Positions 1-64,000 of a stretch of 64,000 nucleotides of DNA are shown here, in pieces. Numbering within the stretch: position 1 is the stretch's first letter; each line of letters opens with the position of its first letter. The notes under the pieces are model-generated. The model was not told the origin of the DNA, ran no database searches, and worked only from the letters and a program-made list of their open reading frames with translations. The DNA comes from Deinococcales bacterium. GTDB lineage: Bacteria > Deinococcota > Deinococci > Deinococcales > JAAFIG01. The position numbers and the translations under genes are program-made. The stretch spans positions 9,497-73,496 of the forward strand of contig JANNVX010000114.1 of assembly GCA_031414595.1 (NCBI GenBank), written 5' to 3'.

Positions 1-375
1 AATGCTGGCATCAAGCCAGACATGGGCATCTATTCGTCCGGGTTGCCCAATACGCAAAAATTCGGCTTGTTCGGCGAGTTTGACCAACCGTGCTTGTTGT
101 CCACCAACCCGCCATAACCGCTCGAGCCACGCATCTATGCCGTAACCATTTAAGAGCAGTAAGTCGGCATTTCGCACCGTCAGTACATCTTTGGGCGTTG
201 GGTCAAAAGTGTGCGGGCTTGCACCTGCTGACAGCAGCATCCGCACCTCGAGCCGCCCAGAAGCAATTCTTTGGGCGCTCTCGAGCAAAGGCAGAAAGCT
301 GACCAAAACTATTTTGGGGGTTTCCTGAGCGCTGGCAGTCATCAGCAATGCCACCGCCAAAATAAACCATCTCAT
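1..375 (-). CDS. Zn/Mn ABC transporter substrate-binding protein (ZnuA/TroA family), 3' end runs off the window
   Basis: Not in ORF track. Hand translation from ATG 375: [27 protein letters not shown]...[17 protein letters not shown]...ADLLLLNG...DAHVWLDA. Signal peptide plus PHxFDP and DxHVWL metal-binding motifs; ATGA overlap with the stop of the upstream GTPase. Confidence 0.85.
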
Positions 376-1574
376 GCTTGGTGTTCTGCACCCCAGACTG
401 GAAATGGGTCACGGTAAAATTCCCACTTTTCTGGTTCACACATTTCCGAATCGGTTAAAAGCGCTGCGTTCAACTGGCTCTCAATGAGTTCGCGGTTCAT
501 TTTTGCACCAATAAAAACAATTTCTTGGCGGCGGTCGCCGTATGGTTCTGCCCAAATATCCTCGAGATAACCCAAGAATTCTGGGTCGTCGGAACGCTGC
601 GATTTATCCACCGCCGCCCACCAAAAACCCGCCATATCAAAACGCGCTACTCGCCCAGCTTGCGCCCACAAACCCGCGTACTCCATCCGACTGGCAAGCC
701 AAAAATGACCCTTGGAACGCACCACGCCAACAAAATTGCCTTGTAAAACCTTATGAAAACGCTCAGGGTGAAATGGTTTACGTGAGCGGTAGACAAAACT
801 GCTGATGCCGTACTCCTCGGTTTCTGGGGTGTGTTCACCTCGAACCTCACGCAACCAACCCGCGTTCTGGCTGGCTTGGTCAAAATCAAACAAACCTGTG
901 CCAAGTACATTCTCAAGCGGTGTTTGACCAAAGCTCGAGTGAATGATTTTTGCCACGGGATTAAGGTGATGCAGAATTCCCTCGAGCCTCGAGATTTCCT
1001 CGGTAGTACAAAGGTCAGTTTTGTTTAGCAGCAGCACATTAGCAAATTCGACTTGTTCAACCAGTAAATCAGTCACGGTGCGCTCATCGCCTTCGCCAGC
1101 CGTTTCACCGCGTTCGCGCAAACTTTGGGCGGCATCCCAGTCGCGCAGCCAGTTATAACCATCCACAACCGTGACCATCGTGTCTAGCCGTGCAATGCTG
1201 TTCAGGCTTTGCCCATTTTCATCTTCAAAGGTGAAGGTTTCGGCAACGGGTAATGGTTCAGAGATACCCGTGGATTCGATAATCACATAATCAAAACGCC
1301 CTTCTTTGGCGAGTTTTCCGACCTCGAGCAGCAAGTCTTCACGCAGGGTACAACAGATACAGCCGTTGGATATTTCGATTAGTTTTTCTTCGGTGCGCGA
1401 CAGGTGAGCTTCGTTCTGGACAATCTGCGCGTCTATATTGACCTCGGACATATCATTGACAATCACTGCTACGCGCTTGCCTTGGCGGTTAGCCAGAATA
1501 TGGTTTAAGAGCGTGGTTTTGCCGCTGCCGAGAAAGCCAGATAAAACGGTCACGGGTAAAGGAGAAGTATTCAC
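372..1574 (-). CDS. COG0523/CobW-family zinc metallochaperone GTPase (YciC/ZigA-like)
   Basis: GFLGSGKTT Walker A, GCICC motif, ESTG, NKTD, C-terminal CobW_C ([14 protein letters not shown]). Confidence 0.93.
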
Positions 1575-1585
1575 CGTTTTATCTT

Positions 1586-1605
1586 AATGATAATTTATTC
1601 TCAAT
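1586..1605. promoter_or_regulatory. Putative Zur/Fur-type operator
   Basis: Imperfect palindrome TGATAAT-TT-ATTCTCA directly upstream of the COG0523-znuA operon; resembles the TGATAAT-N-ATTATCA Fur/Zur box but with a 2-nt spacer. Confidence 0.55.
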
Positions 1606-1646
1606 AGCAAGGGCGTTTGTTCTCGAGGACATTGTAAGATAGCCGG

Positions 1647-2423
1647 ATGTTGTTCCATGATGCGTTTTACCGCTTTATTTATTTAGAGAACCCCGAAGAA
1701 ACTCGAGGACACCTCGAGCAAGTCTGCCAAACGGCGGGTGTGCTTGGTACGATTTTACTGGCTGAGGAAGGCATTAACGGGATGCTTTGCGGCTCGAGTG
1801 AGCAATTAAAAATAGTGCGGGATGTTCTCGAGGCAGATAAAAAGTTCCAAAACTTTTTTTATAAACGCACGGCTTGCAGTCAACAAGTTTTTAAGCGCCT
1901 CAAAGTCAAAGTAAAACCCGAAATTGTACCACTTGGGATTGAAGGCATTGACACCCAAAACTTTAAGGGAACAGATGTTTCGCCGCAGCAGTGGCAAGAA
2001 TTATTAAAGCGCGACGATGTGATTTTAATAGACAACCGCAACAGCTTTGAATTTGAACTCGGGCATTTTAAGGGCGCAATCAACCCGAATATCGAGCATT
2101 TTAGGGACTTTGCCGAGTATCTCAAGACACACCTCCCCGAATGGCAAGCCCAGAACAAAACTGTTGCCATGTACTGCACTGGTGGGATTCGTTGCGAAAA
2201 AACAACCGCTTGGCAAGCCATGCGTGGCTTTAACATTTTGCAACTCGAGGGCGGAATCCTAAATTACTTTCAGAACATAGACAACGCCGAAGACGATTAT
2301 GATGGTACATGTTTTGTCTTTGATGCCCGCGAAGTGCTGGACACCAAAAACCAAGAAGCCCAGATTTATGACACCGATTTTGTCAGCAATACTGCACGGC
2401 TTTTTAGTTCGGCTCGAAAATAA
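1647..2423 (+). CDS. trhO: tRNA uridine(34) hydroxylase, rhodanese domain (TrhO/YceA)
   Basis: GTILLAEEGING, LKVKVKPEIV, DNRN..E..GHF.GA, YCTGGIRCEK, LEGGIL.Y, G.CFVFD. Confidence 0.88.
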   Translation: MLFHDAFYRFIYLENPEETRGHLEQVCQTAGVLGTILLAEEGINGMLCGSSEQLKIVRDVLEADKKFQNFFYKRTACSQQVFKRLKVKVKPEIVPLGIEGIDTQNFKGTDVSPQQWQELLKRDDVILIDNRNSFEFELGHFKGAINPNIEHFRDFAEYLKTHLPEWQAQNKTVAMYCTGGIRCEKTTAWQAMRGFNILQLEGGILNYFQNIDNAEDDYDGTCFVFDAREVLDTKNQEAQIYDTDFVSNTARLFSSARK

Positions 2424-2455
2424 ATCTCATCAAAAAAAACTATACTCGAGCCAGC

Positions 2456-2884
2456 ATGAAAAACATTCTGATACTCGCCCTAGCAATACTGCTCAGCTTT
2501 GCCCTCGCTCACTCCAAACCCGTCAAAATCGTTCCCGCCAATGGCTCGAGTGTCAAAAGTGCAAGCACAGTCAAAGTAACCTTTGATGAAGCCATAGAAG
2601 CTGGTTTTAGTACCTTCAAGGTTTACCCGTACACTGGCGCTTTAACCGCTTTAGCGATGAACACGTTTAGTCAAGCCAAGCTCAAACTTAAAAACGACGC
2701 AGCTACTCGAGCCGATTTGAGAACCACAGTTCTAGGCACAACCACAGGGTCTGGCACAACCAAAACAATAGAAATCAGCTTAAAACCCAAACTTAAAGCT
2801 GGCATCTATCTGGTGATGTGGCGAATCCTTGGCACGGACACACACGGTGTAAATGGAAATTCGTACTTTGGAATCAAGCCCTAG
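2456..2884 (+). CDS. CopC-like periplasmic copper-binding protein
   Basis: Signal peptide ending ALA followed by His as first mature residue; C-terminal YLVMWRILGTDTH matches the CopC YxVxWxxxxxDGH pattern. Confidence 0.7.
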   Translation: MKNILILALAILLSFALAHSKPVKIVPANGSSVKSASTVKVTFDEAIEAGFSTFKVYPYTGALTALAMNTFSQAKLKLKNDAATRADLRTTVLGTTTGSGTTKTIEISLKPKLKAGIYLVMWRILGTDTHGVNGNSYFGIKP

Positions 2885-2942
2885 ACAGTAAAAAAGCACA
2901 GCGCATGACTCGAGCCTCAATTTTAGGTTATCATCTCGGGTC

Positions 2943-3395
2943 ATGCGATTTTTTGTCCTTATTCTTTTTTTACTGGTCTCGAGCCTCGCCGATGCCAAAA
3001 GCGCAGCCGAAACTCGAGTGGTCGGTCTGATCAACACTTTTAGAGCCTCTGGCGCAAGGTGTAACGGGGCTGGCGGCGTGAGGTTATCTGCCATGCGTTG
3101 GAACAACACCCTTGCCAAAGCCGCCAAAACCCACGCTCTGAACATGGGTAGTAAAAAATTCGTTTCGCATTATTACCAAGGCATTGGACCACGGACTCGA
3201 GTCACCAGAGCCGGCTATTCGTACTCGAGAATGTCCGAAATTATTTTTTTGGGAAACGGTGGCGCATCCAAAGCCGTCAATTGGTGGAAAAACTCGAGAA
3301 TACATTGTTGGGCAATCTCCAATCCACTTTACACCGAAGTCGGCGCAGCCCAATACAACGGCGCTTGGGTTGTTGTCATGGCAAGACCGAAATGA
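2943..3395 (+). CDS. Secreted CAP/SCP-domain protein
   Basis: Signal peptide; LINTFR, WNNTLAKAAKTHA..M, SH, WWKNS..H, EVGAA. Confidence 0.8.
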   Translation: MRFFVLILFLLVSSLADAKSAAETRVVGLINTFRASGARCNGAGGVRLSAMRWNNTLAKAAKTHALNMGSKKFVSHYYQGIGPRTRVTRAGYSYSRMSEIIFLGNGGASKAVNWWKNSRIHCWAISNPLYTEVGAAQYNGAWVVVMARPK

Positions 3396-3402
3396 CAAAC
3401 AA

Positions 3403-3430
3403 CTCAAAGCTCAAAGCTCAAAGCTCATAG
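3403..3430 (+). repeat. Intergenic heptamer tandem repeat (CTCAAAG)x3-4
   Basis: CTCAAAG CTCAAAG CTCAAAG CTCATAG directly before dnaB. Confidence 0.8.
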
Positions 3431-3436
3431 CCCCTT

Positions 3437-4783
3437 ATGGAAGAACTCCACGGACGCATCCCACCTCATAACCTTGACGCTGAAGCCAGCGTGCTGGGCA
3501 GTATTTTACTTGACAACGAGGCATACCACAGTCTAGAGGGTACGCTAAAACCCGACCAGTTTTACAAAGAAGCCAACCGTAAAATCTATGCTGCCATCGA
3601 GAACCTGATTTCAAAAGGCAACCCTGCCGATTCGGTCACGCTCATCGAAGAACTCCGCACCAAAGACCAACTCGAGGAAGTCGGCGGGGTGGCATATCTG
3701 GTGGGCTTATCCGACGGTGTGCCAACCAGTGTCTACGCCAAGTTCTATGCCGATATTGTGGTTGAAAAAAGCAATTTACGCGGGTTGATTAACGCCTCTT
3801 CAAAAATCATGCAAATGGCTTATGACGAAGCCGCCCCTGCCGAAGAACTGATGGACAGAGCTGAAAAACTGGTCTTTGAGGTGGCACAAAAAAAGAGCCA
3901 GCAGCCATTTCAAAACATGAACACGCTGGTCAATGAAACCTTTGAGTACATTTCTAAAATCTCGAGCGACAGCAACTTTATCACCGGTGTCGCCACTGGT
4001 TTTAGAGATTTAGACGAAATGACCACAGGCTTACAACCGGGGTCGCTTAATGTCATTGCGGCACGCCCAAGTATGGGAAAAACTGCCTTTGCGCTTTCCA
4101 TCGCCCAAAATATTTCGGTACGCCAAAATAAAGCCGTGGCAGTCTTTAGTCTCGAGATGCCCGCTTCACAGCTTGTGTTGCGAATGATGTGCGCCGAGGC
4201 TCGAGTAGACATGAACCGTGTGCGTCAAGGGGCGCTCAACGAAAAAGACTTTGAGCGTCTGGTCAATGCGGCGGGTAAACTAAGCGAAGCGCCAATGTTT
4301 ATTGATGATGCTTCGGATTTAACCGTCACCGAACTGCGAAGTAAATCGAGGCGCTTAATGGCAGAAAAAGATTTGCATTTAATTGTGATTGATTACATGC
4401 AGTTAATGTCGGGCAGTGGTACTTCCAAGGGTGGCGGCGAGAATCGGCAACAAGAAATTTCGACCATTTCACGTGGGCTAAAATCTTTAGCAAGGGAACT
4501 CAATATCCCTGTGGTGGTCTTAAGCCAACTCTCGAGACAAGTGGAGTCACGTCCTAATCACCGTCCGATGTTGTCAGATTTACGTGAATCAGGTGCGATT
4601 GAGCAGGACGCAGACCTTGTTTCTTTTATTTACCGCGATGAGTATTACCACAAAGATTCCGAAAAACAAGGCATTGCCGAAATTATTATTGGTAAGCAGC
4701 GCAATGGTCCTGTCGGTACAGTCGAGTTGCAATTTCATTCGCAGCACGTTAGATTCAATGACCTCGCCAAAGATGGCGTTTAG
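3437..4783 (+). CDS. dnaB: Replicative DNA helicase
   Basis: PPHNLDAEASVLG, AARPSMGKT, FSLEM, IDYMQLM, SQLSR, SDLRESGAIEQDAD, KQRNGP; no intein. Confidence 0.98.
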   Translation: MEELHGRIPPHNLDAEASVLGSILLDNEAYHSLEGTLKPDQFYKEANRKIYAAIENLISKGNPADSVTLIEELRTKDQLEEVGGVAYLVGLSDGVPTSVYAKFYADIVVEKSNLRGLINASSKIMQMAYDEAAPAEELMDRAEKLVFEVAQKKSQQPFQNMNTLVNETFEYISKISSDSNFITGVATGFRDLDEMTTGLQPGSLNVIAARPSMGKTAFALSIAQNISVRQNKAVAVFSLEMPASQLVLRMMCAEARVDMNRVRQGALNEKDFERLVNAAGKLSEAPMFIDDASDLTVTELRSKSRRLMAEKDLHLIVIDYMQLMSGSGTSKGGGENRQQEISTISRGLKSLARELNIPVVVLSQLSRQVESRPNHRPMLSDLRESGAIEQDADLVSFIYRDEYYHKDSEKQGIAEIIIGKQRNGPVGTVELQFHSQHVRFNDLAKDGV

Positions 4784-4864
4784 CGACCCACAAAAGTTGG
4801 GATTTAAGTCTAAATACGTCCCTCTTGAAATTCACCCCTGTTTATACGGTATAATCATATTATT

Positions 4865-5572
4865 ATGGGGCGCATGACCAGTAGATCAATTTCTTTTAAG
4901 ACCACTTCTGTGACACGAATCTCGAGCTATGGACAAGTGCTTTCTTGTCCTGTCTGCGAGCGTACCCTCATGCTTAAAGACATCCGCGATGGCGACCAAG
5001 CCTACTGGTGTCATACCTGCGAACGTGGCTGGCGAGCGGGGCATCTACCACCCGAAGCCAGACGCGCCAAAGCCAAGGCGCTGCTCGAAGAAAGCCTAGA
5101 AGTTATGCCTATTCCCGAGCCAGAAGTGGTTATTCCCCAACTTGAAGTAGTTGCACCAGTCAAAAAACCACGGGCTTCTAAAGCTGTACCTATTATTCTC
5201 GAGCCTAAAATTACCGAACCACAAAGCAAGTCTAAACCAGTCAGCGCACCGTTAAAACCAGTGCTTCTCGAGCCAGAAGTGAGCCTCAAAACCAAAGTCA
5301 CTCGAGTCGCAAAAGTCAAAACCACACCAGAAGCGGTTGTCCTCGAAACACCACCCGTGATTGTGGCAGCCCCCAGAAAACCCCGAACACCCAAAGCTGT
5401 TGTTCCTGTAACGCCTAAAGCCATTGTACCAGTGGTTTTAACACAACCAGAACCAGCCATCCCAGAAGTGAAAAAACAAAAATCTCGAGCCAGCCCTCGA
5501 ACTGTCAAACATACAAATACTGTGGTTCAACAAGATTTATTCGCCTACCTAATCCAGCACGGCTCGAGCTAG
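4865..5572 (+). CDS. Hypothetical protein, N-terminal zinc ribbon plus Pro/Lys/Val-rich low-complexity tail
   Basis: CPVC...WCHTC pair, then a long PK-rich tail; start could be ATG 4874. Confidence 0.6.
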   Translation: MGRMTSRSISFKTTSVTRISSYGQVLSCPVCERTLMLKDIRDGDQAYWCHTCERGWRAGHLPPEARRAKAKALLEESLEVMPIPEPEVVIPQLEVVAPVKKPRASKAVPIILEPKITEPQSKSKPVSAPLKPVLLEPEVSLKTKVTRVAKVKTTPEAVVLETPPVIVAAPRKPRTPKAVVPVTPKAIVPVVLTQPEPAIPEVKKQKSRASPRTVKHTNTVVQQDLFAYLIQHGSS

Positions 5573-6754
5573 GCGCTTCATGCCTTCTTGTATTTGCTCT
5601 ACACTTGGGGTGGCAAAACTGAGGCGCAAATAATTACTGCGTTTTGCATCTGGGAAAAAACCTGCTCCAGGAACAAAAATAATGCCATTTTCTACAGCTT
5701 TTTGTACCATGCTCATGGTATCTACACCTTCTGCCATTTTGACCCAAATAAACATACCGCCGCTTGGGGCGTTAAACTCGAGCATTCCACTTGGGAAGGT
5801 TTTAGCAATGGCTTCCATCATCGCATTGCCTTTTGCGCCGTATGTACTGCGGATTTTTGGTAATTGTGTCTCGAGCCGTCCAGTCTCGAGGTAGGCGGCG
5901 GCGACATATTGCGCGAAACTCGAGGAATGCAGGTCAGCGGCTTGCTTAACGATGGTCAGCGGTTGAATCAGTCCAGCAGGCGCAAGCATCCAGCCTAAGC
6001 GCAGTCCGGGCGCAACAAATTTAGACAAGGTACTCATGTAAATAATCTGTTCACTCGAGCCGGGTACTTCGTTTGTCAGGGCATAAATCGGTGGGACGCT
6101 CTCCCCAGCAAAACGCAGTTCGCTGTACGGGTCGTCTTCGACAATGAGAATTTGTTCTCGAGTTGCAATCTCGAGCAGTTTTTTACGGCGCTCTAAACTG
6201 AGTGTTGCCCCGCTCGGATTGCCAAAAGTAGCCACGGTATAAATAAATTTGGGGCGTTTGCCAGCCTGTTTGCACTCGAGAATAGCGCGTTCTAAATCCT
6301 CGATTTGAATACCGTCGGCATCTTGTTCGATACCGTGCAGTTGGGCTTGGTACAATTCAAAAACTTGCACTGCCGCCAAATACGCTGGGCGTTCGACCAA
6401 CACGACATCGTCTGGGTCAAGCATGATTTTAGAGACCAAATCAATTCCTTGTTGTGAACCTGTAGTGACGAGCATCTGATCCAAATTCAGCCCATGCACC
6501 CCACGATTTGCCATGACCCGTTCAATTTGTTGCTTAAAACCAATGTACCCGTCGGTTGGACCATACTGCAAAGCCGCACTGCTGTGGGTGGATAAAGCCA
6601 GTTCAGTGGCGGTTTTTATCCCTTCGACATCAAATAAACTTGGGTCGGGAAGTCCGCCAGCAAAAGAAATGATATCTTTGCGGTTTGCCACCTTGAGGAT
6701 TTCTCGGACAAATGAGGGTTTGGCGAATTCCATTCGGCTTGATAGCGGATACAT
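5549..6754 (-). CDS. PLP-dependent class I aminotransferase (LysN/2-aminoadipate-type)
   Basis: ISFAGGLPDP, LQYG, GSQQ, NPSG, EDDPY, SKFVAPGLRLGW, RLSFA; start set at ATG 6754, preceded by TATACT-N6. Confidence 0.9.
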   Translation of the reverse strand: MYPLSSRMEFAKPSFVREILKVANRKDIISFAGGLPDPSLFDVEGIKTATELALSTHSSAALQYGPTDGYIGFKQQIERVMANRGVHGLNLDQMLVTTGSQQGIDLVSKIMLDPDDVVLVERPAYLAAVQVFELYQAQLHGIEQDADGIQIEDLERAILECKQAGKRPKFIYTVATFGNPSGATLSLERRKKLLEIATREQILIVEDDPYSELRFAGESVPPIYALTNEVPGSSEQIIYMSTLSKFVAPGLRLGWMLAPAGLIQPLTIVKQAADLHSSSFAQYVAAAYLETGRLETQLPKIRSTYGAKGNAMMEAIAKTFPSGMLEFNAPSGGMFIWVKMAEGVDTMSMVQKAVENGIIFVPGAGFFPDAKRSNYLRLSFATPSVEQIQEGMKRLARAVLD

Positions 6755-6803
6755 ACCCAAAGTATACGCTTTTTGGGTGCTAGATGCCAGAAGTGTCAAG
6801 TGT

Positions 6804-7091
6804 TTATTCCACAGTTCTTGGTACTTTGAAAAAACCATCTTCGGCTTCTATTGCCACTGCCAAGGCTTGATGCTGCTCGAGTCCAGCGATTGCAAGGTCT
6901 TCGCGCATGATGTTTTTCATTGGGACTGGGCGCGGCATTTCCGGGTAAGCACTTAAATCAAGATTTTGTAGGGTTTGAAAACTGGCTAAGATATTGTTGA
7001 TGTCCTTGGCTGCCGCAACTGTTTCTTCGGCGCTCATCTCGAGCCGAGCTAGTTTTTTTAGGTGTTCCATTTCGGTAGGCGTGACAGTCAT
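6804..7091 (-). CDS. gatC: Asp/Glu-tRNA amidotransferase subunit C
   Basis: EHLKKLARLE, MRED, DGFFKVPRTVE. Confidence 0.93.
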   Translation of the reverse strand: MTVTPTEMEHLKKLARLEMSAEETVAAAKDINNILASFQTLQNLDLSAYPEMPRPVPMKNIMREDLAIAGLEQHQALAVAIEAEDGFFKVPRTVE

Positions 7092-7100
7092 ACCCAGAGT

Positions 7101-8513
7101 TTACCCGTTGGTGGCTTCCTGCATCAATGCCCACAAGTGCGCTACATCTTCGCGGCTCGTCTCGAGTGCGCCAATCGAAACCCTGACCATCCAGCGCCCC
7201 TCGAGAATAGCTGGTGTTAAATAAGCACTGCCGCTCGAGTTGATTTGGTTCACCCACGCTAAAGTGTGCTGGTCAAGCGCTTCCCCCTCGAGTCCGTCTG
7301 GTTCGTGGCGGATGCACAGGGTTTGTAAACGCACAGGATTGAGTACCGTCCAATTTGGTGTATTTTTGATTTCTCCCTCGAGCCAAGTGGCATTTTCAAG
7401 GTCACGGCGTAAGCGGGCTTGGAGTTTTGTTATGCCCTCGAGCCGTAGTAAAAACCATAGTTTTAAGGCTCGCATTCGTCGCCCAAGTGGAATACCCCAA
7501 TCGCGGTATTGTTTAACTTGTCCATCGGTACTGGTTTGCAAGTAACTTGGGTTGGTACTCATCACCCGTACCAGATGTTCAGGGTCTGCCACATAATAAA
7601 GCGAGCAATCAAAAGTAGCACCAAGCCATTTATGTGGGTTTAAGCATAACGAATCTGCGCCCTCGAGTCCAGCGAATAATTCTTGTTTTTCGGGCAGAAT
7701 CATGGCGCTACCTGCCATCGCTGCATCCACATGTAGCCAAAGCCCGTAATCTTTGGCAATCTTGGCAATCTCGGGCAATGGGTCGCAAGCTGTGGTGGTT
7801 GTGCCACCAACCGTGGCAACTATCGCGCAGGGTTTTTTACCCAGCTTTATGTCCTCGAGAATCATTTTTTCAAGCTTACTGGGGATTAAATCAAAGTTCT
7901 TATCCACTGGTACGATTCGCAGATTGTCCTTGCCAAATCCTGCCAATAAGCCGCCTTTTTCAACACTCGAGTGGCACTGCGAAGAAAAATAAATCATTTG
8001 GGCTTGCGGTTCAGACTGCAAGCCACCCCGTGCCAAAGCGTAATTGGTACTGCGTTCCCTTGCCGAAATCAGGGCGACCATCGTGGCGGTGCTGGCGGTG
8101 TCTTGAATCACGCCTTTCATCTGGCTTGGGATGTTTGAGGCTACCTGCATCCATTCAAGCATTCGCTCCTCGAGTTCGGTCAAGGCTGGACTAGCTGCCC
8201 AATTTAGCCCGAGTTGCCCCAGTCCGCTCGAGACCAAATCGCCAAGGACAGCTTCTAAGCTCGAGTTAGCTGGGAAGTAGCCGTAAAACATCGGGTGTTG
8301 CCAATTGGAGATGTGTGGCAGAATTAGCGTCTCGAGGTCGTGCAGCAGGGCTTGTGGGCTATCTGGGCTATTTGGTGCGGTGCTTGGAAGTTTCTCGAGA
8401 ACTGCGTTAGGTTGGCTGTTGCTCCAAACACGGCGGTCACGGATACCAGCACGATAATCGGCAATCCAGTCAATCAAGGTGTGTCCAAAAGCTCTGAATT
8501 CATTGGGGGTCAT
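7101..8513 (-). CDS. Group II PLP decarboxylase (aromatic-L-amino-acid decarboxylase family)
   Basis: WQHP.FYGYFP, WAASPALTELE, HSSVEK, HVDAA, NPHKW, DWGIPLGRR.RALKLW. Confidence 0.9.
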   Translation of the reverse strand: MTPNEFRAFGHTLIDWIADYRAGIRDRRVWSNSQPNAVLEKLPSTAPNSPDSPQALLHDLETLILPHISNWQHPMFYGYFPANSSLEAVLGDLVSSGLGQLGLNWAASPALTELEERMLEWMQVASNIPSQMKGVIQDTASTATMVALISARERSTNYALARGGLQSEPQAQMIYFSSQCHSSVEKGGLLAGFGKDNLRIVPVDKNFDLIPSKLEKMILEDIKLGKKPCAIVATVGGTTTTACDPLPEIAKIAKDYGLWLHVDAAMAGSAMILPEKQELFAGLEGADSLCLNPHKWLGATFDCSLYYVADPEHLVRVMSTNPSYLQTSTDGQVKQYRDWGIPLGRRMRALKLWFLLRLEGITKLQARLRRDLENATWLEGEIKNTPNWTVLNPVRLQTLCIRHEPDGLEGEALDQHTLAWVNQINSSGSAYLTPAILEGRWMVRVSIGALETSREDVAHLWALMQEATNG

Positions 8514-8544
8514 GGTCAGTATTTTAATACGCTATGATGAAGCC

Positions 8545-9726
8545 ATGTCAGATACGCGGTTACTGCTCGAGATAACACCAAAAGGCATTTTGTCGTTTGG
8601 TGATGAAACAAAACCGATTAAACTCTCGAGTCTGAATGTCTTGATTGGAACAAATGGTTCGGGAAAGTCCAATTTGATAGATGTAATTGGATTGGTGCGA
8701 GCTACAGGAGGAGATTTGGCAGGTGAGTTTATTGAAAACGGCGGTCTAAAAGAATGGATTTGGAAAGGTAACGAGAAATCAGCTTTACTTTTGGAAACAA
8801 AAACAGCAGGTGTTTTTTCGACCAGACATCTATTAGAAATCTACGCTTTAGAAACTTTTGGCTTCTTTATCGCTCGAGAAGAAATAGAAAGTATCACTGA
8901 TGAGAATGCTCATTCCAAAGAAGATTACTTTGTATATAAAAATGAAAAAAATAAGGCGCGTATTTTGTTAGATTATTCTGAAAAGAATGAATTAGAAGAT
9001 TTTCCTATGGAAAGTCTCCGTCGCAACCAATCAATTATTCAACAATTTAGAGACCCAAGACAAAATACGCTAATTCAAGTTCTTTCAACCATTTATCCAC
9101 AAATTCGTATTTACCGAGAATGGTCTTTTGGGCGTAAAAACATCCTTCGTAATCCAAAATCAGCCGACTCGAGAAACGATTACTTGGCAGAAGATTACTC
9201 TAATCTCGGGCTAGTTTTAAGCCGCTCGAGTGTCAATCCGGATTTTAAGAATGCAATTCTCGAGAACCTGCGTTTGTTGTATCAAGGCTTAACCGATTTT
9301 AATGTGCTGATTCAGGGCGGTACAACCCAGATTTTTTTAACCGAAGGAAAGTTTAGTATTCCAGCCACGCGCTTATCTGATGGAACACTGCGTTATTTGT
9401 GCTTGCTGGCTATACTTTGCGACCCTAAGCCACTGCCGCTTATTTGTATTGAAGAACCCGAGCTTGGCTTGCATCCTGATATTCTGCCGAGCCTCGCGCA
9501 GTTGCTTGTAACGGCAGCTACGCGAACACAGTTAATTGTGACAACACATTCAGAAATTTTGATTGATGCCCTGACCGATTACCCAGAGTATGTGCTAATT
9601 TGCGAAAAAACCGATGGGCAGACACAAATTAAGAATCTGGATGCCGAGAAACTAAAAATTTGGCTTGAAGATTATCGTTTGGGTCAACTTTGGATGCGTG
9701 GTCAACTTGGGGGGACTCGCTGGTGA
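8545..9726 (+). CDS. ABC-type AAA ATPase (AAA_21-like)
   Basis: GTNGSGKSN Walker A, LSDGT signature, IEEPELGLHP, TTHS; start at ATG 8545 after TATGAT-N6. Confidence 0.88.
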   Translation: MSDTRLLLEITPKGILSFGDETKPIKLSSLNVLIGTNGSGKSNLIDVIGLVRATGGDLAGEFIENGGLKEWIWKGNEKSALLLETKTAGVFSTRHLLEIYALETFGFFIAREEIESITDENAHSKEDYFVYKNEKNKARILLDYSEKNELEDFPMESLRRNQSIIQQFRDPRQNTLIQVLSTIYPQIRIYREWSFGRKNILRNPKSADSRNDYLAEDYSNLGLVLSRSSVNPDFKNAILENLRLLYQGLTDFNVLIQGGTTQIFLTEGKFSIPATRLSDGTLRYLCLLAILCDPKPLPLICIEEPELGLHPDILPSLAQLLVTAATRTQLIVTTHSEILIDALTDYPEYVLICEKTDGQTQIKNLDAEKLKIWLEDYRLGQLWMRGQLGGTRW

Positions 9727-10316
9727 GAATTGTTTTACTGGTTGAAGGTGGTGGTGATACGCCAGCTTTGCAAAGTGAGTGCCGTAAGGGTTTTCGGCTG
9801 CTGCTCGAGAAAGCTGGTTTTCTGGGGCGAATGCCAGAAATTGTAGCGTGTGGCTCGAGAAATCAGACCTTTAAGGATTTTAAGTCGGCATTGCAGGATT
9901 CCTCAGCATTGACAATGATGTTGGTGGACAGCGAAGACCCTGTGGTTTTGCTACCGTGGGCGCATTTGAAAACTCGAGATGGCTGGTTGCAACCTAATGA
10001 AACAACCGAAAATCAGGTGCAATTCATGACGACTTGTATGGAAACTTGGTTGGTAGCTGACCCAGAGGCATTAAAAAGTTTTTTTGGTGATGGTTTTAAG
10101 GTAGGTAAATTATTGCCTATTACCAATTTGGAATCCCGTCCTCGAGATAAAGTTCAGGATGCTCTGGCAGATGCAACTAAAGATTGTGGTCGGGCTAGAA
10201 AGTATCAAAAAGGTAGGCGTTCGTTTCAGGCACTTGCCAAACTCAACCCTAGTGTGTTGATACAATTAAAGTATTTTAAGCGCTTGGTAGATGAGCTACA
10301 GGCTTTGCATTCATAG
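9723..10316 (+). CDS. DUF4276-like (TOPRIM/RloB-like) protein, partner of the ATPase
   Basis: GTGA overlap with the ATPase stop; LVEGGGD, LVDSE, METWLVAD, Y.KG motifs. Confidence 0.7.
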   Translation: MRIVLLVEGGGDTPALQSECRKGFRLLLEKAGFLGRMPEIVACGSRNQTFKDFKSALQDSSALTMMLVDSEDPVVLLPWAHLKTRDGWLQPNETTENQVQFMTTCMETWLVADPEALKSFFGDGFKVGKLLPITNLESRPRDKVQDALADATKDCGRARKYQKGRRSFQALAKLNPSVLIQLKYFKRLVDELQALHS

Positions 10317-10400
10317 TAGACAGCAAGTAACTTTACTCTATCAATGTGTTTATACCGCCACCTAATTTTGTTGATTTTTTACACCAAACCACTGTGAATT

Positions 10401-13400
10401 TTATCCCATCACAACCCGAACATGGTGTGACAATCCATCTTTTAATAAATCAATACTCGAGTGCATTACGCCGTCAATCTCGATGGACTTCACCCCTTTT
10501 GATACACCATTTGGGTTTTCGACTTTGATGGTGTACACAGAATTATGGTACTTAAAAGTAATCTGATACTCTGCCCAATTCGTGGGAATACACGGGTCTA
10601 GCTCGAGCCGATTGCCACGCAACTTAAAACCCAGAATTGACTCGAGTCCAGCGCGGTAGAGCCAGCCACTCGAGCCAGTGTACCAAGTCCAACCACCACG
10701 CCCGATGTGTGGGTTTTTGGCATAAACATCGGCGGAAAGGACATACGGTTCGACTTTATATTGGTTGACTTTGGCAAGGTTACTGCTGTGAGAAATTGGG
10801 TTCAGTAAATCAAATAAAGCTGCTGATTTATTGCCCTTGCCAAGCATCGCAAACGCCACAATTGACCAAATAGCAGCGTGGGTGTACTGCCCACCATTTT
10901 CACGCACACCCGGCACATAGCCTTTAATATACCCGGGGTCAAGGGTTGTGTTTTCAAATGGCGGCGTAAACAGTAAAATCAGTTGGTCAGCACGTTTAAT
11001 CAGGTGCTGCTCGAGCGAATTCATGGCTTGGGTGGCTCGAGAGTTTTCGGCTGCCCCTGAAATAACCGCCCAAGTCTGGGCAATCGAATCTATTTGGCAT
11101 TCATCATTTTGGCTTGAACCGAGTGCTGTGCCATCATCAAAAAAGGCACGTTTGTACCATTGTCCATCCCAGCCGTGGGTCTCGAGGGCTTGCTGTAAGG
11201 TTTGGGCGTGGTTGTGCCAGATTTGCGCCCGTTCGGGTTCTTGGCGAGTTAAAGCAAGTTTTGCCCATGCAATTAAGTTGGTATACAAAAACCAGCCCAA
11301 CCAAACACTTTCGCCTTTTCCGTGCTGACCAACGCGGTTCATACCATCGTTCCAGTCGCCTGAACCAATCAGGGGCAAGCCGTGAATGCCAACCGCAAGG
11401 CTTTTATCAAGCGCTCGAGCACCATGTTCAAACAACGAGGCAGACAATGCCGAAACATTCGGGGTGAAGTAGGCATCTTCTTGGTCTGGCTCGAGCAGTA
11501 TTCCTTCTATAAAGGCAACCGGTTCATCTAACACTTCAGCATCACCTGAAATCTCGAGATAGTGGCTAATCGCATATGGCAACCAAATCAAGTCATCCGA
11601 GATTCTGGTTCGCACCCCGCGTCCAACTGGCGGATGCCACCAATGTTGGACATCGCCCTCAAGAAATTGTCGGCTGGCAGATAATAAAATCTGCTTTCTT
11701 GCCAGTTCGGGTTTGATACTTGCCATTGCCATGGTGTCTTGGAGTTGGTCACGGAAACCATATGCACCACCCGCTTGGTAAAAACCTGTACGCGCCAGAA
11801 TTCTCGAGGAGAGTGTTTGGTATGGCAACCAACGATTAAGCATGATGTCCATCGCTCGGTTTGGGGTTTGGACTTGGATGGTGGTTAGGGTTTGATGCCA
11901 ATGGTTTTTTGTTGATTCGAGAATTTGATTTATATCGGTGTTGCGGTAAAATTTGATCAGGTCTTGGGCTTGGGTTACTGATTCGGTTTGCCCGAGTAAA
12001 AAAATCACTTCAATTTTTGCACCAGCCGCTAATTCAAGGGTGGTTTGCATCGCGGCGCACGAATCAAACCCAGCCCCGATTTTGCCACTGAGTTTGGTTT
12101 TGCTTTGCAGTGAAGCAGGCGACTCGAGCTTGCCATACTGTCCAATAAATTCTAAACGGTCACAGGTAAAACGGGCATCTTTACCCGCTTGCCACTGCAC
12201 AATTAAATCGGTAAAAGCTACTTTTTTGCTGTTTTCAGAGTTCCAATGGTTACGGGCAAAAATCGCTTTGGTCAGAGGGTCTTGTTCGGTGATAATATAC
12301 GCCGATTTATTTGCGCCTAGTACCCACTCGAGGTAGGCAGTCACAGATAATTTACGGGTTTTACCAGAGCGGTTTTCAATGCTTAAACGCGAGATTTTTA
12401 CAGGGTCGTCAGCCGCCACAAATTGGCTTAGCTCGAGTTGTAAACCATGTGTGGCATGGCTAAAATGGCTATAACCTTGTCCGTGACAAATGGTGTATGG
12501 GCTGGATTCCCGAATCGGGGATGGGGTAGCCGTAAATAAAGCCAAAGTCTCTTCATCACGGATGTAAAGAATTTCTGAAATTGGGTCGGTCACGGGGTCG
12601 TTAGACCAAGGGGTGAGTTTATTTTCACGGCTGTTTTCTGCCCATGTATAACCAGCCCCCGATTCGGAGACTGTAAAACCTAGTTTTTGGTTGGCAATCA
12701 CGTTAATCCACGGGGCTGGGGTGGACTGTCCAGCCTCTAAAAAGATTTGGTACTCGAGTCCGTTGTGGGCAAAACCACCTAAGCCATTAAAAAACTCGAG
12801 GTTAGGACGGTTTAGTGTTAAAGGTGGATTATGTTTTGCAAGACTGGTTGGCGGTTTTTGTGGCAGCACTGATCGGATGGTGCGGCTGCGAATCACTTGT
12901 TCGGTCAGCGTGCCTTGTTGACTGAGCAGCATGGCTCGAGCCGTGCTTTGCAGTAAATCCTGTTCGGCACTTAAAAGTAAATCGGCACGCAGCGTAAAAA
13001 CACGCCCTTGGCTTTGGTCTTCGGTTTGCGGGCTGGTAGAACGCAACAAATGCACAATTGCTTCTTGCAGTTCCAGTTTATACGAGGTCGGCTGTTGGTT
13101 GAGGATAACCACATCCACCTTTAAGCATTTGCTGCGCCAGTATTCGTGCGCTCGCAGGATTTGACGGACAATCTCGAGGTCGGCAAGGTCGTTTATTCGC
13201 AGTAGCAGCATCGGTAAATCGCCCGAGATACCATGCCGCCATAAACCAGACTGTCCAAGGGTGTTGCGTTCTAAGACAGCACTCGAGGCTTGCATTTCGG
13301 GGCTTTGGTACAATAATTGGGTAGCAAGTCTTTGGAAAATATGGGCTTCGTCGGGACTGATTCCCAAATGATGCAATTGCACCTGAGCGCGAGTCCATGC

Positions 13401-16400
13401 CAGCGTCAAACCCCGTTCAAAAGCATCTGGGTCATTGTAACGGTCGGCTAAGTCCAGTGCAGCTTGGCGACTCGGGGCAATCATGGTTGCAAAAGTGACT
13501 CGAGCCGTTGCACCAGCCGGCAAGCCAATGGTTTGGCGGAGACTAAAAATCGGGTCTAGCACTGCACCAACTGTGCCAGACAAGGGTCTGCCAGCCGTTA
13601 TTGCCACTGGATTTTTAAGGCTCTGGTTGCGTCCGATAAAACGCGCTCGGTCGGTTTCAAATTGTAGTGCGGGTTGCGTCTCGAGAACTGTACCCTCGAG
13701 CCGAATGCTTTCAATAACTGCGGTGTGGGCTGCCCAGTAGACTGGTTCTTCGGGTGAACGCGGACGACGGGTTGCCAGTAATACCCCAAGGCTCGGTTCA
13801 AATTCGGTTTGTACAAATAGCTTGGCAAAGGCTGGATGGGCAAGGTCGGCGGCAGCCGAAGTCAAGACAATTTCGGCATACGAAGTCAGTTCAAGTTCAC
13901 GGCTAACTAAACCATGATTAGTAATCGTCACACGGCGCATTTCGGCATCGTCTTCAGGCGAAACCAAGACCTCGAGCTTAGTGGTAAAAACCCCATCTCG
14001 GCGATTAAATTCGGCACGGTCTTCAAAAAATTTAACCACCAAATCGCTTGGGTTTAAGCCAAGTGGCTGTGGCGTGACTGACCAGATTTGTTCAGGCTGT
14101 GCGGTCGGTAAAACGCGCACATAAATATAACTGCCTTGGTTATCTAGGGTGCTATCTTGTACATGACGGGTAATGGCAAGATTGTTAAAATGGCTGTAGC
14201 CAGAGCCAACCCCACTGAGCATGACGCTGTAACGCCCATTGGATAAAACATGAGTCTGCCCTACAGCTTCGCGCAGCCCATTCAAACGGCGCTCACTTGG
14301 GCTGTCGGTGGTCTCGAGTGTCCGCGCTGCCAGCACCTCCTCGGCTCGAGGTCGCGCCACCAAAGCCGCCCTTGGGGTACGTTCTTGAAGCAGCAATTCG
14401 GCAGATTGGACTCGAGTATCCGAATGAAAACGAGTCGTCATCAGGTCATTCAGTAGCACATTGGCAAAAGCCACCAAAGACATCCCCTGATGGTGCGCCA
14501 TATAATTGCGGACAACCACAAAACGAGCCGTGATTGGCAAGTTATCTGGCAAGCGTAAAGTCGTAAAGTCGAGGGCATCATAAAAACCATATTGACCACT
14601 ACCACCCATTTTCTCGAGCCGTAAAAGGTTTTGGGTGGCTGCCACAGGGTCAATCATCGCGGCTAAAGCGGTGGCATAGGGCGCAATTACCAAGTCATCG
14701 CTCAATCCCCGTTTTAAGCCCAGACCCGGCACACCAAATGCCAAATACTGATAATCAAGGCTTAAATCCCGAGCCGCAAATGCCGATTCAGAAATCCCCC
14801 ACGGGATGCGCTGAGGTGGCGCACTACGTGAATTGGCATAGGCAATCTGAGCTTGAACCACCAAATGCGAAGTTTCCTCGAGTAAACTGCCCGGTGGTGA
14901 GCGCATCACCAGCCGAGGCATCAAGTATTCAAACATCGAACCAGTCCAAGAAATGAGTGCCGTACCCCGACCCACTGGGGTTAATTCACGCCCAAGATGA
15001 AACCAATGGGCAGTCAGGACTTCGTTCTTGGCAATTGCAATAAAACTGGTTAAACGAGCCTCAGAAGCCAGTAAATCATAAAAACTTGGGTCGAGGCGCT
15101 GATTGCTGACATCAAAGCCAATTGAAAAAAGTTTTTTTTGTGGGTCAAATAAAAAACCAAAATCCATAGCCACAAATAAGCGTTCGGCTCGGGTTGCCAA
15201 TTGCTCAAACCTCGGCTCGAGTTCAGATGCTAAATCGCGTTGATGGCTGTGCAAAGTGGCACGGATGGCGTGAATCCAGTACAGCAGTTCGGGGTTAGCA
15301 TCTGTATCAGACAAGTTTTTGGTTAATCCTAGAAGTTCTTCAAAACGAATTTCCCAGCTTGTCAAATCTGTGGGCATAACATGCAAAGCCTGCTCGAGAG
15401 TTTCGAGGGCAGTTTCTAATTGCTTGGTAACTTGTGGTAATTTCAACAGCACCACTCGAGCCAAATGCAGTGCATCAGACACCCCAAGTAAGGTTGCCGT
15501 TCCAAAAAGTGCTTGATGCTTAAAGCCCAAACAGGCTGCCTTAAAAGCAATTAGATGACCTGCCAAATTGCCACTGTCTACCGTGGACACATAACGTGGC
15601 TCGAGCGGTTGGAGTGTTCGGGTATCGTACCAATTGAGTAAATGCCCATGGTGGGTTTGCAGTTGTTCAATCGCATCAAAAGCCATTTCACAACGCTCTA
15701 TAGTCTCGAGTCTGCCAATCCAAGCAAAGTCATGTGCCGAAACCGTAGCCAGTAGTGCCAAGCCGATGTTGGTCGGAGAAGTACGGTGAGCAACTAAAGG
15801 CAGCGGTATTTCTTGAAAATTATCGGGTGGCAAAAAGTGGTCTTCTACACCAACAAAACGCTCAAAGAAGCGCCAAGTACGCCGTGCCATCAAACGCAGG
15901 GTTTGTTTGTGGTCTTGGGTCAGTACCTCGAGATTCTGCCGTGGGCGATAGAGGCTTGCCCAACGTGCCACCACCGGCGAGAACCCCCACAGCAGCCCAA
16001 ACGCTAAAGCCAAGGGCAGCGAAGAGGGTTGGAACAACCACACCAGAATAATCATCAGCCCAGCGAAAATCGGTGCCGCCAGCATTTGCTGATAAAAACT
16101 GCTTAAGGCAAGATTTGCCCCTGCTTGGGCTTGGGCAGCCGTTCGCCACTCGAGCAGATGCTGCTTGGTGATAAACAATCGCCCAAGGGTACGAAAAATG
16201 GCATCCAGCATGGTAAAGGACTGGTCGGCAAGAAAAGTTATGGTCAGGGCAAATTGTGCCAAGCCCAAAGAAATCTGCTCGAGCAGTGCCAAACCATAAC
16301 TGCGCCATGAAATTTTAGCCCGAAAAGACAGTAAAGCCGTAAAAAACGGCAATAACATCGGCAACAGTAGCAGCAAAGCCACAAAACCAGTCCAGGCATA

Positions 16401-18863
16401 AGCACTTTCGAGCCATAACCAGCCCATGATTAAAGACAAAACCAATGCCACTGGCGATAAACTGCGCCGCAAGTTATCGAGCATTTTCCAGCGTCCAATT
16501 AAAGAAATCCTTGCTCGAGCAGAAAAAATCCACGGTAACAACTGCCAATCGCCACGCACCCAACGGTGTTGCCTTGCCGAACGGACACCATAATGCGAAG
16601 GGTATTCCTCGACCAGTTCAACATCGCTTAAAAGCCCGGCTCGAGCAAATAAACCCTCAAATAAATCATGACTGAGCATCGAGGCTTCTGGGATACGCTG
16701 CTGCAAAGCGGTTTCAAAAGCATCAAGGTCGTAGATACCCTTACCGGCATAACTGCCTTCGTTAAATAAATCTTGGTAGACATCGGAAACTGCACTGGCA
16801 TAGGGATCCATACCAGCTTGGCTCGAGAAGACTTGTTGAAAGACTGTGGCTTGGTGTTGGCTTGGCAGCGACAAGGTAATCCGTGGTTGTAATACTGCGT
16901 AGCCTTCAACCACACGGTTACTCGAGTCAAAACGCGGACGGTTAAGTGGATGCGCCATCGCCCCCACCAAACGCCTCACTGCCCCGCGTGGCAATTGTGT
17001 ATCGGCATCGAGGGTGATGATAAAACGCACATCTTTTGGTAACTCGAGTATCGCAGCTTTGGTCAAGACAAAACTGGTGTCAAGCGCACCACGCAGCAAA
17101 CGATTAAATTCATGTAACTTACCGCGTTTGCGCTCCCAACCCATAAAAGTTTTTTCGCTGCGGCTTTCTAAGCGTTGCCGATAAAAAAATAAGAATCGCG
17201 CACCTGCGTATCGTAAATTTAACTGCTCGACCGCCACATACGCCACTTTTAGAAGTGAAGCATCAAGTGGCATGGTGGCTGCTTGGGCATCGGTGAAATC
17301 ACCAAGAATCGCAAACAACAAGTCGCCACTCGAGTTGGCTAGATAGCGCACTTCTAAACGCTCAAATTCCTCGAGAATCGCAGTTTTTGAAGTCAGTAAA
17401 GTTGGAATCACAATCATCGTGCGTAAGGCACTTGGAATCCCCTCTTTTAGCTCGAGTTTCGCCAAGGTACGCGGTGCAAAAGTTCTGATGGCATACTGAT
17501 TGACCAAAGAAATCGCCAAATCAAGGGCTGGAATAAAAATAAGTACCAGTAAAAGTATTTGCTCGAATAAACCAATTTGCTTGGTTAGCGTTAAAAAACC
17601 AAGGGCTAGAACCAACAAACCCACCAAGCCAATTGTGCCAAGGTAGCCCCAGAGGGCGGCGGCTCGAAAACCACGCCAGAACCATTTGAAGACTCCAACT
17701 TGAAAACCAACTGCATTTTCTAAAGTTGGTCGTCCGCCCGAAATCAGGTAATAACCAACGTCGGCTGTCCGCACATCAGAGGCTTGGTTTTTTTTTGCCT
17801 CGGCTGCCAACCCCACTGCGATGCCCGCAATTTCAATTTCGGAATGCTTTGAACCTCGAGCCAATTCTTCTATCGCATGACGATACCTATCCCGAGTGGC
17901 GAAATCCGATGGTGCAAAACCAGAATCTTGAAGTAAGACCACATCCACAGCACTGACCGATTCAAAAAAAACTGCCCAATCCACCAATGAAATCAGGCGC
18001 ATACTGGTGATGATATTTCGCACCGTGACATTTGCCGAGGCTTGCAACACATATTCTTCGGCAACCGCTTGTTCCGAAGTTGTGCCTTGGGCAGCTAAAC
18101 GCAACTCGAGAAGCTGCATAATCTGAAAAGCCACTTCTTCGCGTTCACGCATCCTTTGGGTTAATTGGACCACAAATGCCCGCGCTAAACTCTGGCGCTG
18201 CAAACGCTTTTTCATGGCTTCCAACGGCACTTTTTGCCGACCATTTAAGCCCAGTAAATCGTCGGCAAAATTATCGGCGGCTTCTCTGGCTTGACGGGCT
18301 TCTAAAACACGTTTCGAGATTCGTCGCAGGTTCTCGATTAAAACAATCCGCAAGGTAATCGGTAAAGCCCAGAGTTCTCCTATCTCGAGGGTCTGTTTTT
18401 TTTGGAACGCCAGTACAAAGCGGCTTAGCGTCTCAGCTTCAAAATGACTGTCGGTATGCGCTACAAAAGCCCATGCCAAACCAAAAACCCGAGGAAAAAA
18501 TTGTAAATGACCACTGGCAAGCTTAGGTAAACGCCGATAAAAACCCGCCGGTAAATCCTGGGTAATCTGGCGCAGTTGCTCATCTATCAGGTAATAATTG
18601 TCCACCAACCACTCGGCAGCAGGCGTGATGGAGCGCCCCGCTTTGATGGCTGCCACCATTGCCTTGTAAGAAGTCAGCAGCACGGCTGCATTATCAGCCA
18701 CCCGCCTAGAAATGCCACGTCCAAAAGACGGATTCTTTGCTAAGATTTGTTCGTCCGCCAAAGAAGCAGCCACTTGCTCGAGTCGCTCGAGATTAAAAAT
18801 TGCCCCACGAATCGGTTCATCTAAACCATCGGGCGAAGCGGCATCAAAAGGTAGAGCAATCAT
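10401..18863 (-). CDS. ndvB: Cyclic beta-1,2-glucan synthase / GH94 phosphorylase (NdvB/Cgs/ChvB-like), 2820 aa
   Basis: EWLVDNYY, GWERKRGK, TLDADT, GKGIYD, LSHDLFEG, RWVRGDWQ, DLLASEARL, PWGISES, GFRDQLQD, GDWNDG, ENGGQYTH, WTWYTGS. Confidence 0.92.
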   Translation of the reverse strand: MIALPFDAASPDGLDEPIRGAIFNLERLEQVAASLADEQILAKNPSFGRGISRRVADNAAVLLTSYKAMVAAIKAGRSITPAAEWLVDNYYLIDEQLRQITQDLPAGFYRRLPKLASGHLQFFPRVFGLAWAFVAHTDSHFEAETLSRFVLAFQKKQTLEIGELWALPITLRIVLIENLRRISKRVLEARQAREAADNFADDLLGLNGRQKVPLEAMKKRLQRQSLARAFVVQLTQRMREREEVAFQIMQLLELRLAAQGTTSEQAVAEEYVLQASANVTVRNIITSMRLISLVDWAVFFESVSAVDVVLLQDSGFAPSDFATRDRYRHAIEELARGSKHSEIEIAGIAVGLAAEAKKNQASDVRTADVGYYLISGGRPTLENAVGFQVGVFKWFWRGFRAAALWGYLGTIGLVGLLVLALGFLTLTKQIGLFEQILLLVLIFIPALDLAISLVNQYAIRTFAPRTLAKLELKEGIPSALRTMIVIPTLLTSKTAILEEFERLEVRYLANSSGDLLFAILGDFTDAQAATMPLDASLLKVAYVAVEQLNLRYAGARFLFFYRQRLESRSEKTFMGWERKRGKLHEFNRLLRGALDTSFVLTKAAILELPKDVRFIITLDADTQLPRGAVRRLVGAMAHPLNRPRFDSSNRVVEGYAVLQPRITLSLPSQHQATVFQQVFSSQAGMDPYASAVSDVYQDLFNEGSYAGKGIYDLDAFETALQQRIPEASMLSHDLFEGLFARAGLLSDVELVEEYPSHYGVRSARQHRWVRGDWQLLPWIFSARARISLIGRWKMLDNLRRSLSPVALVLSLIMGWLWLESAYAWTGFVALLLLLPMLLPFFTALLSFRAKISWRSYGLALLEQISLGLAQFALTITFLADQSFTMLDAIFRTLGRLFITKQHLLEWRTAAQAQAGANLALSSFYQQMLAAPIFAGLMIILVWLFQPSSLPLALAFGLLWGFSPVVARWASLYRPRQNLEVLTQDHKQTLRLMARRTWRFFERFVGVEDHFLPPDNFQEIPLPLVAHRTSPTNIGLALLATVSAHDFAWIGRLETIERCEMAFDAIEQLQTHHGHLLNWYDTRTLQPLEPRYVSTVDSGNLAGHLIAFKAACLGFKHQALFGTATLLGVSDALHLARVVLLKLPQVTKQLETALETLEQALHVMPTDLTSWEIRFEELLGLTKNLSDTDANPELLYWIHAIRATLHSHQRDLASELEPRFEQLATRAERLFVAMDFGFLFDPQKKLFSIGFDVSNQRLDPSFYDLLASEARLTSFIAIAKNEVLTAHWFHLGRELTPVGRGTALISWTGSMFEYLMPRLVMRSPPGSLLEETSHLVVQAQIAYANSRSAPPQRIPWGISESAFAARDLSLDYQYLAFGVPGLGLKRGLSDDLVIAPYATALAAMIDPVAATQNLLRLEKMGGSGQYGFYDALDFTTLRLPDNLPITARFVVVRNYMAHHQGMSLVAFANVLLNDLMTTRFHSDTRVQSAELLLQERTPRAALVARPRAEEVLAARTLETTDSPSERRLNGLREAVGQTHVLSNGRYSVMLSGVGSGYSHFNNLAITRHVQDSTLDNQGSYIYVRVLPTAQPEQIWSVTPQPLGLNPSDLVVKFFEDRAEFNRRDGVFTTKLEVLVSPEDDAEMRRVTITNHGLVSRELELTSYAEIVLTSAAADLAHPAFAKLFVQTEFEPSLGVLLATRRPRSPEEPVYWAAHTAVIESIRLEGTVLETQPALQFETDRARFIGRNQSLKNPVAITAGRPLSGTVGAVLDPIFSLRQTIGLPAGATARVTFATMIAPSRQAALDLADRYNDPDAFERGLTLAWTRAQVQLHHLGISPDEAHIFQRLATQLLYQSPEMQASSAVLERNTLGQSGLWRHGISGDLPMLLLRINDLADLEIVRQILRAHEYWRSKCLKVDVVILNQQPTSYKLELQEAIVHLLRSTSPQTEDQSQGRVFTLRADLLLSAEQDLLQSTARAMLLSQQGTLTEQVIRSRTIRSVLPQKPPTSLAKHNPPLTLNRPNLEFFNGLGGFAHNGLEYQIFLEAGQSTPAPWINVIANQKLGFTVSESGAGYTWAENSRENKLTPWSNDPVTDPISEILYIRDEETLALFTATPSPIRESSPYTICHGQGYSHFSHATHGLQLELSQFVAADDPVKISRLSIENRSGKTRKLSVTAYLEWVLGANKSAYIITEQDPLTKAIFARNHWNSENSKKVAFTDLIVQWQAGKDARFTCDRLEFIGQYGKLESPASLQSKTKLSGKIGAGFDSCAAMQTTLELAAGAKIEVIFLLGQTESVTQAQDLIKFYRNTDINQILESTKNHWHQTLTTIQVQTPNRAMDIMLNRWLPYQTLSSRILARTGFYQAGGAYGFRDQLQDTMAMASIKPELARKQILLSASRQFLEGDVQHWWHPPVGRGVRTRISDDLIWLPYAISHYLEISGDAEVLDEPVAFIEGILLEPDQEDAYFTPNVSALSASLFEHGARALDKSLAVGIHGLPLIGSGDWNDGMNRVGQHGKGESVWLGWFLYTNLIAWAKLALTRQEPERAQIWHNHAQTLQQALETHGWDGQWYKRAFFDDGTALGSSQNDECQIDSIAQTWAVISGAAENSRATQAMNSLEQHLIKRADQLILLFTPPFENTTLDPGYIKGYVPGVRENGGQYTHAAIWSIVAFAMLGKGNKSAALFDLLNPISHSSNLAKVNQYKVEPYVLSADVYAKNPHIGRGGWTWYTGSSGWLYRAGLESILGFKLRGNRLELDPCIPTNWAEYQITFKYHNSVYTIKVENPNGVSKGVKSIEIDGVMHSSIDLLKDGLSHHVRVVMG

Positions 18864-18869
18864 GGCTGT

Positions 18870-18912
18870 AGTCTGAGCTTTGAAACTGTCTCCAAACTGA
18901 AGGTAAACTAAA
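18870..18912 (-). promoter_or_regulatory. TTCAG-type 11-bp-period array plus -10, leaderless ndvB promoter
   Basis: Minus strand: TTTAG-N6-TTCAG-N6-GACAG-N10-CAGACT-N6-ATG. Confidence 0.55.
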
Positions 18913-18934
18913 GTACAGACTTGAGATTTAGAAT

Positions 18935-20143
18935 TTACTGGGTAGGCTCGAGCGTTACTGGCTCGAGTGGCACAGGCTCAAGTGTTACTGGTTCGAGTGG
19001 CACAGGCTCGAGCGACACATCTAAGACCGCCGCAATGTCTTGTTCTGAAACCAGAGCGTTAGCAATGTTAGGTAAGTAAATCTCTTCGTAAATCGCTTTG
19101 ACAATAATCACCATCGGGACAGCCAAAAACGTACCAATAAAACCCATTAACGAACTAAACACCGAAACACTAATGATAATAGAAAGCGGCTGCAACTGCG
19201 TGGTACGCCGAAAAATATAGGGGCTAAAAAAATAGCCATCCAACTGCTGAAGTAAAACAGGAATAATCATTGCCCACAATAAAGCCGTCCATTGACCATT
19301 GGCAGCCGCAAACAGCATTGCCGGCAGCATCCCAACCAATGGTCCAATGACCGGAACTAAGTTGCAAACAGCATAAATTGCGCCGAACAACAATGCGTCC
19401 TGAAATCCAACCAGCGCCAAACCAACTGTTACCAAAACGCCTAACAACACCGAAATTGTTAAGGCAGCCACCAACCAAAGACTGAGTTGACGACCTAACC
19501 TTGATAACAAACGCTCAAAAGTGGAACGCATTGAACCAGGAATAGCACTGAGTAAACCCCGAACCACAGGCTGAGGATTAACCAATAAAAAGATGATCAT
19601 GGTAAGCAGTAAAAATAGCGAGGCAATCACACCAATCAGACCAGTAGCAGCATTGGAAACACCAAACATCAAAGCATTACTGCTCGAGCCAAGTAAAGCA
19701 CTAAGACTGGTTTTACCAGAGACCAAATCCGCCACTCCAGGAAACTGCATCAGCCACGGCAAGGACTCATTTAAGCGACCAAGCATATTTGGTACACCAA
19801 CCACAAAACGAGTACCCTGCACATAAAGTAACGGGGCAATCAAAATTACACCACCACCAATAAAGCCCATAACCAACAACACCACCACAACCGCACTCAA
19901 ACTCCGTGGTACACGGTGTACCTCGAGCCACATCACCAAGGGATTAAGCGCCAACGCCAGCACACTTGCTACCAACAACAATAACAAAGACCCAGCCGCC
20001 GCCGATGCCCACGACCCCAGCAGCAAAACCCCTAGGATTACCCCAGCCACAATCAGCAGTGTCCGCAGCAGTGCCGCTTGTTTCAAAGAAATCCAAGCCC
20101 CCTCGGTTTTGTCTCGAGTCTGTTTTTGAATAGAATTTGACAT
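18935..20143 (-). CDS. AI-2E family (PerM/YhhT) transporter
   Basis: LALALNPLV.WLE, NLVPVIGP, QQLDG..FSP, GTFLAVP; C-terminal (LEPV[PT])n tail. Confidence 0.88.
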   Translation of the reverse strand: MSNSIQKQTRDKTEGAWISLKQAALLRTLLIVAGVILGVLLLGSWASAAAGSLLLLLVASVLALALNPLVMWLEVHRVPRSLSAVVVVLLVMGFIGGGVILIAPLLYVQGTRFVVGVPNMLGRLNESLPWLMQFPGVADLVSGKTSLSALLGSSSNALMFGVSNAATGLIGVIASLFLLLTMIIFLLVNPQPVVRGLLSAIPGSMRSTFERLLSRLGRQLSLWLVAALTISVLLGVLVTVGLALVGFQDALLFGAIYAVCNLVPVIGPLVGMLPAMLFAAANGQWTALLWAMIIPVLLQQLDGYFFSPYIFRRTTQLQPLSIIISVSVFSSLMGFIGTFLAVPMVIIVKAIYEEIYLPNIANALVSEQDIAAVLDVSLEPVPLEPVTLEPVPLEPVTLEPTQ

Positions 20144-20150
20144 CAAACTG

Positions 20151-20204
20151 ATTCTTACAAACCAAGCTGTTAGCCTGACTTGGCATGGCTGAACTAGGGC
20201 TGAA
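20151..20204 (-). promoter_or_regulatory. TTCAG-type array upstream of the AI-2E gene
   Basis: Plus-strand CTGAA at 20189 and 20200 and CTGTT at 20167 (11-bp grid); on the minus strand followed by N10-AAGAAT-N7-ATG. Confidence 0.5.
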
Positions 20205-21824
20205 TTATTTGGGTTTAACGGTTGGTAATTTACTCAAATCGAGCCTAATGAACGTAACTATCCCATCAACTTTTACCACCACACTTTTTTGCCCTGCATC
20301 CCAAGCGATGCTCACCCCCAGCAAACCATTTAAGGCTCGCAGTGGCACATACATTTTGCCATTGTGTAAAATCGGGGCAGTATAGCCAGCACCACCCAAA
20401 CCAATGCTTAAACGAAGCACCGACCCAAGCCGCACAATCGTGGCTGTGCCTGCCGAATAAGCGGTTACTTCTGCCCCAACCAAAGCTGCCAATTCACGCA
20501 CAGGCAACATAATTGTGCTGCCCACCAAAATAGCTTTGGAAGCCAGTACAGTTGTATTCACGGTACTCGAGACGGCTGGACTCGAGATGACGGGCGTTAT
20601 GGCAGTTGGCGTTGAAGTAACTGGACTCGAGACGGCTGGCGTTGTGCCAGTTGGCGTTGAAACAACAGGACGAATGACCACAGGACTAGGCAAACCAACG
20701 CCACTTGTATCAGGTTCGGTTAAGGCTTGCAATTCAACCAGACTTAAACTGCGCCCCAGACCAAGGTTACTGCCCTTAAAACGCCCCCACGGAGCAAGCT
20801 GAGGGCTGGTGCTGCCTTGCAAGGCAAAGAGTGTTCCAGCCAAATTAGAAATAATAATTGTGCCATCATTAGCAATAATCGGCGAGGCATCAATTCGACT
20901 ATTTAAGTTCTTTTTCCATAATAGTTGCCCTGTGGCATTCAGCGCATAAAAGTTTGAATCAAAAGACCCAAAATAAATTGTGCCATCTTTGGCTAGGGCT
21001 GGAATTGAAGAAATATAACCTTCAGCTAAAAAAGTCCAAAGCGCTGTTCCATCACTACCAATGGCGTGCAGCTTTTTATCGTGTGAACCAACATAAATCG
21101 TGCCGTCTATGGCAACCACTGGACTCGAGAGAACATAAAAACCCGTTTTGTACTTCCAGCGCTGTGTACCATCGGCATTGACAGCATACAAATTTGAATC
21201 ACTCGAGCCAATATAAATCGTGCCGTCACTGGCAATGGCGGGCGAAGAAAACAAAAAGCCCTCGGTTTGGAATTTCCAGCGCTGTGTGCCATCAGGGTTA
21301 AAAGCGTGCAAGGCTTTATCGTGAGCGCCGATGTAAATTGTGCCATCTGTACCAATGGCTGGCGAAGAAAAAACCGATTGCCCGATTTTATACTCCCATT
21401 TAAGCTGCCCATCTGGGTTTAAGGCAAAAACCGTTCCCTTGCTGTTGCCAAAGTACAATGTGCCATCTGTGCCAATCGCGGGCGAAGAATAAATATCGCC
21501 GCCCGAAGCAAACGACCATTTGAGTTTTCCACTCGAGCTTAAAGCATAAAACGATTTGTTGTACGCACCAAAATAAATTGTGCCATCTGTGCCAAGTGCC
21601 GCACTTGACTTAACAATGCCACCAACCAAGAACTTCCATTTGAGTTTACCCAACGCCGAAACCGCATAAAAATACTGGTCTGTGCCGCCAAAGTAAATTG
21701 TGCCATCTGTGCCAATGATTGGAGAATTCGAGGCTGCACCAGTCAATTGCCATTTTATATCGCCAGACTTTGCTGTTGCAAAGCCACTGAGTAAAAACAC
21801 AAGTGCCATTAAAATCTTTTGCAT
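20205..21824 (-). CDS. Secreted PQQ-like beta-propeller repeat protein with Ser/Thr/Pro linker and C-terminal copper-amine-oxidase-N-like domain
   Basis: About 8 repeats SSPAIGxDGTIYxG...YAxxxDGxxKW; C-terminal 'G.MYVPLRAL...LG.SIAWD'. Confidence 0.8.
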   Translation of the reverse strand: MQKILMALVFLLSGFATAKSGDIKWQLTGAASNSPIIGTDGTIYFGGTDQYFYAVSALGKLKWKFLVGGIVKSSAALGTDGTIYFGAYNKSFYALSSSGKLKWSFASGGDIYSSPAIGTDGTLYFGNSKGTVFALNPDGQLKWEYKIGQSVFSSPAIGTDGTIYIGAHDKALHAFNPDGTQRWKFQTEGFLFSSPAIASDGTIYIGSSDSNLYAVNADGTQRWKYKTGFYVLSSPVVAIDGTIYVGSHDKKLHAIGSDGTALWTFLAEGYISSIPALAKDGTIYFGSFDSNFYALNATGQLLWKKNLNSRIDASPIIANDGTIIISNLAGTLFALQGSTSPQLAPWGRFKGSNLGLGRSLSLVELQALTEPDTSGVGLPSPVVIRPVVSTPTGTTPAVSSPVTSTPTAITPVISSPAVSSTVNTTVLASKAILVGSTIMLPVRELAALVGAEVTAYSAGTATIVRLGSVLRLSIGLGGAGYTAPILHNGKMYVPLRALNGLLGVSIAWDAGQKSVVVKVDGIVTFIRLDLSKLPTVKPK

Positions 21825-21877
21825 TTGCCACCCTCGCATAAAAATCAGTCCCTGTCAAACAACCGATTTATGAATAC

Positions 21878-21912
21878 GATTTATCGTCGTATAAAAAACA
21901 CGACGATAAATC
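21878..21912. other. 13-bp perfect stem-loop between co-oriented genes (possible terminator/stabiliser)
   Basis: GATTTATCGTCGT-N9-ACGACGATAAATC. Confidence 0.5.
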
Positions 21913-21932
21913 CAAACGAAATTGTTGAGCTA

Positions 21933-22418
21933 CTATTTGCTTTGGGCGCGAAGCAACATGGCACGTACCGAAGCACTTTCTTGCCAACGCAAAGAATCAA
22001 TCAGGTAAGGAATGGCTTCTGATTTTAAGTTGCGTTGTAAACGCAGATAACCCATTTTAGCACCAGTCTTGGCTGCCCAACCAAGGGCTTCTTTGTCTAA
22101 ATTACTTTTACTTTCATAGGTTTTCCAAACCGAGTAGCCTTCAGACCACCATTGGGTGGTGGTGAACAACTCTCCAAGGTAACGCAAGTACGGCAATTGT
22201 TCTGGCTCGAGTTGCACTGCCATCGCCGCATGTCCAACCGCGTCATCCCATAACGGAAGGTCAATAAAGGCTTGTGGATAAGCAATTTCGGCTTGGGCAG
22301 CCAACGCCTGAGCCGTCTCGTAATGGCTACTGGCACTGACTACATTTTGTTGGGCATGTGAGTTGGCGACGGTTAAACCTAGGGCGAGTGTAAAAACGAA
22401 CATCAATACTTTTTTCAT
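21933..22418 (-). CDS. Secreted TPR-like protein
   Basis: Signal peptide MKKVLMFVFTLALG..AHA; helical 'AVQLEPE..YLRYLGELF' segment; RBS AAGGAG. Confidence 0.65.
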   Translation of the reverse strand: MKKVLMFVFTLALGLTVANSHAQQNVVSASSHYETAQALAAQAEIAYPQAFIDLPLWDDAVGHAAMAVQLEPEQLPYLRYLGELFTTTQWWSEGYSVWKTYESKSNLDKEALGWAAKTGAKMGYLRLQRNLKSEAIPYLIDSLRWQESASVRAMLLRAQSK

Positions 22419-22447
22419 AGCTTTCTCCTTGAACATTGATTTTTTTG

Positions 22448-23176
22448 TTACGGTAAGTAATTACCGGGGATGGCTAGAGTGCCAGGTTTCATGCTGTACT
22501 GTCCACCAATTCCAAGAACAAATCCGCCGTTGTAACCAGCGTAAAAGCCCAAGCGAAATTGCGGCACGAGGTCGTAATACAAGCCAACTCGAGCATCAAA
22601 CAGCAAACCCGCACCAAATGATTCAACACTGGCAATGCTGTTTAAGCCAAGGGCAGCTTGGGTGTACAAGGAAATCCCACCCAAAGGTTCAAATTTAAGA
22701 CCTGCGTAACCACTAATTTGTGGGCTAAACTGTCCAACACTAAAGTTGTATGCCACTGCGCCGTCCATGCCACCGTAGGCTTTAATAAGCTCGGACAAGC
22801 CATAACGAGCCACAAACCCCGCGTTGATGTCAGCCGCAAAACTCGAGGACGGTAAAACAGCAAAGTTGAATCCAGCCCCGAGGTAAACATTGACAAAGGT
22901 GTTATTGGCACTCAAAACCTGAACGATGTACTTTGCACCAACTCGAGCATCAATTCCAATTTGCGAAGCGGCTGGAAAACTTGGGGTAAAGCCAAGGTTT
23001 AAGCTACCACCGACAAATAAATTGGGAGTCAGTTCGGTGCTGTAATGTAAGCCAGCCCCAACACTAAAAGTCGGTGTAATCGGTAAATCTATTGTCGCTG
23101 AAAAACCATCTGCCAAAGCAGGAGCCGCCGAAAGTACCAGACCTACACACACAAGAGCCAAATTTTTTAATCGCAT
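22448..23176 (-). CDS. Putative outer-membrane beta-barrel protein
   Basis: Signal peptide ending PALA; alternating hydrophobic/Gly/Tyr beta strands. Confidence 0.6.
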   Translation of the reverse strand: MRLKNLALVCVGLVLSAAPALADGFSATIDLPITPTFSVGAGLHYSTELTPNLFVGGSLNLGFTPSFPAASQIGIDARVGAKYIVQVLSANNTFVNVYLGAGFNFAVLPSSSFAADINAGFVARYGLSELIKAYGGMDGAVAYNFSVGQFSPQISGYAGLKFEPLGGISLYTQAALGLNSIASVESFGAGLLFDARVGLYYDLVPQFRLGFYAGYNGGFVLGIGGQYSMKPGTLAIPGNYLP

Positions 23177-23266
23177 ACATATCCTTACACACAAACCGTT
23201 AAGCAAGCCGTTGGCATTGCCCAAATCGGGAGAGAATTTTTTGTTGGCACAAAACACTAAATCTGA

Positions 23267-23533
23267 TTAGCGCAAAACACTAAAACTTCTCAGAATCACA
23301 ATTAGAATCGCCGCACCAATCACGCCCCAAACCAAACCAATCAGTGAAAATGCACCCGCCACCTGAGCGCCGCCAATGTTGAGTAAATCACCAAAAATCC
23401 AGCGTCCTAAGGCAGCCCCAAAAATACCAATCAGCACATTGGCAATTGCACCTTGTTGACCGTTGGTTTTCATCACAAGGCTGGCTAGCCAACCTATTAA
23501 ACCACCAACTAAAATAACCGCAATCCAATCCAT
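23267..23533 (-). CDS. GlsB/YeaQ/YmgE (transglycosylase-associated) stress membrane protein
   Basis: [42 protein letters not shown]. Confidence 0.9.
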
Positions 23534-23581
23534 ACAAACCTCCTTCTTGCCATTCATAGCGCTCGGCGTTTGAATGACATG

Positions 23582-23679
23582 ACTGTACAAATAGCCTTTG
23601 AACATGCCCTGTCTTTCTCCTGAAGCCGACCTGAAGACATGATTTAGCAAAATTCAGGCAAGCCTCAGTTTTTATTCAA
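23582..23679. promoter_or_regulatory. Back-to-back TTCAG-type arrays in the glsB-like/dps divergent region
   Basis: Minus: TTCAG-N6-TTCAG-N6-GACAG-N6-TTCAA-N10-TACAGT (23635-23582). Plus: TTCAG 23653, CTCAG 23664, TTCAA 23675. Confidence 0.7.
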
Positions 23680-23777
23680 CTGCTTAAAAGTCGCTCGATT
23701 CAAAATAAGTTGATTAAGCCCTGGCTCGAAACTTCTCGAGCAGAAATAGATGCTTGGTATTAAAACAGGAGTGATTC

Positions 23778-24287
23778 ATGACAACATTTGCCCCAACCAT
23801 GCTTGCCACACCAACTGATTTAAGTGCAAAAGAAGTACAAATAATCAGTCAAAGCCTGAATGCCTTAATTGCCGATGCTTTGGCTTTATATATCAAAACC
23901 AAAAATTACCATTGGCATTTGTACGGTGCAAGTTTTAAGGAACTCCACGAACTTTTTGACACCCATGCCGAGCAACTTCTCGAGTCAGTAGACCCTCTTG
24001 CCGAACGGGTGCGTAAACTTGGTGCGACCACACTGCATTCAATTTCGCAAATTGCCAAGTTACAACAAATTAAAGACGACGAAGACGATTTGGTTAAACC
24101 ACTGGAAATGGTCAAGCGCTTACTGAGCGACAATCAATATATGGCACGTTGTCAACGCACTGCCATCAGTGTTTGCGAAGAAAACAACGATACCGTCAGC
24201 AGTGATATTTTACAAAGTTACCTCGACCAAACCGAACGTCGGGTTTGGTTTTTGTTTGAAATTGCCCAAGGCAAAGCCCATCAATAA
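23778..24287 (+). CDS. dps: Dps family ferritin-like DNA protection protein (copy 1)
   Basis: LYIKTKNYHWH..G..F.ELHELFD, D.LAERVR.LG, ERRVWFL. Confidence 0.92.
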   Translation: MTTFAPTMLATPTDLSAKEVQIISQSLNALIADALALYIKTKNYHWHLYGASFKELHELFDTHAEQLLESVDPLAERVRKLGATTLHSISQIAKLQQIKDDEDDLVKPLEMVKRLLSDNQYMARCQRTAISVCEENNDTVSSDILQSYLDQTERRVWFLFEIAQGKAHQ

Positions 24288-24409
24288 AAAATAAATTGGC
24301 GATTTGGAAAATAATCATGTGCGCGGGAGAAATCCGAACAATGATGAATCAGTTCTTGCCACTCGAGATGATGCCGTGCATCTCGGGTGAGACTTTTATC
24401 AGGAGCAAC

Positions 24410-25066
24410 ATGAAAACCGATCAGCAACTTCGAGAAGATATTATTGCCGAACTGGAATATGACCCAAGCATTGAGACCAAAAAAATCTCGGTGGCAACCT
24501 TGAATGGCATTGTTACTTTATCTGGCAGTGTGCCAAATTTTTATGAAAAATGGAGCATCGAACGAGCCGTAAAGCGAGTGGCTGGCGTGAGCGGGATTGC
24601 CGAGGAATTAACCGTTCAAACTTTTCCCAATACTGAACAAACAGATAGCGAAATTGCCCAAGCCGCTCGATTGGCAATCCAATGGAGTGTGGCTATTGCC
24701 GAAGAACAGATTCAAATTATGGTTGAACAAGGGATCATTACACTCGAGGGTGCAGTGGATTGGCAGTACCAAAAGCAAAATGTCTACGATGCGGTTATTC
24801 ATTTACGCGGGGTTCAAGGTATTCATAATCGGATAACCTTAAAACCATACCTGACAAGTACCGACGTGCGTGAAAAAATCGAAGCTGCCTTTAAGCGCAG
24901 TGCCAACTTTAACGCAAAACAAGTTCATGTAACCGTGGACAACGGCAATGTCACGCTCGAAGGCAACTTGCCCACATGGACTGAACGTGACACCGCTAGC
25001 CGAGTGGCTTGGAACGCGGCGGGGGTGATGACGGTCAACAATCAAATTATGGTGGGTGGCATCTAA
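24410..25066 (+). CDS. Triple BON-domain (OsmY-like) protein
   Basis: Three BON repeats (GIVTLSG, GIITLEG, GNVTLEG...AWNAAGV..VNN); RBS AGGAG before ATG 24410. Confidence 0.9.
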   Translation: MKTDQQLREDIIAELEYDPSIETKKISVATLNGIVTLSGSVPNFYEKWSIERAVKRVAGVSGIAEELTVQTFPNTEQTDSEIAQAARLAIQWSVAIAEEQIQIMVEQGIITLEGAVDWQYQKQNVYDAVIHLRGVQGIHNRITLKPYLTSTDVREKIEAAFKRSANFNAKQVHVTVDNGNVTLEGNLPTWTERDTASRVAWNAAGVMTVNNQIMVGGI

Positions 25067-25110
25067 GAATGCGTTCAAAAAATGCGGCTGGCAAACAAAG
25101 GACCAAAATC

Positions 25111-25437
25111 ATGAAAGAAATTATGCCAAGTAAAGCCTCGGATATGTCAGATCGGATTCATGCCAATATGTACATAGAAAGTTGTATCAAAACCGCCAAA
25201 ACATTTGTTGGAACGGTTGCAGGTATAAAAAACGATCTTTTTATTAAATTGCGTAAACGCGACACACCAGATGGTAAACGCCGTTTTATTCCACTCGAGT
25301 GGGTTCTGTCAGTCGAAGGGGATACGGTGCTGCTGAGTAAAAAAGCTGAAACCGTCAGGCGCAGATGGTTGACCAAAGCAGCCGTTAAAAAGCATCTGCA
25401 CAAAATACATAAATCCCAAAGTCAGTCAAAGCCTTAA
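25111..25437 (+). CDS. DUF2171-like protein
   Basis: VGTV...IKLRKRDTPDGKRRFIPLEWV.SVEGDTV.LSK; start uncertain. Confidence 0.65.
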   Translation: MKEIMPSKASDMSDRIHANMYIESCIKTAKTFVGTVAGIKNDLFIKLRKRDTPDGKRRFIPLEWVLSVEGDTVLLSKKAETVRRRWLTKAAVKKHLHKIHKSQSQSKP

Positions 25438-25465
25438 AAAATCCGCCATCCAAAAAGGAGGAAAC

Positions 25466-25690
25466 ATGTACGACATCCCTAACCATCTCAGCGATGATTT
25501 ACCAACTTTAAGTCCGTTGGTCAGTTTAAGCCCCGAAGTCTTTCTCAAGAGCCAGCCAATGCTGCTTTATGCCGATATTCTCGAGCAACCAGACCACTTA
25601 CTGATTCGCATAAACGTACCAGGTGCAAGACCAGGGAACATTATTGTCACCTTGGAGAACAATGTTTTATCGGTAGCAGCCAAACTCGAG
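25466..25690 (+). pseudogene. 3'-truncated Hsp20/alpha-crystallin gene
   Basis: Paralogous to 38564..39046 up to ...NNVLSVAAKLE; homology stops at CTCGAG 25685-25690 and the ORF then reads antisense into the USP fragment. Confidence 0.8.
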
Positions 25691-25885
25691 CCACGGCTGG
25701 AGAATCTGTTGCGCTTCGTTTTTATTTGTTTCTTCAGGAATTATCAGAAAACGACCATGTTGCACATTGGTTAGAATCACAGTTGCTTCGAGTTGATGTG
25801 CCAGCAAAAAACCCGATTCGATGGCTTTATTTACGGCGGTTTGTTCATTGTGGGCAACGGGTATAAGAATTCGTTTGATGGTCAT
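25685..25885 (-). pseudogene. 3'-truncated universal stress protein gene
   Basis: MTIKRILIPV...AHQLEATVIL..V...EAQQILQPWLE with RBS AAGGAG; USP similarity ends at the same CTCGAG. Confidence 0.75.
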
Positions 25886-25911
25886 GATTCACGCTCCTTT
25901 TGTTAAAAGCT

Positions 25912-25943
25912 ACGTTAGAACCAGTGCATTACGGCGATATTAC
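25912..25943 (-). promoter_or_regulatory. SARP-type operator site 1
   Basis: GTAATAT-cgcc-GTAATGC-N8-TAACGT, upstream of the truncated USP. Confidence 0.65.
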
Positions 25944-26800
25944 TGCCAGCGCTCGAGAACCTGATTATGTTGACCCACACAAGCTCCATCGCTCGAGAAT
26001 GGACAATTGGCTGTAACTTGCACTGGTTGACGATTACAGATTTTCTCCCCGTTTTTGATCCGCTCAGCAAGCACTAAAGTTTCTGGCATTGGTGAATCCT
26101 CGAGTTCTGCGCGTAAAAAATGAATGAACCGACGGTAATGTTCGATGGCAGCGTACTTATCTTCCACCACTGATAGACAAGTCATCAGTTTTTGATGGTA
26201 GTTCTCGCCAATATACGGGTCTATTCGTAACGCCCTGACTAAAGCACCAACTGCACCTGCACACGCTCCTGTTCCGCAATGCAGCAAAGAAATCTCGAGA
26301 TTAGCTCGGACATATACACCGCGCAGTTCTTCGCGTAATTCATTTGCCCAAGCTACTGTCATACTGGGTAAGAAATCTCCTTTGTACAAACCAATAACAT
26401 TCTGAAAAGCCCTGAGTTTTAATTCTTCAGTTGCGGCATGATGGGCTGATTCAAGGGTTCTATACATCTGGTTTAAGTCGGTGGATGCCAGCACATAGGC
26501 ATTTAAGCGGTAACGATTGTGCTGCTCGAGTAACACATCGTTATTTTCGAGTGCCTGACGAATACGGTGTACCGTGACCCGAAACCGATTATTGCTTTCT
26601 TTAGTCGGTTCGGTTTGCCAGAGTTGCTCAAAAATTTCTTCTTTTTGCTTACCTTCAGGGTGGGCAAGTAAATAAAAAAAGAGTTCCTCGGCAGTTTTAC
26701 TCTTAAATTGAGCCTCTGCTCCATTCACCAGCACTTGATGCGTGCCTAGCGTTCTAATCTCGAGACTGATAAAGACCTCCAAGTGTAACCGAGCTTTCAA
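25940..26800 (-). CDS. SARP/AfsR-like transcriptional regulator (wHTH + BTAD) with Cys-rich C-terminus, paralog 1
   Basis: EIRTLG..QV, ELFFYLLAHP, EQLW, FRVTVHRIRQAL (wHTH); LYKGDFL, WANELRE, ALRIDPY.E..HQKLM, E..DSP.PET (BTAD). Start uncertain: GGAGG sits 5 nt before ATC 26770. Confidence 0.85.
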   Translation of the reverse strand: MKARLHLEVFISLEIRTLGTHQVLVNGAEAQFKSKTAEELFFYLLAHPEGKQKEEIFEQLWQTEPTKESNNRFRVTVHRIRQALENNDVLLEQHNRYRLNAYVLASTDLNQMYRTLESAHHAATEELKLRAFQNVIGLYKGDFLPSMTVAWANELREELRGVYVRANLEISLLHCGTGACAGAVGALVRALRIDPYIGENYHQKLMTCLSVVEDKYAAIEHYRRFIHFLRAELEDSPMPETLVLAERIKNGEKICNRQPVQVTANCPFSSDGACVGQHNQVLERWQ

Positions 26801-26835
26801 AGTGACCTAAACACAGCCTACAGCTTTGTAGACAG

Positions 26836-26867
26836 ATTATCCTAATTATTAATTACCAAAGCATTAC
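26836..26867 (-). promoter_or_regulatory. SARP-type operator site 2 (upstream of BTAD regulator 1)
   Basis: GTAATGC-tttg-GTAATTA-N8-GATAAT. Confidence 0.65.
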
Positions 26868-26896
26868 CAGTCTGTGAATCACGAATTAGTTAGGCT

Positions 26897-26928
26897 GTAA
26901 CGCTATGGTAATGCCAACCTTGCAGACT
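26897..26928 (+). promoter_or_regulatory. SARP-type operator site 3
   Basis: GTAACGC-tatg-GTAATGC-N8-CAGACT, then RBS AAGGAGG and USP ATG 26947. Confidence 0.7.
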
Positions 26929-26946
26929 CTTTCAAGGAGGCATTCC

Positions 26947-27375
26947 ATGTTTCAACATATCCTCGTTCCAATAGACTCGAGCCAATCCAGCAAAGCCGCC
27001 GCACAACTCGCTGCACGGTTGGCTCGAGCATGGGGAAGTCAGGTTACTTTTGTGCATATTTACGAAGGTGACGCGACCCAAGAAGCTCGGGCTTTACTCG
27101 AGGGTTTTATACAATACACCCGTCTTGTCCCACACCTGATTCTCGAGCCGATGCAGCATAACTTATCAGAAACACTGGTTGGACTTGCCACTCGAGAAGC
27201 CACCGAACTAATCCTGATTGGTGTTCATGCCTATGCCAGACTCGAGCAAGAAGTGCTGGATGGGGTGGCAGGAAGCATTTCGGAACAAGCCAAAATACCC
27301 GTCTTAATCGTGCCAATAGAAAGTAAAAAAGTTGGGTTTGAAGCGCGTTGGGCAAGTGCGGTAATGCAGCCGTAA
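26947..27375 (+). CDS. Universal stress protein (single domain)
   Basis: MFQHILVPIDSS..S..A, LILIGVH, PVLIVP. Confidence 0.85.
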   Translation: MFQHILVPIDSSQSSKAAAQLAARLARAWGSQVTFVHIYEGDATQEARALLEGFIQYTRLVPHLILEPMQHNLSETLVGLATREATELILIGVHAYARLEQEVLDGVAGSISEQAKIPVLIVPIESKKVGFEARWASAVMQP

Positions 27376-27392
27376 TGCCAGTACCGCAAACT
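27361..27392 (+). promoter_or_regulatory. SARP-type operator site 4 (upstream of the sORF-USP-nrfHA-pyk run)
   Basis: Perfect GTAATGC-agcc-GTAATGC-N8-CAAACT. Confidence 0.75.
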
Positions 27393-27412
27393 ATTCTCGA
27401 GTGAGGTGAACC

Positions 27413-27586
27413 ATGCGAACCATTCCAGTAATCGGTAGTTTAACCCTATTTCTAGCCAGTTTATTTGTTGCCATAAATTTACAAAAACCATTGGCAGGAC
27501 TGATTATTTTAATTGTTAGCTTGCTGACTTTGTGGCTCGAAGTTAGCCACCGAGATTCACAAGAAGGAGAACATCATGTTCGCTAA
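27413..27586 (+). CDS. Small two-helix membrane protein, 57 aa
   Basis: Below ORF-track cutoff; RBS GAGGTG; MRTIPVIGSLTLFLASLFVAINLQKPLAGLIILIVSLLTLWLEVSHRDSQEGEHHVR; overlaps the next start. Confidence 0.6.
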   Translation: MRTIPVIGSLTLFLASLFVAINLQKPLAGLIILIVSLLTLWLEVSHRDSQEGEHHVR

Positions 27587-28526
27587 AGTCTGCATTCCTG
27601 TTACCAACGAATCCCTGTCCATTCATGCGGCTCGAGCCGCGCTGGATTTTGCCCATAAACTCAAGGCTACAGCTGTGTTTGTATCGGTCTTTACAATGCC
27701 GATTATTTACCGCTCTCAGACCGAAGAAGAAGTTCGGCTTGAATTACAAAAAAATACTGAAGCCTTTCTCGAGACTTGGATAGAATTTGCCGAGCATCGC
27801 CAAGTTCCAGTCAGTACAATCGCCATTGAAGCTCGAGCCTCGGGAATCGCCCAAACCATTGCCGAAATTGCTCTTGAGGAACACTGCGATTTAATCGCTA
27901 TGGGAACACACGCCTACGAAGGGATGAACCGACTTTTGCTTGGTAGTATCGCCGAAGCTGTGACACGTTATTCGCACTTACCAGTGATGCTATTCCATAT
28001 CGGTCTTGTACCAACCGCCAAACCATTTGATTGCAACCGAATTCTGGTGGCTGTGGATGGTAGTCAAGCTACAGCCGAAGCACTTGATATTACCAGAGCT
28101 TTGGCTAAACAATTGCCTGCCAGTGTTGAAATCTTGCACGTAGTACCTGACGTTCCACCGACTTACGATACCATCATGCCAATGATTGATTACTCAAACC
28201 TAGCTACTGATTACTTAAACGAAGGTAAGCATATTTTGTACAACGCTGAAGCTAAACTAACCGACATTAGCAACAAGGAATTGGTTCTCGAGCCAGCCGG
28301 TGGTCGGCGAATTGCCACTGTGATTCTCGAGATTGCTAAAAATCATCACGCTGATTTGATTGTGCTGGGAACACACGGGTACGGTGGTTTAGACCGAATT
28401 TTACTCGGCAGCGTGGCGCAAGCCGTGGCGCACCATGCTCATGTGCCTGTGCTGCTGACTCGAGCAGCACAGCGCGAAGATGTGGCTGCCTCTGCTGCTA
28501 CTGCCCTCCCAAGTTTAGCTGTTTAA
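27576..28526 (+). CDS. Tandem-domain universal stress protein
   Basis: Two USP domains (DLIAMGTH...LLGSIAE; RILVAVDGS...DLIVLGTHG...LGSVAQ). Confidence 0.92.
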   Translation: MFAKVCIPVTNESLSIHAARAALDFAHKLKATAVFVSVFTMPIIYRSQTEEEVRLELQKNTEAFLETWIEFAEHRQVPVSTIAIEARASGIAQTIAEIALEEHCDLIAMGTHAYEGMNRLLLGSIAEAVTRYSHLPVMLFHIGLVPTAKPFDCNRILVAVDGSQATAEALDITRALAKQLPASVEILHVVPDVPPTYDTIMPMIDYSNLATDYLNEGKHILYNAEAKLTDISNKELVLEPAGGRRIATVILEIAKNHHADLIVLGTHGYGGLDRILLGSVAQAVAHHAHVPVLLTRAAQREDVAASAATALPSLAV

Positions 28527-28563
28527 GAATTTGTGACCTCGAGTTCCGTAAGGGGAGCAACCA

Positions 28564-29052
28564 ATGAAACTGACTTTTACTGCAATTCTTGCTTGGCTAT
28601 CGGGCAGTGGTTTCTTGGTAGCACTGGCGGCTGGTTTTGGTATTCTAGGCGGGGCTAGTGGATATACTGCTTATTATGCAGGTGCAACCAGTTACTTGTC
28701 GAGCGACCCGAAAGCCTGTGTCAATTGTCATATCATGCGCGAAGTCTACGATTCATGGGCAAAAGCACCGCATCATAACGTGGCGGTTTGTACCGATTGT
28801 CATTTACCCCATGATTTTATTGGCAAATGGCTTGCCAAAGCCGAAAATGGCTGGAATCACTCAAAGGCATTTACCTTACAAAATTTCCATGAACCAATCC
28901 GAATTAACAAAAAGAACCTAGAAATTCTCGAGCATAACTGCAAATCTTGTCATGCCGACACAGTGCATCAAATGGTATCCGAAGTCAAACAAGACAACAG
29001 CTTAGGTTGCTTGCATTGTCATGCTGATGTTGGGCATGGACCACAACGATAA
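28564..29052 (+). CDS. nrfH: Cytochrome c nitrite reductase small (tetraheme, membrane-anchored) subunit
   Basis: N-terminal TM; CVNCHIM, CTDCH, CKSCH, CLHCH; adjacent to nrfA. Confidence 0.93.
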   Translation: MKLTFTAILAWLSGSGFLVALAAGFGILGGASGYTAYYAGATSYLSSDPKACVNCHIMREVYDSWAKAPHHNVAVCTDCHLPHDFIGKWLAKAENGWNHSKAFTLQNFHEPIRINKKNLEILEHNCKSCHADTVHQMVSEVKQDNSLGCLHCHADVGHGPQR

Positions 29053-29061
29053 GGAGCAAAA

Positions 29062-30468
29062 ATGGCAAAGATTCGAGGTCCGGTACTGACTGCCAGTGTG
29101 TTCTTAGCTGGCGCACTTGTGACTGTTGGCGTATTAGCACTGTACACCAATATCGTGCAGCGCAAAGCTGAGGAAAAACAACACGTTTTCCAAGTTGTGG
29201 AAATTACTGAAGACACCATAGACCCTGCCGAATGGGGCAAGAATTACCCCAAGCAATATGATAGTTACAAACGCACTGTGGATACCGAACGCACCCGTTA
29301 TGGTGGTTCGGAAAACTTTCAAAAACTTGATTCCGACCCGTTCCTACGCACCATCTTTGCAGGTTACGCCTTTGGCATAGATTTCAGGGAAGAACGCGGT
29401 CATGCCTTTATGCTCGACGACCAACGCGAAACCAAACGAGTCACCGAACGCAAACAACCCGGCGCGTGCCTAAATTGCCATGCCAGTGTACTGACCGCCT
29501 TTCGGGAAACTGGTGTCAAAGCAGGAGTACCAAACGACGAAGACCACCGTTGGGAAGCCGTAGCCAAAGGCTTTACATTGGTCAATAAACTCACGTACTC
29601 GGCTGCTACAGCCCTTGTGACCCACCCTGTTTCATGTGTGGACTGCCATAACCCAACCGACATGGCTGTGCGTGTGACCCGACCAGCCTTTATGAATGGA
29701 ATCCAAGCTCTTGCCAAATCAAACGACCCACTGCCTAATTTCCCCAGCATCGAACGCTGGCGCAAAACCAATCAAGCCGTGCCGTATGACCCAAACAAAG
29801 AAGCCTCACGCCAAGAACTGCGAAGCATGGTCTGCACCCAATGCCATGTCGAGTATTACATCACCAAAGAAGACAAACAACTGACCTTCCCGTGGCAGAA
29901 CGGACTTAAGCTCGAGCAAATCGAAAAGTATTACGACGATGTGGGTTGGAAAGACTGGGAACACAAAATTTCTAAAGCCCCAGTGTTAAAAGCCCAACAC
30001 CCAGAAATGGAACTCTGGTCACAAGGCATTCATGCTCGAAGCGGCGTAGCCTGCGCCGACTGCCATATGCCCTATCAGCGCCAAGGCGCAATTAAAGTCT
30101 CGAGCCACCATGTTCGTAGTCCGATGTTAAACGTGGCACAAGCCTGCCAGACTTGCCACCGGTACGACGAAACAGAAATCAAAGCTCGAGTCGAAGTTAT
30201 TCAAGACCGCACTCAGAAATTATTGACCCAATCAGAATCGGCAGTTGTGGACTTGATCAATGCCATTGCAACCGCCATGAAAGCCAAAAAAACCGACTCA
30301 CAACTTAAAACTGCCCGCGATTTCCAACGCAAAGCCCAATTCCGAGCCGATTTTATCAATGCCGAGAACAGCATGGGATTCCATGCACCCCAAGAAGCTG
30401 CACGCTTACTAGCCGAGAGTATTAATTTTGCGCGGCTTGGACAACTCGAGGTTGCAAAACTAAAGTAA
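29062..30468 (+). CDS. nrfA: Ammonia-forming pentaheme cytochrome c nitrite reductase, CxxCH heme-1 variant
   Basis: RGH, CLNCH, CVDCH, CTQCHVEYY, KAQHPE, CADCHMPY, CQTCH, AENSMGFHAP. Confidence 0.93.
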   Translation: MAKIRGPVLTASVFLAGALVTVGVLALYTNIVQRKAEEKQHVFQVVEITEDTIDPAEWGKNYPKQYDSYKRTVDTERTRYGGSENFQKLDSDPFLRTIFAGYAFGIDFREERGHAFMLDDQRETKRVTERKQPGACLNCHASVLTAFRETGVKAGVPNDEDHRWEAVAKGFTLVNKLTYSAATALVTHPVSCVDCHNPTDMAVRVTRPAFMNGIQALAKSNDPLPNFPSIERWRKTNQAVPYDPNKEASRQELRSMVCTQCHVEYYITKEDKQLTFPWQNGLKLEQIEKYYDDVGWKDWEHKISKAPVLKAQHPEMELWSQGIHARSGVACADCHMPYQRQGAIKVSSHHVRSPMLNVAQACQTCHRYDETEIKARVEVIQDRTQKLLTQSESAVVDLINAIATAMKAKKTDSQLKTARDFQRKAQFRADFINAENSMGFHAPQEAARLLAESINFARLGQLEVAKLK

Positions 30469-30480
30469 GGATTTGAATTT

Positions 30481-32335
30481 ATGAAAACTAAGTCGCTCGA
30501 GCCACCGCTTAAAAAAATGATTGCCCAAGTCCTTAACCTACGCAACCAAGCTATTGCCCTCGAGCAAACGTACCACGTTGAACTTAAAAAAATTCGCCCC
30601 CCATATTTGCAAAGCGCTCGAAATTTAATTCATTACTTGGCGGTGCGCCAACAAGACATTCGTGAGATACAACTTGAGTTGCAACGCCTTGGTCTGAGTT
30701 CGCTTGGGCGCATGGAAGCCAATGTTTTAGCAACGCTCAATGCCGTGTTGTTCGCTTTGCAACGCATGGCTGGCTCGAGCGAACAGCTTGAGGTAACGCT
30801 TGACCCACAGCTTGAGGTAACGCTTGACCCACAGCTTGGGCGCTTACTTCGTAATCACACCACCCGAATTCTTGGTAAAAGTCCACGACATCGGGCAGTG
30901 AGAATCATGGTCACAATGCCCGAACAAGCTGCCACCGATGCTGGTTTAATTGCCAAATTTCTCGAGTGTGGTATGGATATTATGCGAATAAACTGCGCTC
31001 ATGACGATGCCATAACTTGGGCAAAGATGCTCGAAAATCAGCGCCAAGCAACCATTCAACTTGGACGCAGTTGTCGTGTTGTCTTTGATTTGGCTGGACC
31101 AAAACTTCGCACTGGATTATTTGAAGCGAGCGCAGAAGTCCTCAAAATAAAACCAGCGCGATCAATTTGGACGAGTGGTGACCAAAGCTCGAGTCTTTTT
31201 TACAACCACAAAGTTAAGTGCGCCAACCCAAACAGTCTGTATTCCAGTAACCGAGTTACAATTGCAAAGCTGCCAACTAGGTGATCAATTTTTGTTGACC
31301 GATGCTCGAGGTCGCTCGAGAATTTTTGAGATTATTGAGCTTTTAGCCACTGGTTGTATTTGCCAAATCGAACGAACTGCCTACTTGACTTCGGGAATGC
31401 CAATTTGTGTTTACCACAATAAAAAACAATTGCTTGAGGGTCGAATTGGCAAGTTGCCCTCAAAACCACAAGCCCTCGAGTTGCGAGTTGGAGATACGTT
31501 AATCGTGACCCACGATAGTATTCTTGGCAATCAAGCCCGAATTGAGAACGGGATGCCAATACCAGTCCAGATTGGTTGTACTTTGCCACAAGTCTTTGGT
31601 GATGTCAAACCAAACGAGCGAATTCTATTTGACGACGGCATCATCGCTGGCATCATCAAAAAAGTCAGTCCAGAACAACTCGAGGTAGAAATCACCAATG
31701 TGGCTGGAGGTCTAGCAAAACTTCGTTCCGAAAAAGGCATTAACTTACCTGATACCGATTTTTCGATAGCTGCTTTGACTGAAAAAGACCTCGAAGACCT
31801 CAAGTTTATTGTTAAAAACAGCGATATGGTTTCGTTATCCTTTGTCCGAAACCGAAAAGACATCGAAATGTTGATTGCTCAACTCGAGCAATTAGGCGGG
31901 AAGCACCTTGGCATTGTCTTAAAGATTGAGAATCGTCTTGCTTTTGAGAATTTACCCGATTTACTACTGACAGCCTTGTCTCACCCACCGGTTGCAATCA
32001 TGATTGCTCGAGGCGACTTAGCTGTGGAAATAGGGTTTGAGCGCCTTGCTGAAGTCCAAGAAGAAATTCTTTGGCTCTGCGAAGCGGCGCATATTCCCGT
32101 GATTTGGGCAACCCAAGTGCTGGATTCGTTAGCAAAAAATGGTTCACCAACTCGAGCCGAAGTGACCGACGCTGCCATGTCAGGACGCGCTGAATGCGTC
32201 ATGCTTAACAAAGGCTCATACATTCCCGAAGCCTTGTTGTTTCTTGATAATGTTCTGCGACGCATGAAGCAACATCAGAACAAAAAAACTTCGATGCTCA
32301 GACGCTTAAAAGTAACAACGCCAAAGCTCGAGTAG
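30481..32335 (+). pseudogene. pyk: Long-type pyruvate kinase, split by a frameshift near 31156-31160
   Basis: ORF1: GLSSLGR.E, RIMVTMP, RINCAHD, DLAGPKLRTG. ORF2: FDDG, KGINLP, KIE, ARGDL.VE, WATQVL, TRAEVTDA, CVMLNKG. The frames join as KIKPA(R)DQFGRVV if 2 nt are restored in GCGCG. Confidence 0.85.
30784..30838 (+). repeat. In-frame 24-bp tandem duplication inside pyk (QLEVTLDP x2)
   Basis: CAGCTTGAGGTAACGCTTGACCCA repeated exactly twice, plus a partial third copy. Confidence 0.9.
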
Positions 32336-32366
32336 CTGATGTACCTCTAAAACAAATACCAAATAA

Positions 32367-33215
32367 CTAAGCCAGACCAACGTAAGCACCATCTCTCGAG
32401 AAACAGCAATTGGTTGTAAATGACATCGGTTCGCGGTTACAAATTTTCTCACCGTTTTTGATTCGTTCAGCCAGAGCAACCGTTTCGGGCATTGGTGAAT
32501 CCTCAAGTTCTACTTGTAAAAAATGAATAAAGCGTCGGTAATGCTCTATTGCAATGTATTTATCTTCGACCACGGATAAACAGGTCATTAGTTTTTGATG
32601 ATGATTCTCTCCCATATACGGGTCTATCCGCAGGGCTGCATCTAAGGTACTGACTGCTTTGGCACACGTACCAGTTCCACAATAAAGCAGCGAAATCTCG
32701 AGGTTAGCACGAACAAAAACCCCGCGCAGTTGTTCACGCAGTTCATTTGCCCAAGTTGTGGTTATGCTCGGTAAAAAGTCGCCTTGATAGAGTGCGATAA
32801 CACGCTTAAAGGCTTGCAATCGCAGTTCTTTGTTTGGGGCATGGCGGGCTTCTTCTAGGGTCTGATAAATTTGGTTTAAGTCGGTAGCCGCCAGCACAGC
32901 CGCGTTTAAGCGGTAACGATTATCTTGCTCGAGCAGTGCCTGATTATGCCCGAGTGCCTGACGAATACGGTGTACGGTGACTCTAAAACGATTATTGCTT
33001 TGGTTGGTTGGTTCGGTTTGCCAGAGTTGCTCGAGAATTTCTTCTTTTTGCTTACCGTTTGGATGAGCCAGTAAGTAAAAAAAGAGTTCTTCGGCGGTTT
33101 TACTCTTAAATTGGGCGGCTTGGTTATTGACCAAAACATGGTGTCTGCCAAGGGTCGCAATCTCAAGAATCGGGCAAACCTCAAGAAGTTCTTGCCCAAT
33201 CCGACCTTGCTCCAT
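32367..33215 (-). CDS. SARP/AfsR-like regulator (wHTH + BTAD) with Cys-rich C-terminus, paralog 2
   Basis: Closely similar to 25940..26800 (AQFKSKTAEELFFYLLAHP, NNRFRVTVHRIRQAL, ANLEISLL.CGTG.C, KLMTCLSVVEDKY, AERIKNGEKICNR); RBS AAGGAG before ATG 33215. Confidence 0.88.
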   Translation of the reverse strand: MEQGRIGQELLEVCPILEIATLGRHHVLVNNQAAQFKSKTAEELFFYLLAHPNGKQKEEILEQLWQTEPTNQSNNRFRVTVHRIRQALGHNQALLEQDNRYRLNAAVLAATDLNQIYQTLEEARHAPNKELRLQAFKRVIALYQGDFLPSITTTWANELREQLRGVFVRANLEISLLYCGTGTCAKAVSTLDAALRIDPYMGENHHQKLMTCLSVVEDKYIAIEHYRRFIHFLQVELEDSPMPETVALAERIKNGEKICNREPMSFTTNCCFSRDGAYVGLA

Positions 33216-33299
33216 TTTTTTCTCCTTGACACTGCGTAAAAAACCCAAATTCTGGAGTATTGCAACTCGAGCGAATTTGGGTTTTGCAGGAGTAAAATC

Positions 33300-33342
33300 A
33301 GAGTAAGGCGCAGAACTGAAGTCTGGCTGAAGAGTAACTGAA
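33300..33342 (-). promoter_or_regulatory. Perfect triple TTCAG array upstream of BTAD paralog 2
   Basis: TTCAG-N6-TTCAG-N6-TTCAG-N10-TACTCT. Confidence 0.75.
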
Positions 33343-33371
33343 CATAAACTACCTTGGCTCGAGCCTTAGGT

Positions 33372-33893
33372 TTAACTTTGTGCTACGGCTCTTAGAATAT
33401 CGCTGGTGGTCACAATACCTTTAAGTTCATCGCCGTACAGCACCACTAAACACGAAATGTTCTCCTCGAGCATGACTCTGGCTGCATATGCCACTGGCGC
33501 GTCTTGGAGGATTGTAATCACTGGGTTGTGCATCAGTTCTTTAGCCGTGGTTTTCTCGAGCAGCAGAGGGATTTCCCATTGGGCGAGGCTAGTTGCATCC
33601 GACGGTAAGGCACGGCGAATGTCTCGGTCAGTAATAATACCAACGATTCGGTCATGATTTTTAACCAATAAATGCCGAAAACCATGTTCTTGTAAAATCC
33701 GTCGAATCTCGGGCAGGGTGGTGCTGACTTCGACGCTGATAACCTTGGCAGTCATGATTTCATGGACGCACCAATAACCGCTTTCACGGGCAAGCAATGG
33801 GGTTTGACTACTGATGTGGTCTTGATGCCCGAAACGCAATATAAATTCATCTTTGGTTTGCTCGAGCTTGGTGATACCTGTGGTTGTGGTCAT
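33372..33893 (-). CDS. CBS-domain pair protein
   Basis: EIMT..VISV, FRHLLV, VGIITDRDI, LM..PVITI, KGIVTTSDIL. Confidence 0.9.
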   Translation of the reverse strand: MTTTTGITKLEQTKDEFILRFGHQDHISSQTPLLARESGYWCVHEIMTAKVISVEVSTTLPEIRRILQEHGFRHLLVKNHDRIVGIITDRDIRRALPSDATSLAQWEIPLLLEKTTAKELMHNPVITILQDAPVAYAARVMLEENISCLVVLYGDELKGIVTTSDILRAVAQS

Positions 33894-33909
33894 ATATTTT
33901 CTCCTTTTG

Positions 33910-35511
33910 TTACAGCGTTAGCAGAATTTGCGCCAGCAGTATCTTGGCAATCATTGCCATTGGATAAACAGTCGCGTAACCTTGATTGGGTAGGTCGTTG
34001 CCGCTTCGTTCGGTGGCAAAGGCAAGCACGGCTGGTTGGGTTTGCAAGCCTGCCAGCATTCCAATCGCAATCGGGAACGGGACGCGCAGGATTTTATGGG
34101 CAATAAATAACAAAGTAATGGCTACAAAACAAGTCAGGAACGTACCCAGTAAAAATAAGGTGATTCCGAGGCTCGAGAAGACTGTTTGACCAAAAGCAAA
34201 ACCCGAACGTGTGCCGACCCCCGCTAAAAACAGCACAATCCCAATTTGGCGTAAGGTCAGGTTAGCACTGTACGGAATCTGCCATAAGACCCCTAAAAAA
34301 CGTTCTCCCCAACCGAGCAACAAACCAACAATCAGTGTGCCACCCGCAATACCAAGTTCAAAATGACCACCGTTTGGCAATGGGATTTTTAGACTACCGA
34401 GCAGCAAGCCAAGGGCGATTCCTAAGCCAAACGACAGCACATCAATTTCAGAAAGATGCTGGTACGAATCGCCTAGAAAACTCGAAATCGCTTTCATTTC
34501 TTGGGGCGCACAAACCACCCGCACTCGGTCGCCTAACTCAAGAACGGTGTCTTTATTGGGTAAAAATTCTATATCTCCGCGCCGAACTCGAGTTATCAAT
34601 GCCCCAAAACGCTGTGGCAATTGCAACTCTAGTAGGCTTCGCCCAGCCACAGCTTGGCTAGAAACAAAAACCCGACGGTAATCAAAATGACTGCGGTCTA
34701 GTTCGAGTGCGGCTGGAATAACCTCACCAAGCCGATTGATACTTTTTTGAACAGCTTCTTCTGTACCAATCAGGGTAATAATATCACCAAGCTCAAAAGT
34801 TGTTTTTGGCGAGACCAGACTTTGAATTTGACCACGCTGATGTCGCGCAAACAGCACATTCCAGCCCTCTGACTGTGCCACCACGGTTAAACCAATTAAA
34901 TCTGGGTTGGTCAGGCGTACCGAGGCACTTTTTAAGCCGTTGGCTGTAAACCCAGCCACTCGAGCCGACTCGAGTTTCATATCTACCCGCCAGAATCGCT
35001 CGAGTAAGCCAATACAAAGCAGCATCGCAATCACACCCATTGGGTACGCCACGCTGTAACCAAGCACCGGTAAGGATTCGGCACTCGTACCCTTGATCGC
35101 CTCGAGTACCCCTGCTAAGGCGGGCGTATTGGTGAAAGCACCAGCAAAGACCCCAGCCACTAAACTCGGCTCGAGATTGAGAATGCGGCGCAGCAAACTC
35201 GAGACCAGCACGGCTAGTATTAACGCCCCCAGCACCAGGGCATTATCGCGCAGACCACGCTTGCCTAGACTGCGAAAAAAACCTGTGCCACTGGATAAAC
35301 CAATCGTATAGACAAATAACACCAAGCCAAGGCGCTGAATAATCTCGGGCAGTTTAAGTTCGGCATCCAAACTACCAAACGCTAGCCCTACAAATAAAAC
35401 GGCGGCAATACCCAAGGAAAAACCCGCAATTTTGACCCGCCCGAGCAGAAAGCCTAAGCTCGAGACCAGAAAAAGCAGCAGCAGTGGGTTTTCTTTGAGT
35501 AAGGTCAGCAT
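33910..35511 (-). CDS. AspT/YidE/YbjL family transporter with TrkA-C domains
   Basis: LGIAAVLFVGL, GLVLFVYTIGL, GAFTNTPALA, YSVAYP.G, RVRRGD, GMLAG.QTQPAVLAFA. Confidence 0.9.
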   Translation of the reverse strand: MLTLLKENPLLLLFLVSSLGFLLGRVKIAGFSLGIAAVLFVGLAFGSLDAELKLPEIIQRLGLVLFVYTIGLSSGTGFFRSLGKRGLRDNALVLGALILAVLVSSLLRRILNLEPSLVAGVFAGAFTNTPALAGVLEAIKGTSAESLPVLGYSVAYPMGVIAMLLCIGLLERFWRVDMKLESARVAGFTANGLKSASVRLTNPDLIGLTVVAQSEGWNVLFARHQRGQIQSLVSPKTTFELGDIITLIGTEEAVQKSINRLGEVIPAALELDRSHFDYRRVFVSSQAVAGRSLLELQLPQRFGALITRVRRGDIEFLPNKDTVLELGDRVRVVCAPQEMKAISSFLGDSYQHLSEIDVLSFGLGIALGLLLGSLKIPLPNGGHFELGIAGGTLIVGLLLGWGERFLGVLWQIPYSANLTLRQIGIVLFLAGVGTRSGFAFGQTVFSSLGITLFLLGTFLTCFVAITLLFIAHKILRVPFPIAIGMLAGLQTQPAVLAFATERSGNDLPNQGYATVYPMAMIAKILLAQILLTL

Positions 35512-35526
35512 AAATACCTCGAGATT

Positions 35527-37356
35527 TTATTCGTGGGCGAGTTCCCCAAGTTCTGGTGAACGCCATAGCGCACTGAGCATTAACTCGCGGATAAAAATAA
35601 ATTCTTTGGGCAATCTATCGTAGAGTTTGATAAATAATTCGTCGTGCGAGGCAATTTCTTGTTGCCATAATTCGCGGTCAATACTGATTAACTGCTCGAA
35701 TTGGGTTTTGGTCATGTCCAGACCGCGCCAATCCATGTCCTCATAGCGGGGAACCCAACCAAGGACACTTTCGACGCTAGTGGCATGACCTCTGGCACGT
35801 TCGACAATCCATTTGAGGACGCGCATATTTTCGCTAAAACCATGCCATAAGTAGTTGCCGGCTGCGTCTTTGCGAAACCAATTGACATTAAAAATTCTTG
35901 GTGGGTTGGGTAATTCCCTGCCAAGTTGCACCCAATGATTAAAGTAATCACCCATGTGATAACCACAAAAAGGTAGCATCGCAAATGGATCGCGGCGGAC
36001 TGCCCCTGTTGCACCAACTGCCGCCGCCGTAGTTTCGCTACCCATTGTAGCAGCCGCATAAACACCATAAGTCCAATTAAAACTCTGGTAAACCAGTGGT
36101 ACAACCTTCGAGCGTCTGCCACCAAAGATAAAGGCAGAAATTGGTACGCCATCTGGGTCGTTATAAGCTGGGTCAATGACTGGGCATTGGGCTATCGGCG
36201 CGGTAAATCTCGAGTTAGGATGGGCGGCTTTGCGTCCACAATCAGGGGTCCAGTCTTGTCCTGTCCAGTCTATTAAATGCGCGGGTGGTGTGGCGCTCAT
36301 ACCTTCCCACCAAACATCGAGGTCGTCGGTCAGGGCAACATTGGTAAAAATCGTATTCTCGAGAATGCTGTTCATGGCGTTGGGATTAGATTCAAAATTT
36401 GTGCCTGGAGCAACCCCAAAAAAACCTGCTTCTGGGTTGATGGCTCGGAGTTGCCCGTGGCTGTCTGCTTTTATCCAAGCAATGTCATCTCCAACTGTAC
36501 TGATTTCCCAACCATCATCGGTAAAAGGTTTTGGTGGTATCAGCATCGCAAAATTGGTTTTACCACAAGCACTTGGAAAGGCTGCCGCCACATAGGTTTT
36601 TTCGCCGTTCGGGTCTTTAACACCAAGAATCAGCATATGTTCGGCTAACCAATTTTGTTCTTTTGCCAGCACACTAGCGATTCTTAGGGCAAAACACTTT
36701 TTACCAAGCAAGGCGTTGCCACCGTAACCAGAACCATAACTCCAGATACTGCGTTCCTCGGGGAAATGAACGATGTACTTGTCAAAGTTACATGCCCAGC
36801 TACTGTCTTTTTGTCCAAACTCGAGCGGTGCGCCAAGGCTGTGTAAGCAATGCACAAAATCGTTGTTCCCCAATGCTTCGAGTACCGCTTGTCCCATGCG
36901 CGTCATAATTCGCATATTGACCGCCACATATGGCGAATCGGATAATTCTACGCCAATGTGCGAAATTGAACTGCCAATCGGACCCATGCTGAACGGAATC
37001 ACATACATCACCCGTCCGCGCATTGAACCCGCAAATAAGCCTTGCAACTTGGTTTTCATGGCTTTGGGTTCAAACCAATTGTTCATCGGACCCGCGTCGG
37101 ATTTACTTCTCGAGCAAATATAAGTGCGGTCTTCGACCCGTGCCACATCGGTCACTGCGGAACGTGCCAAAAAACTATTCAGGCGCTTATCGGGGTTAAG
37201 CCGTATAAACGTACCACTTTGCACCATTTGTTCACAGAGCTTGTCGTATTCTTCTTGTGAGCCATCGCACCAATGAATGCTGTCTGGCTGGCATAATGCC
37301 GCGACTTCTGCGACCCAACGTTGTAACTCGAGGTTGCTTGTGAATTCTTTTGTCAT
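35527..37356 (-). CDS. pckG: Phosphoenolpyruvate carboxykinase (GTP)
   Basis: [69 protein letters not shown]; start at ATG 37356 after AGGAGG. Confidence 0.96.
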
Positions 37357-37374
37357 ATAAATCCTCCTGTTTGA

Positions 37375-37406
37375 AGTTTGCAACTCGAGAATTACCAGTG
37401 CATTAC
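37375..37406 (-). promoter_or_regulatory. SARP-type operator site 5 (pckG operon)
   Basis: GTAATGC-actg-GTAATTC-N8-CAAACT. Confidence 0.72.
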
Positions 37407-37427
37407 CACACGGGTGGGAACACAACC

Positions 37428-37459
37428 GTAATGCCTTGGTAATGCCAGCCTTCGAGACT
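37428..37459 (+). promoter_or_regulatory. SARP-type operator site 6 (ldh-like gene)
   Basis: Perfect GTAATGC-cttg-GTAATGC-N8-GAGACT, then RBS GGAGG. Confidence 0.75.
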
Positions 37460-37476
37460 CTTGTTCGGAGGTACTT

Positions 37477-38382
37477 ATGAAAATCAGTATTATTGGAGCA
37501 GGAATGGTTGGTGGCGCAATTGCCAATGCTTTAGCCCAAAAGAACTTGGCTTTAGAAGTCGTTTTAATAGATAAAGAACACAGTCTTGCCGATGCACAAG
37601 CCCTTGACATCAATAGTGGATTCATGGGACAAACCATTATTCGCGCAGGTGAACTCAGTGATGTTCATGATTCAAAAATCATTATTCTCGCCGCAGGTCA
37701 ACGCACCACCTTTAATTACAGCAGTAAGCAATTACTCGAAGTCAACACCACCATCTTACAAACCACCCTCAGCACCATCCGAGCCATAGAGTTACAATCA
37801 GACGTGATCATCATCAATGCGATTCAACCAATTGACATGATGACCAATCACATTGCCAAATTATTTGGCGAAAAATATACAAATCGAATTATTGGCACAG
37901 GCACAATCCTCGAGACCAACTTATTCCGACAAGCCATCGCTAAACAAGTTGGTGTTCATTTAAGTCAAGTTCATGGGTATGTACTTGGACAACAAGGCGG
38001 CAGTGCTTTAATGGCATGGAGTACGGTTCGCGTAGCTGGCATTCCGTTTGAAACCTACCTCGAGCAGCACGGACAGCACCTGACCAATCAAACCAAGAAT
38101 AAAATCGCAGAAGCCGTACAGTACGCGGTCAATAAAGCCTTGCAGCAAAAAGGATCGTTTTTGTTTGGCTTAGGTCATGCCATTACCCATTTAATCAATG
38201 CAATTATCGAAGACCGTCATGAAATCATGACCGTCAGTGCATGGGATGAAGCTCAGGGCGTTGCGATTGCCTTACCACGAATTATCGGTAATAGTGGTGT
38301 TCTCGAGACGGTCGAACCGATGTTATCGCCCGATGAAGCTGCAAAACTCGAAGTGATTATCGGCTATTTTCGCAACGTTTAG
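37477..38382 (+). CDS. L-lactate/malate dehydrogenase-fold protein with substituted catalytic residues
   Basis: [11 protein letters not shown]ossmann motif intact, but NPVD->QPID, GTxLDxxR->[12 protein letters not shown]->GQQG. Confidence 0.8.
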
Positions 38383-38411
38383 TTGTGTATTTAGGATAGA
38401 AATCTATTGTT

Positions 38412-38449
38412 TTCAGCAAGTCTTCAGCTAAATAACCTTACGCATTCAG
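38412..38449 (+). promoter_or_regulatory. TTCAG array upstream of the hsp20-dps-BON run
   Basis: TTCAG at 38412, 38423 and 38445 (11-bp grid); -10 not clearly placed. Confidence 0.6.
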
Positions 38450-38563
38450 GTGATGATGCTTACTTATGGAGAGTCAAATTTTCCACTGGCAGATTGTGGC
38501 ATAGGTCGTGGTTTAAGTAAATTATTTTACTTGAAGAAGATGGGTTAGTTAAGGAGAAAAACA

Positions 38564-39046
38564 ATGGTTCATTATGATATTCCCAAGCAGCTTCTTCCTG
38601 AAAAACAACTTACCCATGAAATTTGTCCACCCCAAAAGCTAGGCATCAGTCCAGAGGTGATTCTCAACGGCTTACCGAGGTTGTTACATACCGATGTTCT
38701 CGAGCAGCCAGACCATTTGTTAATCCGTATGAACTTGCCAGGTGTAAAACCAGAAAATGTGGCGGTCACACTAATGAACAATGTCTTATCGGTAGTGGCG
38801 CGGCTCGAGACTGAATCGCTAGAAGCACAGTATTTGTGGCGTGAACGCCCAAGTGGTGAAGTTTTTCGTTCGATTGCTTTAATTGGCGACCTCGAGATGT
38901 GTGGTGGTCGGGCTTTTCTCGAGCATGGCGTGTTGACTGTGCGGGTTAATAAAGTCAATAGCCATGTGCTTGCAGTACAACTTGGGGCGCTCGAGCATGA
39001 TTACTTAGAGCTTGTGCAAACAGACTTTTGTCAAGCTTGGTACTGA
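38564..39046 (+). CDS. Hsp20/alpha-crystallin family small heat shock protein
   Basis: DVLE..D.LLIR..LPGVKPE...V.L..NVL.V, RERP.G.V.RSI.L, A.LEHGVLTV. Confidence 0.85.
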   Translation: MVHYDIPKQLLPEKQLTHEICPPQKLGISPEVILNGLPRLLHTDVLEQPDHLLIRMNLPGVKPENVAVTLMNNVLSVVARLETESLEAQYLWRERPSGEVFRSIALIGDLEMCGGRAFLEHGVLTVRVNKVNSHVLAVQLGALEHDYLELVQTDFCQAWY

Positions 39047-39058
39047 ACAAGGAGTTTT

Positions 39059-39568
39059 ATGACGATTCCAGCCACAAAAATGTTGGCGACTCCAACAGAC
39101 CTAAGCCCAGACCAAGTGACAGCCATTAGCCAAACCATTAATATTTTAATTGCTGATACTTTGGCGCTCTATATTAAAACCAAGAATTTTCATTGGCATT
39201 TGTATGGCGCAGACTTCAAGGAACTGCACGAGCTTTTTGACTCGCACGCCGACCAATTACTGGCTTATGTAGATGTGCTTGCCGAGCGTGTCCGCAAACT
39301 TGGTGAACCAACCCTACATTCAATTTCGCAAATTGCCAAGTTACAACAAATTAAAGATGACAATGAACCCTCGGTCAAGCCACTTGAGATGGTTAAGCGG
39401 TTATTGAGCGATAACCAACAGATGGTTCGTCAGCAACGAACAGCCATTGCACTTTGCGAAGCCAACCACGATTCGCCTACCAGCAATGTTTTACAAACGT
39501 TCCTTGATGAAACCGAGCGTCGTGTTTGGTTTTTATTTGAGATTACCCAAGGAGAAAAATCCAAATAG
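39059..39568 (+). CDS. dps: Dps family protein (copy 2)
   Basis: Same motifs as 23778..24287, with long identical stretches (LHSISQIAKLQQIKDD). Confidence 0.92.
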   Translation: MTIPATKMLATPTDLSPDQVTAISQTINILIADTLALYIKTKNFHWHLYGADFKELHELFDSHADQLLAYVDVLAERVRKLGEPTLHSISQIAKLQQIKDDNEPSVKPLEMVKRLLSDNQQMVRQQRTAIALCEANHDSPTSNVLQTFLDETERRVWFLFEITQGEKSK

Positions 39569-39776
39569 TTTTTTCTAGGTCAAAAGGAGTATTTATGGAC
39601 AGCACTAAAAAAAACTTGAGGCGGCAACTCGAGCCGCTTGGAATACCCAGGGTGTGACTTCGGTCAGAAACGACATTTTGATTGCTTGAAACTCGGAAGT
39701 GAAAACTGAACCAGTCGTTTCTCGCCACTCGAGATGATGCCGTGCATATTAAGTGAGACGCTAAACAGGAGTAATC

Positions 39777-40439
39777 ATGAAAACCGATAAAAAATTACAA
39801 GAAGATGTTCTTGCCGAACTGGATTTTGAACCAAGTGTCAATGCGGCTCACGTTGGAGTAACCGCCAATAATGGCGTGGTTACACTGACAGGGACAGTGG
39901 ATTCATTTGCTGGCAAAATGGCTATCTCGAGGGTGATTGAACGGGTCAATGGCGTTTTTGGCATCGCCGATGAAATGAAGGTTAATCTGCCCTCGAGCCA
40001 TCAGCGCAACGATACCGACATTGCCCGAGCCGCCGTTGAAGCCCTAGAGTGGAGTTGGCTTATACCGCGTGAGAGCATCAAAGTGAAGGTGCAAAGTGGT
40101 TGGGTGACACTTGAAGGCGAAGTTCATTGGGAGTTTCAGCGCGGTCAGGCACATCAAACGATGAATAGTTTGGTTGGGGTACGCGGGGTCAGCAATAACC
40201 TTAAAATCAAAGCCAGCCAAATTAACATTCAACCGTACAGCATCGAAACCAGCATCAAAAATGCCTTCGAGCGCAACGCCGAACTAAACAGCAAAGCCAT
40301 TTCCATCGAGGTTATGGCTGGACGTGTCACCTTGCGTGGCAATTTACCATCGTTAAAAGAACGTGATTCAGCAGTGTTGGCAGCTTGGAGCGCTCCAGGT
40401 GTGATTGGTGTGGAAAACCGCATTGTGATTGGTACTTAG
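39777..40439 (+). CDS. Triple BON-domain (OsmY-like) protein
   Basis: MKTD..LQ.DV.AEL.FEPSV, GVVTLTG, GWVTLEG, AAWSAPGV..VEN. Confidence 0.9.
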   Translation: MKTDKKLQEDVLAELDFEPSVNAAHVGVTANNGVVTLTGTVDSFAGKMAISRVIERVNGVFGIADEMKVNLPSSHQRNDTDIARAAVEALEWSWLIPRESIKVKVQSGWVTLEGEVHWEFQRGQAHQTMNSLVGVRGVSNNLKIKASQINIQPYSIETSIKNAFERNAELNSKAISIEVMAGRVTLRGNLPSLKERDSAVLAAWSAPGVIGVENRIVIGT

Positions 40440-40506
40440 AACCCATATGGCAATTGGTACTTAGAAAACTTGGCTCGAGACTGCTCGAGATGATTAAAGG
40501 AGAACG

Positions 40507-41166
40507 ATGAATAAGCGAACCGATATTCAAGTCCATAAAGACGTACTTGATGAACTGGGCTTTGACCCAAGTATTGACATATCACAAATTTCAGTGGCTG
40601 TTTCGGATGGCATTGTCACACTTTCGGGCAGTGTGACAAATTTCTATGAAAAATGGAATGCCGAACGTGCTGTCAAGCGCGTAGTAGGAGTCGAGGGTTT
40701 TGCCGAAGAACTAAGCGTTCAGCCTTTTCCAAAAACTGAGCAATCCGACACCGACATTGCTGCTGCGGCTCGTCATGCAATTAAGTGGGGGGTGTCAGTC
40801 CCCGACGAAGACATTCAAATCAAGGTTGAAAACGGCATTATTACGCTTGAAGGGCAAGTGGACTGGCACTACCAAATGAAGAATGTCTATAGCGCTGTGT
40901 TGTACTTACGTGGTGTTAAAGGCGTGAATAACTTAATCAGCCTTAAACCAACTTTAAGCAGTGCTGATGTCCGTGAAAAAATTGAAGCTGCCTTTAAGCG
41001 CAGTGCCTACCTTGATTCCGAACATATTTATGTGACTGCCCAAGGTGGCAATATTACTTTGCGCGGTCATTTGCCCACTTGGACGGAACGCGAATCTGCC
41101 AGCCGTGTGGCGTGGAATGCAGGTGGCGTAATTGCTGTCAACAACGAAATTACAGTCGGTTACTAA
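40507..41166 (+). CDS. Triple BON-domain (OsmY-like) protein
   Basis: Closest in-window paralog of 24410..25066 (NFYEKW..ERAVKRV, DVREKIEAAFKRSA, LPTWTER). Confidence 0.9.
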   Translation: MNKRTDIQVHKDVLDELGFDPSIDISQISVAVSDGIVTLSGSVTNFYEKWNAERAVKRVVGVEGFAEELSVQPFPKTEQSDTDIAAAARHAIKWGVSVPDEDIQIKVENGIITLEGQVDWHYQMKNVYSAVLYLRGVKGVNNLISLKPTLSSADVREKIEAAFKRSAYLDSEHIYVTAQGGNITLRGHLPTWTERESASRVAWNAGGVIAVNNEITVGY

Positions 41167-41205
41167 AAAATTAAACACGAGGCTCGCGTCTTAGGGAGGA
41201 ATATT

Positions 41206-41370
41206 ATGAAACATCTTATTCAAGGCTACTTTACAACCCACGAACTGGCAGAATCGGCTGTACGGGCTGGAAATTATTTGGTATTGGCACACGGCGATGA
41301 ACACCAAATTATGCATTCTCGAGAAGTGTTGGTGGCTCAGGACATCGAAGTCTCGAGTCGGTCGGCTTAA
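41206..41370 (+). CDS. 54-aa ORF resembling an internally deleted general stress protein
   Basis: Strong RBS GGGAGG; MKHLIQGYFTTHELAESAVRAGNYLVLAHGDEHQIMHSREVLVAQDIEVSSRSA. Confidence 0.5.
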   Translation: MKHLIQGYFTTHELAESAVRAGNYLVLAHGDEHQIMHSREVLVAQDIEVSSRSA

Positions 41371-41375
41371 CAATC

Positions 41376-43883
41376 ATGAGCCAACAATTGAGTAAAAATG
41401 TACAGGGTCCAGTCATTATTCAGGGCTTGAACGATACGGCTGTCGCTCAGTCATCGGCTCAGTTTGGACTGAATACATTGTTATTGAGTACCAAACCACG
41501 TTTTCTCGAGATGCTTAAAGGCGTGGTTCTTGAACCGATGTTTTTACTTTTGGTGGTGGCTTGTGCGGTCTATTTTTCGCTAGGAAAATCCAGTGAAGCC
41601 ATCACCCTGATTGTTGCCTTATTTTTAGTGGCGGGAATTTCTTTGTACCAAACTGTCCGCAGTAACCAAGCCTTAAGTGCGCTTCATGACTTAACCCAAC
41701 CGACCGCCCAAGTTTGGCGCAATGGTGCAATCACAACCCTAGCCGTCGAAAAAATTGTGGTCGGTGACTGGGTGGCAACCGCCGAAGGTCAGCAGATTCC
41801 GGCTGATGGTTTAATCAAAAATAGCCAAGATTTTTCCTTAGATGAATCGGTTTTAACGGGCGAATCGGTGGCGGTCTTAAAAGCCGAAAAAGACCAAGTT
41901 TTTGCCGGTACAAGCATTTCGACTGGCAGTGCTTTACTCGAGATTAATGCAGTTGGCTTAAAAACCAAAATCGGGCAGATTGGCAAAAGCATGGCGGTTA
42001 TTCAAACCGAAAAAACACCGTTGCAGTTGCAGATTAATCAATTTGTGATTCGTATGGCATGGGTTGGGGCTGGCGCGTTTATTTTGGTCGGCGGTATCAA
42101 TTATGCCCGTTCAGGCGATTGGATTACGGCATTGCTGCTGAGTTTAACTTTGGTGATGGCGCTACTGCCCGAAGAAATTCCTGTCGCATTTAGTAGTTTT
42201 ATGGCACTTGGGGCGGCTCGGTTAAGTAAAATCGGGGTGCTGACCAAACAACCCCAAACCGTCGAAAGCCTCGGTTCGGCAACCGTAATTTGCTCGGACA
42301 AAACTGGCACAATTACCCAAGATGGCATGACCCTGCGGCAAATTTATGATGCTACAAGCAAAACCGTTGTTTCCTTAGACCAAGGGCTTTCCGCCTCGAG
42401 CCAAGAAATACTGACTTTTGCGCGTTGGGCAAGCGAAGATAAACCATTTGATGCCATGGAACACGCCATTGTGAGTGCCTTTGAAAAATCAAATCAAGAG
42501 GCAGTTTATCCGATGCTGCACGAATATCCTTTAGACGGTACACCACCGATGATGACCCATGTGCGCCAAGCCCCAAATGGTGATGTGCTAATTGCTGGCA
42601 AAGGCGCAGTTGACCATATTCTGGCTGTCTGTAAGCCACAAGCCAAAGAACAGATTCTAGCCATCACCAAAGAACTCTCGAGCCAAGGTTTGCGGGTGCT
42701 TGGTGTGGCTCGAGGTCAGTTTCAAGGCACAACTTACCCTAGCCAACAAGATGATTTTACTTGGACATTTCTTGGTTTACTGGCACTTGAGAATCCACCC
42801 AAAGTAAATGCTGCCAGTACGGTTAAAGCCTTTGGTGAAGCTGGAATCAAAGTTAAGTTAATTACTGGTGATTACCTCGAGACTGCCCAAGCCATTGCCA
42901 GACAAGTCGGATTACCAAATAGTGAACGATTTATGACTGGCGAACAAGTTATGGGCTTAGAGGCGCACTTGTTTCAAGCACAAGTCACCGACACGGCTGT
43001 GTTTGCACGAATGTTCCCAGAAGCAAAACTTAAAGTGGTCGAAGCCCTTAAAGCCAACGGTGAAGTTGTCGCCATGACAGGTGATGGAGTCAACGACGGA
43101 CCCGCCCTCAAAGCCGCCCATATTGGTGTAGCAATGGGTCAGCGTGGCTCGGAAGTGGCTCGGCAAGCCGCTTCATTGGTTTTGGTCAATGACGACCTTG
43201 CTAAAATGGTAGATGCTATCGCCCAAGGTAGACGCATTTACTCAAACCTCAAAAAAGCCGTTTTATACATTGTTGGCATTCATATTCCAATCATTTTGGT
43301 AGTGGCTGTGCCATTACTTGCTGATTGGAAATTTGCAAATTTATTCACCCCAATTCACATAATTTTTCTTGAACTGGTGATGGGACCAACTTGCTCGATT
43401 GCTTTTGAAAACGAACCCGCCGAAGCTGGGCAAATGCAGCAAGCGCCGCGCAAGCTGACCGATTCTTTTTTGTCGGGCGCAGAGTTAAGGCGCAGCATAG
43501 CTCAGGGTTTAGGAATTGCTTTTGCAATTTTAAGTGTTTATTACCTAGCCATGCAAAACGGCTCGAGTCTCGAAGTGGTGCGAACCCTTGTTTTTTGTAC
43601 CTTGGTCATCAGTAATATCTTTTTAACACTGGTCAATCGTTCGCTCAAGGCGTTTGTTTTTCAGACCCTTGGTGTACCCAATAAATTGCTTTGGCTGATG
43701 CTCGGAATAACCCTTTTACTTTTACTGACAACCTTATTTTTTGTACCAGCCCAAAAGTTATTTGGTTTTGCAGCCGTGCCGATTGCTGATTTAGCTTGGG
43801 CAGCCCTAGCTGCCTTACTCGGTGTGGTCTGGATTGAAATTTATAAAGCCCTTGGGTCTGTTAAGCCAACTCAAACCGTCTAA
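41376..43883 (+). CDS. Cation-translocating P-type ATPase (type II-like)
   Basis: DESVLTGES, PEEIP, DKTGT, TGD, GDGVNDGPALK. Confidence 0.93.
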   Translation: MSQQLSKNVQGPVIIQGLNDTAVAQSSAQFGLNTLLLSTKPRFLEMLKGVVLEPMFLLLVVACAVYFSLGKSSEAITLIVALFLVAGISLYQTVRSNQALSALHDLTQPTAQVWRNGAITTLAVEKIVVGDWVATAEGQQIPADGLIKNSQDFSLDESVLTGESVAVLKAEKDQVFAGTSISTGSALLEINAVGLKTKIGQIGKSMAVIQTEKTPLQLQINQFVIRMAWVGAGAFILVGGINYARSGDWITALLLSLTLVMALLPEEIPVAFSSFMALGAARLSKIGVLTKQPQTVESLGSATVICSDKTGTITQDGMTLRQIYDATSKTVVSLDQGLSASSQEILTFARWASEDKPFDAMEHAIVSAFEKSNQEAVYPMLHEYPLDGTPPMMTHVRQAPNGDVLIAGKGAVDHILAVCKPQAKEQILAITKELSSQGLRVLGVARGQFQGTTYPSQQDDFTWTFLGLLALENPPKVNAASTVKAFGEAGIKVKLITGDYLETAQAIARQVGLPNSERFMTGEQVMGLEAHLFQAQVTDTAVFARMFPEAKLKVVEALKANGEVVAMTGDGVNDGPALKAAHIGVAMGQRGSEVARQAASLVLVNDDLAKMVDAIAQGRRIYSNLKKAVLYIVGIHIPIILVVAVPLLADWKFANLFTPIHIIFLELVMGPTCSIAFENEPAEAGQMQQAPRKLTDSFLSGAELRRSIAQGLGIAFAILSVYYLAMQNGSSLEVVRTLVFCTLVISNIFLTLVNRSLKAFVFQTLGVPNKLLWLMLGITLLLLLTTLFFVPAQKLFGFAAVPIADLAWAALAALLGVVWIEIYKALGSVKPTQTV

Positions 43884-43895
43884 AAGGAGACGATC

Positions 43896-44102
43896 ATGAT
43901 ACTCAATCCAAATGAACTTGGCGCATTGGTACTGCTTGCTTTTTTAAGTGCTGGACTGGTGCTGTTTGTACTGCAAATCCACAAAGGCTTCCAGCAAAGC
44001 GAGATTAAACCCGCCCTCGAGAAAAACCAAGAATTGCTTGACCACGGCAAAATTAGTAAAGAAGACTTTGAAACAATCAATCGTGGTCTTAAGTTGCTGT
44101 AA
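43896..44102 (+). CDS. Small membrane protein with SHOCT-like C-terminus
   Basis: One TM, then ELLDHGKISKEDFE; RBS AAGGAG. Confidence 0.6.
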   Translation: MILNPNELGALVLLAFLSAGLVLFVLQIHKGFQQSEIKPALEKNQELLDHGKISKEDFETINRGLKLL

Positions 44103-44125
44103 ATGCAGTGTACAGGAGAAAACCA

Positions 44126-45049
44126 ATGAGTGAAATTGAACGCACCTTAACCGCGCAAAATGTCTCTGCTCAGGTAGCCCCATCACCTAAAACCAGTCGT
44201 TGGGCATATGTGCTGATTGTTCTGGGGTTGTTGTCGTTGCTTGATACGATTGGGCTAAGAAATTGGGGTTTACCTTTGCTGATGGTGATTATTGGTATTG
44301 CCATGGTCATCAAACCTTACGCTTGGGGTAGACCACTAACGCTAGGATTGGTGCTTGTGGCATTGCTTGGCGTTGCTTGGTGGTTTTTTACACAACCTAT
44401 AAACCACATCAGTACCGAACCGATCAGTTATGGCATCACCGCATCTCGAGCCAAAATTGAACTGAATACCAGCCTTGGGCGGCTTGAGATTAACGCCAAT
44501 AATACAGGGTTACTGATGCAAGGCAAGCTCGAGATAAACAGCAATGAACGGCTTGAGCGTCAAGATGAGCTACGCGGCGGTGTGCAGTTTGTGCGATTGG
44601 CAGCAGTTACAACAGGTTCAAACATTTTACTGCCAGACTTCAAAGGCGAACTGGACTCGGGTTGGCAGCTTGGGCTTTCAAAAAATCTACCACTTGAACT
44701 GCAAATAAAAACAGGTGTAGGAAGCGCAAATCTAGATTTAACCAGTCTCAAAGTCGTAAATCTAACGGTTAAAAGTGGAGTCGGTTCAATGACCGTGCAT
44801 TTGCCAGTGGCGGGTCGGGTAATGGCTACTATCGAAGGTGGGGTTGGCGAAATAAGGGTCACGATTGCCCGTGGCATGGCAGCCCGAATTCGCGCCTCAA
44901 GTGGGATTGGTTCAATCAGTGTGCTTGGTGATTATCAGAAGAACGGTGATGTTTATACCTCGAGCAACTTTGAAACTGCTTCTAACCGTCTCGAACTCGA
45001 GGTCAAAGGTGGCATTGGGCGGATTGCTATTGAGCAGGTGGGGCGCTGA
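44126..45049 (+). CDS. Membrane protein with LiaF/DUF2154-like (toast-rack) beta-helix domain
   Basis: Three N-terminal TMs; repeats KTGVGS..LDL, KSGVGS, EGGVGE, SSGIGS, KGGIGRI. Confidence 0.65.
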   Translation: MSEIERTLTAQNVSAQVAPSPKTSRWAYVLIVLGLLSLLDTIGLRNWGLPLLMVIIGIAMVIKPYAWGRPLTLGLVLVALLGVAWWFFTQPINHISTEPISYGITASRAKIELNTSLGRLEINANNTGLLMQGKLEINSNERLERQDELRGGVQFVRLAAVTTGSNILLPDFKGELDSGWQLGLSKNLPLELQIKTGVGSANLDLTSLKVVNLTVKSGVGSMTVHLPVAGRVMATIEGGVGEIRVTIARGMAARIRASSGIGSISVLGDYQKNGDVYTSSNFETASNRLELEVKGGIGRIAIEQVGR

Positions 45050-45258
45050 TGAATGTAAGAGATAAACTCCATGACCAAATAGATAGAATGACCCAAGCCG
45101 AAATCGAGTTGTTTGATGCAATTCTCGAGCATCGCCGCCGAACCTTGGAGGCTCGAGTGCCGCGTCACCCAGATGAAGTTGTTGAATTTAAGCGTTTGCT
45201 GAATCAGTTGACCGAAGCCCACTTGGTAGTACCTGCCCAACAAGGAGAAATATCATGA
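45049..45258 (+). CDS. Hypothetical small helical protein
   Basis: Overlaps both neighbours (TGATG, ATGA), suggesting translational coupling. Confidence 0.55.
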   Translation: MNVRDKLHDQIDRMTQAEIELFDAILEHRRRTLEARVPRHPDEVVEFKRLLNQLTEAHLVVPAQQGEIS

Positions 45259-45524
45259 CCCCTAGCACCCAAGAATTCAAACTGAGCGGTAGCAGCTTAC
45301 TCGGCAAACTCAAAGAATTGGTTCATGAAGGCGATATTCGCCGCATCACGATTAAAAACGAAGAAGGGCATACCTTAATCGAAATCCCACTGACGTATGG
45401 GGTGGTTGGGGTGTTGCTACTGCCTGTCTGGGCAGCCATCGGTGCGATTGCGGCTTTGGCTGCCAGTTTAACGATTGTGGTTGAACGCACCGATGCCGCC
45501 CAAATGCCACCGCTCGAGCCATAA
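45255..45524 (+). CDS. DUF4342 domain protein
   Basis: LLGKLKELVHEGDIRRITIK...LIEIPLTYGVVG..L.P.WAAIGAIAAL...TIVVER. Confidence 0.85.
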   Translation: MTPSTQEFKLSGSSLLGKLKELVHEGDIRRITIKNEEGHTLIEIPLTYGVVGVLLLPVWAAIGAIAALAASLTIVVERTDAAQMPPLEP

Positions 45525-45791
45525 GGGTGACTGATGCAAACCATACGGCGCTCGGTGGTTTTTATTAAATCGGTGCATCCCTTAAATTTTTTGGTGATGT
45601 GCGGCTTTATGGTGGTGTTACTTTTTGAAGTGATAACCAACCAAATAATGTATCTGACTGGCAATTGTTATTTTTTGCATCGAGCATCCGAAAAATTCAA
45701 AAATTTGCCCGAATAATTTGTTGATTTTTAGCGTGTACTTAATCTGCTGACCAAAACTCACTTGGTTGTAGCACCATAATAAGGCAAGTTC

Positions 45792-46221
45792 ATGACCCCT
45801 AAAGAATTCAAATTTGGTAGCAACGGGTTAAACCTCAAGAAGAGGTCGGCGCTGACTTTCTTTACACTAACCTTTGCGCTCTCAATCCCATTTTGGATTG
45901 CTGCTGGGCGTGGTTTGGGCTGTCTGGCATCTGATTCCGTTGCTTTCGGTACAGCGCCCACTAGCATGGGTTGCTTGGTGGTCGCTCAGTTCCGTGGCTT
46001 ACCGGGTGATCATCACTTGGCTTTATAACAACACAGGCAAGAGCGTTTTTATTGCCATTCTTTTTCACGCTACAATCAACGTCACTTATTTTCTCTTTCC
46101 GATACAAGGTTCAAATTACGACCCGCGCATAACGGGCTTAATTGTGGCTTTTTTAGCAGCCATCATCACCCTAGCATTTGGCTCACGCAGCATGGTTCGA
46201 GCGCGAGCCATGCCAACTTGA
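45792..46221 (+). pseudogene. Decayed CPBP/Abi (CAAX-type) intramembrane protease
   Basis: N-terminus (FFTLTFALSIPFW) in one frame; C-terminal motifs (WAVWH.P, WLYN.TG.SV..AILFHA..N) in another; central EE.GWRG motif absent. Confidence 0.7.
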
Positions 46222-46246
46222 AGCTCGAGATTGTAGCAGCCAACTG

Positions 46247-46699
46247 TTATTTACTTCTCGAGGTAAGCCGCACCCGATGTGGTAGTACCAGACGTATCTG
46301 ACTGAAATTACAAGTGATAATTTCAGTGGTTTTGGAAAATTCAATCGCTCCATCGGGTGCGAGTACAAGATTAACTTTTATACTTGGCGACTCGAGACAA
46401 AATCCAACCATTAGCTTCAAGCGTATGGCTTGGGCTTGGTAATGACCAGTGGCGGTTAAAGTCAGTGGGAAAATTGAATTTTGAGCTTGGACAGTTAAAT
46501 ACCCTGTAAGTTGTCCTTGGGTATCGGTCAGGCTAAGTTTTAAGTCCACAAGCACACTCGAGCCTGTCGTTTCGTTTAGTCCAATTACAATTTCTGATTG
46601 ACTGGTGTACAAACCGCTCAGGTTAGGAGCAGAGGTTTGTATAGTCCCAAGCCAAAGCATGGTCATAAGCGCTTGAATAATTGGGCTAAAATTGGACAT
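46247..46699 (-). CDS. Hypothetical exported protein
   Basis: 150-aa ORF with RBS GGAG and a hydrophobic N-terminus; no family recognised. Confidence 0.5.
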   Translation of the reverse strand: MSNFSPIIQALMTMLWLGTIQTSAPNLSGLYTSQSEIVIGLNETTGSSVLVDLKLSLTDTQGQLTGYLTVQAQNSIFPLTLTATGHYQAQAIRLKLMVGFCLESPSIKVNLVLAPDGAIEFSKTTEIITCNFSQIRLVLPHRVRLTSRSK

Positions 46700-46764
46700 A
46701 AGTCTCCAAGGGATTGATCTTTATTTCTTGAGTTTGGTTATAAAGTTTAGCCAGCCGACGAAAT

Positions 46765-47340
46765 CTACTCGAGCAAAATCATAGACTCGACTGGTGCTTC
46801 AGGTGGGATAATTTTAGATTCACTGACCTTAGCATCCGATTCTTTGGCTTTAGATTTTTGCGAAACATACCAACCCAATGCAGCAATCACTGCCCCTACA
46901 CCAACACCTATCTCGAGTAGATTTTGCTCTGGGTCGTTCTTGATTAAGACACCTAAAAATAATACCGACATGGCGACCACCACAACGCCAATCAGGTTCT
47001 GCTTTAAGTCGTCGAGTGTTTCCACCTCGAGCCACTTGGCTGCACCACCTTTTGGGGTTCTGACTTTACGACTGATAAATAGCTCAAATAATCCTGCCGC
47101 AATAACATATAAAACTACCGCCACCAAAAATAAATCGGCTGTCTCTACCGCAAATAACATCAGTGTTTTGGTACTGCCTTCAGAAAACTGACTTAAGAGC
47201 TTTGGTAATAAAAGCATCGTCTTGATGGTTGCATAAATAAACAATGCCAGCGATAACAGGTAGAGCGTTACCACGGCTAAAACCACGATATAACGGGTAT
47301 GCAGCAGTGTTTTTAAGTTTTTTTGTTCTTGTGCTTTCAT
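46765..47340 (-). CDS. YqhA/UPF0114 family membrane protein
   Basis: TRYIVVLAV, DLFLVAVVLY..A.GLFELFI, WL.V.TLDDLK..L..VVVV. Confidence 0.8.
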   Translation of the reverse strand: MKAQEQKNLKTLLHTRYIVVLAVVTLYLLSLALFIYATIKTMLLLPKLLSQFSEGSTKTLMLFAVETADLFLVAVVLYVIAAGLFELFISRKVRTPKGGAAKWLEVETLDDLKQNLIGVVVVAMSVLFLGVLIKNDPEQNLLEIGVGVGAVIAALGWYVSQKSKAKESDAKVSESKIIPPEAPVESMILLE

Positions 47341-47390
47341 GAATCCTCCAAAATTTCTTCAGTTCCCAAGTAAAAGTCAAGCAAAGTCAA

Positions 47391-47495
47391 TTGAATTTAA
47401 CCTGAGCCAAAACTGTGCTTGGACTGAAGAGCCGTGTTTTCCTCAGCTTGGCTTCAAGCATCAAACAGCTTCCGAGCAGCCCTTGAGCCTAACCT
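47391..47495. promoter_or_regulatory. Back-to-back TTCAG-type arrays in the yqhA-like/eRF1-like divergent region
   Basis: Minus-facing TTGAA/CTGAG/CTGTG/CTGAA at 47391/47402/47413/47424. Plus: CTCAG-N6-TTCAA-N6-AACAG-N6-AGCAG-N10-TAACCT. Confidence 0.65.
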
Positions 47496-47518
47496 GTACT
47501 CGAGTAAAAGGAGTTCAT

Positions 47519-48625
47519 ATGCTGGAATCACAAAAACTCGACCAAGAGACAATCAAAGCGCTAACTTTGGAGCTTCCAAAAACCGAGGTTTTGACGGCTG
47601 TTTGCCATGTCAATCCGGGTAGCCAAGTGAACCAAGGGGCGGCACTACGGATTCGGATAAAAAATGCACTGCATCAACTCGAGTTGCCTGATGCGCTTAA
47701 GAACGCGGTGATGGATGATTTGAGTCTTGCCCAAACCCAGACCCGAACAAGGGTTTATTACCTTTGGGATGAACACGGTCATGTCAAATCGCGGATGATC
47801 GATGTACAACTCGAGTTACCGGAAGTGGTGCGTTTTGGTCTGCCAGATTTTGAACCATTGCATTTTGCACTTGAAACCAATCCCGTCACCGCAATTGTGC
47901 TGGTTGACCGTGAATGGCGGCGTTTATTTACCGTCAACCTAGGCGAAATCCATGAACTGCTAAATAGCGAAGATACACTCGAGAATGATAAATCTGGGGT
48001 GCTTGGGCGCGACACCGATAAAAGTCAACGCGAGCAGCACGATGACCAAGTTTTTTGGCGCAAGCTGATAGAGCAAATTATTCATTTACATCAGGCGGTT
48101 GGGTTTACACAATTGCTACTTGCGGGTACGCCCGAAGCCCGTTCAAGTTTATTTGAGCAAATGCCTCTGGTTTTACAGCAATTGGTGGCTGGTGAGTTTA
48201 TTGTGTTAGGCGATGCGACACCTGCCGATGTTCTCGAGGCGGCGCAAATGACTTTAGCACTTGCCACATACAACACTGGCACTACCCTGCTCGAAAAAGT
48301 TCTTGGGTATGGTATGAAAGGGGCTGAGACAACACTAACGGCTGTTCAGGAAGGGCAAATTTATGAACTTCTGGTTTCTGGCGATGCCTTTGATATTCCA
48401 GTCTGGCGTGATGCCCAAGGGTACATTTTTGCCACCTATCCCGCCCAAGGTATTTCACCATTGACTGGTCTTGGTGTAGAGGGCATGGTCTTGCGGGATG
48501 CACTTCCAGAATTACGTGAGCGTTTTGGTCTAAAAGTGCATTTTTTGCATGGCGAGCTTGCCAAAAGGCTCGAGACCGAAATGGGCGGCTTGGCTGGATT
48601 AGCACACTACCAAGCAGTCAAATGA
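47519..48625 (+). CDS. Bacterial archaeo-eukaryotic release factor (baeRF/eRF1/pelota-like) protein
   Basis: IVLVDR...RLF...LGEI.E, LLLAG.PE...L...P..L, G.E.TL.AVQEGQI.ELLV, C-terminal GGLAGLAHY (eRF1 GGIGAxLRY-like); RBS AAGGAG. Confidence 0.7.
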   Translation: MLESQKLDQETIKALTLELPKTEVLTAVCHVNPGSQVNQGAALRIRIKNALHQLELPDALKNAVMDDLSLAQTQTRTRVYYLWDEHGHVKSRMIDVQLELPEVVRFGLPDFEPLHFALETNPVTAIVLVDREWRRLFTVNLGEIHELLNSEDTLENDKSGVLGRDTDKSQREQHDDQVFWRKLIEQIIHLHQAVGFTQLLLAGTPEARSSLFEQMPLVLQQLVAGEFIVLGDATPADVLEAAQMTLALATYNTGTTLLEKVLGYGMKGAETTLTAVQEGQIYELLVSGDAFDIPVWRDAQGYIFATYPAQGISPLTGLGVEGMVLRDALPELRERFGLKVHFLHGELAKRLETEMGGLAGLAHYQAVK

Positions 48626-49449
48626 AAACTGTCTTTGAGGCACGGCTACCGACTGGGCATACCCTGACCAAAGACCATGCGCCCAGTTTATATGCCCGTT
48701 GGGATGAACTCGAGGCATTTTGGGGCAGCCTAGACCCAAGTGCCGAACATGTGCTGCTCGAGTACCATTTTGATGATTGGCTCGATAACCCAGACCAGCG
48801 CTGGTATTTTTTGGTGCGGGTCAATGGACAATGGTTGCCTCAGCCACTGCCTTATGGTTTATTGGTCTTAGAAACTCGGGTCACACAATTGCGCGATTAT
48901 ATTGGTCGGGCTAAACAAATCCTTGATGCTCGAGCGCCACATTCTAAGTTGGAACGGATTCAACGTTGGTTGCGTGGCTTTGTCCCAGACCCAAAAGCGC
49001 AGGTACGTCAAGCCCTCGAGCAACGTTTTCTCGAGGAGGCACATGCCACAGCTTTAATTATCGAGCTTGCGAGTAAAATGCAGTACCCCCAAGATAAAAC
49101 ACGCTTAGAAAATATCCAGCAACGCAAACAAGACCACCTTGAACGGTTAAAAGGCTTTATTCGGCATTTTGATGGCACAGTGCCGAGTTTTACTGCGCCT
49201 GATTTAAGTGGGCGGACTTGGCGGGGTTTAGCCGCCGCCCTAGCCCAAGAAATTCGAGACATCGAACGCTATCACGAACTTCGTCCTTTGCTACAAGACG
49301 ACCCAAAACTGGTGGCGCAACTTGAATTGATGATTGACGAAGAACGCATCAACAAAAGCGATTTACTCGATTTGATGGGAAAACTTGACCCCTATGCCAA
49401 TGGTGAATCCATTTGGGCAAAAGAAATGGAACTGCCACCAACCAGCTAA
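48622..49449 (+). CDS. Hypothetical protein with C-terminal ferritin-like four-helix bundle
   Basis: ATGA-coupled; EE..., K..H..RL...I...G, E......Y, ...DEE helical pattern; metal ligands partly degenerate. Confidence 0.5.
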   Translation: MKTVFEARLPTGHTLTKDHAPSLYARWDELEAFWGSLDPSAEHVLLEYHFDDWLDNPDQRWYFLVRVNGQWLPQPLPYGLLVLETRVTQLRDYIGRAKQILDARAPHSKLERIQRWLRGFVPDPKAQVRQALEQRFLEEAHATALIIELASKMQYPQDKTRLENIQQRKQDHLERLKGFIRHFDGTVPSFTAPDLSGRTWRGLAAALAQEIRDIERYHELRPLLQDDPKLVAQLELMIDEERINKSDLLDLMGKLDPYANGESIWAKEMELPPTS

Positions 49450-49457
49450 AGGAGCTT

Positions 49458-50018
49458 ATGAAAAAAATTGTCTTAGCCATCGAAATTCTTGATAACTGGG
49501 TTGAATATATGCCAGACCTGATTCAGTATGCCCAAACCAGCAGTAGCGCGGTGCATATTCTCGAGTTTGCCGCCCCGCTTGGGACTGGAATGTTCACCTC
49601 GAACTTGCCAGCCAACCAGCCAGCCGCACCAACGTTATTTGAAGCCGAAAACACCGCTAGTCTTGACCCAGATTTAACCCCTGCTGATACGCTCAGGGTA
49701 GCCGCCGAGACCACCGCCTTTGTGGAGCTTATCGCCACCTATTTACGTGCCAATAAGCTAGAAGTCACTACTGCTTGGCTGCCCAATTTTGATCAGATGC
49801 AGCTTGGCGAGTACGCTCTGGCGCAAGGCGCGGATGCGGTTGCTTTAATCGAACAAGGTTGGTGGCAAAAATTGTTGAACGGCGACCCACACACATTTCT
49901 AAAAAAACTAAACCTAACAACCATTGACCTTAAACCCTCGAGCATCACACCAGCCGAACAAATGGCGCTTTCGGCAAACCTCGAGCCTAAAGATATTCAT
50001 GGCACAAGCCCGAATTGA
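49458..50018 (+). CDS. Divergent USP-like protein
   Basis: MKKIVLAI, AVHILE, A.AQGADAVAL; RBS AAGGAG. Confidence 0.45.
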   Translation: MKKIVLAIEILDNWVEYMPDLIQYAQTSSSAVHILEFAAPLGTGMFTSNLPANQPAAPTLFEAENTASLDPDLTPADTLRVAAETTAFVELIATYLRANKLEVTTAWLPNFDQMQLGEYALAQGADAVALIEQGWWQKLLNGDPHTFLKKLNLTTIDLKPSSITPAEQMALSANLEPKDIHGTSPN

Positions 50019-50040
50019 CAGCACCAGAAGTGACCTTATT

Positions 50041-50460
50041 TTAGAGTGGCATCAATACAGTATCTATGCAGTGAATTACGCCATTGCTGGCTACCATATC
50101 GGTTTTAACAACTTTAGCCTCGTTAATTTCAACCAATTGTTCAGTAATTGTGACGTTTAGGTTTGCCCCTTCAACGGTTTTAGCGGTTTTACCATTCATG
50201 CGTAAAACATCTTTAGCTGTAACAAGACCAAAAACAAGATGATAAGTCAAGATTTTGGTCAGACTGGCTTTATCAGCAAGCAGTGCTGCCCAATCGGTTT
50301 TACTGATTTTGGCAAAGGCTTCATTGGTTGGGGCAAAAACCGTGTAGCGACTCGAGCCGGATAAAGTATCTATTAAATCAGCCGCTTTTAAGGCTTTCAC
50401 AAAGGTACTTAAGGCTTGGCTACTCGAGGCGACTTGCACAATGTTAGCTGGTGCGGACAT
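50041..50460 (-). CDS. Fasciclin (FAS1) domain protein
   Basis: LKAADL.DTL, TVFAPTNEAF, ILTYHLV, SNGVIH.IDTVL. Confidence 0.93.
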   Translation of the reverse strand: MSAPANIVQVASSSQALSTFVKALKAADLIDTLSGSSRYTVFAPTNEAFAKISKTDWAALLADKASLTKILTYHLVFGLVTAKDVLRMNGKTAKTVEGANLNVTITEQLVEINEAKVVKTDMVASNGVIHCIDTVLMPL

Positions 50461-50592
50461 ATTGAACCCCTTTTGGTGCGGACACCTTAAACCCCTTTTG
50501 GTGCGGGTGTGACAAATTGCTAAGATTTTTTGACGCTACACCAAGCATAACACCTTCATCTGAGCTTTGTGCGTTTATCAAAAAGGAGTAAA

Positions 50593-51591
50593 ATGCTTCC
50601 CATGCGAGTTGCTGTCTTTAACACCAAACCTTATGACCGAACTTTTTTAACGGCTGCCAATGCCGAGCAGTTTGAATTGGTCTTTCTCGAGCCGCGTTTA
50701 GAGCTTCTGACCGCTCCACTGGCGGCGGGTTGCCAAGTGGTTTGTGCCTTTGTCAACGATGACCTAAGCGCCGCAACACTCGAGATTTTGGCGGGTCTGG
50801 GCGTACAACTGATTGCTTTGCGTTGTGCAGGATTTAATCAAGTTGACTTAAAAGCCGCCAAGCGCCTTGGTTTGATTGTGGTTCGTGTTCCGGCTTACTC
50901 ACCACATGCCGTGGCAGAACATGCTTTGGCACTGCTTTTAACCTTAAATCGGCAGATTCACAGGGCGTATAACCGTGTACGTGATGGTAATTTTGCTTTG
51001 GAAGGGTTACTTGGTTTTGACCTGCATAAAAAAACCATCGGGGTGATTGGCACAGGTAAAATCGGGGCTATTTTTGCCAAGCTGCTTCATGCTTTTGATT
51101 GCCGTATTGTGGCATTTGACCTGTTTCCAAATTTAGACCTTGGGTTTCTCGAGTACCTACCGCTTGAGCAGGTTTTTGCCGAGTCCGATGTGATTTCGCT
51201 GCATTGCCCATTAACCCCAGAAACCCAGCATTTGGTCAATCCAGAGCGCCTAGCCCAAATGAAACACGGCGCAATGCTGGTCAACACCTCAAGAGGCGGC
51301 TTAATTGATACTCCAGCCGTGCTAGAAGCCTTAAAGACTGGTCAGTTGGGGGCGTTGGCGTTAGATGTCTACGAAGAAGAAGCCGATTTATTCTTTGAGG
51401 ATTTATCGAACCGAGTGATTCAAGATGATGTTTTTATGCGCCTGATGACCCTGCCTAATGTTTTAATTACTGGACATCAAGGTTTTTTTACCAAGGAAGC
51501 ACTCGAGCAGATTGCTCGGACAACCATCGCCAACATTCAAGCATTTGCCAACAAGCAAGTGCTGACCAACCAGTGTTTAGCTGATTCTTAA
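50593..51591 (+). CDS. ldhA: Fermentative D-lactate dehydrogenase (D-2-hydroxyacid dehydrogenase)
   Basis: [57 protein letters not shown]. Confidence 0.9.
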
Positions 51592-52251
51592 GACATAGCC
51601 AACGTTACGAATGGTTTGCAATAAGCGCGGTTCGCCGTTTTCCTCGAGTTTTTGGCGCAACTGCGACATAAAGACTTCAACCACGTTGTCGTCACCCAAA
51701 AAGTCTTCATCCCAAACACGGTCAAGTAAGTACGATTTACTCATCACCCGTTCGGGCTGCTCTAAGAATTCTTGGAGCAACTTAAATTCTCGGCTAGTCA
51801 GGTTTAGAACCCGAGTACCGCGTTTGGCACTAAATGCGGGGACATCCATTTGTACGTCATCAAAGCGCAGTAAACTCGAGATTGTGCCTCCCATACGGCG
51901 TTGAATCGCTCGAATTCGCGCAATCAAAACATCGAAATTAACCGGTTTGACCACATAATCATCCGCGCCGGTATTTAAGCCTTCCATTTGGGCTTCTGCG
52001 GCATCGTTGGCGGTCAGCATAATGACTGGTAATTTTGTGTCCACCGCCCGTAAACGACGCAACACTTCAAAACCATCTATACCCGGCATCATCAGGTCTA
52101 AAATCATCATGTGTGGAGCGCGGTCAAGCACAGCCCGTAAGCCCTGTTCGCCGTTCTCAGCAGTATCGACTTGAAAACCCTCAAACGACAAGCCGCGCTT
52201 TAAGAAACTGCGAACACTTGCGTCGTCATCTACTACCAAGATTCGTTGCAT
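51577..52251 (-). CDS. OmpR/PhoB-family response regulator (MprA-like)
   Basis: [54 protein letters not shown]. Confidence 0.95.
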
Positions 52252-52275
52252 ATTACATAGTCTTACCACACGAAA

Positions 52276-52330
52276 TTGAACTCAAACTGAATTTCAGTTG
52301 GGCTTCAAGTTTACTTCAACAAAAATACAA
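52276..52330. promoter_or_regulatory. Back-to-back TTCAG-type arrays between the response regulator and doxX-like gene
   Basis: Minus: TTCAG-N6-TTCAA (52291-52276), then TAAGACT and a short leader. Plus: TTCAG 52293, TTCAA 52304, TTCAA 52315, TACAA 52326. Confidence 0.7.
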
Positions 52331-52378
52331 TCCAAGTTCGTAAATTGAGGTATAGCAAGAAATTTTTAAGGAGCTTTT

Positions 52379-52954
52379 ATGATGATTCCAATAGTAAAAA
52401 GTCCGCGCCTCGAGATTCCTGAACCCCGTATTAGCCGTTTTTTATTTGCCGATACACGACTAGCGCCACTTTGGACAATACTGCGCTTGTATCTTGGCTA
52501 TGAATGGCTGACGGCTGGCTGGGGCAAGCTGACCAATCCAGCCGGAGTTTGGGTTGGCGACAAAGCTGGCGCGGCAATTACTGGTTTTTTGAATGGCGCA
52601 CTTAAAAAAACAGATGGTGACCACCCAGATGTCCAAGGTTTTTATGCCTGGTTTATCAGCAATGTTGCCTTACCCAATGCCACGCTTTTTAGTTACTTGG
52701 TGACGTTTGGCGAAATAATCGTTGGGGTTGCGCTTATCTTGGGTTTATTTACGGGATTAGCCGCTTTTTTTGGTGGCTTTATGAACAGCAACTTTTTACT
52801 GGCTGGAACAGTCTCGAGTAACCCAGTCTTGTTTATCTTAGCCACATTTATTGTCTTGGCATGGCGCACCTCGGGGTATTGGGGTTTAGACCGCTTTGTT
52901 TTGCCAGCCGTAGGTATACGGGCGGTGTTCAGCCCGAATTCAGATAACAAATAG
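52379..52954 (+). CDS. DoxX/DoxD family membrane protein
   Basis: LRLYLGYEWL.AG.GK, GE..VG.ALILGLFT, NFLLAG.VS.NP, GLD. Confidence 0.88.
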   Translation: MMIPIVKSPRLEIPEPRISRFLFADTRLAPLWTILRLYLGYEWLTAGWGKLTNPAGVWVGDKAGAAITGFLNGALKKTDGDHPDVQGFYAWFISNVALPNATLFSYLVTFGEIIVGVALILGLFTGLAAFFGGFMNSNFLLAGTVSSNPVLFILATFIVLAWRTSGYWGLDRFVLPAVGIRAVFSPNSDNK

Positions 52955-52987
52955 CCCATCTAAAGCTGCCTGTTTTAACTTGGTGCT

Positions 52988-53326
52988 ATGAAAATAAGTT
53001 TGATTATTGCGGCGTTTATCCTGACCCTGATAACAATAGCCACGGTTGCCATTGCTATTTTCTCGAGTCCTTTACCACAACCTTTGCAAGTCTATAGGTG
53101 CAGGGCAAATCAAGTTTTATTGGTGCGAGTTTCCAACACTTCGGTGCAGATAGGACAAGCCAGACGTTCGCATTCACTGACTTGGGTGACGGTTAATCGG
53201 GCAGCCAATAAAAAATTTGAATGGCTGGTCAATGGTAAAACCGCACAATTACGCAGAATCTCAAATCGTTCGGTGGTGGTTAGTCAGTGCAATGCCACAA
53301 AACAAGATGAACCCTTCAGGAGTTGA
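52988..53326 (+). CDS. Hypothetical exported protein (possibly MliC-like)
   Basis: N-terminal TM/signal; YRC ... W..NG..A.L ... C; family assignment weak. Confidence 0.4.
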   Translation: MKISLIIAAFILTLITIATVAIAIFSSPLPQPLQVYRCRANQVLLVRVSNTSVQIGQARRSHSLTWVTVNRAANKKFEWLVNGKTAQLRRISNRSVVVSQCNATKQDEPFRS

Positions 53327-53328
53327 TT

Positions 53329-53538
53329 ATGAAAACAAAACGCGAATCTCGAGTACCGACTTTAACCCCCAAAGAAGTACCCGCTTTAACCCCCAAAGAA
53401 GCTGAGGTATTGCACGAAGCCTTACAACCCCAAGATGCTCCAACCCCCAAAGGAAGTAAGCACCTTGGGGCAAAAGAAGAACAGGTCAGTCCTCTATCCA
53501 GTCCCGAAATCGCGGACAGTGACGCACCCGGCGGCTAA
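53329..53538 (+). CDS. Small Pro/Glu-rich hydrophilic protein
   Basis: RBS AGGAG; internal repeat VPTLTPKE/VPALTPKE. Confidence 0.5.
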   Translation: MKTKRESRVPTLTPKEVPALTPKEAEVLHEALQPQDAPTPKGSKHLGAKEEQVSPLSSPEIADSDAPGG

Positions 53539-53539
53539 G

Positions 53540-53594
53540 TTCAGTTTCGCTTCAGTTTGGGTTCAGTAAACTTGTGGTTTTTAACTGCCATACT
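53540..53594 (+). promoter_or_regulatory. Perfect triple TTCAG array upstream of the histidine kinase
   Basis: TTCAG at 53540, 53551 and 53562; CATACT at 53589, then N6-ATG (leaderless). Confidence 0.7.
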
Positions 53595-53600
53595 GTACAC

Positions 53601-55508
53601 ATGAAGCATCAGCCTGTTAAAACCCGTTTTGCCAATTGGCTTGACCGCTCGAGTTTAGGTATAAAACTCAATGTTTTGGTGTTTCTGATTTTTTTTCCTC
53701 CCTTTGCTTTTACGATTGTTTTTGTCTGGATTACCACCCAATTGCAACAAAATGCCTTTAAGACAACTCAGTACCGCGAAGTTATTTTTGCTTTGAACGA
53801 CTTAAATGTTAGTTTGCTAAACATCGAAACTGGGATTCATGGTTATATTTTAACCAACAACCAAGAATTTCTTGAACCTTATGAAAATGGTCTTAAAGCC
53901 ACCCAAAAGGCGTTGGCTGAATTAGAAAGTAGTCTGGTACTTAGCCTCCAAGCTCAGATTTTAGGCTATGAAATTCAGATTTATCAAAGTTGGATTAAAA
54001 CCCAATTACAACAAAAAAGGTTTTTGAATCTAAAAACTCAAGATGCTGTTTTGTTAGAAAGTAAACGAAGATTTGATCGTTTGAGTCAGTCCTTTGCCCA
54101 AACCAAAACAGCCAGCTTAGAATTATTTGAAGGGAGTCGAACCAAGACTTTAGCGGATATAGGATTTTTAGGTTGGTTTCCGTGGTTACTCTTTATTTTA
54201 CTGCTTTTGGGTAATTTGTTATGGCGCTGGGGAGTCCAAAAATTTGTACTTTTTCCCTTAAAAGTCATTGCTGGCACTGTCCAAACCCAAGTTGTAGATT
54301 CAAAACCTCGTATTTCCTCGAAAAGTCAAGATGAAATTGGGCAACTGAGGAACAGCTTAAATATGTCCTATGAGGCTTTGCAGACTCGGACTCGAGATTT
54401 AGAGCTTTCTAATATCAATCTTGAAATTGGCAGGAAACAACTCGAGTTGAATTCAGAATTAGCCGTTAGTGCGGCTCGAATGGTGGCTTGGGATTGGAAG
54501 ATTCAAACCGATGTGGTTACACTTTCAAACAACACCGAAAGCATTTTGGGAGCAAAAGCCCTGACTTTTACCAGCGCCCAACCGTTTATGACAGCCATCC
54601 ACGAGGAAGATTTACCAGCCCATTTAGATATGATTCTCCAAACCCTAAAAACCAAGGAATCATACCGCTCGGCTTACCGAATTTGGAACGATACAAAACA
54701 AGATTACATTTGGATGGAGGAGTTTGGGACTGTGCGAACCGACCAGAACAATCAGATTATTGCCTTGAATGGGGTGACTCAAGACATCACCGAACGCAAA
54801 AAAATTGATATGGCACTGCGCCGCATCGTTGATGCCCAAAAGCGCTTTGTCGGCGATGCTGCCCATGAATTACGCGCCCCTTTAACCAGTATTCAAGGCA
54901 ATTTAGAATTGTTGCGCCGTTACCCAGATATGCCGCAACAAGACCGTTCAGAAACCGTTGCCGATGCCTACCGCGAAACGGCACGACTTGGGCGCTTAGT
55001 CGCCGATTTATTGGCACTGGCTCGAGGTGACGCTGGCGAAGGGCTACGGCTCGAGCCGTTAAAACTCCAAGACGTGCTAACTGACACCATACGGCAAGCC
55101 AGACACTTGGCAGTACATCACCGCCTCGAGTCCAGCGAATTGAAACCCTGTACCATCGAAGGCGACCATGACCGCTTAAAACAATTGCTGTTAATTCTCT
55201 TCGAGAATGCAATTAAGTACACCCCCAAACAAATGCTTATTCATTGTTCACTCGATTGTATAGATAACTGGGCAGAGATTCGTATCAAAGATTCGGGCAT
55301 GGGCATTGCCCCAGAAGATATTCCCTTTGTCTTTGAACGTTTCTTCCGTGCCGATAAGGGACGCACCCGAGGCATTGACCCTGGCGGCACAGGTTTAGGT
55401 TTACCGATTGCTCAATGGATTGTTGCCCAGCACGGCGGAGAAATTCGCCTCGAGAGCCAAGTTGGAATTGGCACAACCGCTATTTTGCGCTTACCGATTG
55501 CCCCATAA
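53601..55508 (+). CDS. Sensor histidine kinase (CHASE3-like - HAMP - PAS - HisKA - HATPase)
   Basis: ETG..GY.LT....FLEPY, DEIG.L...LN, WDW...IHEED...GV.QDITERK, HELRAPLT, ENAIKY, D.G.GI, GTGLGL. Confidence 0.93.
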   Translation: MKHQPVKTRFANWLDRSSLGIKLNVLVFLIFFPPFAFTIVFVWITTQLQQNAFKTTQYREVIFALNDLNVSLLNIETGIHGYILTNNQEFLEPYENGLKATQKALAELESSLVLSLQAQILGYEIQIYQSWIKTQLQQKRFLNLKTQDAVLLESKRRFDRLSQSFAQTKTASLELFEGSRTKTLADIGFLGWFPWLLFILLLLGNLLWRWGVQKFVLFPLKVIAGTVQTQVVDSKPRISSKSQDEIGQLRNSLNMSYEALQTRTRDLELSNINLEIGRKQLELNSELAVSAARMVAWDWKIQTDVVTLSNNTESILGAKALTFTSAQPFMTAIHEEDLPAHLDMILQTLKTKESYRSAYRIWNDTKQDYIWMEEFGTVRTDQNNQIIALNGVTQDITERKKIDMALRRIVDAQKRFVGDAAHELRAPLTSIQGNLELLRRYPDMPQQDRSETVADAYRETARLGRLVADLLALARGDAGEGLRLEPLKLQDVLTDTIRQARHLAVHHRLESSELKPCTIEGDHDRLKQLLLILFENAIKYTPKQMLIHCSLDCIDNWAEIRIKDSGMGIAPEDIPFVFERFFRADKGRTRGIDPGGTGLGLPIAQWIVAQHGGEIRLESQVGIGTTAILRLPIAP

Positions 55509-55543
55509 AAAAACCAACTTGGGTTAAACCCAAGTTGGTTTTT
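55509..55543. terminator. Bidirectional intrinsic terminator
   Basis: AAAAACCAACTTGGGT..ACCCAAGTTGGTTTTT between convergent genes. Confidence 0.85.
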
Positions 55544-55552
55544 ATTAAAGCC

Positions 55553-56182
55553 TTAGTTTGAGGCTTTGGATTTTGCATTGGCGGCTGGTGTTGGATAAGT
55601 GATCGTAATACCTGCCAAAGACTGGGTTACCACGTCATCGCCGCGTCCAAGATTAACATCGGTAGTGGTGTTGCGGTCAACATCGGTGACCATGTTCCAG
55701 CCTGCTTTGATTGGTTTACCGCTTGTCCATTCGCCGGCTGTTTTGGCAAACACCAAGAAACGGTTTCCCCCAGCAGCTTTGCCATTGGTGCTGTCTGCCA
55801 GTAACCTATCTTTCTCGCCATTGCCATTGGTGGCATCCATGTCGTACTTTGCATCGTTGGTTTTGTCTTCGTAAACAATAAACTTGTAAAAGCGTTGGGT
55901 ATCTGTTCCAAGGTCTAGGGTTGCCACCAATGTGCCACTAAACCCACCAACTCCACCTGTAATCTGAATTGCAGTTGCAAAAGCTGCCGTTTCTGATTGC
56001 TCGGTGTTTGCACCACCAAAACTGGTAAAGCGCAACATTGATAAGCCGTAATTGCTGGCGGCTGGTGCAGTCCCATTGACACCACCGGCAAAACCAGGTC
56101 CGCCGCTAATCACATTGCCTAAAAGTCCACAACTTGTTAATGCCATTCCAAGGGCTGTAACTGCCAAAATACTCTTTTTCAT
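55553..56182 (-). CDS. Putative lipoprotein
   Basis: MKKSILAVTALGMALTSC lipobox; RBS GGAGG. Confidence 0.75.
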   Translation of the reverse strand: MKKSILAVTALGMALTSCGLLGNVISGGPGFAGGVNGTAPAASNYGLSMLRFTSFGGANTEQSETAAFATAIQITGGVGGFSGTLVATLDLGTDTQRFYKFIVYEDKTNDAKYDMDATNGNGEKDRLLADSTNGKAAGGNRFLVFAKTAGEWTSGKPIKAGWNMVTDVDRNTTTDVNLGRGDDVVTQSLAGITITYPTPAANAKSKASN

Positions 56183-56253
56183 ATATCCTCCAAATCGCTT
56201 CTTGCGATACCGTGCAGTTTGCAACCCTTAACCAAAGCGCCAATAAAGCCAAA

Positions 56254-56323
56254 CTGAGGCATCGCTGAATCAAGCCACCGTACAGCCCTGCCTCAGCCAA
56301 GCGTCAGTTTGATTATTTAAGCT
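56254..56323. promoter_or_regulatory. Back-to-back TTCAG-type arrays between the lipoprotein and LEA-like genes
   Basis: Minus: TTCAG-N6-CTCAG (56269-56254). Plus: TACAG-N6-CTCAG-N6-GTCAG-N10-TAAGCT. Confidence 0.62.
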
Positions 56324-56369
56324 GCTTTTCGCGGCGCACCACACACCCAAAGCGCCGCACAGGAGATTT

Positions 56370-56684
56370 ATGATTCAAGATAAAGTTAAAGCTGGTGCAG
56401 AAGCAGTCAAAGAAGGCTTAAGCGATATTGCAGCCACTGCCAAAGAAGGCGTAGACCAAGCCAAAGAAGCCTTTGCCAAAGCCAAAGACGGCGTACAAGG
56501 CGTTGCTGATAAAGCCCGAGCCGTAGCCCATCACGGCGCAGCCGAAGCCCATGAAGCCAAAGCCGAAGCCAGTGACAACCTACTAGAAAAAGCCTCAGAA
56601 ACCATCAAAGCTGGTGTGGAACGGGTCAAAGGCGCAATAGATGATGCCAAAGGCAACCTTAAGTTAGAGCGTAGCAAAGACTAA
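56370..56684 (+). CDS. LEA-like hydrophilic helical stress protein
   Basis: Ala/Lys/Glu-rich amphipathic repeats (AKEGVDQAKEA, AKDGVQGVADK). Confidence 0.6.
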   Translation: MIQDKVKAGAEAVKEGLSDIAATAKEGVDQAKEAFAKAKDGVQGVADKARAVAHHGAAEAHEAKAEASDNLLEKASETIKAGVERVKGAIDDAKGNLKLERSKD

Positions 56685-56690
56685 ATAAAA

Positions 56691-56722
56691 AGATAAAGCG
56701 CCAAAATTTTGGCGCTTTATCT
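56691..56722. terminator. Perfect 32-bp palindrome between convergent genes
   Basis: AGATAAAGCGCCAAAA/TTTTGGCGCTTTATCT. Confidence 0.75.
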
Positions 56723-56726
56723 CGAG

Positions 56727-56957
56727 TCATTTTTTAGGTTTCAGTAAGCTATACAAAGCCAAACCACCCGTCAAAAGCAGTGAATTCCAAGTCAGGTATT
56801 TATCGAGTGTCTTAGAAGTTTGCAACAAACTGTTTTTACTTTTTGCAATTCGCTGCTCGAGGGCAGTCGTTTTGCCGCTTTTTACAGTTGGCTGTAACTC
56901 AAGCAGTTTTTGCTTACGAAGTTGAATCCGTCCACTTAGGGTTTGCGGCTGAGCCAT
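56727..56957 (-). CDS. Small C-terminally anchored protein (YqjK-like position in operon)
   Basis: Third gene of an overlapping trio; hydrophobic C-terminal tail followed by basic residues. Confidence 0.5.
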   Translation of the reverse strand: MAQPQTLSGRIQLRKQKLLELQPTVKSGKTTALEQRIAKSKNSLLQTSKTLDKYLTWNSLLLTGGLALYSLLKPKK

Positions 56958-57229
56958 AAAAACACCCCCGCCGCAAGCAACGAAAAACTACCGATGATAA
57001 ATGCCGCCAAAGCTGGCGATAGCGCCAAAGACAACGCTGTAAAAGCCGCCCAAGTCATCCAGACCGAGCCTGTTAATAACAATCCACCAGCCACCAGCAC
57101 AAAGACCAACGACTGCAACAACACCCGTAATTGCTGACGAAAACGTAATCCCTCGAGTTCAAATAGTTCCACGGCATTAATCAGCATTTGGGCTAAAGCC
57201 ACCGTCATTTTCGCCCACGTCCCATCCAA
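56936..57229 (-). CDS. YqjE/phage-holin-like two-TM protein
   Basis: ELFELE..., two TM helices; overlaps both neighbours. Confidence 0.6.
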   Translation of the reverse strand: MDGTWAKMTVALAQMLINAVELFELEGLRFRQQLRVLLQSLVFVLVAGGLLLTGSVWMTWAAFTALSLALSPALAAFIIGSFSLLAAGVFLWLSRKP

Positions 57230-57510
57230 GACAGCAATAAACCCGCCCCAAAGACCACGGCAAGTGTGGCTAATGGTTTAGCCCTTGTTTGAAGCTCGAG
57301 TTTCTCGAGTAAGCCCACAGCACTGCGTTTGGCAGCATCGGCAACCTCGGCAGCTTGGTCTACTGGAATACCCGCTTTTTCAGCCACTTGTTTACCATCC
57401 ACCATTAAGTTTTGAACTTCTGGGCGGGCAAAAAAATTGCGTAACCAGCTACTGAATGGTGTGTCGTCGGTTTGAGCCTCGGTTGTATTTTCAAATTCTT
57501 GGTTGGTCAT
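57205..57510 (-). CDS. ElaB/YqjD/DUF883-like tail-anchored protein
   Basis: C-terminal R.KP.ATLAV.FGAGLLL...RGRK motif. Confidence 0.65.
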   Translation of the reverse strand: MTNQEFENTTEAQTDDTPFSSWLRNFFARPEVQNLMVDGKQVAEKAGIPVDQAAEVADAAKRSAVGLLEKLELQTRAKPLATLAVVFGAGLLLSWMGRGRK

Positions 57511-57527
57511 GATGCACCTCGAGTTTA

Positions 57528-57581
57528 AGAATAGCCAAACAGCTTGAAGGCATTCTGTTTTAGGGCTGAAGTAAACCTGAA
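57528..57581 (-). promoter_or_regulatory. TTCAG-type four-unit array plus -10 upstream of the elaB-like operon
   Basis: TTCAG-N6-TTCAG-N6-AACAG-N6-TTCAA-N10-TATTCT; same layout as 23582-23635. Confidence 0.75.
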
Positions 57582-57623
57582 CAGCACATGATCAGTGAAT
57601 CTAATCAGCACAATGGAGACCTT

Positions 57624-58571
57624 ATGTTTAAGAAAATACTTATTCCTGTAGACGGCTCAGAACACAGTCAAGAAGCCGTCAGAATTGGCATTGAATTTGC
57701 CAAGCAACTACAATCTCAGATTGTCTTTACTTATGCCCAAGCCGCTTATATCACCGAATCCGATGGGCAAAAAATCCTTGCCCCAAGCCAAAAATTAGCC
57801 GAACAAGCAGGAGTAACCCATCAGACCCATTTTATAGATGGTGACAGGCAAGACGTTGGCGATGCAATCACCGACGAATCCAGCCGTTCAAACTGCGAAA
57901 TGATCATTATGGGAACACACGGACGAGACGGCATTGCCCGCCTTTTACTTGGCAGCATTGCCGAACAAGTCAGCCGTCAAGCCAAAGTACCCGTGATGTT
58001 GGTACGACCAAGTAGCACCCAAACCCCGCAATTCAAACGAATTCTGGTGGCAATAGATGGCAGCCCCTTAAGTTTACAAGCCCTGAGTATTGCCAATCAA
58101 CTTGCGGCAGGGCTTGGCGCGAACCTCGAAATTATTCATATTATTCCGAGTGTCAATTCCATCTATGGCTACACCGACATGGCATACGCGCCTATGCTTG
58201 ACTTTGCACAAATAGAAAAAGACCTCGAGAATGGCAGTCAAGCGATCATCAAAGCTGCCTTAGCCAGCCTCGAGACCAACCCAGTTAAAGTGACCCATAT
58301 TCGAGCCGAAAGTATCCCCGCCGGACTCCTGAGTGTTGGTCAAGCGATTCTTCAAGTCATCGCCGACCACAAAAGTGATTTAATGATCATCGGTACACAT
58401 GGTTATAGCGGTCTCGAGCGGCTGCTTTTGGGCAGTGTTGCCGAAGCTGTTTCGCACCATGCCAAAATTCCTGTTTTGCTGATTCGCGCCGACCCGAATA
58501 AGCCAGTTGCTCCATTACTGACAAATGGTTTACAAGATGCTCTGGAAAAGGGTTTGTTGGATGCTCTATAA
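57624..58571 (+). CDS. Tandem-domain universal stress protein
   Basis: MFKKILIPVDGS, MGTHGR.G..RLLLGSIAE, RILVAIDGS, GTHG..G..RLLLGSVAE. Confidence 0.93.
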   Translation: MFKKILIPVDGSEHSQEAVRIGIEFAKQLQSQIVFTYAQAAYITESDGQKILAPSQKLAEQAGVTHQTHFIDGDRQDVGDAITDESSRSNCEMIIMGTHGRDGIARLLLGSIAEQVSRQAKVPVMLVRPSSTQTPQFKRILVAIDGSPLSLQALSIANQLAAGLGANLEIIHIIPSVNSIYGYTDMAYAPMLDFAQIEKDLENGSQAIIKAALASLETNPVKVTHIRAESIPAGLLSVGQAILQVIADHKSDLMIIGTHGYSGLERLLLGSVAEAVSHHAKIPVLLIRADPNKPVAPLLTNGLQDALEKGLLDAL

Positions 58572-58622
58572 GCAACGCTAGGAATTGAAATTTCTCATCT
58601 CGAAGTGTAAAGATTTTTATCT

Positions 58623-59681
58623 ATGGTCACCCGTGAAGTCACAATGCCTTTTCTTGCTGCACTCATCCTTGGGATGGGCTTACTGACCGTCTCGAGTGTG
58701 GCGACTCCTGAAAACACACAAAAGCAATTGATTGGGGTGGGTTTGATGCTTGCTCCAATTCTGACATTGTGGTTTTTGGGTCGGCGGCGTATGTACCAGT
58801 TGACTGTGCCAGCTTACGCAGTTTCGATGTTTTTGTTGTGCTTGGTCAGCTTAATAGGAGTTGAAGTCAATGGCAATAAAAATTGGTTTGCCCTACCCGG
58901 TTTTCAGTTTCAACCACTCGAGTTTGGTAAAATCGCCCTGATTCTGATGCTGGCACGCTACTTGCGTGACCCTTTTAAGTCGGTGCGAGATTATATTCCC
59001 GTAGCGGCTATTTCTTTACCAATGCTGCTGGTCACTTTTATTGGCACAAGCGATACAGGTGGAGTGATGGTTCTGAGTGCGATTATCCTTGGGATGATGG
59101 CGGTACGCGGTATTCCGTGGAGGCATTTGTTGCTGGCAGTCGTATTTTTAGGGGTTGTAATTCCAACGGTGGTTGTGCCGCGTCTATCGGCTTTTCACAA
59201 GGAACGCTTAACGATGTTTCTCAATCCCGAAGCTGACTCGAGAGGCAAGGGCTATCAGTATATCCAAAGCCGTATTGCCATCGGTTCGGGTGGTGTGTCG
59301 GGCAAGGGCTACCGCCAAGGGACGCAATCCCAAGGGGGGTTTGTTCCCGCCGACCATACCGATTTTATTTTTGCGCCTTGGGCAGAAGAACAGGGGTTTA
59401 TTGGTGGGGTGCTGTTGATGCTGATTTTTGTGGCTCTTTTTTGGCGTTTAGCTGCTCTGGGTGGCGAATGTCTGCAAGGTACAGACCGCTTGGTGATTGG
59501 TGGGGTTTTGGCTTTACTTGGTTTTCAGGTGCTGCAAAACATTGGGGCGGCGATTGGGGTTGCACCACTGACCGGTTTAACTTTGCCGCTTTTTAGTTAT
59601 GGTCCCTCGAGCTTATTATCGACAGCGACAGCCTTAAGTGTTGCCTATGTGGTTCATCGTGACCGCTTTGAAGATTTTTAA
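58623..59681 (+). CDS. rodA: SEDS family peptidoglycan polymerase (RodA/FtsW)
   Basis: NG.K.W, QPLEF.K, GYQ..QS..AIGSGG..GKG, P..HTDFIF...AEE.G, P.TG.TLP.FSYG.SS. Confidence 0.85.
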   Translation: MVTREVTMPFLAALILGMGLLTVSSVATPENTQKQLIGVGLMLAPILTLWFLGRRRMYQLTVPAYAVSMFLLCLVSLIGVEVNGNKNWFALPGFQFQPLEFGKIALILMLARYLRDPFKSVRDYIPVAAISLPMLLVTFIGTSDTGGVMVLSAIILGMMAVRGIPWRHLLLAVVFLGVVIPTVVVPRLSAFHKERLTMFLNPEADSRGKGYQYIQSRIAIGSGGVSGKGYRQGTQSQGGFVPADHTDFIFAPWAEEQGFIGGVLLMLIFVALFWRLAALGGECLQGTDRLVIGGVLALLGFQVLQNIGAAIGVAPLTGLTLPLFSYGPSSLLSTATALSVAYVVHRDRFEDF

Positions 59682-59783
59682 GATTTAGGGCTAAGACACA
59701 ATTGAATTGTAGGGTCACAAGTTTGCTATTGCCAATGCAGACTCGGTAAAATGATGTCATCTAAAATACAAAGGGGTTGATGG

Positions 59784-60347
59784 ATGAGTTTTTTCTTGCG
59801 TATCTCCAAGGGCATTGATTGGTTTAACGAATGGGTTGGTGTAGCCATGTACTGGTTGTGCCTTGCAATGTCGTTAATTGCTGCTTATAACGCCATGGTG
59901 CGTTGGATTGGTGGAATTTTTAAGTGGCAACTTGCCAGTAATACCTTTATCGAATTGCAATGGTATTTGTTTGGAATTATGTTTTTGCTTGGCTCGGCAT
60001 ATGTACTGCGGCGTAATGGTCATGTGCGAATAGATTTGTTATTTGGCAAGTATTCGCCACGCACCCAGTCTTGGGTGGATGTGATTGGTTTTTTTATTGC
60101 CTTCCTACCATTTTATGGGTTTATGACCTACACCACTTTTCATTTTGCCCAAAAATCTTGGCAGACCTTAGAAATTTCTCCAGACCCTGGGGGTTTACCG
60201 TATTACCCGATTAAAACCATTATCCCAATCGCTTTTGCACTGCTTTTAATTCAAGGTATTTCGGAACTGATTAAACGGATTGCCCATTTACTTGGCAACG
60301 AAGACTATGCCCCGGGGCATTTTCAAAGCTCGAGGGAGGAACTCTAA
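59784..60347 (+). CDS. TRAP transporter small permease (DctQ)
   Basis: ELQWYLF..MFLLGSAY.L..NGHVRID, E.S.DPGGLP.YP.K. Confidence 0.9.
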   Translation: MSFFLRISKGIDWFNEWVGVAMYWLCLAMSLIAAYNAMVRWIGGIFKWQLASNTFIELQWYLFGIMFLLGSAYVLRRNGHVRIDLLFGKYSPRTQSWVDVIGFFIAFLPFYGFMTYTTFHFAQKSWQTLEISPDPGGLPYYPIKTIIPIAFALLLIQGISELIKRIAHLLGNEDYAPGHFQSSREEL

Positions 60348-61814
60348 ATGGAATGGATGGGTCCGGCAATGTTTGCCAGTTTAATTATTTTGCTGCTGAT
60401 TGGCTATCCTGTGGCGTTTACCCTTGGTGGTATTTCGATGCTTTGGATAGGTATTGGGCAGTTAATCGGCGCGCCCGGTGTCGAATGGATTGCTTTAGAG
60501 AGTATGCAGTTTCGGGTCTTTGGAATTATTCAAAATCAGAATTTACTAGCGATACCGTTTTTTACTTTAATGGGAACAATCCTTGATAAATCTGGGCTTG
60601 CCGAGGACATGCTCGAGACGATAGGGATGCTTTTTGGGCGGACTCGAGGCGGGATAGCCTACGCGGTTATTCTGGTTGGGGCGATTCTTGGGGCAATTAC
60701 AGGGGTAGTGGCTGCCAGTGTGGTTTCGATGGCGTTAATCAGCATTCCGATTATGCTTAAGTACGGCTATAACAAGCGCTTAATCACGGGGACAATTGCG
60801 GCTTCGGCAACCCTGACCCAAGTCATTCCGCCTAGTTTGGTGCTGATTGTACTTGCCGATGCGTTGCGAATTGGCTACCCAGAAGTTTCAGTGGGCGATA
60901 TGTACAAAGGTGCGTTTATTCCGGGCTTTATGCTGACGGGTTTATACATGCTTTATGTGCTTGCCCTAACCATTTGGCGACCCGCCGACGTACCAGCCTT
61001 GCCACCCGAAGCGATTAAATACAAAGGCATGGCACTATTTAATAAAACAATGGTTTCGGCTGTTCCACCGATTGCCCTGATTTTTGTGGTCCTCGGCACA
61101 ACCTTTATGGGCATTGCGACACCAACCGAAGGCGGGGCAATGGGTGTGGTGGGCGCGATTATTTTAACCATGTGGAAAAAAACCTTCAATATGAAAATGC
61201 TGATTGGCGCAGTTGAAGGGGCAACCCGTATCACCGCTTTGGTCTGCTTTATTCTGCTTGGCTCGAACGCCTTCAATTTGGTTTTTGAACTGGTTGGCGG
61301 GGCTGAGTGGCTCGAGGGCTTCTTTAAGAACCTGCCCGGTGGCGTGGTCGGCTTTATGATTGTGGCAAACTTAGCCTGTTTTTTCCTAGCATTTTTCCTC
61401 GAGTTCTTTGAAATCAGTTTTATTGTCATTCCGCTTCTTGCGCCTGTGGCATACTCGCTAGGTATAGATGCGGTTTGGTTTGGGGTGATGATTTCGGTCA
61501 ATATGCAGACCAGCTTTATGCACCCTCCGTTTGGCTTTGCATTGTTCTTTTTACGCGGTTGCGCCCCGCCAGAAATATCATCGAACGACATTTATATAGG
61601 TGCGATTCCTTATGTGTTTTTGCAAATAATTGGCACAGCCATTGTTGCCACTTTCCCAATTCTGACCAGTACGGTGGTTTTTGATTGGGCGTTTGGCACA
61701 CTTCCGGGATGGCTAACCAGCATCAGCATTGCCTTTGGATTTATTGCCGCCGTGGTTTTTGCCAGTCGGATTGGCGATTTGCGAATGGCTCGAGCCACCA
61801 AGAACGCAGGGTAA
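60348..61814 (+). CDS. TRAP transporter large permease (DctM)
   Basis: GYPVAF.L, LLAIPFF..MG, IPPS.VLI, G.ATPTE, NMQTSF.HPPFGFALF. Confidence 0.92.
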   Translation: MEWMGPAMFASLIILLLIGYPVAFTLGGISMLWIGIGQLIGAPGVEWIALESMQFRVFGIIQNQNLLAIPFFTLMGTILDKSGLAEDMLETIGMLFGRTRGGIAYAVILVGAILGAITGVVAASVVSMALISIPIMLKYGYNKRLITGTIAASATLTQVIPPSLVLIVLADALRIGYPEVSVGDMYKGAFIPGFMLTGLYMLYVLALTIWRPADVPALPPEAIKYKGMALFNKTMVSAVPPIALIFVVLGTTFMGIATPTEGGAMGVVGAIILTMWKKTFNMKMLIGAVEGATRITALVCFILLGSNAFNLVFELVGGAEWLEGFFKNLPGGVVGFMIVANLACFFLAFFLEFFEISFIVIPLLAPVAYSLGIDAVWFGVMISVNMQTSFMHPPFGFALFFLRGCAPPEISSNDIYIGAIPYVFLQIIGTAIVATFPILTSTVVFDWAFGTLPGWLTSISIAFGFIAAVVFASRIGDLRMARATKNAG

Positions 61815-61860
61815 AAGGCAAAAAGACGAAAGACGAAAGGCAAAAGACGAAAGGCGAAGG
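61814..61860 (+). repeat. Intergenic heptamer tandem repeat AAAG(A/G)C(G/A)
   Basis: AAAGGCA A AAAGACG AAAGACG AAAGGCA AAAGACG AAAGGCG. Confidence 0.75.
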
Positions 61861-61870
61861 TTAAAAGATT

Positions 61871-61902
61871 AAAGGGTCTGGGACAGTATCCAGACCTTTT
61901 TT
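61871..61902. terminator. Intrinsic terminator between convergent genes
   Basis: AGGGTCTGG-loop-CCAGACCT followed by a T run. Confidence 0.65.
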
Positions 61903-62350
61903 ATGTGGGATTAGTGGGGGTTTCTTCGAGTTCAAGGGCGGTTTGTGTGCCAGCGAATAAGCAGACACCAGCGCATAAAGCATACATTACACCCAGAACT
62001 AAGGTCGAGCGTTGTTGTAAACCAATGGTGATGAAAAGCGCCGAAATCATTAAAGACAGGCTGTACAAGCCGTACCAAAAAGCCGTAATTCTCGAGTAGG
62101 CGCGTATCCAACTTGGTAAGCGCCTACCAATCATCGTGGCGGTTGCGCCAGCGTTGACGGCTACACCAAGCACACAGACGGCTAGAACTGTACGACGAAT
62201 GGTCTCGAGCGTATCTGACAGCCCTAGTTTTTGGGCTTGGGTGGTAATGCTTTGAAAGCCGCTAAGTAAACCAAAGCATTCAAAAATTGCCATGACCCCC
62301 AAGAAAACAAAAAGCAATAAGCCTCGGATTCGCCATGGTGTTTGTTTCAC
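61901..62350 (-). CDS. Hypothetical four-TM membrane protein
   Basis: Four hydrophobic segments; GTG start preceded by TAAACT-N6. Confidence 0.6.
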   Translation of the reverse strand: MKQTPWRIRGLLLFVFLGVMAIFECFGLLSGFQSITTQAQKLGLSDTLETIRRTVLAVCVLGVAVNAGATATMIGRRLPSWIRAYSRITAFWYGLYSLSLMISALFITIGLQQRSTLVLGVMYALCAGVCLFAGTQTALELEETPTNPT

Positions 62351-62373
62351 GGCTTTAGTTTACTCGAGAAAAC

Positions 62374-62401
62374 AAAAAAGGGCGAGGATAAACTCGCCCT
62401 T
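62374..62401 (-). terminator. Intrinsic terminator of the TRAP solute-binding gene
   Basis: AAGGGCGAG-N6-CTCGCCCTT with a U tract on the minus strand. Confidence 0.75.
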
Positions 62402-62465
62402 CAAAAATCATTGTGTTGAATACAAAATACCAAAGCTAATAACTAGCGGCTAAAAGCTACTCGCT

Positions 62466-63551
62466 TTACTTCCCCAGACGGAAAGCAAATTCTTCGTAAC
62501 CGAGTTCGCCCACCGAATGCCAATCGTAAGAGGAATCACGGAAGGTTTTCCATTCGGCATAAATCTTTTTGTAGGTTGCGTCTTTTGCGCCAGTGTCCTC
62601 GAACAAATCAAAGGATTCTTTATTGGCAGCCCGCAAAATTTCGGTCGAGAAACGAATGAATTTTGCACCACGGCTCTTTAAGCGTTTAAGAGCGGCGGGG
62701 TTTTGTGCGTCGTAACGTGCCATCATGTCCACATTGGCTTCAGCCGAAGCCACTTCGATGGCGTTTTGGTAATCTTTTGGTAGGGCTTTCCATTTGTCTT
62801 TGTTGACCAAGAACGACAAGTTAGGACCTGGTTCCCACCAACCGGGGAAGTAGCAAATTGGCGCAACCTTATAAAAACCTAGTTTTTCGTCGTCATATGG
62901 ACCGACCCATTCGGCTGCGTCTACTGTACCTTTTTCTAAAGCTGGGTAAATATCGCCGCCAGCAATGGTCTGTGTGACCACACCAAGACGGGTCATGACT
63001 TGCCCACCCAAACCGGGGATACGCATTTTTAAGCCTTTTAGGTCAGCCACAGTCTTAATTTCTTTGCGCCACCAACCACCCATTTGTGCGCCTGTATTGC
63101 CACCAGGAAAATTGACGCAGTTAAAGTCATCATACACGCCACGCATTAAGGCTAAACCGCCACCTTGGTACAACCACGCATTTTGTTGACGGGCGGTTAA
63201 ACCAAACGGCAGGGCGGTATCAAAGGCTAAACTGGCGCTCTTACCAAGGTAGTAATAACCAGCAGTGTGACCCATCTCGACTGTACCGGCTTGAACTGCG
63301 TCTAGCACTTGTAGACCCGGTACGATTTCACCAGCTGCCGTCGCCCGAATTGTAAAACGCCCTTCGGTTAGTTCTTTGACCCGTTCAGAAAACACTTCTG
63401 AAGCGCCATAAATCGTGTCTAAGCTCTTGGGAAAGCTCGAGGCAAGCCGCCACCGCAGTTGTGGCGCGGTTTGGGCATAAACGGGCTGGTAGACGGTGCT
63501 GGCAGCCACCGCACCGAGACTAGCGGCTTTAAGAAAATCTCTACGCTTCAT
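62466..63551 (-). CDS. TRAP solute-binding protein, TakP (alpha-keto acid/monocarboxylate) type, Tat signal
   Basis: MKRRDFLK Tat motif, WRLASSFPKSLD, GNTGAQMGGW, KMRIPGLGG, EWVGPYDD, PGWWEP. Confidence 0.9.
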   Translation of the reverse strand: MKRRDFLKAASLGAVAASTVYQPVYAQTAPQLRWRLASSFPKSLDTIYGASEVFSERVKELTEGRFTIRATAAGEIVPGLQVLDAVQAGTVEMGHTAGYYYLGKSASLAFDTALPFGLTARQQNAWLYQGGGLALMRGVYDDFNCVNFPGGNTGAQMGGWWRKEIKTVADLKGLKMRIPGLGGQVMTRLGVVTQTIAGGDIYPALEKGTVDAAEWVGPYDDEKLGFYKVAPICYFPGWWEPGPNLSFLVNKDKWKALPKDYQNAIEVASAEANVDMMARYDAQNPAALKRLKSRGAKFIRFSTEILRAANKESFDLFEDTGAKDATYKKIYAEWKTFRDSSYDWHSVGELGYEEFAFRLGK

Positions 63552-63730
63552 ACATCCTCCTAGAACAAAACCTCGAGAAGAAACCCCAGGCTTTGATTCA
63601 TCAATTGTGGTTCGTTCGCTAGTATAGCCGATAATAATGCCTTTGGAATAGTGCATTCTTCGATAGTTTTGAAGTTATACTTGAGCTAAAGAATCAGCCT
63701 AAATTTCTCGAGACCAAACTTTTGGTTTTG

Positions 63731-63768
63731 ATTAAGGATGGTATTGTTTTTGCAATACCATCCTTAAT
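63731..63768. other. 16-bp perfect inverted repeat
   Basis: ATTAAGGATGGTATTG-N6-CAATACCATCCTTAAT. Confidence 0.7.
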
Positions 63769-63861
63769 GGGTCATAGGGCAACGTGCTGGTGGGTCATTC
63801 CTTTTGCAGAGTATCTTTAGAATTGCCCAAGAATTGTGTTTAGCATGTGATAACTAGAAGT

Positions 63862-64000
63862 TATACCAACTTTAGGTAGATAATAAGGAATGTCAAGATT
63901 AGGCACACCTCTAACCGCCCACCATACGACTGAAGAACTCGAGAAACACTACAAACAGTGCAAAGATGCCAAAGAAAAAACTCGTCGCCAAGTGATATGG
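63862..64000 (+). mobile_element. Left end of a probable IS630-family element (transposase ATG 63890, runs off the window)
   Basis: MSRLGTPLTAHHTTEELEKHYKQCKDAKEKTRRQVIW resembles the IS630 HTH N-terminus (H...EEL...Y....D..E..R.Q.IW); TA-containing TATACCAA at ~63862 is a candidate end. Confidence 0.6.

What the first reader, a model, noticed from the sequence alone, without database searches (positions are those of the whole stretch)
25940..33215. Cys-rich BTAD regulators as possible Fe-S/redox oxygen sensors
Seen: both ~285-aa paralogs lack any separate sensor or receiver domain but share five cysteines in the C-terminal half (CGTGxC, LMTC, EKICNR, [AT]NC). Paralog 1 adds DGAC and paralog 2 has NCC. 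Known: FNR, NreB and WhiB sense O2/NO via Cys-ligated Fe-S clusters, and Thermus thermophilus DnrS is, as I recall, an O2-sensitive BTAD-containing denitrification regulator (with a GAF domain). Inference: a one-component O2/NO sensor with a cluster built on the BTAD domain.
Basis: partly seen in the sequence, partly recalled or inferred. Interest (0 to 1): 0.8.

Follow-up and report, generated by a model that had tools for sequence, protein, structure and literature searches.

The report
Cysteine-bearing SARP activators of a low-oxygen regulon
Two sister regulator genes belong to an undescribed Deinococcus-group family that carries six conserved cysteines and appears to switch on stress, fermentation and low-oxygen respiration genes through a conserved DNA repeat, which makes it a good candidate for the group's missing oxygen or redox sensor.

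Summary
In 91 aligned relatives, all from Deinococcota, six Cys columns are conserved in 79-91 sequences; generic SARPs lack them.

New here: the family has a conserved operator, the direct repeat GTAATGC-N4-GTAAT(G/T)(C). It lies exactly 8 nt upstream of a -10-like hexamer at 70 of 83 sites, which is the classic SARP promoter geometry.

In the window, six sites precede SARP1 itself, three USP genes (one a remnant), the operon holding NrfHA and pyruvate kinase, PEPCK with a transporter and a CBS gene, and LDH. In relatives, sites also precede CBS genes, terminal oxidase operons, ferredoxins and a nitroreductase. This gene set resembles the mycobacterial DosR hypoxia regulon.

Across 151 Deinococcota genomes, protein and operator co-occur: 48 have both, 20 the protein only, 6 the operator only, 77 neither.

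The regulator-operator-regulon link is well supported. The cofactor is unproven: a Cys-ligated Fe-S oxygen sensor is my best guess (about 0.4), ahead of a zinc/thiol switch or a structural zinc site. I could not measure whether the cysteines cluster in space. I found no publication on this family.

The parts
25940..26800 (-). SARP paralog 1 (wHTH + BTAD + Cys tail), with all six family cysteines. The start codon is uncertain: TTG at 26800, or an ATC behind a GGAGG where a relative has ATG.
32367..33248 (-). SARP paralog 2. It has five of the six family cysteines (the sixth is Y) plus an extra C in NCC. The likely start is the ATG at 33215.
26852..26867 (-). Operator repeat GTAATGC-TTTG-GTAATTA, with GATAAT 8 nt downstream. 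It faces SARP1, so predicted autoregulation.
26897..26912 (+). Operator repeat GTAACGC-TATG-GTAATGC (one mismatch), with CAGACT 8 nt downstream. It faces USP1.
27361..27376 (+). Operator repeat with CAAACT 8 nt downstream. It faces a 57-aa membrane ORF followed by USP2-NrfH-NrfA-PK.
25928..25943 (-). Operator repeat with TAACGT 8 nt downstream. It faces a truncated USP-like ORF.
37391..37406 (-). Operator repeat with CAAACT 8 nt downstream. It faces PEPCK.
37428..37443 (+). Operator repeat with GAGACT 8 nt downstream. It faces the LDH/MDH-family gene.
25667..25885 (-). 72-aa USP-like remnant. The relative L011 has a 325-aa tandem USP at this position.
26947..27375 (+). USP1, with the start corrected to MFQHILVP behind a GGAGG.
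27413..27586 (+). 57-aa predicted membrane ORF, conserved in L012. It is the first gene behind the 27361 site.
27576..28526 (+). Tandem USP (USP2).
28564..30468 (+). NrfH (28564-29052) and NrfA (29062-30468), the ammonia-forming cytochrome c nitrite reductase. Membership of the same operon is inferred from same-strand, tightly spaced genes.
30481..32335 (+). Pyruvate kinase with an N-terminal extension. It is split by a frameshift near 31155-31165.
33372..37356 (-). PEPCK (35527-37356), AspT/YidE/YbjL-family transporter (33910-35511) and CBS-pair protein (33372-33893). I predict one operon behind the 37391 site.
37477..39046 (+). LDH/MDH-family dehydrogenase (nearest the L-LDH model), followed by Hsp20 at 38564-39046. 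I have no evidence on whether transcription continues into Hsp20, or into Dps and BON beyond it.
33240..33285 (-). 13-bp-stem terminator-like hairpin between CBS and SARP2, followed by a U run. There is no canonical operator in front of SARP2.

Best explanation
The two genes encode members of a Deinococcota-specific family of small SARP activators. Two protomers bind head to tail to the direct repeat GTAATGC-N4-GTAAT(G/T)(C), which has an 11-nt period and lies 8 nt upstream of the -10 hexamer. There they stand in for the -35 contact and recruit RNA polymerase, as AfsR does.

In this genome they activate SARP1 itself (positive feedback), USP genes, the USP2-NrfHA-pyruvate kinase operon, the PEPCK-transporter-CBS operon and an LDH-like gene. 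In relatives they also activate CBS genes, terminal oxidase operons, ferredoxins, a flavodoxin-domain gene and a nitroreductase. Together this is a hypoxia/dormancy-type regulon, analogous in content to mycobacterial DosR.

The signal is read by the protein itself through its conserved cysteines. Three sit at one end of the BTAD helical bundle (C175, C180, C208). Up to three more sit in the flexible C-terminal tail that leaves the same end (C255, C266, C274). I think they most likely ligate an oxygen- or NO-labile Fe-S cluster, so that the holo-protein is active when oxygen is scarce.

Shown in silico: family membership, Cys conservation, the operator, its promoter geometry and the genes behind it. 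Inferred: activation, the signal and the cofactor.
For: Fold and family:
- The AlphaFold model has mean pLDDT 92.1, and Foldseek matches AfsR (8k60, 8hvr) and EmbR (2ff4) at TM 0.68-0.70 over 243-250 columns.
- A profile search of PDB sequences hits AfsR at E 2e-7.

Cysteines:
- The six Cys columns are conserved in 79-91 of 91 sequences.
- C175 and C180 are absent from 11 of 11 generic SARPs.
- Ligand swapping is seen. Sequences with R at 175 keep the other five, or add a CxC at 255-257. Those lacking C255 keep C266. A subgroup keeps only C175, C180, C208 and C255. So about four thiols are always retained, as expected for a four-ligand metal site.
- The C266 position is often followed by Pro (NCPF, PCP[RK]).

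Operator:
- Exact GTAATN6GTAAT occurs 54 times in 700,640 nt of the 55 related loci, against about 1.3 expected.
- Five exact sites and one single-mismatch site in the window all lie within 25.9-37.4 kb.
- 70 of 83 sites have nAnnnT at offset +8, against at most 12 of 83 at any other offset from 0 to 21. Direct repeats 8 nt upstream of the -10 are the known SARP geometry (PMC11301090, passages).
- The six window sites stand 17-26 nt from the -10 to an RBS-preceded start codon for five genes.
- The recognition-helix motif NRFRV is invariant or nearly so in the family.

Co-occurrence in 151 Deinococcota genomes:
- The protein is present in 68 and the operator-plus-(-10) pattern in 54. The reversed-pattern control hit 1 genome.
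- 48 have both, 20 the protein only, 6 the pattern only and 77 neither.
- Many sites lie within 200 nt of the SARP gene.

Regulon:
- The first genes behind 65 sites are Usp 25, CBS 10, the SARP itself 8, PEPCK 4, and LDH, P-type ATPase, nitroreductase, flavodoxin-domain and others at 1-2 each.
- Further sites precede a CBS-COX2-COX1-cytochrome c operon, a COX2-COX1 operon, two ferredoxins, DoxX and tandem USPs.
- In the D. psychrotolerans plasmid the SARP sits between a USP/CBS/DoxX/phosphoketolase cluster and a cytochrome oxidase operon.
- The DevR/DosR regulon tables list USPs, hspX, ctpF, nitroreductases, fdxA and narK2 (PMC3177182).
Against: - No cofactor evidence exists, and sequence alone cannot tell Fe-S from zinc.
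- The tail that holds three Cys is modelled at pLDDT 53-75. I could not obtain coordinates, so spatial clustering rests only on helix topology.
- Some close relatives carry an added C-terminal GAF-like domain while keeping the Cys. That could mean the Cys site is structural and the signal is read elsewhere.
- The core regulon (USP, CBS, Hsp20, Dps, BON) also fits a general stress, stationary-phase or desiccation response. The clearly oxygen-related targets (NrfHA, oxidases, PEPCK, LDH) appear only in subsets of lineages.
- Genome-wide, the bare 10-base pattern is not strongly enriched: 22 against about 12 expected in G000. With one mismatch the window count is 9 against 3.4 +/- 1.9. The signal lies in clustering and promoter geometry.
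- The PWM was built partly from the window's own sites.
- 20 of 68 genomes with the protein have no exact pattern match.
- The loci were selected for holding the SARP and many are close kin, so counts are not independent.
- SARP2 has no canonical site upstream.
Confidence: 0.42

Rival explanations
1. Same regulator, operator and regulon, but the cysteines form a zinc-thiolate or thiol-disulfide redox switch (RsrA-, Spx- or OxyR-like logic). The switch would report oxidant load or the cellular thiol redox state rather than oxygen through an Fe-S cluster.
For: The number of conserved thiols is flexible (4-6), and the flexible tail could lock onto the BTAD domain by disulfides or zinc. Dps, Hsp20 and USP targets also fit oxidative or desiccation stress.
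Against: Anaerobic-metabolism targets (NrfHA, PEPCK, LDH, alternative oxidases, ferredoxin) fit oxygen lack better than oxidant excess. There are no paired CxxC knuckles typical of zinc sites.
Confidence: 0.25
2. The cysteines hold a purely structural metal (a Cys4 zinc) that pins the C-terminal tail to the BTAD domain. The activator is then controlled otherwise: by its own abundance (autoregulation), by partner proteins such as the adjacent USP or CBS proteins, or in long forms by the GAF-like domain.
For: Long-form relatives add a GAF-like domain yet keep the Cys. USP or CBS genes are almost always next door. Many small SARPs are regulated only at the expression level (general knowledge of the family, recalled).
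Against: The short forms, which make up most of the family, have no other domain that could read a signal. AlphaFold does not place the tail confidently, as it often does for structural zinc sites (weak argument).
Confidence: 0.2
3. The Cys-rich site senses a thiophilic metal ion and controls the neighbouring P-type ATPase.
For: A P-type ATPase lies near the SARP in several loci and behind one predicted site.
Against: The ATPase has the Cation_ATPase_N and Cation_ATPase_C domains of the type II (Ca/Mg/alkali) pumps and no heavy-metal domain. Most targets are unrelated to metal homeostasis.
Confidence: 0.04

Closest known systems
Small SARP activators and the SARP module of AfsR / EmbR (PDB 8hvr, 8k60, 2ff4)
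   Same: The N-terminal OmpR-type winged helix plus BTAD fold is shared (TM 0.68-0.70). So are the tandem direct repeats with an 11-nt period placed 8 nt upstream of the -10.
   Different: Sequence identity is about 20%. This clade is from Deinococcota, not Actinomycetota. It carries six clade-specific cysteines and a Cys-bearing C-terminal tail. Its targets are stress and energy-metabolism genes rather than antibiotic clusters. NCBIfam has no model for it (AfsR model 31-40 bits against a cut-off of 1430).
Thermus thermophilus DnrS (oxygen-sensitive regulator of nitrate respiration)
   Same: It is from the same phylum, contains BTAD, and is proposed as an oxygen sensor of unknown mechanism (PMC5748679 and PMC7694296, passages).
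   Different: DnrS is described as a large protein with a GAF domain. The window proteins have none. No Thermus record was hit among PLSDB plasmids, and one genus with Thermus-sized genomes had 0 of 27 matches. I did not hold a DnrS sequence, so I made no direct comparison.
Fe-S sensor regulators FNR, NsrR, WhiB-like proteins, NreB
   Same: The proposed logic is the same: a one-component regulator whose Cys-ligated cluster reports O2 or NO. The targets include anaerobic respiration and fermentation genes.
   Different: There is no homology. Pfam shows no Crp, Rrf2, Whib or PAS domain. The scaffold here would be a TPR-like BTAD bundle plus a tail. No cofactor has been shown.
Mycobacterial DevR/DosR dormancy regulon
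   Same: The gene content is similar: several USPs, an alpha-crystallin/Hsp20, a P-type ATPase (ctpF), nitroreductases, a ferredoxin and nitrogen-oxide metabolism (PMC3177182 tables).
   Different: DosR is a LuxR-type response regulator driven by the haem-GAF kinases DosS and DosT (recalled). Here a single SARP protein would both sense and activate.
Deide_19260-type REC-SARP regulators of Deinococcus (COG3947)
   Same: They are SARP-type regulators conserved in Deinococcus (PMC3564903, passages).
   Different: Those carry an N-terminal CheY-like receiver. The present family has none, and has the Cys signature instead.

Membership tests
SARP family (Streptomyces antibiotic regulatory protein type) | N-terminal OmpR-type winged-helix DNA-binding domain | tested here: met
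   Pfam Trans_reg_C is sub-threshold (21.6 and 20.8 bits against 26.2). However, the model's residues 13-105 fold as strands plus three helices, and the whole protein superposes on AfsR and EmbR. The profile also hits AfsR and SaeR DNA-binding domains.
SARP family | BTAD (TPR-like helical) domain following the winged helix | tested here: met
   PF03704 scores 48.4 and 53.9 bits against a cut-off of 22.1.
SARP family | Binds tandem direct repeats with an 11-nt period that overlap the -35 and lie 8 nt upstream of the -10 | tested here: met
   Met in silico only. 70 of 83 repeat sites have nAnnnT at exactly +8. Repeat and regulator co-occur across genomes. Binding itself was not tested.
SARP family | Acts as a transcriptional activator | not testable with these tools
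   Inferred from the site position, which replaces a -35 element.
Fe-S cluster sensor regulators (FNR / NsrR / Wbl / NreB), as a functional class | Homology to one of these families | tested here: not met
   Pfam and NCBIfam give only BTAD/AfsR-type hits.
Fe-S cluster sensor regulators, as a functional class | Three or four conserved Cys (or Cys plus another ligand) positioned to ligate one cluster | tested here: inconclusive
   Conservation is met, and about four thiols are always retained. Geometry was not measurable. Helix topology places C175, C180, C208 and the start of the tail at the same end of the bundle (inference).
Fe-S cluster sensor regulators, as a functional class | Bound Fe-S cluster that reacts with O2 or NO | not testable with these tools
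   Needs anaerobic purification and spectroscopy.
Thermus DnrS | GAF domain joined to BTAD | tested here: not met
   There is no GAF in either window protein. A weak GAF or GAF_2 match appears in only 2 of the 17 family members scanned among the 24 proteins (E 2e-4 and 4e-5).
DevR/DosR-type hypoxia regulon (analogy only) | LuxR-type response regulator with cognate haem kinases | tested here: not met
   The regulator here is a SARP. Only the regulon content is similar.

The most novel reading that the evidence does not exclude
This is a new class of direct oxygen/NO sensor. An Fe-S cluster is held between a TPR-like BTAD bundle and a flexible Cys tail of a one-component SARP activator. The protein serves as the master hypoxia/dormancy regulator of Deinococcus, Meiothermus and their uncultured relatives. 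It would be the functional counterpart of FNR and DosRST in a phylum where neither is known to do this job. The 6-Cys and 4/5-Cys paralogs in this genome would give two thresholds or two signals.
Probability: 0.35. Interest if true: 0.85.

Novelty: new variant of a known kind. Interest (0 to 1): 0.7.

Why it matters
How Deinococcota sense oxygen is largely open. The reviews I read call the sensing mechanism of Thermus DnrS unknown. Three literature searches returned nothing on a Cys-bearing SARP or on a hypoxia regulator in Deinococcus.

This work supplies a concrete, testable candidate:
- a regulator family found in 68 of 151 sampled Deinococcota genomes;
- its operator;
- a predicted regulon that includes USP and CBS proteins, alternative terminal oxidases, nitrite ammonification and fermentative enzymes.

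It would also extend SARPs, known mainly as antibiotic-pathway activators of actinomycetes, to one-component environmental sensors. And it would add a new protein scaffold to the short list of Fe-S or thiol-based transcriptional sensors. Cultured hosts exist (Meiothermus, Calidithermus chliarophilus, Deinococcus pimensis and others), so the biochemistry is feasible.

Tried and rejected
- **CTCGAG as the operator.** It stood out in the intergenic regions. But it occurs 300 times in the window against 7.2 expected, in coding DNA too, so it is a genome-wide iterated palindrome and not a site for this regulator.
- **Genome-wide regulon in G000 by PWM.** High-scoring hits outside the locus lie in coding DNA with no RBS or start codon behind them. 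I treat them as chance, and the regulon in this 94%-complete assembly looks confined to the locus.
- **Generic sigma-70 promoter and terminator scan of 25.4-38.7 kb.** Counts were no higher than in shuffles (19 against 17.5; 11 against 16.3), so it was uninformative.
- **Link to DnrS by tblastn of the long-form relative P0141 against PLSDB plasmids.** 15 records matched, none from Thermus. I do not know whether plasmids bearing the nitrate-respiration element are in that collection.
- **Expression data.** No RNA holder is listed for 25600-35500. The DNA holders are sediment metagenomes that may be the source of this DNA. I did not lay reads.
- **Spatial clustering of the Cys.** The structure tool returns no coordinates and /data holds no model file, so I computed no distances.
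- **Complex prediction.** Not used, because it does not score ligands and a SARP dimer would pass by likeness to AfsR.
- **Earlier notes of this scan for this place.** None found.
- **NCBIfam.** It has no specific model for the family.


Full report
**What is there.** The interval given spans two minus-strand ORFs, 25940-26800 (286 aa) and 32367-33248 (293 aa, or 282 aa from the ATG at 33215). Between them lie two USP genes, nrfH, nrfA and a pyruvate kinase gene. The two proteins are 78% identical over 270 residues. Pfam finds BTAD above threshold and the OmpR-type winged helix just below it, and nothing else. An AlphaFold model built on a 91-sequence alignment has mean pLDDT 92.1. The core, residues 11-250, is above 94 and the last 36 residues are at 53-75. 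Foldseek places it with AfsR (8k60, 8hvr) and EmbR (2ff4) at TM 0.68-0.70 over 243-250 columns. A profile search of PDB sequences hits AfsR at E 2e-7.

**The cysteines.** Paralog 1 has six Cys, all between residues 175 and 274. Paralog 2 shares five, has Tyr at the sixth position, and has an additional Cys next to the fifth.

A word-indexed search found 244 relatives at E <= 0.001. Every named relative among the 120 listed is from Deinococcota (Deinococcus, Calidithermus, Deinococcales MAGs). A scan of one genome per species gave 55 loci, all in Deinococcales MAGs, Deinococcus, Meiothermus or Calidithermus.

I aligned the two window proteins with 89 of the 118 other listed hits. The six Cys columns hold Cys in 85, 91, 91, 88, 84 and 79 of 91 sequences, against a mean column identity of 44%. 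All six are present in 72 sequences.

The exceptions are informative:
- Five sequences with Arg at position 175 keep the other five Cys.
- One sequence with Arg at 175 and no tail Cys has a CxC at 255-257.
- Sequences lacking C255 keep C266.
- A subgroup that includes orthologs of paralog 2 keeps only C175, C180, C208 and C255.

About four thiols are always kept.

An exhaustive profile search of 1.84 billion representatives shows a sharp break. About 40 representatives score 180-424 bits, and below them come generic SARPs joined to TPR or NB-ARC regions at 168 bits or less. In 11 such generic SARPs, C175 and C180 are never Cys and C208 is Cys in 4. The signature is therefore a clade character and far beyond chance.

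Some family members of 406-484 aa carry a C-terminal extension. In two of them it gives weak GAF matches, and they still keep the BTAD cysteines and a C-x10-PC motif.

**The operator.** Comparing the regions upstream of the SARP genes in the window and in relatives revealed a shared direct repeat. Its consensus is GTAATGC-N4-GTAAT(G/T)(C): two heptamers with an 11-nt period.
- The exact core GTAATN6GTAAT occurs 54 times in 700,640 nt of the 55 loci, against about 1.3 expected.
- In the window there are five exact copies and one single-mismatch copy between 25.9 and 37.4 kb.
- With the looser GTAA[TC]N6GTAAT there are 83 sites in the window plus loci. Of these, 70 have an nAnnnT hexamer starting exactly 8 nt after the second heptamer, while no other offset from 0 to 21 has more than 12.

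Direct repeats 8 nt upstream of the -10 that overlap a poor -35 are the known geometry of SARP-dependent promoters, and two AfsR protomers bind such repeats side by side (PMC11301090, passages read). The recognition-helix motif NRFRV is invariant or nearly so in the family, which fits the constancy of the repeat from Deinococcus to Meiothermus.

**Limits of the operator evidence.**
- In the whole G000 assembly the bare pattern occurs 22 times against about 12 expected.
- With one mismatch allowed, the window count of 9 is matched by 1 of 100 shuffles.
- The evidence is therefore the clustering, the -10 phasing and the conservation next to the regulator, not raw counts.
- A PWM scan put six of the sixteen best genome hits in this locus, but the PWM included these sites.
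- The other high scorers lie in coding DNA with no ribosome-binding site behind them.

**Co-occurrence.** I sampled 151 Deinococcota genomes. The protein (E <= 1e-40) is present in 68. The operator-plus-(-10) pattern is present in 54, while the same pattern read backwards matched in one genome. Of the 151, 48 have both, 20 the protein only, 6 the pattern only and 77 neither. Kin are not independent, so I give no weight to the Fisher p-value. One pattern-only genome carries the same site as locus L064, where the SARP match is split in two. Many sites lie within 200 nt of the SARP gene. One genus with 2.1-2.5 Mb genomes has neither the protein nor the pattern in 27 genomes.

**The regulon.** In the window the sites face six targets:
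- SARP1 itself;
- USP1 (true start at 26947);
- a 57-aa membrane ORF followed by USP2-NrfH-NrfA-pyruvate kinase;
- a 72-aa USP remnant;
- PEPCK (true start at 37356), followed by an AspT/YidE/YbjL-family transporter and a CBS-pair protein;
- an LDH/MDH-family dehydrogenase, nearest the L-LDH model.

Hsp20, Dps and BON genes follow the LDH-like gene on the same strand, but I have no evidence that they are co-transcribed.

Across the window and the 55 loci, 71 sites passed the -10 filter. My simple ORF caller found a first gene behind 65 of them. These were Usp 25, CBS 10, the SARP itself 8, PEPCK 4, phosphoribosyltransferase-domain 2, and one each of LDH, P-type ATPase, DUF2171, baeRF family 10, DUF4383, flavodoxin-domain, nitroreductase and DUF4342. 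Eight had no Pfam match.

I then looked at sites far from the SARP gene in four further genomes, scanning 36 of 40 called ORFs and leaving out four of 52-63 aa. They precede:
- a CBS-COX2-COX1-cytochrome c operon;
- a COX2-COX1 operon whose subunit II has the PF09125 transmembrane domain;
- DoxX;
- single and tandem USPs;
- a four-CBS protein;
- two 4Fe-4S ferredoxins;
- a flavodoxin-domain protein;
- a hydrolase-LonC-like operon;
- VanW plus a ZIP transporter;
- ABC ATPases.

In a Deinococcus psychrotolerans plasmid the annotated neighbours are USP, CBS, USP, DoxX and phosphoketolase on one side and a cytochrome oxidase operon on the other.

Several USPs, an Hsp20, a P-type ATPase, nitroreductases, a ferredoxin and nitrogen-oxide metabolism are also the hallmark of the mycobacterial DevR/DosR hypoxia regulon (PMC3177182, tables read). 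Nitrite ammonification, PEPCK, LDH and alternative terminal oxidases point to adaptation to oxygen lack. My recollection that PF09125 derives from the Thermus ba3 oxidase, and that this oxidase is a low-oxygen enzyme, comes from no call.

**Mechanism.** I propose that two protomers, possibly of both paralogs since their DNA-binding regions are nearly identical, bind the repeat and recruit RNA polymerase. SARP1 would amplify itself through its own site. SARP2 has no canonical site and sits behind a terminator-like hairpin (dG -25.7 kcal/mol, z -2.5) that is conserved in L013. It may supply the basal level.

The sensor would be the Cys set. In the model, C175 ends helix 150-176, C180 starts helix 180-193, and C208 lies near the C-terminal end of helix 199-212. 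Helix 239-249 ends at the same pole, and from there the tail with C255, C266 and C274 departs. By helix topology, then, at least four thiols can meet at one end of the bundle. This is inference. I could not get coordinates, and the tail is of low confidence.

Four points together favour an Fe-S cluster:
- the always-retained set of about four thiols, with swapping;
- the Cys-Pro at the fifth position;
- the absence of CxxC knuckles;
- the oxygen-related regulon.

Nothing excludes zinc or disulfide chemistry. The GAF-bearing long forms show that the lineage sometimes adds another sensor.

My confidences:
- the regulator-operator-regulon link: about 0.85;
- a low-oxygen or redox signal: about 0.6;
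- Fe-S specifically: about 0.4.

**Comparison and novelty.** The proteins are members of the SARP family by fold, domains and promoter geometry. They are not members of FNR, NsrR, Wbl or NreB. They are not close relatives of DnrS as far as I could test, and I had no DnrS sequence. The published Deinococcus SARP-type regulator Deide_19260 has a receiver domain and is a different architecture (PMC3564903, passages).

Three searches of the open literature returned nothing on this family, its repeat or a hypoxia regulon in Deinococcus:
- SARP / Deinococcus / BTAD;
- SARP / iron-sulfur cluster / transcriptional activator domain;
- Deinococcus / hypoxia / universal stress protein / transcriptional activator / ba3.

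Subscription journals are not covered. Earlier notes of this scan describe Cys-rich PAS-SARP regulators next to respiratory operons in Chloroflexota. That is a parallel case but a different architecture, and I did not test it. I class the finding as a new variant of a known kind.

Noticed in passing
whole window (for example 121-126, 247-252, and about 300 sites in all): The palindrome CTCGAG occurs 300 times in 64 kb, against 7.2 +/- 2.4 expected from dinucleotide shuffles. It occurs in coding and intergenic DNA alike, so it is a genome-wide highly iterated palindrome reminiscent of cyanobacterial HIP1. It also appears often in related Deinococcales MAG loci.
   Followed up: partly
30481-32335 (+), break near 31155-31165: The pyruvate kinase gene is split into two overlapping ORFs in different frames. 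The relative L022 has a single 631-aa ORF, so this is a frameshift: either a pseudogene or an assembly error. The N-terminal ~135 residues are a non-PK extension that contains a tandem LEVTLDPQ duplication.
   Followed up: partly
25466-25885: A 72-aa USP-like remnant on the minus strand (the relative L011 has a 325-aa tandem USP here) overlaps a 102-aa plus-strand ORF with only a partial Hsp20 match. This looks like a decayed junction left by a rearrangement that brought the two SARP loci together.
   Followed up: partly
23778-25437 and 38564-41166: A stress module is duplicated. Dps (169 aa in both copies) followed by triple-BON proteins, with DUF2171 or Hsp20, flanks the SARP region on both sides. 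No canonical operator lies directly in front of either Dps gene.
   Followed up: no
33240-33285 (-): A 13-bp-stem hairpin followed by a U run sits about 20 nt upstream of the SARP2 ribosome-binding site. It is conserved in the ortholog locus L013. It may be a terminator of the PEPCK-CBS operon or an attenuator for SARP2.
   Followed up: partly
P0121, P0126 and other 406-484-aa relatives (not in the window): Long forms of the same family carry a C-terminal extension of 160-240 residues. In two of them it gives weak GAF or GAF_2 matches, and they retain the BTAD cysteines and a C-x10-PC motif. The architecture is winged helix-BTAD-Cys linker-GAF.
   Followed up: partly
10401-18863 (-): A single 2820-aa ORF, not examined.
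   Followed up: no
47339-48625 (+): A baeRF family 10 (release-factor-like) gene. A homolog is the first gene behind a predicted SARP site in the Calidithermus locus L036, but no site precedes the window copy.
   Followed up: no
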